DNA of 64,000 nt from the human T2T-CHM13v2.0 reference genome, Homo sapiens. The translations under genes and the position numbers were made by a program. The notes under the pieces were generated by a model, which was not told the origin of the DNA, did not search any database, and saw only the letters and a program-made list of their open reading frames with translations. The stretch lies in assembly GCF_009914755.1 (NCBI RefSeq), contig NC_060935.1; one strand, given 5' to 3'. This document shows, in pieces, positions 1 to 64,000 of the stretch (position 1 is its first letter; each line of letters starts with the position of its first letter).

Positions 1-428
1 CACAATGCGCAGGTTTGTTACATATGTATACATGTGCCATGCTGGTGTGCTGCACCCATTAACTCGTAATTTACACTAGGTATATCTCCTAATGCTATCC
101 CTCCCCGCTCCCACTACCCCATGACAGGCATCAGTGTGTGATGTTCCCCTTCCTGTGTCCAAGTGATCTCATTGTTCAATTCCCACCTATGAGTGAGAAC
201 ATGTGGTGTTTGGTTTTCTGTCCTCGGGATAGTTTGCTGAGAATGATGGTTTCCAGCTTCATCCATGTCCCTACAAAGGACATGGAATCATCCTTTTCTT
301 ATGGCTGCATAATATTCCATGGTGTATGTGTGCCACATTTTCTTAATCCAATCTATCACTGATGGGCATTTGGGTTGGTTCCAAGTCTTGCTATTGCGAA
401 TAGTGCTGCAATAAACATACGTCTGCAT
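1..428 (-). mobile_element. L1PA-type LINE-1 3' end
   Basis: Reverse complement of the primate L1 3' end (gtttgttacatatgtatacatgtgccatg ... atgagtgagaacatgtggtgtttggttttctg ... ttcatccatgtccctacaaaggacatg). Confidence 0.9.
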
Positions 429-429
429 C

Positions 430-1360
430 AGCATGGCCTATTTTGCTGTTAATACCTGTGATTGTATGATTAAATTCTCATAGAGAGTTTTTCATATCTA
501 TCAGATCAGTTTTGTTCTTTCTTAAAAGGGCTATTTTGTCTTTCAACTCATATCATTTTATTAGATTCCTTAGATTCCTTGAATTTGGTTTCAACTGTCT
601 CCTGAATCTCGATGATCTTCATTCCTATCTTGATTCTAAATTATATGTCTGTCATTTCAGCCCAGTTAAGAACCATTGCTGAGGAACTACTGCAGTCCCT
701 TGAAGGTAAGAAGACACTCTGGCTTTTTGAGTTGCCAGAGTTCTTGTGCTGCTTCTTTTTAATCTGTGTAGACTGATGTTTCTTTAATCTTTGGTGTCGC
801 TGTCTGTATTAATCTGTTCTCAAGCTGGTAATAAAGACATACCAGAGACTGGGTAATTTATAAGGAAAGAGGTTTAATTTGCTCACAATTCCACATTGTT
901 AGGCTGGGGAGGCCTAACAATCATGGCAAATGAGGAGCAAAATTACGTCTTACGTGGTGTCAAGCAAGAGAGCTTGTGCAGGGGAATTCCCATTTATAAA
1001 ATCATCAGATCTCATGAGAGCTCACTCACTGGGGAAGCACCCCATGATTAAGTTATCTCCTTCTGGTCCTGCCCTTGACACATGGGGATTTATTCAAGGT
1101 GACATTTGGGTGGGGACACAGAGCCAAACCATATCACTGTCCTTTGGATGGGGTTTTTGCTCTTATATTCTTTGACACCTTTGATGGTTTGATTGTGGAA
1201 TAAGGTGGGTTCCGTTGACTGGCTTCATTTCTGGGAAACTTCTGGGGGCCAAGGCTCAGCTCATTACTCCGGGGCTGTGTGCCCTAATCCTGGGAAGCTG
1301 GTACCAGGCTCCTGGCTTTGTTCTCTTGTCCCTTGAGGTGAGAAACCTGCTGCACTTGAC
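430..1360 (-). mobile_element. Older L1 5'/ORF1 fragment interrupted by a THE1 LTR
   Basis: L1 ORF1-like antisense sequence (aagacactctggctttttgagttgccagagttcttg) resumes on both sides of the THE1 insertion. Confidence 0.6.
805..1136 (-). mobile_element. THE1 (MaLR) solo LTR
   Basis: tgtatt...aataaagacataccagagactgggtaatttata...ggggacacagagccaaaccatatca, flanked by a 5-bp target-site duplication CTGTC (800-804 and 1137-1141). Confidence 0.9.
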
Positions 1361-1399
1361 ATTGGACATCTTAAGTTCTAACTTAAAGTTCTAACTTAA

Positions 1400-3070
1400 G
1401 TTCTAACTGCAAAAGCACAGACAATGCAAGCAAAAATAGACAAATTTCATTATAATCAAAATAAAAAGCTTATGCACACCAAAGAAAACAATTAAAGAGA
1501 CAGTCTACAGATTGGGAGAAAATATTTGCAAGCCATACATCTGATAAGGGGTTAATAGACAAAATTTATAAGGATCTCAAACAACTCTACAGAAAGAAAA
1601 CAAATAGTCCAATTAAAAAATGGGCATGGGAGGTGAATAGACATTTCTCAAAGAAGACATACAAATGACCAATAAACATATGAAAAAGTGTTCAACCTCA
1701 CTAATCATTAGGGAAATGGAAATTAAAACCACAATGAGATATCACCTCACACCTGCTAGAATGGCTACTACAGAAAAGAGGAAATGTAACAGGTGTGGGA
1801 GAGGATGTGTAGAAAAGGGAACACTTGCACACTGTTGTAGGAATGTAAATTAGTGTAGCCATTATGGAAAACTTATAAGTTTCTGAACAAAAATAAAAAT
1901 AAAATTACATATGACCTAGCAATCTCACATCTGGGTATTTACTGAAAAGACTTGAAATTTGTATATTGAAGAGATGTCTGCATTTCCATGTTCATTGCAG
2001 CACTTTTTGCAATAGTCAAGTTTTGGAATCAACCTAAGTGTCTATCAACAGATAAATGGATAAAGAAAATATAGTATATATACACAGTAGAATACTATTC
2101 TACCTTAAAGAAAAGAAACTTTTTTATTTGCAGCAACAAAGATGGAATTGGAGAACATTAGGCTAAGTGAAATAAGCCTGCCACAGAAAGACAAATATTA
2201 CATGTTTCACTTATTTGTGGAATCTAAAACAATCAAACTCAAATAAGCAGAGAGTAGAACAGTGGTTACCAGAGCCTGGGGATGGTAAAGGGATAAGGAT
2301 ATCATGGTCAAACAGTACAAAGCCTCAACTGGACAGGAGAATAAGGTTTCTTTAAGATATACTGCACAGCATGGTGAATATAGTAAAAAATGTATTATAC
2401 ATTTTGAAATTGCCAAAAGAATACATTTCAACCATTCTCAAGACAAAAAAATAATGATTTTAGGTGATTGGTGTGTGAATTACCATGATCTAATTATTCC
2501 ACATTGAATTCATAAATCATAACATCACTTTGTACCCAATAAATAAGACAACTATAATTTATCAATTTATAATTAATAATTTGTTAATAAATAAGATAAC
2601 AGGCAAAAGATTTGAGTACACATTTCACCAAAGAAAATATGTGAATGGGCATAAACAGATGAAAAGATTATCAGAATCATTAGTCATTAGTGAAATGCAA
2701 ATTAAAACCACAATGAGAAGCCACTTAACACACACTAGAATAACTATAATAAAAATGACCAGTGATAAAATATGTCCATGAAGATGTGGCTAAATGAGGG
2801 CCCTTTACAATGCTGATGGAAATATAAAATAGTATCACCGCTTTGGAAAATAGTTTGGCCTTTTCTTAAAACTGATAAATATGAATATATCATGCAATTT
2901 AATGATACTATTCTTAGGTTTCTATCCCATATATTAGTATATGGATAAACAAAATGTACTATATCTATACGGAGAAATACTATTTCATAATAAAAAAGAA
3001 CAAATACTAATAGATGATACATCATGGATGAACTTCCACAACATTATGCTGCAAGAAAAAAGCCAGTGAA
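1400..3070 (+). mobile_element. L1M (L1MA/MB-like) ORF2 C-terminus and 3' UTR, two pieces
   Basis: ORF2 C-terminal remnants [26 protein letters not shown] (1665-1853) and EMQIKTTMRSHLT (~2700). Confidence 0.85.
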
Positions 3071-3099
3071 TGAGTTTATATATAACCCCCACACTCCCA

Positions 3100-3272
3100 G
3101 TCTTCAGATTAAAATGTAGCCCCAGCTGACAGCTTTTGTCTGCAACCTCAACACAGACCTTTAGCCAAAAGCACCCAGTTAAGCCTCATCCCACAGAAAC
3201 TTGTGATAATCAGTTTGTTGTTTTAAGCCACTACATTTTGGAAAACCTTGTTATGCAACAATAACTAATACA
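3100..3272. mobile_element. MLT1-type LTR fragment
   Basis: ccacagaaact...ttgttgttttaagccact...ttgttatgcaacaataactaataca is a typical MLT1 terminus. Confidence 0.6.
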
Positions 3273-3381
3273 CTACCCCTGTGAAATTTCTATATTGTGC
3301 TTATTCTCTTTCATAAAATGTGTTGAGTAATCACCTAGCTCAATCTGTAATCTCATTTATTCTTAAGAAATAGGAATTATC

Positions 3382-3646
<265 letters not shown>

Positions 3647-4399
3647 AAGAAATAGGAATTATCTATTCCTTCAGGATTGTACATAAAATCTTGCTGGTTC
3701 TAGCACCTTTTGGATGTAAAAGGATACAACATTGACCACTTGTAAGTTTGTTTTGGTCAATATTATTCATTCGTATTTCCCTGAAAGTGTCCATTTCATT
3801 CACATATTCAGGATAGAGGGTTTAAAGGATTCTATCATGATATCAAAGCTCTTCTCTATCTGTAGTTTATGTTCCTTTTCTTCCCTGTATTATTTTTTTT
3901 CTCTTTTTCTCATGATGTTTTCCTAAGACTCAACTAATATATGAATCTTCCCATAAACTACCTAGTGGTCTTACTAAATAACTCTACAATGTTTCTTGCT
4001 TTGTTTTGTTTCTTATTTATGTGTGATATTATTTTTGTTTATTGCCTCCTATTTTGTTTCAGTTTTTTTCTATTTATTTTGTTATTTATTTCGATTCTTC
4101 AGTTGAGCAGTATGCTGCTTTCATACTTTCATGAATTCTAGTAAATGTCTTGAAAACCATAAATGTCCTTTTTTATACCACTTTGGCTGCAATCCACAGG
4201 ATTTCATTTATAGTGCTCTCCGTTTTTTCAGATCTAATTATTTTGTATTCATTTTTATGTATGCCTTAGCCCAAGTGTTATGTAGGAATGTGTTGTGTTT
4301 GAATATCTCTATGTATGAATTTGGGAATATATCTTATTGTTATTGATTTCTGATATTAGCAACTTGCTGCAGGGAGCATGCCCTTTTCGATATCAATTT

Positions 4400-5560
<1,161 letters not shown>

Positions 5561-6651
5561 TTTACACAGAGAGAGACAGCAACCTTGTGCCAATATGCTT
5601 CTCATAGCTATGAAGAGAATCTATCTATAGACTTGATCAACTCAAGTGCAGAAAGAGAAAAAAAAATTGCCTCCTAACAACTGATGGAGTGATTTTACTC
5701 ATTTCGTTTGACCTTATGTCTATCATTTATTTTTACCTTATTTTCTATCTTTTTCTCTTATTTTGCTAGTTGAACAAAGTTATTATCCATTTTTTACCTA
5801 TACTGGAAAATAGTGTATACTAAGATTCTCCTTTCAATTAACAACATATTGAACTAAAGGTTTTACTCGCTCCATATAAGTTAAGCACACCTGCAACTCC
5901 AGCAGCCACTTGGGTCAGGAGACCTAGCCAGAAATTGATTTGGAAATAGTAGAGAAGCCCCCTGGGACAATCTCATAACATTTAAATAGTGAAATTATAA
6001 ACACAAAACAATGCCCAACAATGAAAGGATGATTACATAAATATATTATGAAATATCCATAATATGGAATATTATGCAGAAAGTAAAAATTACTGTTTTG
6101 GAGTATTTGAAAATAGTATAGGAAAATATTTATAATAAAGTAATACTTATTAATAAATAAAGCTATAGGTGAATCACAAGAATAAGAGAGAGAGAAATTT
6201 AATGGAAAGTAAATAAACTAAAATAGTAATGATCTTTTAAGTGATCAAGTAATGTGTTATATCTATTATCAGATAATCTTATTTTTTCCAATTTTACATG
6301 AAATAATATTTAGGAATCAATAAAAATAAAATATACTTATAGGATATAGGCATATATGTGTTTGTCTACTCTTATACAGAGAAAAACTTGTGAGTGACTT
6401 AGCAAAAGTATATTCAATGGAAAGCTGAGGGAAAATGTCAGCCACTTGTGGGGTAAGAAGTGAATGAAAGATAAAATGGAAATGAAGCATAGAGACTATG
6501 ATTTTCCTGAGGGGGAAAGGGAAAAGCATTCATTAAAAAAAAAACTAAATACAGGAAAGTCAATTTTGTGTTTTGTTTTTAACATGGCAGGAACTTGAGG
6601 ATATTGACAGACTTAAAGTAAGGAAAACAATGGATTTAGAAAGCTGGCAGC

Positions 6652-6957
6652 GCCGGGCACGTAGCTCACTGCTGTAATCCCAGCACTCTGGGAGGCAGAG
6701 GCAGGCAGATCACTTGAGGCCAAGAGTTCAAGACCAGCCTGGCCAACATGGTGAAACTTCATCTCTACCAAAAATAGAAAAATTAGTTGGGTGTGGTGGC
6801 ACACACCTGTAATCCCAGCTACATGGGAGGTTGAGGCAGGAGATTCACTTGAACCTGGAGGTGGAGGTTGCAGTGAGCTGAGATCATGCTGCTGCCCTCC
6901 AGCCTGGGTGACAGAGTAAGACTCTGTCTCAAATAAATAAATAAATAAGAAAAAGAA
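6652..6957 (+). mobile_element. AluS
   Basis: Full dimeric Alu with (AAAT)n tail. Confidence 0.9.
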
Positions 6958-7460
6958 AACCGGCATCAACAAGAAGAAAAATAGATAATTAATGCATCAA
7001 AGTCCCCAAAGCTGTCAGTACTGCTGAAGGCAGGAAAGGAAGGTAAACAATGAATACTTGATTATAAATTGTTTATTGAAAATCTGGTGTCTTCCTGGAG
7101 AGTTATGTGCAATAAAACTCTATAATTTCTAGGTCAAATTTAATTATCTAATGGTAAATTACCTTCATTCTTCTTCTACTGTGACAGCTTATATTTGATA
7201 GCTTGATAGCTATCTGATTTTCTTCTTGGTGTTCTTTTAAGAAAAGTCATTGGTCAAAGCACTTTATCTTTCTTTGCTGAAGCCCTCTGCAATCTAAGCC
7301 ATCTTTTGATGTTCATCTGGTACCTACTGGTCCACCCCCAGAATGCAGTGAACCTTCCTCTGACCCTTCTTTGATATCCGTGATTGGTAGCCCATGGATT
7401 ACACAATGTTCTTGGGCTTCCTGGGCAGAATTCCAAGCCTGCCTCCTGGCTCCAAATCTC

Positions 7461-7540
7461 TTAGGTTGGTGCAAACATAATTGCGATTTTTGCCATTGAA
7501 AGTAATGGCAAAAACCACAATTACATTTACACCAGCCTAC
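7461..7540. mobile_element. MADE1 (miniature Hsmar1 mariner element)
   Basis: 80-bp imperfect palindrome ttaggttggtgcaaa...ttgccattgaaagtaatggcaaaa...acaccagccta made of two Hsmar1 inverted repeats. Confidence 0.9.
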
Positions 7541-8014
7541 ATCAGGCTGGCAAACAAATGTTCATAGAAAATATCAAGCAGTGAAAATTATGCCCTTAGT
7601 GTTCCATAAAGGATTTCAATTATTTGTTCCCATAAATTGTATTGCTTTGCAGTGTAAACTGTACTTCCAAAGCTTTTCCTCGTGATCAAGAAAGAAATAA
7701 TTCTCAGAGAGGTGAGAAAAAGCAGTAAATGCTGGATTCTTGATCAGAGATGCTAATGATCCTAGGCCATTCTGGCTTCAGTAAATGGAGCAGTCAGCAA
7801 TAACCAGCACAATGACCCTAAGATCCCCCTTTGAGTTTCTAGGGTGCTGGCAGAGGCTTGTGCCCAGGCACCGCTGCCCCAGCAACTCAGGAGGAAGGAA
7901 CTGAATGGAGGTTTAGGAAAAAACATCTCCAGAGCTTTCATGCCCCTCACTGGCCCTCCTTAGGCTAAGACTTGGGAAGTTTGCCTCTTCCAAGACCTCC
8001 CCATCCCTGACTCA

Positions 8015-8570
<556 letters not shown>

Positions 8571-9208
8571 GTTTACTCATACCCTCTTTAAGCATTCCCT
8601 ACGGCACCCAAAGTATTCTGGTGTTTATGTTCATTTCCTTAGTGTCTAAGAAGTAATTTGTGCCTCTCTGTCAGAAATATGCTCGTGTTGCATTGCCGTT
8701 TCTTTGTATATATTATTTGCTTTCCGAAGTGTATTATAGGTTCCCTAAGGCCCACTCTTCTTTCTTTAATTCCTCTCATATTACATATAACTGATGTGAA
8801 AACAATTTGTGTTAACTTAGGTTTCAATATAAAAATTAGTTTATCTCATTCGATCGATTGGACAGAAAGATAATCAAATAAAAGTTTTTCTGTATCTCAC
8901 TAGTCTGTTTATAATTCCATTGCTTAAGCATGCTAACACACGGTGCCAAAATAGTAATAAATAGGCATGCTGTTGTATTACGTGGTTCTTCCCATTATCA
9001 GAAAAATAAAATGAATGCTTTTCCTCTATAACTGCTTCCTTAACTTTTACAGTTCCTCCAGAATGCATAAGACAATGCTGATATTTCAAGTCTCTCTCCT
9101 GCCTTTGCCATGGCTGTGCTTTCTACTACCTTTGCACACACCCTGTTGACCTTTGATAAATGTACTTTAAATGACTGATAGTCATGATGATTGCATGCTG
9201 TCTCCTGA

Positions 9209-9215
9209 TATAAAA
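9209..9215 (+). promoter_or_regulatory. Candidate TATA box of the beta-defensin gene
   Basis: TATAAAA 150 bp upstream of the defensin ATG, in an AT-rich background. Confidence 0.35.
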
Positions 9216-9358
9216 TCTCATTGAAACACAGAAATGTTATTGCTCCTGAAAGGTTCAATAATCACTCAGCAACTCACCTCTTCAGAGGACTGAATGTACA
9301 CAGAAGTCCTCTTCATCTCAACTACTGATTCTCTCTAACCTGCTTTACCTATTCAACC

Positions 9359-9416
9359 ATGAGGGTCTTGTTTTTTGTCTTTGGAGTCCTTTCCTTGATG
9401 TCCACAGTTCCTCCAA
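9359..9416 (+). CDS. DEFB131B: Beta-defensin 131B, coding exon 1 (signal peptide)
   Basis: MRVLFFVFGVLSLMSTVPP plus 1 nt, then a GT donor (aa|gtaagg) at 9417. A phase-1 signal-peptide exon is typical of beta-defensins. Confidence 0.93.
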
Positions 9417-9618
9417 GTAAGGCAGAAACTTTTTTATTCCAAAGTTCTAAAAATATAAGTAAAAGAAAATGCAAGGTCTTTCAAGAGTCTGAAAATAAAT
9501 TAGGCATGGGCAGATTTTACTGTACCATGAAGGCTGCTCAGAAGATTGAAGAGTTGATACTAAAGAAATAAATAAGGTGGTTCACTGCAGTGATTTAACC
9601 TATGATAAACTCACTTGA

Positions 9619-9928
9619 GGCCAGGCACAGTGGCTCATGTCTATAATCCCAGCATTTGGGGAGTTTGAGGTGGGTGAGCTTGGGAGTTCTAGACCAGCCC
9701 GGTGGGGGCAACAGGGTGAAACCCCATCTCTACAAAAAAAAAAAAAATACAAAAAATTAGTCAGGTATAGTGGCGCGTGCCTGTGGTTCTGGCTGCTCAG
9801 GAAGCTTAGGCAGGAGGATCGCTTGAGCCTGAGATGTCAAGGCTGCATTCAGCTTAGTTCATGCCACTGCACACCAGCCTGGGCAACAGAGTGAGACCCT
9901 GTCTCAAAAAATAATCATAAAAAAAAAT
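9619..9928 (+). mobile_element. AluJ in the DEFB131B intron
   Basis: Diverged dimeric Alu (gaggatcgcttgagcc). TSD ataaact(c/t)acttga. Confidence 0.85.
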
Positions 9929-10509
9929 AAACTTACTTGAGAGTTGTGTTTGATCAAAAGATGGTGAGAGGATGCACACAGAACACAGGAAATTTAAAGA
10001 ATTGGAAAAATGAAAAGCGAATGAAGACTAGAAGAAGGGCTAGAGGTGAAGAGGTGGATGCTCCACCATAATCCTTGGTTCACAGGATAAATTCACCACT
10101 GATCCAGGCAAGGACCTAGCCTCTGTGTTCCTTTAAAGTTGAATAAAACTCATATGATATCATTTAATGTATATGGAAATTACTTTTTGTATGGTGAGAG
10201 TTAAGATTCCACCTTAATTTTTAACCACAAAACTAGCCAATTATATATAAGCATATTTATTAAATAATCAATATGACTTTCCCAAATTAATTTTAAAATT
10301 CATCAATACCCCATAATAAAAACATATTAAACTGTGGTTCATACCTGAGATTTAGATTACTGGTTGACTTATTGATCATTTCTGAAGCACATTTTAATAC
10401 TTCACAATTCAAGATTCCCTCATTTATATAATACTTCATGATTCAAGATTCCCTTATTTATATAATTATAAATAATTATGCCTTTCCCCCATGAATGTTA
10501 GTGGGTTTT

Positions 10510-12230
10510 TTATATTTTTATTGAGATAAAATTTACCATAATATTCATTGCCTTAAAGTGTTCTATTCAGTGGTTATCAAGTGTATTCTTAAAATTGTGC
10601 ACCCCTCACCATTATCTAATTCCAGAATATGTTTATCAGCGCAAGAAGAAATCTCTCCTCCTCCCAGTCCCTAGCAACCACTGATCTAATTTTTGTCTCT
10701 ATGTATATTCCTATTCTGGACATTTACTATGAACAGAATAATAAATATCTGATCCTTCATGTCTGCCTTCTTTCATTTAGCATAATGTTTTCAAGATTCA
10801 TCCATGTTGTGGCATAGATTCGTACTTCATTCCTTCATTCAGTGGTCATCAGTATATCCCACTTTAAGAATCCACTGATACTCACTAAATGGAACACTCT
10901 AAAGGAATGAATTTTATAGTAAATTCTATCTCAATAAAAATATAAAACACCAACATTCACGGAGGAAAAGTATAATTCTGTATAATTATATAAATGATGG
11001 AATCTTGAAATAAATTTTAAAATGTGCTCTGAGGTAACATGTGCCTCAGAAAAGATAAATAAGTCAATTGATAATCTAAATCTCAGGTATAAACCACAGT
11101 TTAATATGTATTTATTATAAAGTATTGGTGGATTTTAAAATTAATTTGGGAAAGTTAGATTGATTATTGGTGTTGGTAAAAAAAATTTCATCATATGAAT
11201 TATTTAGCATATGGTTGTTTATAACAGACTCTAATGATCCATTGTGTTTCTTTTATATCAGTTGTAATGTCTCCTGTTTTATTTCTGATTTTATTTATTT
11301 GGCATTCTCTCTTTTGTTCTTGGTTAGTCTAGCTAGCAGTTTATAAAGTCTGTTTATCTCTTCCAAAAGTCAACTTTTTGTTTCATTAATTCTTTGAATT
11401 TTTTAAATCTCGAATTCACTTAGTCCTGCTCTGATTTTTATTATTTCTTTCCTTCTCCTAAGTTTGGATTTCATTTTTTCTTGTTTTTCTTGTTCCTTGA
11501 GGTGCATAGTAGCTTGTTTATAATCTTACTATGTTCTTGCAGTAGGCATTTATTGCTGTAAAATTCTCTCTTAGCACTGTCTTTGTTGTATTCCATAGGC
11601 TTTGGTATGTTGTGTTTCCATTTGCATTTATTTCAAGAACATTTGTTATTTTCTTCTGAGTTTTTTCATTGACTCAATGGTTGTTCAGAAGCATGTTGTT
11701 TAATTTCCATGTTATCTGTATAGTTTCCAAAGTTCTTCCTAGTATTCATTTCTAGTTCTATTCTATTTTTGTCTAGAATATACTTGATATAATGTTGATT
11801 TTTCAAAATTTGTTGAAACTTGTTTTGTGTCTTAACATATGGTCTAGCCTGGAGAATGTTCTGTGTGATGAGGAGAAGAATGTGTACTCCACAGCTTTTG
11901 GATGAAATGTTGTGTAAATGTCTGTTAAGTCTATTTGTTCTGTGGTACAGATTAAATTTGATGATTATTTGTTAGCTTTCTACCTAGATGATCTGTTCAA
12001 TGCTGAAAGTGGGGTATTGAAGCCCTCAGTTATCATGATGTTGAGGTGTATCTCTCTCTTTAGCTCTAATGACATTTTTAATATATCTATTCCACTACTG
12101 GGTACATATATATACATATTTGGAATTTTTATATCCTCTTGCTGGATTGGCCCTTTTATCATTATATGATGGCCTTCTTTGTCTCTTTTTATGTTTTTTC
12201 ACTTAAAGTCAATTTTGTCCAATATAAATA
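10510..12230 (-). mobile_element. L1M fragments (3' UTR piece and ORF2 endonuclease region)
   Basis: Antisense ORF 11980-12162 MIKGPIQQEDI...GFNTPLSALNRSSR matches the L1 ORF2 endonuclease. Confidence 0.8.
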
Positions 12231-12235
12231 TAGAT

Positions 12236-12638
12236 GTATTAGGCCATTCTTGCATTGCTATAGGGTTATCATAATAAAGTACCACATAATGGGTGCCTTA
12301 AATAACAAAAGTTCATTTTCTCACAGTTCTGGAAGTTATAAGTCTAAGATCAAGACGTCAGCACATTTGGTTTCTCCTGAGGCCTGTCTTGGCTTGCAGC
12401 TGGTTGCCTTCTTGCCATGTCCTCTTATGGCATTTTTTTGTGCACATGAATTCCTGGTGTCTCTTCCTCTTCTAATAAGGACATCAGCCATATTGCACGA
12501 GGGCCATACCCTGGGAGTCTCATTTTAGCTTTATCAGTCCTTAAAAAAAAAAAATCTTCAAATATGATTACATTCTGAGATACTAAAGATTGGGACTTTA
12601 ACATACAAATTTTGGAGGAAAACTGGTTAGCCCATAAC
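12236..12638 (-). mobile_element. MaLR LTR (MST start fused to an MLT1-like body)
   Basis: tgtattaggccattcttgcattgctata followed by ttctcacagttctggaag...tctaagatcaag...ttagcccataaca. Confidence 0.7.
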
Positions 12639-12639
12639 A

Positions 12640-14600
12640 ATGAATTCATCAATAGACTGATATGATCAAGGAAAGAATCAGTGAGCTTAAAGAATTTTAA
12701 ATAGCAACTTCCAAAACTTAAAAGCAAAGAAAAAAGAATTAAAAAGAACAGAATATTTAATAAGTGTAGGCCAATTAGAAAAGGAAAAATATATGTGTAA
12801 TGAAGTATCAGGAGGAGGAGAAAGAAAGGAACAGAAGAAATATTTGAAGAAATTCTGACTGAGATTTTCCCAAAATTGAAAATAAACAAAATCTACATAT
12901 CTAGGAAGCTGAGAGAATACCAAGCAAGATAAATACAAAAAATTTAAACATAGGCATATTATATTGAAACTGCCAAAAATCAAAGACGAAAAGAAAATCT
13001 TAAAAGAAGCCAGGAGGGGAAAAAATCTTTATCTATGGACAACCAAGGATAAGAATTACATCAGACTTCTCTTAAACCACATAAGCAAAAAGAGAGGAAA
13101 GTGAAATATTTAAAATGTTAAAAAAAAAAAAAGAACACTATCTTAAAACTCTCTACTTAGCAAAATTATCTTTTTTTTTTAGACAGAGTCTCACTTTGTC
13201 ACCCAGGCTGGAGTGCAGTGGCAGTGACCTTGGCTCACTGCAGCCTCCGCTTCCTGGGTCCAAGCAATCTCGTGCCTCAGCCAGCCACCACCACGCCTGG
13301 CTAATTTTGTATTTTTAGTAGAGACTGGGTTTCACTAGTTTGGCCAGGCTGGTCTTGAACCCCTGACCCCAGGTGATCTGCCCGCCTTGGCCTCCCAAAG
13401 TGCCAGGATTAAAGGTGCAGGCCACCATGCCCAGCCTACCCTCTAAATTAAAGTAAAAATACATAATTTTCTTAGGTAACCAAAAATAGAGTTTGTCACC
13501 AGTAGTCCTACCTTACAATAAAAGTAAAAAGAAATTCTTCACTCATACTCAATGGTGAAAAACTAAAAGCTTTTCTTCTAAGATCAGGAACAAGGCAAAA
13601 GTGCCCCTTCTTGCCACATTTATTTAACATGATTCTAAAAGTTCTAGCAAGAACAATTAGGCAAGAAAAGGAAATAAATGGCATCCAAACTGTTGGGGGG
13701 TGGGAATGAGTAAAATTATCTATTTCCAAATGACATAATTTTTTTGTAAAAAACCCTAAACTTCACTCCCCCAAAATTATTAAAACTAATAACAAATTCA
13801 GTAAAGTTGCAGGATAGAAAATCAACCTACAAATACCAGTTGTGTTTCTATAGCACTAACAGCAAGCAACTGGAAAGCAAGTAAAGAAAATCCCATTCAT
13901 AATAGCAAGAAAAAGATAAGATATTTAAGAATAAACTTAACCAAAAGATGAAAGACTGGTACATTAAAAATTGCAGACATTCATGAAAGAAATTAAAGAA
14001 GACACAAATCAGTAGAAAGATATCCTATGTTCATGAATTGGAAGACATAATAATATTAAAATATCCATACTATTCAAAGCAATTTATAGATTATATACAA
14101 TCCCTATCAAAATCCTAATGGCACTCTTGACAGAAATAGAAAAAACAATTTTAAAATTCATATAAAACCACAAAGGACCCAGAATAGTCAAAACAATGAG
14201 CAAGAAAAACAAAGCTAGGGGCATCACATTTTCTAATTTCAAAATGTATTATAAAGATAGAGTAATCAAAACTGTGTGCTACTGGGATAAAGATAGACAT
14301 ATAGGCCACTGGAAGAGAATAGAGGGCCAAGAAATCAACTGACACTTATAAAGTCAACTGGCCTTCAACAAACATGCGAAGAATATATAATGGGGAAAAG
14401 ATGGTTTCTTCAATACGTGGTACTAAGAAAACTGAATATTCATATGCAAAAGAATAAAACTGGGCCTGTATCTTACACTACACACAAAAAGCAATTCAAA
14501 ATGAACTACACATTTAAACATAATTACCTGAGACTGTAAAACTTATAGAAGAAAACATAAGGAGAAACTTTCATGATGTTGGTCATGGCAAATATTTTAA
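12640..14600 (+). mobile_element. Internally deleted L1M (ORF1 then ORF2), with an antisense Alu at 13171-13437
   Basis: ORF1-like gaaatatttgaagaaatt...atcagacttctc, and ORF2-like aatggtgaaaaactaaaagcttttcttctaagatcaggaacaaggcaa. Confidence 0.8.
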
Positions 14601-15312
14601 CTTATAAATTGTAACAAAAGGATTTGGGAAGGATTGGTATGTTTAAAGGGAATATTTATGGGAGATTATGGGTTATAGGCTCCTGTCCATATCTCAGTAA
14701 CTTCCTCAGTAAAGGAGACATGGCCTTGAGCCCGAATACACTGGGAAGCTGGAACTAAGACTCAACTCCTTCTGACCCCTTCTCTCAATTAAGGATTCTT
14801 TTTTCTCATTTCACCAAGAACAGAGAAGCAACCAAAGATAGCTTTTCCACTTTTCCACCACCATATCTCTTCACATGGTTTTATCTTTATCCATAATCTG
14901 CCTTCTCTTCACTCTGTGATTCAAGGCCAACCCCTCCACTTACACTAGATTCCATCCCCAATGACTTTTTTAAGAATTTAACTCCAGAAATTAAACATTA
15001 TTTCCTGCATTATGAATCTCTACACCACCCCCAAGCTGGATAATTCATTTTAGGTAGAAATATGTGGTAATAGTTCTCATTTAAAATTCTGTACATTTCC
15101 AACTACTGCCTCATTTACTACTCTCTTTACAGAAGAAATCATCGTTTGTCTTTATTCAGCATCTCCACTTTTTCTCTTGCATTCTTTTGCTGTTGTTTTT
15201 GTTTTTCTGGGAAAGTTCTGTAATGCTTTTAATTTATTATAAAACATTTCAGACATTTAAACATAAAAAGTAAGTAATATTGTGTCATATAATTTGTCTT
15301 CTCTTTTTAAAG

Positions 15313-15467
15313 CCAGAAGCTTCACTTCTAATGATGAATGTCCTTCAGAATATTATCATTGCAGACTGAAGTGCAATGCTGATGAACATGCAATTAGATA
15401 CTGTGCTGACTTCAGCATCTGCTGCAAACTGAAGATCATTCAAATTGATGGACAAAAGAAGTGGTGA
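15313..15467 (+). CDS. DEFB131B: Beta-defensin 131B, coding exon 2 (mature peptide)
   Basis: Acceptor tcttctctttttaaag|cc, phase 1. Encodes (T)[50 protein letters not shown] with six-cysteine beta-defensin spacing. The spliced product is 70 aa. Confidence 0.95.
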
Positions 15468-15527
15468 AAATTCTAACTCCATCTTCTTCAGACTCCAGGA
15501 GAAAAAACATGTCTTAAACTCTCTTAT
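15345..15527 (-). CDS. XNDC1N: Candidate stop-containing exon of XNDC1N, antisense to DEFB131B exon 2
   Basis: Minus-strand acceptor ttcatag|ata (AG at 15529-15528), phase 0, matching the donor at 46976. Open for 60 codons [60 protein letters not shown], then TGA. The polypyrimidine tract is weak. Extra support is my recollection that annotated XNDC1N continues ...[14 protein letters not shown]. Confidence 0.7.
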
Positions 15528-15699
15528 CTATGAATAATTAACATGATAGATGAAAATTATTATAATTGCATGTTTAGATGGTCAGGTGAAAATGAATATA
15601 AATTTTATAAATGCTTACACTCTATTTTCATTTGTGCATTTTAACATTTACTCCCTTAATTTACATCCACAGCCACATTGTTGTTTCACCCATAGTACT

Positions 15700-16575
15700 A
15701 TATCCGATGCGGGGAGTAAGAGCCAGCCCCTTTTGCCCCCCTGGCTCTTAGAACCCCTATCGCAGGGGGGTGAGGCACCACCAGCGATGCTGGGAGTAAG
15801 AGCCAGCCCTTCTTGCCCCTCTGACTCTTAGGACCCCCATTGCAGGGGGATGAGGAGCCCCCCACGATGCAGGGAGTAAGAGCCAGCCCCTCTTGCCCCC
15901 CTGGTTTTTAGGATCCGCGGTGGATACACAGCCTGTTTATCAAATTGTGAGTAATATCATCTCCCGCTCTGGAGATTATGAACTGTTTCACAAACCGGTG
16001 TACACCCTGGGTATACAGAGATTGTACACCCGTCTGTATTGGGTGTCATATCATCTTCTTCCTCCCTGAATATTAAGAACAGTATCAAAGGGGTGTTTCT
16101 ACTCCCTGGGATATCGCGTGTCATATCCTCCTCTCCCAAGTTGCAATTAGAAACAATATCAGTGGGGGTGTGTCCACCTTCTGTGATATTGAAAGTAATA
16201 TCACATTCTTCCCTCCAGGATCATGGGAACAATATCCTTGGTGGTGTCCACTTTCTGCCATATATATAGTCCTATCAGCCCCTCCGCTTTGGAATGTTAT
16301 TAAGGACCATCTCACACGGGGGTGTACACTTCCTGCGATGTTGGGAGTAATAGCATTTTCTTCTTCTGTGAATTAGGAGCAAAATCACCGGGTGGATGCA
16401 CACCCAGTGCTATATTGGGAGTAACATCATACTCCACCCCTTGGAGATTATATTCGGATCAATATCACCGGCTGAGTGTACACCTACTGCGATATTGAAC
16501 GTAATATCATGCTCTCTCCCACCCTGGACATTAGGAGCAATATCACAGGTGGGTGTACACCCACTGAGGTATTAG
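15700..16575. repeat. SATR1-type satellite, starting with ~2.7 GC-rich 79-bp variant units (15706-15915)
   Basis: Units cgatgc(g)gggagtaagagccagccc start at 15706, 15785 and 15864. Degenerate gatattgggagtaatatcatcctctccc units follow. Confidence 0.85.
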
Positions 16576-16912
16576 GGAGTAATATTAGTGTGAATTATAC
16601 CTCATTTATTATTAACATGAATATGAATGACCGATATTAATATTAATATTAAGAAATAATTGCTAATAAAGTTTTCAGATTATTAATATTAATATTAATT
16701 CTTAGGAGCTAATATTACTGTTTTCTAATGAATAAGATCAATATCAGTTATTAATATCAGGCATCATTAATCATTAATATTAATCATGTATTGTTACCAT
16801 TAGTATAACTATTTAATATTAATTATCATTATTATCGGTATTGATTTTTAAAAATATTATGGGTTATTAATATTGATAATTATTAGTGTCAATTAATAAT
16901 TGAGATTATTAA
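16575..16912. repeat. AT-rich low-complexity segment at the satellite/ERV junction (copy 1)
   Basis: Dense taatatta/attaat motifs. Near-identical segment at 39035-39370. Confidence 0.85.
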
Positions 16913-16914
16913 TT

Positions 16915-19900
16915 GCGGTAAGTCGCATTGCGCCATTCCACTCCTCCCTCGGCAGCTCGTTTACGACCCAAAAGGGGACACAAATGCCCCTGAGAGAGCA
17001 GCCGTAGACTGGGATAGATGAGGATGGTCACGTGGTGGAGAGGCGTGTTTTTGGGTACCAGCCCTTCACCTGCGTCAATCTTCTCAACTGAAAAAACAAT
17101 ACACCGTCCTATACCGAAAAGCCACAAGCCCTAATTGATTTGCTCCAAACTGTTATCCAGACCCACAACCCCACCTGGGCTGATTGGCACCAGTTGCTCA
17201 TGTTCCTCTTTAACAGCGAAGAAAGGCGGAGAGTCCTCAAGCAGCAACTAAGTGGCTAGAGGAACATGCACCAGCTGATTATCAAAACCCCCAAGAGTAT
17301 GGAAGGACCCAGTTGCCAGGAACAGACCCCCAGTTGGACCCACATGAAAGAGAGGATATGCAAAGGCTAAACCGAGACAGGGAAGCTCTCTTGGAAGGAT
17401 TAATGAGGGGAGCTCAGAAGGCCACAAACGTTAACAAGCTCTCTGAGGACATTCAGGGTAAAGAAGAAAGTCCAACACAATTCTACGAGAGACTGTGGGA
17501 GGCCTATCGTATGTATACTCCCTTTGATCCTGATAGCCCTGAAAATCAGCGCATGATTCCCATGGCTTTAGTCCGTCAAAGCGCAGAAGACATGAGAAGA
17601 AAACTGCAGAAACAGGCTGGGCTTGCAGGGATGAATCCATCCCAATTACTAGAAATAGCTAGCCAGGTGTTTGTAAACAGGGATGCAGTAAGCCGTAAGG
17701 AAAACGGCAAAGAGAATGGAGGTCAGGCCCGGCGATATGCCGACCTGTTTGTCAGCTGCAGCAATCAGAGGGGCCCCCACAAAGAGGCAAGGGAAGGGAG
17801 GCCCTGGGAAAGAAACTCAGCTTGGCTGTCAGAGTTTGCAGCATAACCAGTGTGCTGATTGTAAAGAAATAGGACAGTGGAAGAACAAATGCCCTCAGCT
17901 CAAAAGAAAACAAGGTGACTCAGAGCAGGAGGCCCCGGACAAGGAGGAAGGGGCCCTGCTCAACCTGGCAGAAGGGTTCTTGAACTGAGGGAGACAAGAC
18001 TCAAGCGTCCCCATTGAGCCTCTGGTCACAATGACAGTCGGGGGTGGAGACATTGACTTTCTTGTAGATAGCGGTGCTGAACATTCGCTAGTAACCGCCC
18101 CGGTCGCCCGGTTATCCAAAAAGACTATTGACGTCATCGGAGCCACGGGGGTTTCAGCAAAGCAAGCTTTCTGCTTGCCTTGCACTTGTACTGTAGGAGG
18201 ATATAAAGTCATTCATCAGTTTTGGTACATGCCTGACTGTCCCTTGACCTTTTCGGGAAGGGACTTGCTCAGCAAGCTGAGAGCCACTATCTCTTTGACA
18301 GAGCACGGCTCTTTGCTGCTAAAGTTACCAGGAACGGGAGTCATTATGACACTTGTGGTCCCCCGAGAGGAGGAAAGGAGACTTTTCTGAACTGAGCCAG
18401 GCCAAGAGAGAAGACCAGCTCTGGCTAAGCGGTGGCCAAGAGTATGGGCAGAAGACAACCCTCCAGGATTGGCCAGTTAAGACTGGGGCCCTGCCAGTGA
18501 GGCAAAAACAGGGGCCGGTCCCCAGAGAAGCCCTTCAAGGTATCCAGGTCCATCTCAAGCACCTAAGAACTTTTGGAATTATTGTTCCTTGTCGGTCTCC
18601 ATGGAACACTCCCCTCCTGTCTGTTCCCAAGTCACGGACCAAGAACTACCAGCCGGTACAGGATTTGCGCTTGCTTCATCAAGCTAAACTGACTTTCCAT
18701 CCAACAGTACCTAACCCGTCCACATTGTTGGGGTTCCCGCCAGCTGAGGACAGCTGGTTCACCTGCTTGGACCTGAAAGATGCTTTCTTTCCTATCAGAT
18801 TAGCCCCTGAGAGGCAGAAGCTGTTTGCCTTTCAGTGGGAAGATCCGGAGTCAGGTGTCACTACTCAGTACACTTGGACCGGGCTTCCCCAAGGGGTCAA
18901 GAACTCCCCCACCATCTTCGGGGAGGCGTGGGCTCGAGACCTCCAGAAGTTTCCCAGCAGAGACCTAGGCTGCGTGTTGCTCTAGTAGGTTGATGACCTT
19001 CTGCTGGGACACCCCACGGCAGTTGGGTGTGCCAAGGGAACAGATGCCCTACACCGGCACCTGGAGGACTGTGGATAGAAGTGTCCAAGAGGAAAGCTCA
19101 GATCTGCTGACAGAAGGTATGTTACTTGGGATTGACTATCCGACAGGGGTGGGAAGGCAGCCCGGGATCAGAAAGAAAGCAGGTCATTTGCCATCTAGCG
19201 GAGCCTAAGAGCTGAAGGCAGGTGAGAGAATTCTTAGGAGCTGTGGGGTTTTGTAGACTATGGATCCCAAACTTTGCAGTATTAGCCAAGCCTTTGTATG
19301 CGGTCACCAAGGGGGCGGGGACCGGGAAACTTTGGAATGCGGATGCCAACAACAGCAAGGCTTTCATGAGTTAAAGGAAAACCTCTGGCAGCCCCAGCCC
19401 TGGGGCTACCCGATCTAACAAAGCCTTTTCCATTATATGCATCAGAGAGAGAAAAGATGGCAGCTGGACTTTGAACCCAGACTGTGGGGCCCAGGCCGAG
19501 GCTGGGGGCCTACCTCTCTCAACAACTAGACGGGGTTTCTAAAGGATGGCCCCCCTGTTGGAGGGCCTTGGCAGCAACTGCCCTGCTAGTACAAGAAGCA
19601 AATAAGCTGACTCTTGGGCAAAAACTGAACATTAAGGCCTCCCGTGCTGTCGTGACTTTAATGAATACTAAAGGACATCATTGGCTAACGAATGCCACAC
19701 TCACCGACTACCAGACTTTGCTCTGTGAAAATCCCCGTATAACCATTGAAGTTTGTAACACCCTCCACCCCGCCACCTTGCTCCCGGTATCAAAGAGCCC
19801 TGTCAAGCCTGGTTGTGTAGAAGTGTTGGACTCAATTGACTCTAGCAGACCTGACCTCTGGGACCAGCCTTGGGCATCAGTAGACTGGGAACTATACTTG

Positions 19901-21003
19901 GATGGGAGCAGCTTCTTCAACCCCCAAGGAGAGGTGGAGGGTATGCAGGGGTAACCCTGGACACTGTTGTTGAAGCCACATCATTGCCCCAGGCCACTTC
20001 AGCCTAGAAAGCTGAACTCATTGCTTTCATTCGGGCCTTAGAACTCAGTGAGGGTGAGACTGTCAACATTTACACTGATTCTAGGTATGTCTTTTCAACC
20101 CTTCAAGTTCATGGAGCGTGATAGAAAGAAAAGGGCCTATTGAATTCTAGGGAAGAGACAGAAAATATCAACAAGAAATCTTGCAATGATTAGAAGCAGT
20201 ATGGAAACCCCACAAGGTGGCAGTTATGCATTGCAGGGGACACCAGCGAGCTTCCACCTGGCTGGGTTTGCGGAATTCCCGCGCTGACTCAGAGGCTCGA
20301 AAAGCAGCATCTTCCCCCTTCTGGGCATCAGGGCTCCCTCAAGCACCTGATCTGGGACCTACTTCTTCTAACGAAGAAAAGGACTTTCTCCAGGTAGAGG
20401 GAAGGACAAGTGATGGAGGAAGGATGGATTCGGTTAGCAGATGGGAGAGTAGCTGTGCCACAGCTGCTAGGAGCTGCAGTTGTACTGGCTGTGCAAGAAA
20501 CCACCCATCGAGGTCAGGAGTCACTGGAAAAGTTGTTAGGCCGGTATTTCTACATCTCGCCTTTGTCTGCCCTGGCCAAAACGGTGAGGCAGCCATGTGT
20601 TACCTGCCGACAGCATGATATGAGGCAAGGTCTAGCTGTTCTGCCCGGCATAAGAGCTTCTGGAGCAGCCCCCTTTGAAGGTCTCCAAGTGGACTTCACA
20701 GAGATGTCAAAATGTGGAGGTAACAAGTATGTAGTAGTTCTTGGGCATACCTACTCTGGGTGGGAGGAGGCCTATCAAACACGAACAGAGAAATCTCGTG
20801 AAGTAACCCCTGTGCTTCTTCGTGATCTGATTCCTAGATTTCGACGGCCTTTAGGGATCGGCTCAGACAACGGGCCTGCGTTTTTGGTTGCCTTGGTACA
20901 GAAGACGGCAAAGGTATTGGGGATCACACGGAAACTGCATGCAGCCTCCCGGCCTCAGAGTTCCGGAAAGGTGGAGTGGATGAATCGGACTATCAAAAAT
21001 AGT
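16915..21003 (+). mobile_element. LTR-less HERV-E-like gag-pro-pol segment (copy 1, defective)
   Basis: Gag major homology region QGKEESPTQFYERL, zinc knuckle CADCKEIGQWKNKC, protease LVDSGA, RT LDLKDAFF/LPQG, RNase H and integrase LQVDF...SDNGPAF...QSSGKVE. Multiple stops and frameshifts. No LTR or env. Confidence 0.9.
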
Positions 21004-23495
21004 ACTATTGTTTTCCCCTCTGGATATTTAAAACAACACCACAAGGGGCATCAAACCACCTGCTAAATTTGAGGGAATGTTATCCTCTCCCCTCCTCCCC
21101 CGGCCCCGGATATTAGAGACAATAACACAGGGTTGATGTACACCCACTGCTTTATTGGGAGTAATATCATCCTCTCCCTTCTTGGATATTAGGAACAATA
21201 TCACATTGTGCGTGTACGCCTGTCGCGAAATTCAATGGAATGTCATCCTGCGCCTCCCTGGATATGACGAACAATATCACGGGGGATGTATAACTTCTGA
21301 GATATTGGGAGTGATATCATCCTCTCCCTTCTGGAACTTAGGGACAATATCTCAGGGATAGTGTACACCTTCTGGGATATTGGGATATCATCCTCCCGCC
21401 CACTGGATACTAAAAACCATATCACAAGGGGCGTGTACACACACTTTGATATTGGTATGAATACTATCCTCTCCCTCTTTGGATATTCGGTGCCATATTT
21501 CAGGTGGGGTATACACCACCTGCAATATTGGCAATAATATGATTTTCTCTCCCCCTGGATATCAGAAACAATATCACAGGGGGTTGTGAACAACCCCTGC
21601 GATATTTGGAGGAATATCATCGTCTCCCCTCATGATTATTAAGAACAATATCGTAGGGGTGGGGGATGTACACCCCCTTTCATATTTGATATCATCCTCT
21701 TCCCCCCTGGATATTAGGAACAATATCAGGAAGGGATGTACAGACCCTGCGACCTTTGCTGTCATAGAATTCTCTCTCCCCTAGATATTAGGAAAAAATG
21801 TCACTGGGGATGTGAACATCCCTGCGATATTGAGAGTAGTATCATCCTCTCCCCCCTTGCATATTGGGAACAACATCACAGGAGGGGTGTACTGCCTCTG
21901 TGATGTTGGGAGTGAAATTTTCCTCTCTTCCCCTGGACATTAGGAAGGGTATCAGGGGGAAGGTGTACATTCCCTGTGATATTCAACGTAACCTTATCCT
22001 CTCCCTCCCAGGGTATTCAGAACAATATTACAGGAGGGGTGTACACCCTCTGCGATATTGAAAATGATATCATACTCTTTCACTCTGGATGTTAGGAACA
22101 ATATCACAGGGTGGTGTACCCCCCCTGCGATATTGGGAGTCATATCATCCTCTCTCCCTGTGGATATTAGGAAGAGGATCACAGGGCTGTGGAAACCCCC
22201 TGCGGTCCTGGGAGTAATATCATCCTCTCTCCCTCTGAAAATAGGAAGATTTTCACAGGGGTGTGTTCACCCCCTGCGATATTGGGAGTAAGATCATCCT
22301 CTCCACCCAGGAAATGACTAACAAGGTCATGGGGATGTGTACTCCGCCTGCGATTTTGGGAGTAATGTCATCCTCCCCAAACCTGGATGTTAGCAACCAG
22401 ATCACAAAGGGGTTGTACACACCCTGCGACATTGGATGTAATATGATCCTCTCCCGACCTGGATACAGAGAAAGATACCACACCGCGGGTATACGTTTCC
22501 TACACTGTTGACAGCAATATCATTCTTTTCCTTTCTGGATATTAGGAAGAATATCACAGGGGTGCTGTACAATTACTTCGATATTGGGAGTAATATCATC
22601 CTCTATTTTCCTGGACATTGGGCACAAAAACAAAAAAGGGTGTACAACCCCTGCGATATTGGGAGTAATAGCATACTCTCCTTCCCTGGATGTTAGAAAA
22701 CAATATCATCGGGGCTGAACACCCCCCACGATGACGGGAGTCATGGTTACTCTTTCACAGGCCATTTGGAACAATATCACAGGGGGTGTTTACAAACAGG
22801 GGTGGTGTACACCCCCTGTGATATTGGGAGTAACATCATTCTCTCCACCTCCGGATATTAAGAACAATATCCCGGCGGGAGGTGGTACACCCCCAGTGAT
22901 ATTGCGAATAATGTCATCCTCTCCTTCCCTGGATATTAGGAACAATATCACAGGGGGGTGTACAACTTCTGTGATATTGGAAGCAATATCATCCTCTCCC
23001 CCGCTGGATATTAGAAAAAAATATCACTCACGGTGTACACCCACTGTGACATGAGGAGTAATATCTTCCTAGGGTATTACGAATAATTTCACAGTCTGTA
23101 CACACATGGTGTACACTCACTGTGGTATTAGGAGTAATATCTACCTAGTAGATAACAAATAACATCGCAGGGTGTACACCCACTTTGATATTAGGTGTAA
23201 TATTTTTCTAAGTTGTTACAAATAAGATCACAGGGTGTACCAACATGGTGTACACTCACTGTGATATCAGGAGTCGTATCTCTGTAATACCTTATGAATA
23301 ATATCACAGGGTGTACACCCACTGTATTATTAGGAGTAATATCTCTGTAGGATATTACAATTAAGATCACAGGGTGTAGAGCCACCATGATATTAGGAGC
23401 AATATCTTTCTAGGATATTACAAATAATATCACAGGGTGTACGCCCACTCTACTTTCAGGAGCAGTATCTCCCTAGGATATCAAAAATCCTGTCA
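21004..23495. repeat. SATR1/SATR2 satellite array
   Basis: Tandem ~72-80 bp imperfect units gatattgggagtaatatcatcctctccccctggatattaggaacaatatcacagggggtgtacacccc. Confidence 0.9.
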
Positions 23496-23499
23496 CATG

Positions 23500-23727
23500 G
23501 TGTCCAATCTCTGCCTTCCAGGTTCTAAGGGATTCTCCTGCTTCAGCCTCCTGAGTAGCTAGGGTTACCAGCCACCATGCCCGGCTAATTTTTTTTTTTA
23601 ATTTTCACTGGAGACGGGGTTTCACCAGGTTGGTCAGGCTGGTCTGGAACTCCTGACCTCAGGTGATCCATCAGCCTCGGCCGCCCAAAGTGCTGGGATT
23701 ACAGGTGTGAGCCATGGTACTGGGCCA
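23500..23727 (-). mobile_element. Partial AluS abutting the satellite
   Basis: ctctgcc...cctcagcctcctgagtagct...cccaaagtgctgggattacaggtgtgagcc. The Alu 3' end is missing. Confidence 0.85.
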
Positions 23728-24353
23728 AAAGTTATAGATTCAATTCATTTGGAAACACAGCTCCCATTTTTGAGTGTGCATGTACTTTTATGAAGAAATG
23801 ATGTCAGAAAACCGAAGGATGATGATAAATATGAAAAGTAATTGGCATGGGAAAAACTCTTCCGATTGAGAATTATATTTGATTTCATTTTCAGATAATG
23901 GGGTCCTAGCTCTTGTGTCGTCCTTTTACATATTCTACATCAATGGAAGTTGTAGCACCGTGTCAGAATAAAGTAGAGTGTATTTCATGGCTTCTTAATT
24001 TCTTTCAATTAGACTGAGATCTTTTTCTTCAAGAGAGAAGGACACTGTCATTGCATTGTATTTTTTCTGAAAAGAGTAGGCCGTATTTTACTGAGATCAC
24101 GGAGTTGTTATATGTGACGTTTTGGTCTTCTAATATTCTTCAGTGGATTTTCTCTAAAGTAGTATGAACAGAAAGCCTTGTATAGCAAAAAGTAAATCAC
24201 GTAATAATTCTGAGATTTTTGGAATTGTCACAACTGAGAAACATTGCTGGCGGTGTATGGTCCGCAAGTGTCAAGATGTTCCTTGTGAATTGCTTGCATC
24301 CAGCATTAAGGGCTGGTTTTTATCTTTTATTTTTCCAATCCTCTTTCCTTCTC

Positions 24354-25340
24354 AAGGTGTCCAAGACACACAGAGCCACGGAATCTCACAAGTGTCTGAG
24401 AATTCCTCCTCCTGGGACTCTCAGAGGATCCAGAACTGCAGCCGCTCCTCGCTTTGCTGTCCCTGTCCCTGTCCATGCATCTGGTCATGGTGCTGAGGAA
24501 CCTGCTCAACATCCTGGCTGTCAGCTCTGACTCCCCCCTCCACACCCCCACGTACTTCTTCCTCTCCAACCTGTGCTGGGCTGACACCGGTTTCACCTCG
24601 GCCACGGTTCCCAATATGATTGTGGACATGCAGTCGCATAGCAGAGTCATCTCTCATGCGGACTGCCTGACACAGATTTCCTTCTTGCTCCTTTTTGCAT
24701 GTATAGAAGGCATGCTCCTGACTGTGATGACCTATGACTGCTTTGTAGCCATCTGTTGCCCTCTGCACTACCCAGTCATCGTGAATCCTCACCTCTGTGT
24801 CTTCTTCGTTTTGGTGTCCTTTTTCCTTAGCCTGTTGGATTCCCAGCTGCACAGTTGGATTGTGTTACAATTCACCATCATCAAGAATGTGGAAATCTCT
24901 AATTCTGTCTGTGACCCCTCTCAACTTCTCAAACTTGCTTGTTCTGACAGCGTCATCAATAGCATATTCATGCATTTCCATAATACTATGTTTGGTTTTC
25001 TTCCCATTTCAGGGATCCTTGTGTCTTACTATAAAATCGTCCCCTCCATTCTTAGGATTTCATCGTCAGATGGGAAGTATAAAGCCTTCTCCACCTGTGG
25101 CTCTCACCTAGCAGTTGTTTGCTGATTTTATGGAACAGGCATTGGCGTGTACTTGACTTCAGCTCTGTCACCACCCCCCAGGAATGGTGTGATGGCGTCA
25201 GTGATGTACGCTGTGGTCACCCCCATGCTGAACCTTTTCATCTACAGCCTGAGAAACAGGGACATACAAAGTGCCCTGTGGAGGCTGCTCAGCAGAACAG
25301 TCGAATCTCATGATCTGTTCCATCCTTTTTCTTGTGTGGG
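24354..25340 (+). pseudogene. OR7E128P: Olfactory receptor family 7E pseudogene (probably OR7E128P)
   Basis: Single frame with [52 protein letters not shown]. No ATG at the usual position. Stops at 24397-24399 and 25123-25125. The symbol is from positional recall. Confidence 0.85.
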
Positions 25341-25924
25341 TAAGGGCAACCACATTAAATCTCTACTTCTGCAAATCCTGCCTCTTAGTCACATTATTTT
25401 TGTGGCTTGATGGCTTTTATTCCTTTCCGCATTTCCTTTGTGAATATTGCTTTCTTCGTTATGCCTTTAACTGGAATGGGTGAGGATTCTGGGATCCTTT
25501 GTTTAGCAGAAACCTCATGACTGAATCCTCTATACCTAGGCGGCCTCTTTTAGTTTCTGAGCAATAACCCTGTCATCCAGGTGGAATCACAACCATCTTT
25601 TCATATACACGAAGTCCTCACTTCGTTTTGGAATTCCCTGAAAACTGACTTTATGGAAACAATGTACAGGAGGTCCTCCAACACCATTGGTTGTTCAAAG
25701 TTATGTAGTTATACTGTTGATGAAAAATAAGTGGTTTCACTATACATAATTTTGCTTCAAGGTGACGTTTCCAAGAGACTTTCAAAGATGTTAAGTGAGG
25801 ACATACTGTACATCAAATTCATATCCTCTTCCACAGTTCATGTGGAATTTCTTTATAAACTGCTTCTATAGAATCTATTTAGGCAGGTTATGTAGAGAGA
25901 TCCATGTCGCCATTCTTCAATCTT

Positions 25925-26065
25925 GGCTTTGAGTCAAATCACCTGGGGAGTTAAAAATGATGAGGCCTGGGTCTCAATACCTGAGATTCTGATTTCCTTG
26001 CACCTGTGTGAGTGTGTGGATTTTTTTTTTTTTCTTTTAAAGCACCAGAGGTGGTTCCAATAATG
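25925..26065. mobile_element. MER5-like DNA transposon fragment
   Basis: aatcacctggggagttaaaaat...gagattctgatt...ttttaaagcaccagaggtggttc. Confidence 0.5.
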
Positions 26066-26222
26066 AAGTTTTTAGAGGCATCAAGCTCCAAAGAGTAAGA
26101 GCAGAAATTAATTGTAGTATGATTTCTTCAAATATTATCTTCAAATGCATTGTCCAGCAACACCATACAAATATTTATTATGTTGTTTTTTCTTACCATT
26201 TCGCATTTTCTATTTCTTTCCC

Positions 26223-29780
<3,558 letters not shown>

Positions 29781-30274
29781 GGCCATTCTATATGAAGTAA
29801 TATATATTTATAATTTTTAATATTTATATGTGGTATATTTTCCCATAATAAAAGATGAAAATTAAAGCAGTTGGATGTTTAAAAAGAAAAGAAAGAAGGG
29901 AAGAATACACACTAGCTTTCTCCTGATTAGAGGAAGAGCCCCAAATCTTCTATGGACACTCACTTTTCTCTTCTTCTTCTTGCATTATTATACGGACATC
30001 CTTAGAGGTTGGGGAACTTGGGTGACTTTGGCTAAGAAGGAGCTCTGTGCCTTGAGCCCCCCAGGCCACAGAATAGTAAATAGTCAGTCTGTGCCTCCAG
30101 CCCTGCAGTGTGGGGTTCCAGTCCTGTGGGCTCCACTCCCGTCACCTGTATCACCCTGTCTTCTTGCCAGCCTTGAAGACGGAGTCTGAGCCTCCATGGT
30201 GCACCACACAGGGAGGACAGTGGACCTGTTCTCCGTGGTCATGGCCCAGCAGAGGGGAAGGGCAGTTCAGTGAG

Positions 30275-31288
30275 TGTAGGGAAAAGAAAGAGATCAGACT
30301 CTTACTGTGTCTATGTAGAAAGGAAAGACATAAAAGACTCCATTTGGAGAAAGACCTGAACTTTCAACAATTGCTTTGCTGAGATGTTGTTAATGTGTAG
30401 ATTTGCCCCAGACACTTTGACCCAACCTGAAGCTCACAAAAACATGTGTTGTATGAAATCAAGGTTTAAGGGATCTAGGGCTGCGCAGGACGTGCCTTGT
30501 TAACAAGATGTTTCCAAGCAGTATACTTGGTAAAAGTCATCGCCATTCTCTATTCTCAATAAACCAGGGGCACGATACACTGTGGAAAGCCGCAGGGAGC
30601 CCTGCCCTTGAAAGCGGCATATTGTCCAAGTTTTCTCCCCATGTGATAGTCTGAAAAGTGGCCTCGTGGGAGGAGAAAGACCTGACCGTCGCCGAGCCCG
30701 ACACCCGTAAAGGGTCTGTGCTGAGGTGGATTAGTCAAAGAGGAAAGCCTCTTGCAGTTGAGAGAGAGGAAGGCCCCTGTCTCCTGCCTGCCCCTGGGAA
30801 ATGAATGTCTCGGTATAAAACCCGATTGTACATTTGTTCAATTCTGAGATGGGGGAAAAACCGCCCTATGGTGGGAGGCGAGACAAGTTTGCAGCAATGC
30901 TGCCTTGTTATTCTTTACTCCACTGAGATGTTTGGGTGGAGAGAAACCTAAATCTGGCTGATGTGCATGTCCAATCATAGTACCTTCCCTTGAACTTCAT
31001 TATGACATAGATTCTATTGCTCACATCTTCGTTGCTGACCTTCTCCTTATTATCACCCTGCCCTCCTACTACATTCGTTTTTGCTAAAATAATAAAAATA
31101 ATAATCAGTAAAAACTGAGGGAACTCAGAGGCCAGTGCCGGTGCAGATCCTTGGTATGCTGAGCGCCGGTCCCCTGGGCTCACTGTTGTTTCTCTATACT
31201 TTGTCTCTGTGTATTATTTCTTTCCTCAGTCTCTCATCCCACCCGACTAGACATACCCACAGCTGTGGAGGGGCAGGCCACCCCTTCA
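30275..31288 (+). mobile_element. Solo HERV-K(HML-2) LTR (LTR5A/LTR5B type)
   Basis: tgtagggaaaagaaagagatcagact...ggggcaggccaccccttca, 1014 bp, TG...CA ends. Perfect 6-bp TSD AGTGAG (30269-30274 and 31289-31294). gtataaaacc TATA-like box at ~30813. Confidence 0.93.
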
Positions 31289-31589
31289 AGTGAGTGCTGA
31301 GGGAGGGTCGGGAGCCTTGTTTGGTTCCCTTCTCCTCAGGACAAACAGGAGAGTGTGGTGGACAGATGGGAGGAGACCAATGTGCAAACTGTCCGCTCAG
31401 CAGACTGTGCAGTTTCTGTTCTTGGTTGTGCTGGGGGTCTCAGAAATCTTATTCAAAATTTTGCTCTCCTCCCCCACTGGTTGTCCTTTTCATAGACATC
31501 TCACTCATGATAGCAGGGAATCAGTCCCTCTAAACTATTCCCTAAGAACAACAAAAAGATTATGAAGGTGATGATGAGGATAAAGAGGA

Positions 31590-31830
31590 TGATGACAGAC
31601 ACCATGGCATCATGAACCCTTACTGAGGGCTTCCTAAAGGCCAGGCTCTGAGCTCTGTGCTCTATGCAGCTTGTTTCATTTCATCTGCGTAGTCTCCACT
31701 TTATTAGTGCACATTTCAGGATGATTTTACAGACTAGAAAAGGAGCAACGCCTTTTCATAGAACTCGTACTAGATCATGAGGTCAAAAAGGGTGAAGTCC
31801 AATTTGAACCAGTCAGTCTAAGTCCAGACA
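31590..31830. mobile_element. MIR fragment
   Basis: ttactgagggcttcc...ccaggctctgagct...attttacagactagaaa...atttgaaccagtcagtct. Confidence 0.55.
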
Positions 31831-32223
31831 CATGGCATTTGGCCAGTCCTCTCCCTGCAACCAACCTGCCCTCTCAAATCCTCGTCACTCAGGCGGATGC
31901 CCCTGCTCACTATGCCCTTCCCTTTCGGGGTTCCTTGTAGAACACAGCTAGACCAGTGGGTGCCACAATCACTGTGTCAAGTATGGAAAGGACAGCTGAG
32001 ATCACATCGAGGATTCCAGAAAGAATTGGCACAGGATCATTCGGGGCGCATCTCTCCCTTGCCCCTGTTCCTGGCTTTCTGTACAGCTCTTGACTTCCAC
32101 AAAGCAGTCATCAATTCGGAGTTTGGCTTCCATTCCTATTGAGGAAGCTGGAAAGCGTTTCAAAAATGCTCCTCCGATGTGCCTGTGGTTACGACCTCTG
32201 AGCTCTGCTTAAAGCTTTTGGAA

Positions 32224-32623
<400 letters not shown>

Positions 32624-33094
32624 CTACTTCTCTGTATGGCAAAGGGTGAGATATCCATCCTCTGAGACTCACCACTCTCATCTGACTTGATTTCCAGTTG
32701 ATCCGATGGAAGTGAGTGATGATTAAGCTGATCGTGGGTGCCCGCTGCGTGATCTCTAGGTGACGGATGCATAAAGTAAAGGCAAAATGAATTTTAGATA
32801 TATTCCTTAAGATTTTCAGCTTCAACTCCACACAATTCAACGGAAATATCCCCTGACCTGAAGTTCTGCTTTCCCTGCATTCCAGACAGGACATTTTGTT
32901 TTGTCCTTCTCTCAGTAAGGACTGAGTACTGTAAGAGGAACAAGTGAGTCTCTTTGTTTTCTGATTCCCCAGAGCCTATATCGTGCTTGGCACATAGGAG
33001 ACAGCAAACGTCAAATATATGTTAATGATTGAATTGACACTTCCTTGCTTCACCAAAATTGGCTGTCATCAGCGTGACTTTGACTTACTTGATT

Positions 33095-33396
<302 letters not shown>

Positions 33397-34075
33397 AAAC
33401 TTTCTGATGAAAACTCTAAGTCCACCTAAGCTAAGGACAGGAGTTAGAGCTTCCATGAATTTTAAAACAAGACCCACCGATTTGAGTAAGCAATTACTCT
33501 CTCGAAGGAGAAAAGTCCGAAAACACAATGATGAAATCACTAGGACCTAACTGGCATGTGGAACTATTTTCTGCTTATGAACTATCAACTTCCATTTCAT
33601 TTCCAGATGGCATGGTCTCAGCTGTTATACAGTGTTTACAAATGTTCTAAATCAAGGGAATTTGTATCAATCTCGTAGAATAAATAAAATATTTGAGTTC
33701 TTAATTTCCTTTAATTAGGATAACCTTTTTCTTAAAGTGAAGACAATGCTTTTATTACATCTTTTCCTTCGGAAAAGATAGGCTGTATTTTCTAGCAATT
33801 ACGAATTTGTTATATATGACGATCTGGTTCTTGGAACGTTCTTGAAGCTAGTGTCTCTAAGGCAGGTGTGTACAGCAAGACGTGAATAACACAGCAATCG
33901 ATGATGAAAGCATTATAAGACAATTGAGTTTGTCAGAACTACAAAATATTGCTGAGTGTGGATTGCTCTGAAATCTGAAAACATTACTTGTGAATTGCTT
34001 CTATCCAAAATGCAGACACAATGCTGGGTATTGGTTTACTTGTTTCCGATTTTTCAACCCTCTTTTCCAGGCAAA

Positions 34076-35027
34076 AGAGGGTTGTATCCAAACGATACAG
34101 ACCCACAGAGTCTAACAGATGTCTCTATATTCCTTCTCCTCGAACTCTCAGAGGATCCAGAACTGCAGCCGGTCGTCGCTGGGCTGTTCCTGTCCATGTG
34201 CCTGGTCACGGTGCTGGAGAACCTGCTCATCATCCTGGCCGTCAGCCCTGACTCCCACCTCCACACCCCATGTACTTCTTCCTCTCCAACCTGTCCTTGC
34301 CTGACATCGGTTTCACCTCCACACGGTCCCCAAGATGATTGTGGACATCCAGTCTCACAGCAGAGTCATCTCCTATGCAGGCTGCCTGACTCAGATGTCT
34401 CTCTTTGCCATTTTTGGAGGCAGGGAAGAGAGACATGCTCCTGAGTGTGATGGCCTACGACCAGTTTGTAGCCATCTGTCACCCTCCATATCGTTCAGCC
34501 ATCTTGAACCCGTGTTTCTGTGGCTTCCTAGATTTGTTGTCCTTGTTTTTTTTTTCTTTTTTTTTTTTCCCTCAGTCTTTTAGACTCTCAGCTGCACAAC
34601 TTGATTGCCTTACAAATGACCTGCTTCAAGGATGTGGAAATTCCTAATTTCTTCTGGGAACCTTCTGTGACACCTTCACCAGGAACATCAACATGTATTT
34701 CCCTGCTGCCGTATTTGGTTTTCTTCCCATCTCGGGGACCCTTTTCTCTTACTGTAAAATTGTTTCCTCCATTCTGAGGGTTTCATCATCAGGTGGGAAG
34801 TATAAACCTTCACCACCTGTGGGTCTCACCTGTCAGTTGTTTGCTGATTTTATGGAACAGGCGTTGGAGGGTACCTCGGTTCAGATGTGTCATCTTCCCC
34901 GAGAAAGCGTGCAGTGGCCTCAGTGATGTACACGGTGGTCACCCCCATGCTGAACCCCTTCATCTACAGCCTGAGAAACAGGGATATGAAAAGTGTCCTG
35001 CGGCGGCCGCACAGCAGCGCAGTCTAA
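34076..35027 (+). pseudogene. OR7E126P: Olfactory receptor family 7E pseudogene (probably OR7E126P)
   Basis: [52 protein letters not shown] spread over several frames. Poly-T tract at 34545-34568. Same TM6 stop (VVC*FYGT) as the first OR7E. The symbol is from positional recall. Confidence 0.85.
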
Positions 35028-35094
35028 TCTCAATATCTTCTTATCTGTTCCATTCCTTTTGTAGGATGGGTTAAAAAAGGCAGCAAGGTCAAAT

Positions 35095-38000
35095 AAGAAT
35101 GATATCACAGGGTGAACACCCATTGTGTCATTACGAGTAATACCTTCCTAGGATACAGAATATACTGTCACAGAGTACACACACATGGGGTACACCCACT
35201 GTGATATTAGAAGCAATATCTCCCTAAAGTATGATGAAAAATATCACAGGGTGTGCATACTGTGTGATATGAGGAGTCATATTTTCCCTGGATATCACGA
35301 CTCATATCAAGGGTGTACACACACCGGGTACACACACTGTGATATCAGGAGTTGCATCTCCCTAGGATATTATGAATAATATCACAGGGTATACACTATG
35401 TGTGAACATCCACTGTGACATTTGAAGTCATATCTCTCTATGAGATGACAAATAATATCAAAGTGTGTACACCCCTGTGACATATTAGGAGTAACATCCT
35501 TCTAGGGTATTGCAGATAACATCACAAGGTGCACAGCTTCTGTGACCTTTTGCGCACACTTTGTGCCATTCAAGGAAACATCTCCCTAGGATATTAAGAA
35601 TAATGACACAGGCGGTTGACACACATGGTGTACATCTCCTGCGCCATCAGGAGTAATATTCCCCTAGGATATTACGAATAATATCACAGCAGGTGTACAT
35701 ATATGGTGTTCACCCCATGTGACATTAGGAGGAACATGCCCCTAGGATGTTAAGAATAGTATCACAGGTGTTGAATACACATGATATACACCCTGGTGCC
35801 ATTGAAAGTAACATACCCCTAGGACATTACGAATAATATCACAGGGAGTACACCCCGTGTGACATTAGGAGTAACATCCCCCAAGGATATAACGAATAAT
35901 ATCAGGGGGTGCACATACATTGTGACCTTAGTGGTAACATCTCTTTAGGATATTACCAATAATATCACAGGTTGTCCACTGACCGTGATATTAGGAGTCC
36001 CATTTTCCTAGGATATTATGGATAATATCACAGGAGGTGTTCACACACAATGTGTACACCATGTGTGTACACTCAACGTGATATTTGAAGTCATATGTCC
36101 CTAGGATCTTACGAATATTATCAAAGGGTGTACACCCCATGTGACATTAAAAGTAACATCCCTTTTGGATATTCCGAATGCTATCACAGGGTGTGATATT
36201 AGGAGTGTGATATTAGGAGTAAGCTCTTCCTAGGATAACCCATGTGATATTAGGAGTAACCCCTTCCTAGGATATTACGAATAACATCACAGGGTGTACA
36301 CCCCTGTGACTTTAAAAGTAACACCCCCCCTAGAATATTACAATAATATAACAGGGTGTACAACCCCTGTGACATTACGGTAACATCTCCCTAGGATATT
36401 TCGAATGATGTCACTGGGGGCACACCCTCTGTGATATTAGCAGCAACATCTTTCTAGGAGATTACGAATGATATCACAAGGTGTACACTCACTCTGATAT
36501 TGGAAGGAATATCTCCCTAGGATATAAGCTATCACATCACAGAGTGTACACACATGGTGTACACCCACTGTGTTATTAGAAGCAATATCTCCCTATGATA
36601 TTATGAAAAATATCACAGGGTGTACCCTCTGTGGGATATTAGAAGTAATGTTTACCATGGATATTACAAATAATATCACAGGATGTACACACATGGGGTA
36701 CACCAACTGTGATATTAGGAGTTATATCTCCCTAAGATATTACAAATATTATCCCAGTGGGTGTAGCCCATGTATGTACACCCACTGTGATCATTAAAGT
36801 AATATCTCTCTATCAGATTGCAAATAATACCGAAGGCTGTACACCACCTGTGACATTAGGAGTAGCATCCCCCTACAATATTGGGAGCAATATCACACGG
36901 TGTACACCCCTGTAACATTAGGGGTAACATCCCCCCACAATATTACTAATAATATCACAAGGTGTACACGCATTGTGACATTAGTAGTAGTACCCAGCTA
37001 GCATATTTTCAATAATATCACAGAAGGAACACACCTGTGACATTAAGAGTGACATCCCCCTGGAGGAGTAAGAATATTATCACAGGGTGTACACCCCCTG
37101 TGATATTAGGAGAATCATCTCATCAGAATATTACGAATAATGTCACAGGGTGTTATCTTCTGTGACATTAGGAGTATAGACCCCTGGGAAATTATGAATA
37201 CTATCACAGGGTGTACACCCCTGTGACATTAGGAGTAGCATCCTTCTAGAATATCATGAATAATATCACAATGCCTACACCCCCTGCGTCATTAAGAGTA
37301 CAATTGCACTAGGATATTATGAAAGAGAACACAGGGAGAACACGCTGTGTGACATTAGAAGTCACATCCCCCGAGGATATAAGGAATAATATCAGAGAAT
37401 GTACATGCATTGGGACATCGGTAGTCACATCTCTTTAGGATAATAAGAACAATATCAAAGGGTGTACACGCATTGTGAAATTAGTAGTGAACTCCCGCTG
37501 GGATATTACGAATTTTATGACAGGGTCTACATGCCCTGTGACCTTAGTAGTCACGTTTTCCTAGAATATGACGAAGAATATTAAAAGGTGTACAGGACCT
37601 GTGATTTACGAGTAACATTTCTATAGAAGATTACACGTAATATCACTGTGTGTACACCCCGTGTGACGTTAGGAGTCACATCCCAAAAAACTATAACGAA
37701 AAATTTCACAAGGTGTGCAACATCTGTGGCATTAAAAGAAACATTTCCCTAGAATATGATGATAATATCACAGAGTGTACACCCTCGGTGATATGAGGAG
37801 TGATATCTTATAAGGGTAATAAGAGTAATTTGACAAGGTGTACAAACCCTGTGACATAAGGAGTGACATCCCTCCAGGATATTCCGAATCATACCAAAGG
37901 GAAACTACTCCGTGTGACAAAAAAATCAACCTCCCCTTAGGAGATTAAGAATAATGGCACAAGCTGTACACACATTGTGACATTATTATTAACGTCCCGC

Positions 38001-39035
38001 TAGGGTATTGCGAATAATATCAGAGTGTGTAGACACTTGTGACATCAGGATTCACGTTTCACCACATTATCACGAATAATATCACAGGGTGTATACCCCC
38101 GGGACTCAAACAGTGACACATTCCTAGAATATGGAAAATAATGTCCCAGGGTGTTAACCAAGTGTAGCAGTAGAGAAAACATAATACGAGAAACGGAGTA
38201 ATATCACCCCCTCTCCCCCACTGGATATTACGAGCCCCATCGCAGGGGGGTGAGGCGCCCCCCGCGATGCGGGGAGTAAGAGCCAGCCCCTCTTGCCCCC
38301 CTGGCTCTTAGGACCCCCATCGCAGGGGGGCGAGGAGCCCCCCACGATGCGGGGAGTAAGAGCCAGCCCCTCTTGCCCCCCCGGCTCTTAGGATCCGCGG
38401 TGGACTCACAGCCTGTTTAACATATTGTGAGTAATATCACCTCCCCCTCTGGAGATTTTGAACTGTTTCACAGACCGCTGTACACCCGTCTGTATTGGGA
38501 GTAATATCATCCTCTTCCTCTCTGAATATTAGGAACAGTATCACAGGGGTATTTCTACTCCCTGGGATACCAGGTGTCAGGTCGTCCTCTCCCACGTTGC
38601 AACTAGAAACTATATCAGTTGGGGACGTGTCCACTTTCTGTGATATTGAAAGCAATATTATCCTCTTCCCTCCAGGATCATGGGAACGATATCCTTGGGG
38701 GTGTCCACTTTCTGCCATATATGTAGTCATATCACCCCCTCCGCCTTGGAATATTTTTAAGGACCATCTCACACGGGGGTGTACACTTCCTGTGATGTTG
38801 GGAGTAATAGCATTCTCTTCTTCTGTGAATATTAGGAGCAAAATCACGGGTGGATGCACACTCAGTGCTATATTGTGAGTAACGTCATACTCCAACCACT
38901 GGAGATTTTATTCGGATCAATGTCACTGGCTGGTTGTACACCTACTGCGATATAGAATGTAATATCATGCTCTCTCCCTCCCTGGACATTACGAGCAATA
39001 TAACAGGTGGGTATACACCCACTGAGGTATTAGGG
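35095..39035. repeat. SATR2 array grading into SATR1 (GC-rich variant units at 38240-38395)
   Basis: Units gacattaggagtaacatcccctaggatattacgaataatatcacagggtgtacacccc. 38240-39035 is paralogous to ~15770-16575. Confidence 0.9.
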
Positions 39036-39370
39036 CGTAATATTAGTATGAATTATTCCTCATTTATTATTAACATGAATATGAATGACCGATATTAATA
39101 TTAATATTAAGAAATAATTGCTAATAAAAAGTTTTCAGATTATTAATATTAATAATTATTAGGAGCTAATATGACTGTTTTCTAATGAATAAGATCAATA
39201 TCAGTTATTAATATCAGGCATCATTAATCATTAATATAATCATGTATTGTTATCTTTAGTATAAGTATTTAATATTAATTATTATTATCGGTATTGATTT
39301 TAAAAATTATATTATGGGTTATTAAAATTGATAATTATTAGCGCCAATTAATAATTGAGATTATTAATTG
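39035..39370. repeat. AT-rich low-complexity segment (copy 2)
   Basis: Paralog of 16575-16912. Confidence 0.85.
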
Positions 39371-42300
39371 CAGTAAGTCGCATTGCGCCATTCCACTCCT
39401 CCCTCAACAGCTCGTTTACAACCCAAAACGGGGACACAAATGCCCCTGAGAGAGCAGCGATATACTGGGTTAGATGAGGATGGTCACGTGCTGGAGAGGC
39501 GTGTTTTTGGGTACCAGCCCTTCACCTGTGTCGACCTTCTCAACTGGGAAAACAATACAACGCCCCATACCGAAAAGCCACAAGCCCTAATTGATTTGCT
39601 CCAAGCTGTTATCCAGACCCACAACCCCACCTGTGCTGATTGGCACCAGTTGCTCATGTTGCTCTTTAACAGCGAAGAAAGGCGGAGAGTCCTCAAGCAG
39701 CAACTAAGTGGCTAGAGGAACATGCACCAGCTGATTATCAAAACGCCCAAGAGTATGGAAGGGCCCAGTTGCCAGGAACCGACCCTCAGTTGGACCCACA
39801 TGAAAGAGGGGATATGCAAAGGCTAAAGCGAGACAGAGAAGCTCTCCTGGAAGGATTAATGAGGGGAGCTCAGAAGGCCACAAACGTTAACAAGCTCTCT
39901 GAGGTCATTCAGGGTAAAGAAGAAAGTCCAGCACAATTCTACCAGAGACTGTGTGAGGTCTATCGTATGTATACTCCCTGTGATCCCGATAGCCCTGAAA
40001 ATCAGCACATGATTCACATGGCTTTAGTCCGTCAAAGCCCAGAAGACATGAGAAGAAAACTGCAGAAACAGGCTGGGCTTGCAGGGATGAATCCATCCCA
40101 ATTACTAGAAATAGCTAGCCAGGTGTTTGTAAACAGGGATGCAGTAAGCCGTAAGGAAAACGGCAAAGAGAATGGAGGTCAGGCCCGGCGATATGCCGAC
40201 CTGTTTGTCAGCTGCAGCAATCAGAGGGGCCCCCACAAAGAGGCAAGGGAAGGGAGGCCCTGGGAAAGAAACTCAGCTTGGCTGTCAGAGTTTGCAGCGT
40301 AACCAGTGTGCTGATTGTAAAGAAATAGGACAGTGGAAGAACAAATGCCCTCAGCTCAAAAGAAAACAAGGTGACTCAGAGCAGGAGGCCCTGGACAAGG
40401 AGGAAGGGGCCCTGCTCAACCTGGCAGAAGGGTTCTTGGACTGAGGGAGACCCGGCTCAAGCGTTCCCAAAGAGCCTCTGGTCAGAATGATAGTCAGGGG
40501 TGGAGATATTGACTTTCTTGTAGATAGCGGTGCTGAACATTCACTAGTAACCGCCCTTGTTGCCCCCTTATCCAAAAAGAATATTGACGTCATCGGAGCC
40601 ACGGGGGTTTCAGCAAAGCAAGCTTTCTGCTTGTCTCAGACTTGTACTGTAGGAGGACATAAAGTCATTCATCAGTTTTGGTACATGCCTGACTGTCCCT
40701 TGATCTTTTTAGGAAGGGACTTGCTCAGCAAGCTGAGAGCCACTATCTCTTTGACAGAGCATGGCTCTTTGCTGGTAAAGTGACCCGGAATGGGAGTCAT
40801 TATGACCCTTATGGTTCTCCGAGAGGAGGAATGGAGACTTTTCTTAACTGAGCCGGGCCAAGAGAGAAGACCAGCTCTGGCTAAGCGGTGGCCAAGAGTA
40901 CGGGCAGAAGACAACTCTCCGGGATTGGCCAGTGAAGACGGGCCCAGCCGGTGAGGCAAAAACAGGACCCGGTCCCCAGAGAAGCCCTTCAAGGTATCCA
41001 GGTCCGTCTCAAGCACCTAAGAACTTTTGGAATTATTGTTCCTTGTCAGTCTCCATGGAACACTCCCCTCCTGCCTGTTCCCAAGCCACGGACCAAGGAC
41101 TACCAGCCGGTTCAGGATTTGCGCTTGCTTCATCAAGCTAAACTGACTTTACATCCAACAGTAAATAACCCATCCACATTGTTGGGGTTGCTGCCAGCTG
41201 AGGACAGCTGGTTCACCTGCTTGGACCTGAAAGACGTTTTCTTTCCTATCAGATTAGCCCCTGAGAGGCAGAAGCTGTTTGCCTTTCAGTGGGAAGATCC
41301 GGAGTCAGGTGTCACTACTCAGTACACTTGGACCGGGTTTCCCCAAGGGTTCAAGAACTCCCCCACCATCTTCGGGGAGGCGTGGGCTCGAGACCTCCAG
41401 AAGTTTCCCAGGAGAGACCTAGGCTGCGTGTTGCTCCAGTAGGTTGAGGACCTTCTGCTGGGACACCCCACGGCATTCGGGTGTGCCAAGGGAACAGATG
41501 CCCTACACCGGCACCTGGAGGACTGTGGGTAGAAGGTGTCCAAGAAGAAAGCTCAGATCTGCCGACAGCAGGTACGTTACCTGGGATTTACTATCCAACA
41601 GGGGTCGGAACACAGCCCGGGGTCAGAACGAAAGCAGGTCATTTGCCATCTAGGGGAGCCTAAGAGCAGAATGCAGGGGAGAATTCTTAGGAGCTGTGGG
41701 GTTTTGTAGACTGTGGATCCCAAACTTTGCAGTATTAGCCAAGCCTTTCTATGAGGTCACCAAGGGGACAGGGACCGGGAACCTTTGGAATGCGGATCCC
41801 AACAACAGCAAGGCTTTCATGAGTTAAAGGAAAAACTTCTGGCATCCCCAGCCCTGGGGCTACCTGATCTGACAAAGCCTATTCCATCGTATGTAACAGA
41901 GAGAGAAAAGATGGCAGCTGGACTTTGAACCCAAACTGTGGGGCCCAGGCCGAGGCCAGTGGCCTACATCTCTCAACAACTGGACGGGGTTTCTAAAGGA
42001 TGGCCCCCCTGTTGGAGGGCCTTGGCAGCAACTGCCCTGCAAGTACAAGAAGCAAATAAGTTGACTGTTGGGCAAAACCTGAACATAAAGGCCTCCCGTG
42101 CTGTGGTGACTTTAATGAATACTAAAGGACATCATTGGCTAACGAATGCCAGACTCACCAAGTACCAGACTTTGCTCTGTGAAAATCCCCGTATAACCAT
42201 TGAAGTTTGTAACAGCCTACACCCCGCCACCTTGCTCCTGGTATCAGAGCCCTGTCGAGCCTGATTGTGTAGAAGTGTTGGACTCAATTCACTCTAGCAG

Positions 42301-43226
42301 ACCTGACCTCCGGGACCAGCCTTGGCCATCAGGAGACTGGGAACTATATGTGGATGGGAGCAGCTTCTTCAACCCCCAAGGAGAGAGAGGTGCAGGGTAT
42401 GCAGTGATAACCCTGGACACTGTTGTTGAAGCCACATCGTTGCCCCAGGCCACTTCAGGCCAGAAAGCTGAACTCATTGCTTTCATTGGGGCCTTAGAAC
42501 TCAGTGAGGGTGAGACTGTCAACATTTACACTGATTCTCGGTATGTCTTTTTAACCCTTCAAGTGCATGGAGCGTGATAGAAAGAAAAGGGCCTATTGAA
42601 CTCTGGGGGAAAAGGCACAAAATATCAACAGGAAATCTTGCAATGATTAGAAACAGTATGGAAACCCCACAAGGTGGCAGTTATGCATTGCAGGGGACAC
42701 CAGCGAGCTTCCATCTTGCTGGGTTTGGGGAATTCCCGCGCTGACTCAGAGGCTCCAAAAGCAGCATCTGCCCCCTTCTGGGCATCAGTGCTCCCTCAAG
42801 CACCTGATCTTGGACCTACTTCTTCTAAAGAAGAAAAGGACTTTCTGCAGGTAGAGGGAAGGACAATTGATGGAGGAAGGATGGATTCGGTTAGCAGATG
42901 GGAGAGTAACTGTGCCACAGCTGCTAGGAACTGCAGTTGTACTGGCTGTGCAAGAAACCACCCATCGAGGTCAGGAGTCACTGGAAAAGTTGTTAGGCTG
43001 GTATTTCTACATCTCACCTTTGTCAGCCCTTGCCAAAACGGTGAGGCAGCGGTGTGTTACCTGCCGCCAGCATGATGCGAGGCAAGGTCCAGCCGTTCCG
43101 CCCGGCATACGAGCTTATGGAGCAGCCCCCTTTGAAGGTCTCCAAGTGGACTTCACAGAGATGCCAAAGTGTGGAGGTAAAAAGTATGTACTAGTTCTTG
43201 GGCGTACCTACTCTGGGTGGGTGGAG
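39370..43226 (+). mobile_element. LTR-less HERV-E-like gag-pro-pol segment (copy 2, defective, truncated within integrase)
   Basis: Same motifs as copy 1 (ORFs 39769, 40172, 40487, 40951, 42200, 42867). Ends after TYSGWVE. Confidence 0.9.
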
Positions 43227-43229
43227 ATC

Positions 43230-44300
43230 TGGGTCTTCCTCCCCAAACGTGGATGTTAGCAACGAGATCACAGAAGGGGTGTAGACACCCTGAGACATTG
43301 GAAGTAATATGATCCTCTCCCCACCTGGATACTGGGAAAGATACCACAGCGCGGGTATACGTTTCCTACGTTGTTGCGAGTAATATCATTCTTTTCCTTT
43401 CTGGATATTAGGGAGAATATCACAGGGGTGCTGTGCAATTACTTTGACATTGGGAGTAACATCATCCTCTATTTTCCTGGATATTGGGCACAAAAACACA
43501 AAAGGGTGAACAACCCCTGCGATATTTGGAGTAATATTATCCTCTCCCCTCACGATTATTAAGAACAATATCGTAGGGGTGGGGGATGAACACCCCCTTT
43601 CATGTTTGATATCATCCTCTTTCCCCCTGGATATTAGGAACAATATCAGGAAGGGATGTACAGACCCTGCGACCTTTGCTGTCATATAATTGTCTCTCCC
43701 CTAGATATTAGGAAAAAATGTCACTGGGGATGTGAACAGCCCTGCGATATTGAGAGTAGTATCATCCTCTCCCCCTTGCATATTGGGAACAACATCACAA
43801 GTGGGGTGTACTCCCCCTTGCATATTGGGAACAACATCACAAGTGGGGTGTACTGCCTCTGTGATATTGGGAGTGAAATTTTCCTCTCTTCCCCTGCACA
43901 TTAGGAAGGGTATCAGAGGGGTTGGTGTACATTCCCTGCGATATTCAACGTAACCTTATCCTCTCTCTCCCAGGGTATTCAGAACAATATTATAGGAGGG
44001 GTGTACACCCTCTGCGATATTGAGAGTCATATCATCCTCTTTCGCTCTGGATATTAGGAACAATATCACAGGGTTTTGTACCCCACCTGCGATATTGGGA
44101 GTCATATCATCCTCTCTCCCTGTGGATATTAGGAAGAGTATCACAGGGGTGTGGAAACCCCCTGCGGTCCTGGGAGTAATATCAGCCTCTCTCCCTCTGA
44201 AAATAGGAAGATTTTCACAGGGGTGTGTTAACCCCCTGCGATATTGGGAGTAAGATCATCCTCTCCACCCAGGAAAAGACTAACAAGGTCACGGGGGGTG
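43230..44300. repeat. SATR1 satellite block
   Basis: Paralogous to 22370-22655 followed by 21585-22335. Confidence 0.9.
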
Positions 44301-46497
<2,197 letters not shown>

Positions 46498-46857
46498 TAT
46501 ACATGTGTTGTACAGGGAGAAAAGCAGGGGAACAAATGAAACTGTAGAGCACACATGTAAAGATATAACTTTGTAAGGGAATAATGACAGAAACTACACG
46601 GGAGCTTTGGGACTTAACAGTGAGTGCTCAAAGGAAAAGTCTGATAAAAGCTACAGTCACCCAATAACTTAGAAATAAAGTATGAATTTAAGTTTGGATC
46701 CAAGAATAATTTATGGCTAAAGAGCAAATAGTCCAAAAGCTTTGTGTATACTGTATCCAAGGCTCACTCACTTGCATATTCCACGTGTGAGACAGGGAAG
46801 GAGAGGAGTTCACGCCTACCTGTAAGAAAGGGTATCAAGCCCGTTGATACTTGTATT

Positions 46858-46889
46858 TGTGTGTGTGTGTGTGTACGTGTGTGTGTGTC
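46858..46889. repeat. Interrupted (TG)n microsatellite
   Basis: tgtgtgtgtgtgtgtgtacgtgtgtgtgtgt. Confidence 0.9.
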
Positions 46890-46975
46890 TATGTCTCAAA
46901 CAAGCATCAGTTTCTTAAACAGAAACCTGAAAAGGAAGGGAAAACATTAAATCCTCACTCCATCATCATACATAC

Positions 46976-47154
46976 CTTGTTCAGCACAGAGCTCAGAAGG
47001 GCTGAGGGACCCACCACAGAGTCATCTAAGGAGTCCAGAGAAGAACACACCCGTAGAAAGGCCAGGCCAAAGGACTGATGACGCGTGAAGGGTCGGGAGC
47101 AGGTCAGGCGAAGTCGATCCCATAACTCTCCTGAGGCTGGAGCCAGGAAATCAA
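46976..47154 (-). CDS. XNDC1N: XNDC1N coding exon 4 (end of the XRCC1 N-terminal-like domain)
   Basis: Acceptor tttccttgag|tt and donor aag|gtatgt. 179 nt encoding (V)DFLAPASGELWDRLRLTCSRPFTRHQSFGLAFLRVCSSLDSLDDSVVGPSALLSSVLNK. Confidence 0.92.
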
Positions 47155-47903
47155 CTCAAGGAAAAAAGAGAAACAAAATCAGGGGGGAATGGAAATGCAT
47201 AAATGGGAGAGACAGAGGAAGAAAAGGTCAATACTAAGGAAAAGAGCTATAGAGAGTAACCTCCAACAAAAGAAGGAGGTCTTCAGTAAATGTCCCCTTA
47301 GGCTTGGGTGTTCAGGGTATGGTAATGCCAAGCAGGCCAGTCAGGGCCTTCTCATATTCAGTCTCTTGCCTTCTCATCACTCCTCTGTCACAGTTCCACA
47401 CTATTCTCAGCATGAATTCTATACCTCTCCAGGGACCTCATCAATATCTCATTTTAAGAAGAAGTTACCTGCAGAGTAAGGACCCAGTGGATTACCTGAG
47501 ATATATATTGGCCCTTCCTGGATCATAAGACCTCAACCTCCCTCACACCACCACGTGCTCTACATGCTCACGGTATCACATTCCGATATCACCAACCCTC
47601 CACATCTTTAGTTCCTAACACTGTCCAGTCAGTACCTCACTTTCTCCAAATCATATGCCCCTCCAATGTCACTCTTCCTTTACAACATTACAAATACTTC
47701 CAACTTAAAACAGACAAATCCTTATGAGACTGTACATCCCTAGAGGCTAGGAATCAGATCTTATGTTTTTCTGTAGTGCCTAGTGAACAGAGATTTGTAT
47801 AAATTCAGTAAACATTATATGCTACACAACTATAACCACTATGTAGCCTTCCATCACTTACATAAACATCTATCCTACATCCACACTTATACCCACAAAA
47901 ACA

Positions 47904-48234
<331 letters not shown>

Positions 48235-48522
48235 TAAGTGTGTGTGTTCTATATATTGGGCCCTACCGAACCACAAGTTATATATAAATATAAATAGTTC
48301 ATAAATCTCCATCTCCCCAGCTAGCATGCATCCTCACCACACAAATCTCACACACAAGCACACCATTCCTTAACCACCCTTTGCCCCCAACAGATATAAT
48401 TAAACCCCTGCACAGGCTCCCTCCCACAGTCTACACCTAATAGCACTCACAGTCCTCTTTAGTACTGCATCTCTGTTTCTCATAAAGACCACCCCCATCT
48501 TTTCTGCTTTTGCCCTCTTTAC

Positions 48523-48678
48523 CATCTTTAAACATGCGGACCCCGGAGCGGTTCTTCCCCTGCTTTGAATCAGTTAGAGACATTAGCGTGGTTGCAGGGA
48601 GCAGGGTTATGAAAGGTCTGTCCAGGGGCCAGGAAGAATGGCCCACATCAATTTGCAGGAACGCACAGCCACAGTTAC
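48523..48678 (-). CDS. XNDC1N: XNDC1N coding exon 3
   Basis: Acceptor tgtccccag|gt and donor gatg|gtaaag. 156 nt, phase 1-1, encoding (G)NCGCAFLQIDVGHSSWPLDRPFITLLPATTLMSLTDSKQGKNRSGVRMFKD. Confidence 0.92.
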
Positions 48679-49185
48679 CTGGGGACAAAAGGTTGAGAGA
48701 AGGATAAGAGGAATGAGATGACTGAAGACAAAGGAATACGGTGGAAGGAGGACACTCCTCTACTTTACAGCTAGCTGAAAGCCAGAAAGGTTCAGCGATA
48801 TGTGGAGTCCCACAGGGAGCCAGTAACTGGAGTGGAATGAGACTCCAGTCCACCAAATACCAATGTCACACGTTCACCATGTTCCTCCCAGCCAGAAACC
48901 TTCCCCTGATTAAAGAGACTTGTTGCTTCTCTGTCCTCTGGCCCCGGTGGAAAGCGCTAAATTCTGTCTCTCTTAATTCCTTGCTAGGGTGCCTGACATC
49001 TCTCTGTCCCGACAAAACTGAGACCAGTGGACTGGACAGTTCTAAATTCCAGAGAATTCTAAGGTCAATCTTCTCAATCCATAAACTCCTATTCAGCCTT
49101 CTTGGATTATCCTCGCACAGTTCATCTCTCCAGCATCCTCCTGACACAGATATTTACAGGTGTATGCAGGTTCTATTTGTTGGGA

Positions 49186-49508
<323 letters not shown>

Positions 49509-49786
49509 TAAGGTTTTACCCAGGCCACTAAGATCAAAGCATGGTAGTTATGTTGCATAATTTGAGGAGCGCCATTCACATTGTATTCTATGTGAATAGA
49601 GCCCTTGGAGTTCTCCACACAGATCTGCTCCAAGGGCAAGGGCCACATTTCCCTTTGACACCCAGGTAAAACTTATTCCATAAAGGCTGCTCAGCCAGAA
49701 TGAACTGAGACATGTTAGTGGAGTAGTTAGAGGGGACTGTCATTCCTGTGTTCTTCCTCAAGGTTCCTAGGCCACAGAGAACTCAC

Positions 49787-49928
49787 CCACATCAATGTAG
49801 CCAGTGGGCACTGCCCTCTCCAGCTGTAGTTCTACTTTCAATTGCCCACTCTTGTCCTGAGGGCAGCCGAGCCAAGGTCTCCTTGGACTATCTGGGTTTA
49901 GCAAGTTCTCTACAGGATACTTGGGATC
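49787..49928 (-). CDS. XNDC1N: XNDC1N coding exon 2
   Basis: Acceptor ctcttacttag|gat and donor tgg|gtgagt. 142 nt encoding DPKYPVENLLNPDSPRRPWLGCPQDKSGQLKVELQLERAVPTGYIDV plus 1 nt. Confidence 0.92.
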
Positions 49929-50291
49929 CTAAGTAAGAGAGGAGGAGAAAATCAGGAATCTCACTGCGCCCAAGGGAAAAAGGATGCCCATGAATGAGGG
50001 ATCGCTAAAACCCCAAACCTTCCCAGTCATCCTAACATGATAGAAAAGGCACCAGATGGGAGGCCATAGGAATACTGTTATCATGTGCCAAGTGGTTTAC
50101 AGATACCATTTTTCTCTATCCCATTTACCAGATGACCTCCTTTAATCTTCATAACAATTCTTAGGTGGTTACTATTATTACTTCCAAGTTAACAGATCAA
50201 TACTGAAGCTGAGAGGTTCAGAAACTTACTGAAGGCCATAGGCTAAATAACCAAGCAAAGCAGAATTTCCAGGTTTCGGAAAGCAGAGCTC

Positions 50292-53490
<3,199 letters not shown>

Positions 53491-54196
53491 AAGGATCTCC
53501 TTGAAATGTGTGGGGATGTTTTTGACTGTCACAATGACTAAGAAGCCTGGGGGCCAGGGATGCTAAGTATCTCATCATGCAAATAATATTGCTACAAAAT
53601 ACAGACTTATGGCCCCAAATGCCAATGGCACCCCTTGAGAAAGACCAGGATAACAGAAGGGAAAGAGGTGGAGTAGGAGTAAATAGAGCAGTGACAGGAG
53701 AGGAAAGGGTGGGAAGTCCCTCAGAATCACCACATCAGATCAGGCCTGGTCTCAGGGCCTAGGATCTAGCTCTAATTGGGATATTGTAGAACTTTTAGGA
53801 AGGAGGCTGAGATCACACTTGATGCTGGTGGTAACCTCACAGGTCTGGGATTACCTCAAGTGTCCTACCCTGTTCTAAATGATAGAATGATCAAACTCCC
53901 CTTCTGAGGATCCTGGTGCAGTTTCTGGGCTTACAGCTTTGCCAGTGCCCTTCAAACTGGGCGGAATCCTGAGGGTGCTGCTTTCTGTACTTTCAACTTC
54001 TGAGAAGACTTCTTTTGCGCATCCTGCACTTCTGTGGGAACAACCTGAGGGCAAGAGCTGTTTCTTCTCTTAGACTCTGAACTCACAATGTCTCTTCTAT
54101 TAGATTGGGAGTTTCCTGAAAGTGGAGCCAAGACTCCTATTTTTTTCACTCCTTTCAGTTATTAAGAAAACAAATCATGCCTGCTGATTAATATAC

Positions 54197-54241
54197 CTGA
54201 GAAGAAAATGATACCACATGGCTGATCTTCACAGGAGCCAT
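54197..54241 (-). CDS. XNDC1N: XNDC1N first coding exon (exon ~54197-54255)
   Basis: Strong Kozak gcccaccATGG, [15 protein letters not shown], donor cag|gtatat. Acceptor gaaacag| at 54257-54256 implies a non-coding exon further upstream. Confidence 0.92.
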
Positions 54242-54367
54242 GGTGGGCCCAGCAGCTGTTTCAAGTACAAGACAAAAATGCTTCCTCTCAAGATTTCTTC
54301 TGTCACTACTTTGGCACTGACTATGTGTTAGCTTCCAGAAAAGCAAGAATCCTCACATTACTCCTGA

Positions 54368-58471
<4,104 letters not shown>

Positions 58472-59253
58472 TCATGGCTACATATAATTATTAAAAATGG
58501 ACTGGGAGAACACAAGCTAATTCTAATTCATAATAGTTGCTTCTGGAGAGGATGAGAGGGTAATAGGCTTGAGAGTAGAAAAAACAGGTAAGTTTAACTT
58601 TTATTGTATTATCTAGCTTTTAAAAAATAAGCAAATAAATCATAATGCCAGTAGTCAATTTAGGGTGATGGGTGTACAGTATTTACAATATTCTCCGTAT
58701 TAAGTGTCACAAAATAAAAATGATTATTTTTAAGTAAATGGGATGCCTGTGGATGATGTAGATAATTCCCTGTAATTTTCTGTTGGTCCCAATGTAAAGC
58801 TGACTTTTCTAGACGTTCTGTGGGCTCACAGGCCATCCTAGTTCCATTCACCAGACAGATCCAGGCGGACGCCCAGAGGCGTGTGAGCTGGGGCTACAGG
58901 CTTGCAAGGTATCGAGTTCACCGGCTGCTGAAAAATCAGTTATGAAGGTATACGTAGGGGTGGGACAGTGAATGGTGTATAAAAAGGAGGGTAAGGCAGA
59001 AGCTGGGGCCGCAGGATGTGGGTTAGAAAAGTGTGCCGAGGTGTGTGAACTGGCATGACAGCCTAAGTAAGACGCGGAATGTGGGTGCCCTGGAGGTCCC
59101 GCAAGGCTCTTCAGCTCTCAGTTTCGGGAGCTCAAGCCGCACCGCTGCTTTCACAGCTCATCGGGAACAGGCTGCTCAGTTCATTTCCTTGATGGCCACC
59201 CTCCTCCCTCTCGGCCACTCCCCTCCCCATCAACAAATCCCAACGCCCCTCAC

Positions 59254-59450
59254 CCGGGACCGTGGACCTCGAGGAGCCACCGTTGCCTCGGATCTCGGAC
59301 CACCAAACCTATTCTCCCGCCAATTCGGCCTTCTGACCTTCGCCTTCTGACCCCGAGAGCTACTCTTCCGTCTTCCGTAGCACAGGAATGCGTTCTGGGG
59401 CTTCAAGAAGCTGCTGTTTTTGAAAATGAGTCCTACCGAGGCAAGATGGC
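59254..59450 (-). other. Candidate non-coding first exon of XNDC1N
   Basis: Minus-strand donor cgg|gtgagg at 59253 inside the CpG-rich region. The 5' end is not determinable from sequence. Confidence 0.35.
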
Positions 59451-59950
59451 AGGTGCTGCAGCCAGGAAAATACATTTCCGTGTGTTTTAATATTTATTTT
59501 CACTCACTACAACTCTTTCGTGGAGGGAGCGGAATTTAAACTTCCGGGTCAGCCTCAGTGCAGCTTGGGAAACGTAGTTCCTAGTCCCCACGTCTCGCTC
59601 CTTGGAGCCCAGACTGAGGGAGCGTCGCGAAAGTTGCCCGTTTTGGAACGCTCCCATTTGGCTCTCCAAAGGGAAGAATTGGTTAAATAGTTGCACTGAA
59701 AATAATGCGATTCAAATTTCTCATTTTCCAAGAACGCTCCCTTGCTGAAGCTTGCAAGGGCACGGTACTCCCCTCTCCTTGACCCTGAAACGTGCAGCAA
59801 GTAGATAACCTCCTGATCCCTGACAGTCTCCGCCTGTGTTGATGCCCCGCCCCCTCTGCTGGAGTCCGAGCCGCCGATTGGCTAGGAGCACTTGAGCAGC
59901 GGAAGCAGCTGGCTCGCGCGGGGACTGCGGTGAGGGGGCGAGCCGTGAAG

Positions 59951-60013
59951 ATGGCGGCAGTGGTGGAGGTGGAGGTTGGAGGTGGTGCTGCTGGGGAACG
60001 GGAGCTGGATGAG
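59951..60013 (+). CDS. RNF121: RING finger protein 121, coding exon 1 (gene continues beyond the window)
   Basis: aagATGG start, MAAVVEVEVGGGAAGERELDE, donor gag|gtaagc. Recognised as the RNF121 N-terminus. Confidence 0.92.
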
Positions 60014-61660
60014 GTAAGCGGAGTTGAGAGACGAGGAGAGACTCAACCTGAGACTGAGGGGAGGGGCAGTGAGGTATCGGGAGGTGGGGGTCTTAGGAGA
60101 GAAGGGAAAGATCCTGAGAGGGAAGGAGCTGACTAGGGGGCGGGTGCGTGGAGAGCGAAGTCAGAGGCACTCCTGACTTGGGGACTCCGAGGCGGCCTTG
60201 GGAGTAGAAGACTTGCATTAGCCTCAAGGGTGAAGATGGAGGACAGAGAGAGAGGTCGGAGGGGTGGGGGTGTTAAGATTTTGTGATTACTAGCTGGGTG
60301 TCTTAGGGTAGGACCGAAGGGCTAAGAGGTAGTTTGAGTTGGAGGGACGTGAATTTCTTCAGGGGAAGGCTGGGCTTCTACTGTGGGAGAGGACTCTGTC
60401 TAAGCCTAGGGTGGGGGTTGGGGACACAGACCGGGAAAGAGTGCTAATCCACTAGTAGTATAGCTTTGAGTTATCTTAAAGTTGGAACTGTTTTATTTAT
60501 CGTTCCATTCTAAGACTTTGTATCTAATGCATGCTCAGTAAAGTTTTGGCCAACGAATGAAGGAACAAGTGGATGAATAAATGATTGTATGCCGGAATTC
60601 ATGCATTTATTCACTTAATAAACATTATGACTTTTGCTCCGGGTTCTGGGCCAGGTGCTAGGGAGACAAGGGGCCCCTCCGTTGAAGAGCCCACAGTCTA
60701 GTGGTGGGAGACAGACAAGAAGACTAGTCATTGCATTAGAGATATAATGGTGGCACTGAGAAGTGTGCAACATTTCAGCTTGGGATAGGGAAGGCTTCCC
60801 GGAGTTGCTGAGTTTTAAACGATAAATAAGTGTCTCTCTCTTCTTCTGGATTTATGAGTTCCTTGAAGGTGAGCTCCTTGAGATTGTATGTTCCCTTTAC
60901 CTATCTAATAGGCATTTAAAGACTGGTGTATTAAATTACCAGTGGTCCTTGAAGGAATCACTAGGAGGAAGGAGATGTTGAGTGTGAAAGGAATGAAGGG
61001 ACAGGGCAGAGAAGCAGAGACAGAGGTGAAAAGATTCTGAAGCCATGGAGACATTGATAGCTAGTGGTGTTTGTGATCTTGCACATGCCAGCATATGGAC
61101 AAAGACATCACAGGAATAGGAGGAAGGGGATTGGTTGTCAGAGATAGAACCAGTGAGATCTCTGAGGGGTCAGAATCTTAGAGGCCCCTTGCTGTGTGTT
61201 GGGTGTGGGAAGAGTGGGGAGGATTGGGGATGATTGAAGATGAGGTTCAGAGAAAGGGAGAAGTGGACTTGGGAAGCAATAAGACTGTTGCCTGGTAGTG
61301 GGATGAGTTGGAGGAGTTGGATTACCTGATTGGGATCATTAAGGTGGGAGGAAGGGACTGAGAAATTGACAGGTGATCACAGCAGGGGGATTTTTAAAGA
61401 AGTGTTGTAGTCTTCTACCTCCCAATCACTAAGACTACAGGTGTTTGGATACCAGTTGGTTGGTTAGGTGGAGTGGTTGTGGAAATGACCTCCAAGACCC
61501 CTTCTAGCTTTTACATTTCTGTGATTACAGTTGGCTGTGGTTCAGTGAGATATATTTGAAGACACTTTGGAAAGGGTAAATACTGTATTGAAGTTCTTAT
61601 TTAAGGTTTGTTAGTCATGGGCTCTCCCTTGAGACAATTACGTATATCTCAAAGCTGTAG

Positions 61661-62023
<363 letters not shown>

Positions 62024-63089
62024 AGAAAATAACATTTTCATTAAGACATGTTTGATTTTTGTTTCTTAGCTTTTCTTTATTGCTTGAAGGACTTGAGAGT
62101 GTCTAGTAGTATAATAGACTTTACAGAGTATCATGCATAGGAGTTAACTTTATATGAAACCACTAGCATTCATTCCAGGAACCTTGTTACTTGTTTCATT
62201 TCCTGAGAAAAGGTATAATCTGTTGTCTGGAAATTCCGTGTGGACTGGTTCTATCTTTTTTGTTGTTGTATGTTTGAGAAAGTAAGCTCTGAGAAGCAGA
62301 ACAGTCATCCCTTCAAGCTCCAAAAATAACAGAGGTCTGGTCTGGCAGACCTTAGTTGGTATTCAAGTTTCTACTAATGTCTCCCCAGCTGTTTCTTTGC
62401 AGCCTTAGCTTGTGAAAGAGCAGGTGAAATCCGTCTTTAATATGTAATTATGGGGTCTACTGTGTGTTATGCACTGATAATTCAAAGATGAGTAAGACAG
62501 GATCTTTACCAATTTACAGTCGAGTGAAGAGACATGCAAATAGCGTATTATAATACTAGATAATTGCTGTAATGGAGGCATGTAACAAATGCAGTGGGGC
62601 ACAAGAGATCAAGCACTTGAGTCAGCTAGGGGGAGTCAGTAAAGTCTTTATGATAGAGATGGGTTTGAGCTGAAAAAGGTTGGGTTTACAAAAGAGCAGT
62701 GGTTTACATGTGGCATTAATATTGCCCCCTGTGTAGCACTTTCTGTTTTATTGATAGACTCTAATGTGGAGCCGAGATTATAATTGGGTAATGGGTAGCC
62801 TGGCTAAGATGGAGTTGGTGTACTTTTCTACTTCTTTGGAAAGAAGTTACACGCTGTGTATATTCAGGATATTATACCTATGTTTTCCAATATTAGATGC
62901 CATTAGCATGATACGTAGTCTGGAATGGCATTCATTCATATTCCTTTTCTCTTTTTTTGTCTGGTTTCATTAATACTTTCTCTAGAAGTTGAGACGTAAT
63001 TTAGGCTTTCCTAATGGCTTCTTTCTTTAGAGGGATAAATAGAAAAGAGGGTTTAGGAAAAGAGCTACCAGTAGAAAAGGCTACTATTT

Positions 63090-63620
63090 ATTCAGCTCTT
63101 AACCATACACCAGCCTCTGTTTAAAACCCTTTACCTGCATCATCTCATTTATTATTAACAGTAGGCATGTGAATTAGATGGAGTTAACCCCATTTTATAA
63201 ATGAAACTGAGGCTAGAGAGGCTAAAGAACTTTCCTAGGATTCCACAGTTTGTGAATGGGGAAGTACAGCTTCTGATCCAGGCCTGCCTGTGCTATATGG
63301 AGCTTAGCCCATGCTATACTGAGCACCTGGGTTCCATTTCTTACTCCACTATTTGTGCTCTAGGGGGTGGGAACTTTAAAATTGTATCGTCTTAATCATC
63401 TCATGTAAAAATTGATACCGTATATTTGATAAGTGGCTGTGATTCAAAAGAGCATTTTGAATCTCACATTTGTGAGGAAGGTTTTATTAGTATTCCCTAT
63501 TTGTGATTGAGGAAGCTGAGGTTCAGAGGATTTGAGATAGGCCAAGAGTCTTGAGGCTACCAAGTGGTGTCACAAAGATTTAAACCCATGTTTCCAGATT
63601 CCAGAGTGTTTGTTTCCCTT
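63090..63620. mobile_element. Two MIR fragments
   Basis: cccattttataaatgaaactgaggctagagagg and gaggaagctgaggttcagagg MIR core motifs. Confidence 0.65.
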
Positions 63621-64000
63621 CATTTTAAAGACCCAAACTCTTTTCTTTGTGTATAAAATTTCCATTTTCAAAACATAAAGCAGCATGTCATCCCTGAGGG
63701 GATCAAAATGAGGGTTAACCAAAAGAATATTGGTTTTTCCATACAGGTCCTTTAACTTACTGATAACTGGTGGATTCTGCTGAACCCCTTTTCAGGAGGA
63801 ATGATTAGCCTGTTGGTAGTTAGGGAGAGGAGAGATGGGCCTAGCCAGCTCAGCTCAGGTATTAAACTGGCCATGATGACTGCCTAAGCTCAGTTCTGTC
63901 TCTCAGCCTGCCAAAGTACAGCATGCTTGAGATGCTAGTAGGATAAGATGTGGGTACCAGTTAGGTGGCCCAAAAGCCAATCTACTCCTGGAGCTAGTGA

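What the first reader, a model, noticed from the sequence alone, without database searches (positions are those of the whole stretch)
15345..15467. Codon-in-register dual-strand coding over 123 nt of DEFB131B
DEFB131B codons and the antisense XNDC1N codons share the same triplet boundaries for 41 codons. Each frame's TGA stop is the other's Ser TCA: 15345-15347 is the Ser of CPSEY, and 15465-15467 reads TCA in antisense EFSP. Five of the six defensin cysteines lie in the overlap. Opposite-strand CDS overlap is rare in mammals. It would also make a broadly active promoter generate a natural antisense transcript to a defensin mRNA (inference), possibly also to near-identical DEFB131 paralogs in trans.
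Basis: partly seen in the sequence, partly recalled or inferred. Interest (0 to 1): 0.75.

Follow-up and report, generated by a model that had tools for sequence, protein, structure and literature searches.

The report
Broken gene's tail overlaps a defensin
The last 60 codons of the truncated human gene XNDC1N do run antisense and codon-for-codon through the beta-defensin gene DEFB131B, but this looks like an accident of a chromosome inversion that broke the gene, not a designed two-way code.

Summary
The geometry is confirmed. DEFB131B exon 2 (+, frame from 15315) and the last XNDC1N coding part (-, 15527 to 15345) share codon boundaries over 41 codons. Five of the six cysteines lie in the overlap.

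It is not more than chance. Only 2 Leu and 1 Ser codons could have closed the antisense frame. In 14 of 25 unique beta-defensin exon-2 loci of this genome, the same in-register antisense frame is open for 60 codons or more, and the median is 60. All four DEFB131 copies (chr11, chr4, chr8 twice) keep the same 60-codon frame and the AG. All 7 variable sites change the antisense residue.

XNDC1N is exons 1-5 of XNDC1/XNDR. The gene is split in human. Its 3' exons lie 68 Mb away, inverted, at chr11:3.66 Mb. The substitute last exon lies wholly inside a 96%-identical duplicon and has a weak acceptor. The 60-residue tail replaces about 225 native residues. It has no family and no homologue in any annotated protein.

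A regulatory antisense RNA role remains untested. Interest is low.

The parts
15345..15467 (.). 41-codon stretch where the DEFB131B (+) and XNDC1N (-) reading frames share triplet boundaries
   Evidence: Codon-by-codon table; translations.
15313..15467 (+). DEFB131B exon 2. It encodes the mature six-cysteine beta-defensin and ends in TGA.
   Evidence: Pfam PF13841, E 2e-08, 35 bits against a cut-off of 22.2. AG acceptor at 15311-15312.
9359..9416 (+). DEFB131B exon 1 (signal peptide, 19 codons plus 1 nt, GT donor)
15345..15527 (-). Coding part of the substitute terminal exon of XNDC1N: 60 codons plus TGA. 20 codons are antisense to the DEFB131B 3'UTR side and 40 are antisense to its CDS.
   Evidence: the stop-to-stop ORF equals exactly this span. 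No Pfam family. No annotated protein homologue.
15528..15529 (-). AG acceptor of the terminal exon, embedded in a TAG. The polypyrimidine tract is weak: 13 of 20 pyrimidines, against 17-19 of 20 at the four native acceptors.
   Evidence: Present in all 4 paralogous copies.
11610..15527 (-). Whole XNDC1N terminal exon (3918 nt). It lies entirely inside a duplicon shared at 96% with chr4:9.46 Mb and chr8:7.68 and 7.73 Mb. AATAAA is at 11627-11632 (-), 17 nt before the end, within an interspersed repeat.
46976..47154 (-). XNDC1N exon 5, the last native exon. It ends in ...SSVLNK and has a GT donor. In intact orthologues the native exon 6 follows here.
48523..48678 (-). XNDC1N exon 4 (XRCC1_N domain, profile positions 59-114)
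49787..49928 (-). XNDC1N exon 3 (XRCC1_N domain, profile positions 14-64)
54197..54241 (-). Start of the XNDC1N CDS in exon 2 (ATG, 15 codons)
59254..59483 (-). XNDC1N exon 1. Its start lies 452 bp from the RNF121 start (59935, +), head to head. The region is GC-rich with CpG o/e up to 0.92.
   Evidence: annotation supplied with the finding.
38207..44300 (.). Last block of multicopy duplicated sequence before the unique DNA that carries XNDC1N exons 5-1. The duplicated/unique boundary is near 44300, 2.7 kb from exon 5.
30004..38389 (.). Stretch with an inverted 95% copy at chr11:3432846-3441249, on the short arm near the other half of the broken gene

Best explanation
The overlap is a real feature of the annotation but an incidental one.

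XNDC1N is the 5' relic (exons 1-5, 174 residues, a complete XRCC1_N domain) of the vertebrate gene XNDC1/XNDR. In the human lineage the gene was cut in intron 5 by an inverted rearrangement between 11q13.4 and 11p15.4. The native exons 6-10 now lie 68 Mb away in the opposite orientation.

Transcription still starts at the promoter region that lies head to head with RNF121 (inferred). With no native 3' exons, it runs into the adjoining block of segmental duplications. One mRNA form joins the exon-5 donor (46976) to a weak cryptic AG at 15528-15529, 31 kb downstream. It ends at an AATAAA inside an interspersed repeat at 11610.

That acceptor lies antisense to the DEFB131B 3'UTR side, 60 nt beyond the defensin's stop. 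The ribosome would simply read on in phase 0 until the first stop, 60 codons later, inside the antisense of the defensin CDS. The frame is open because in-register antisense stops need a sense TTA, CTA or TCA, and the defensin offers only three codons at risk.

The stop is in the last exon, so the mRNA would escape nonsense-mediated decay and is annotated as coding (inference from the standard rule). The 60-residue tail is an unselected, rather hydrophobic by-product. If it is made at all, it most likely marks the protein for quality-control degradation (inferred).
For: Shown here:
1. Split gene. An intact orthologue (P0014, 399 aa) maps with residues 12-183 at chr11:71,842,949-71,845,940 (-), which is window exons 3-5. 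Residues 169-399 map at chr11:3,655,354-3,660,282 (+). Frankenberg et al. 2011 (PMC3170594, passages read) state that in human and chimpanzee exons 1-5 lie about 68 Mbp from exons 6-10, while orangutan and other primates are intact.
2. After ...SSVLNK, intact orthologues (siamang, snub-nosed monkey, grey seal) continue with about 225 conserved residues. The human tail is unrelated to these.
3. The terminal exon lies wholly in a duplicon collinear at 96% with chr4 and chr8. Unique DNA starts only near 44300.
4. All 4 of 4 copies of the duplicon keep the 60-codon antisense frame, its stop and the AG.
5. 7 of 7 variable sites in the 183 nt change the antisense residue.
6. Chance. P(open) is 0.37 for the CDS part. 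The UTR part was open in 2706 of 20000 shuffles. 6-8% of all AG sites in the window have tails of 60 or more codons. 14 of 25 unique beta-defensin exon-2 loci have in-register antisense ORFs of 60 or more codons, median 60; this is 11 of 22 without the DEFB131 copies.
7. The tail has no Pfam family. Its only database hit among 17 candidates is P0126, an unnamed 136-aa straight read of genomic DNA.
8. The gorilla model P0009 has a different, Alu-like tail after the same exon 5.
9. The acceptor is weak: 13 of 20 pyrimidines against 17-19 of 20.
10. The tail is hydrophobic. Mean Kyte-Doolittle is 0.67 (1.09 over the last 30 residues) against -0.15 for the native part. This is the feature that Kesner et al. 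(bioRxiv 10.1101/2022.07.20.500724, abstract read) link to BAG6/proteasome clearance.
11. XNDC1N is treated as a 'missing protein', meaning no accepted protein-level evidence. Its antibody staining was discordant with RNA (PMC10775140, passages read).
12. The retained domain carries 6 human-only replacements in 157 residues at positions where five catarrhine models agree. This fits relaxed constraint.
Against: RefSeq gives this transcript an NM_ accession and marks it 'selected', so curators judged it a real coding mRNA. Frankenberg et al. thought exons 2-5 'may still be functional'. The ORF is intact and the stop lies in the last exon.

The overlap region is less diverged between copies (4 of 183 differences, 97.8%) than the surrounding 3.3 kb (about 96%). 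Constraint on the defensin explains this most simply, but it does not exclude constraint on the other strand.

The comparison of only four paralogues has little power; 7 of 7 non-synonymous is not significantly above the roughly three in four expected. Gene conversion between copies could mimic shared ancestry of the open frame. I had no chimpanzee or bonobo DNA, no RNA-seq, no ribosome profiling and no proteomics. The beta-defensin baseline loci are paralogues and so are not independent.
Confidence: 0.8

Rival explanations
1. Regulatory natural antisense transcript. Whatever its coding status, the XNDC1N terminal exon and the read-through lncRNAs from the same promoter are transcribed through DEFB131B on the opposite strand. 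They could lower or shape DEFB131B expression in cis, by transcriptional interference or RNA duplex formation, and possibly act on DEFB131A and the chr8 copies in trans.
For: By the annotation, the terminal exon 11610-15527 (-) contains the full complement of exon 2. The read-through gene spans the whole defensin gene. Complementarity to the paralogues' exon 2 is 152, 152 and 150 of 155. XNDR is widely expressed in tammar and platypus (PMC3170594, abstract and passages), and the XNDC1N start lies head to head with RNF121, 452 bp away. A precedent exists in the TR-alpha2/Rev-erb-alpha overlap (PMC4569393, passages read).
Against: No expression data of any kind were available here. Co-expression of XNDC1N and DEFB131B in the same cells is unknown. 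The arrangement arose from a rearrangement and is recent, not a conserved design. The papers found by my searches for 'DEFB131' with 'antisense' (4 papers), 'DEFB131B' (4) and 'XNDC1N' (3) do not, by title and abstract, address it.
Confidence: 0.12
2. True dual coding, with a young chimeric protein. The XRCC1_N domain fused to the 60-residue antisense-derived tail would be a functional hominine-specific protein, for example one anchored to membranes by its hydrophobic end. The 123 nt would then be under selection on both strands.
For: The 234-codon ORF is intact with a complete XRCC1_N domain. The stop is in the last exon. The tail is hydrophobic at its end, and the Kesner et al. abstract notes that such tails can also lead to membrane targeting. 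The overlap is slightly better conserved between copies than its flanks. Antibody staining has been reported in ovary (PMC10775140).
Against: The frame and the AG predate the junction (4 of 4 copies). 7 of 7 variable sites are non-synonymous for the tail. No annotated protein of another species carries the tail, and the gorilla model has another tail. The retained domain itself shows 6 human-only changes at otherwise fixed positions. The protein is classed as 'missing' and its staining was discordant with RNA. The loss of about 225 native residues removed two Cys-x-x-Cys ... His ... Cys motifs (read from P0014).
Confidence: 0.06
3. Annotation-level artefact. The 46976-to-15527 junction is a rare or aberrant splice, and most transcripts from this promoter are the non-coding read-through forms. 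In that case the 'coding' overlap exists mainly on paper.
For: The acceptor is weak (13 of 20 pyrimidines). Three read-through lncRNA forms are annotated from the same promoter and skip this exon (annotation supplied with the finding). The gorilla model uses a different terminal exon.
Against: The transcript has a curated NM_ accession and is the 'selected' one. It has a canonical AG and AATAAA. I could not see the underlying cDNA or RNA-seq support.
Confidence: 0.1

Closest known systems
TR-alpha2 (THRA) / Rev-erb-alpha (NR1D1) bidirectional coding sequence
   Same: The layout matches. An alternative last exon of one gene is spliced at a 3' splice site that lies antisense to the 3'UTR of the other gene, next to its stop codon. 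Its reading frame then continues antisense into the other gene's last coding exon (67 codons there, 41 here) (PMC4569393, passages read).
   Different: That overlap is nearly invariant across eutherian mammals, has a regulated splice element (G30) and yields a known protein isoform. Here the junction is recent and limited to human and chimpanzee. The antisense frame is shared by paralogues that have no partner gene. No constraint on the tail is seen, and the protein is undetected.
[quoted passage not shown]
   Same: XNDC1N is exons 1-5 of this gene. The XRCC1_N domain is present. The split and the 68 Mb distance are reproduced here and published (PMC3170594).
   Different: The paper does not mention, in the passages I read, what the truncated transcript ends in. 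The substitute terminal exon antisense to DEFB131B is not described there.
Chance antisense ORFs over coding sequence (models of antisense ORF emergence)
   Same: In-register ('frame 0') antisense stops arise only from sense CTA, TTA and TCA. The frame's openness is therefore set by Leu/Ser codon usage (PMC11266595, passages read). That is exactly the situation here.
   Different: That study concerns yeast and Drosophila, and stand-alone antisense ORFs with their own start. Here the antisense ORF is entered by splicing from an older gene.
Noncoding-derived hydrophobic C-terminal tails cleared by BAG6 and the proteasome
   Same: The tail derives from sequence never selected for coding in that frame. 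It is hydrophobic, above all in its last 30 residues (Kesner et al. abstract).
   Different: This is a resemblance only. No degradation assay exists for this tail, and I did not apply the paper's scoring method.

Membership tests
Functional bidirectional (dual-strand) coding sequence, TR-alpha2/Rev-erb-alpha type | Two annotated CDSs on opposite strands share nucleotides | tested here: met
   41 codons in register, 15345-15467.
Functional bidirectional (dual-strand) coding sequence, TR-alpha2/Rev-erb-alpha type | The second frame is conserved or constrained beyond what the first frame imposes | tested here: not met
   7 of 7 variable sites among 4 copies change the antisense residue. The frame is equally open where no XNDC1N exists. 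No annotated protein of another species carries the tail, and the gorilla model has a different tail. Power is low, with only 4 paralogues and no orthologue DNA.
Functional bidirectional (dual-strand) coding sequence, TR-alpha2/Rev-erb-alpha type | An open antisense frame longer than expected by chance | tested here: not met
   P is 0.37 for the CDS part. The median in-register antisense ORF of 25 unique beta-defensin exon-2 loci is 60 codons, the same as here.
Functional bidirectional (dual-strand) coding sequence, TR-alpha2/Rev-erb-alpha type | Both proteins are made | not testable with these tools
   No Ribo-seq or proteomics were available. XNDC1N is listed among 'missing proteins' (PMC10775140).
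Beta-defensin (Pfam PF13841) | Six-cysteine domain in exon 2 after a signal-peptide exon | tested here: met
   PF13841 E 2e-08, profile positions 1-30 of 30. Exon 1 encodes a hydrophobic 19-residue leader.
XNDC1/XNDR (full-length, about 400 aa) | N-terminal XRCC1_N domain | tested here: met
   PF01834 matches exons 3 and 4. The domain spans residues 1-150 of the intact orthologue, and human retains 174 native residues.
XNDC1/XNDR (full-length, about 400 aa) | Conserved C-terminal half (exons 6-10) contiguous with the N-terminal exons | tested here: not met
   The matching exons lie at chr11:3.655-3.660 Mb on the other strand. The human tail is unrelated to them.
cis natural antisense transcript pair | Mature transcripts from opposite strands overlap in exons | tested here: met
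   Met by annotation only: the terminal exon 11610-15527 (-) contains exon 15313-15467 (+). Splice and poly(A) signals are present.
cis natural antisense transcript pair | Co-expression and an effect of one transcript on the other | not testable with these tools
   No expression data. Literature searches found nothing on it.

The most novel reading that the evidence does not exclude
After the 11q13.4/11p15.4 inversion cut XNDC1, the surviving 5' half captured an exon antisense to a beta-defensin. This would have created a protein specific to human, chimpanzee and perhaps gorilla: a DNA-repair-type XRCC1_N domain with a hydrophobic, defensin-antisense-encoded tail that sends it to membranes or to rapid turnover. 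The same mRNA would act as a natural antisense RNA against DEFB131B and, in trans, its 97-98% identical paralogues. It would be a datable case of a gene fragment gaining both a new coding end and a regulatory target in one rearrangement.
Probability: 0.07. Interest if true: 0.55.

Novelty: new member of a known kind. Interest (0 to 1): 0.2.

Why it matters
As it stands, the locus is a clean worked example of how an annotated 'dual-coding' overlap can arise without selection. A rearrangement truncates a gene, its transcript picks up a cryptic last exon in duplicated DNA, and the frame stays open because the opposite strand's codon choice happens to avoid three codons.

This is useful as a caution for genome scans: in-register antisense frames over beta-defensin exon 2 are open for 60 codons in about half the family. 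It also serves as a datable case of exon capture at an inversion breakpoint.

It would matter more if the tail were shown to be translated, or if the antisense RNA were shown to control DEFB131 expression. Nothing here points that way.

Tried and rejected
- Search with the 60-residue tail for longer proteins: 1 hit among 17 candidates. The hit, P0126, turned out to be a straight read of chr8-type genomic DNA with TGA read as Trp. It is not a gene product, so I rejected it as evidence of conservation.
- A 20-kb self-search of window 1-20000 was swamped by a multicopy 6-kb element and did not show the chr4/chr8 duplicon. I repeated it with 8600-15700.
- The global alignment of the chr8b locus to chr11 gave 82.6% because of a structural difference. 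I do not use that figure.
- I considered whether this in-register antisense frame is generally the most open one. The model paper says this depends on codon usage and that its 'frame 1' is favoured on base composition alone. I therefore replaced the general claim with the locus-specific count and the defensin-family baseline.
- Human codon-usage figures would raise P(open) to about 0.6, but these are recalled, not computed. I report only the uniform-synonymous 0.37.
- I did not fold the tail or predict a complex, because no claim here needs it.
- Orthologue DNA from apes is not held by these tools, so no dN/dS could be computed.

Full report
**1. The observation**

The plus strand from 15315 to 15467 translates to the exon-2 peptide of a beta-defensin and ends in TGA. 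It matches Pfam Defensin_beta_2 over the whole 30-position profile (E 2e-08). The minus strand from 15527 down to 15345 gives 60 residues and TGA.

The codon table shows that the two frames use the same triplet boundaries through 41 codons (15345-15467).
- The TCA at 15345 is the defensin's Ser and the antisense TGA.
- The TGA at 15465 is the defensin's stop and antisense Ser 21.
- Five of the six Cys codons fall in the overlap.
- The AG at 15528-15529 (minus) is part of a TAG, so the stop-to-stop antisense ORF is exactly the annotated coding part.
- The whole annotated XNDC1N model is consistent: GT/AG at all introns, 705 coding nt, 234 residues, no internal stop, and AATAAA 17 nt before the 3' end.

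The TGA/TCA reciprocity follows automatically from being in register.

**2. Is it more than chance?**

In register, an antisense stop needs a sense TTA, CTA or TCA (also stated in PMC11266595, passages read). Between the two stops the defensin has 39 sense codons. Only 2 Leu and 1 Ser among them could have been such codons.
- With uniform synonymous choice the frame stays open with P = 0.37.
- The 20 codons on the 3'UTR side were open in 2706 of 20000 shuffles.
- Across the window, 261 of 4275 minus-strand and 382 of 4522 plus-strand AG dinucleotides are followed by 60 or more open codons.
- The other two antisense frames over exon 2 have 3 and 5 stops.

As an empirical baseline I took all 30 PF13841 matches in this genome. 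After dropping 5 exact duplicates, I measured the in-register antisense ORF spanning the sense stop. It is 60 or more codons in 14 of 25 loci, with a median of 60. Setting aside the three unique DEFB131 copies, it is 11 of 22. These loci are paralogues and not independent. Still, DEFB131B is the median case of its family.

**3.

The exon-2 region has four copies in this genome: chr11 (this one), chr4:9.47 Mb, chr8:7.69 Mb and chr8:7.74 Mb. The copies are 95-98% identical over 311 nt. The three full-length copies of window 8600-15700 (chr11, chr4, chr8:7.68 Mb) are collinear over all 7.1 kb at 96%, and the chr8:7.73 Mb copy over the last 5.3 kb.

All four keep the 60-codon antisense frame, the same stop and the AG. 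The frame and the acceptor therefore belong to the duplicon and predate its meeting with XNDC1N.

Among the four copies, 7 sites vary within the 183 nt. All 7 change the antisense residue. Of the 3 that lie in the defensin CDS, 2 change the defensin and 1 is silent. The two chr11-specific bases (15441, 15449) both alter the tail. There is no sign of constraint on the antisense protein, though the power is low.

**4. What XNDC1N is**

Pfam XRCC1_N matches window exons 49787-49928 and 48523-48678. A search with the exon-5 peptide found about 160 mammalian proteins, most of about 400 residues or fused to TRPC2.

In siamang, snub-nosed monkey and grey seal, the residues after ...SSVLNK (or its counterpart in the seal) continue into about 225 conserved residues. 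These include two Cys-x-x-Cys ... His ... Cys motifs. They resemble ubiquitin-binding zinc fingers by my recollection; Pfam gave no match at E 0.01 or better.

Mapping the 399-residue monkey protein onto this genome gives two places:
- Residues 12-183 lie at chr11:71.843-71.846 Mb on the minus strand.
- Residues 169-399 lie at chr11:3.655-3.660 Mb on the plus strand.

The two halves are 68.2 Mb apart and inverted. This reproduces Frankenberg et al. 2011 (PMC3170594, abstract and passages read). They report that XNDR exons 1-5 and 6-10 are about 68 Mbp apart in human and chimpanzee but contiguous in orangutan and other primates.

Mohajeri et al. 2016 (PMC5088589, one passage read) place inversion-associated core duplicons at the breakpoints of an 11q13.4/11p15.4 evolutionary inversion. 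In the window, 30004-38389 has an inverted 95% copy at chr11:3.43 Mb. Multicopy duplicated sequence extends to about 44300, which is 2.7 kb from exon 5.

**5. Mechanism (steps 2-5 are inferred)**

1. Exons 1-5 sit in unique DNA head to head with RNF121, with starts 452 bp apart.
2. With the native 3' exons gone, transcripts run into the duplication block.
3. One form uses the AG at 15528-15529. Its upstream tract has 13 of 20 pyrimidines, against 17-19 of 20 for the four native acceptors.
4. That form ends at 11610 within an interspersed repeat. Window 11198-12233 matches 35 or more places at 72-76%.
5. Translation in phase 0 then reads 20 codons antisense to the defensin's 3'UTR side and 40 codons antisense to its CDS, until the TCA/TGA at 15345.

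The tail has no Pfam family. Its only database hit (1 among 17 candidates) is an unnamed 136-residue straight read of chr8-type genomic DNA with TGA read as Trp. The gorilla model P0009 follows the same exon 5 with a different, Alu-like tail whose best match is window 27071-27157.

The tail is hydrophobic. Mean Kyte-Doolittle is 0.67, and 1.09 for the last 30 residues, against -0.15 for the native 174 residues. By the abstract of Kesner et al., this is typical of noncoding-derived tails that BAG6 hands to the proteasome.

XNDC1N is handled as a 'missing protein', and its antibody staining disagreed with single-cell RNA (PMC10775140, passages read).

The retained domain itself shows 6 human-only replacements in 157 residues at positions where five catarrhine models agree. 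Four of these positions are invariant in all ten mammals compared. The gorilla model shows 3 such replacements. This fits decay after truncation.

**6. Rivals**

- An RNA-level antisense role is the most serious rival. The mRNA contains the full complement of DEFB131B exon 2, and it is 150-152 of 155 complementary to the paralogues. I had no expression data.
- A truly functional chimeric protein is not excluded, but the evidence in sections 3 and 5 argues against it.
- The junction might also be a minor splice, since read-through lncRNAs skip it.

**7. Comparison with what is known**

The layout resembles the TR-alpha2/Rev-erb-alpha bidirectional coding sequence, which has 67 codons and a splice site antisense to the partner's 3'UTR next to its stop (PMC4569393, passages read). 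That overlap is nearly invariant in eutherians and is regulated. This one fails the conservation and excess-over-chance tests.

The split of XNDC1 is published. The capture of a terminal exon antisense to DEFB131B is not mentioned in the passages I read. It was also not turned up by searches for 'XNDC1N' (3 papers), 'DEFB131B' (4 papers) and 'DEFB131' with 'antisense' (4 papers). Of these, I read passages of only one (PMC10775140); the rest I judged from titles and abstract starts.

**8. Verdict**

It is best filed as a new, probably non-functional member of a known kind, namely a truncated gene capturing a cryptic terminal exon and so creating a nominal antisense CDS overlap. Interest is 0.2.

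Noticed in passing
window 49788-49928, 48524-48676, 46976-47152 (minus): The retained XRCC1_N-domain exons of human XNDC1N carry 6 human-only amino-acid states in 157 positions where five catarrhine models agree. Four of these positions are invariant in all ten mammals compared. The gorilla model has 3 such states. This suggests relaxed constraint after the gene was cut.
   Followed up: partly
30 PF13841 loci of the genome (L017-L046): Across beta-defensin exon 2 in general, the in-register antisense frame spanning the stop codon is long. It is 60 or more codons in 14 of 25 unique loci and reaches up to 117 codons. Open antisense frames are a family-wide by-product of composition and codon choice.
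   Followed up: yes
window 15705-~21700 and 38207-44300: Two copies of a roughly 6-kb element. It has at least 13 further copies at 88-94% on chr3, 4, 7, 8, 9, 10, 11 and 14. It begins with an 80-nt tandem repeat (15705-15913, 2.6 copies). It is probably part of the OR7E-type duplicons, but I did not name it with any tool.
   Followed up: partly
window 30004-38389: An inverted 95% copy lies at chr11:3432846-3441249 on the short arm, about 214 kb from the displaced XNDC1 exons 6-10. This is consistent with duplications at both inversion breakpoints.
   Followed up: partly
literature (PMC5088589 vs PMC3170594): Mohajeri et al. write that the 11q13.4/11p15.4 inversion is 'within the orangutan lineage'. 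However, the intact gene in siamang, monkeys and non-primates, and in orangutan according to Frankenberg et al., implies that the broken, inverted state is the derived one on the human/chimpanzee side. Their supplement was not read.
   Followed up: no
protein P0126: A 136-residue 'protein' from an unnamed metagenome-type source is a straight read of the antisense strand of a chr8-type DEFB131 copy, with TGA translated as Trp. Primate DNA in that collection was evidently gene-called under another genetic code.
   Followed up: partly
window 27071-27157 (minus): This is the best match (83%) to the Alu-like C-terminal tail of the gorilla XNDC1N isoform X2 model. In the gorilla annotation, a different cryptic exon in the same duplicated intron region serves as the last coding exon.
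   Followed up: partly
window 11198-12233; poly(A) signal 11627-11632 (minus): The XNDC1N mRNA ends inside an interspersed repeat with at least 35 copies at 72-76% identity. From memory the sequence around the end looks like LINE-1 in sense orientation; this was not tested.
   Followed up: no
chr11:3655354-3660282 (L010, L012, L015, L016): The displaced XNDC1 exons 6-10 still match the monkey protein at 66-95%. There is one in-frame TAA in the stretch matching residues 258-293.
   Followed up: no
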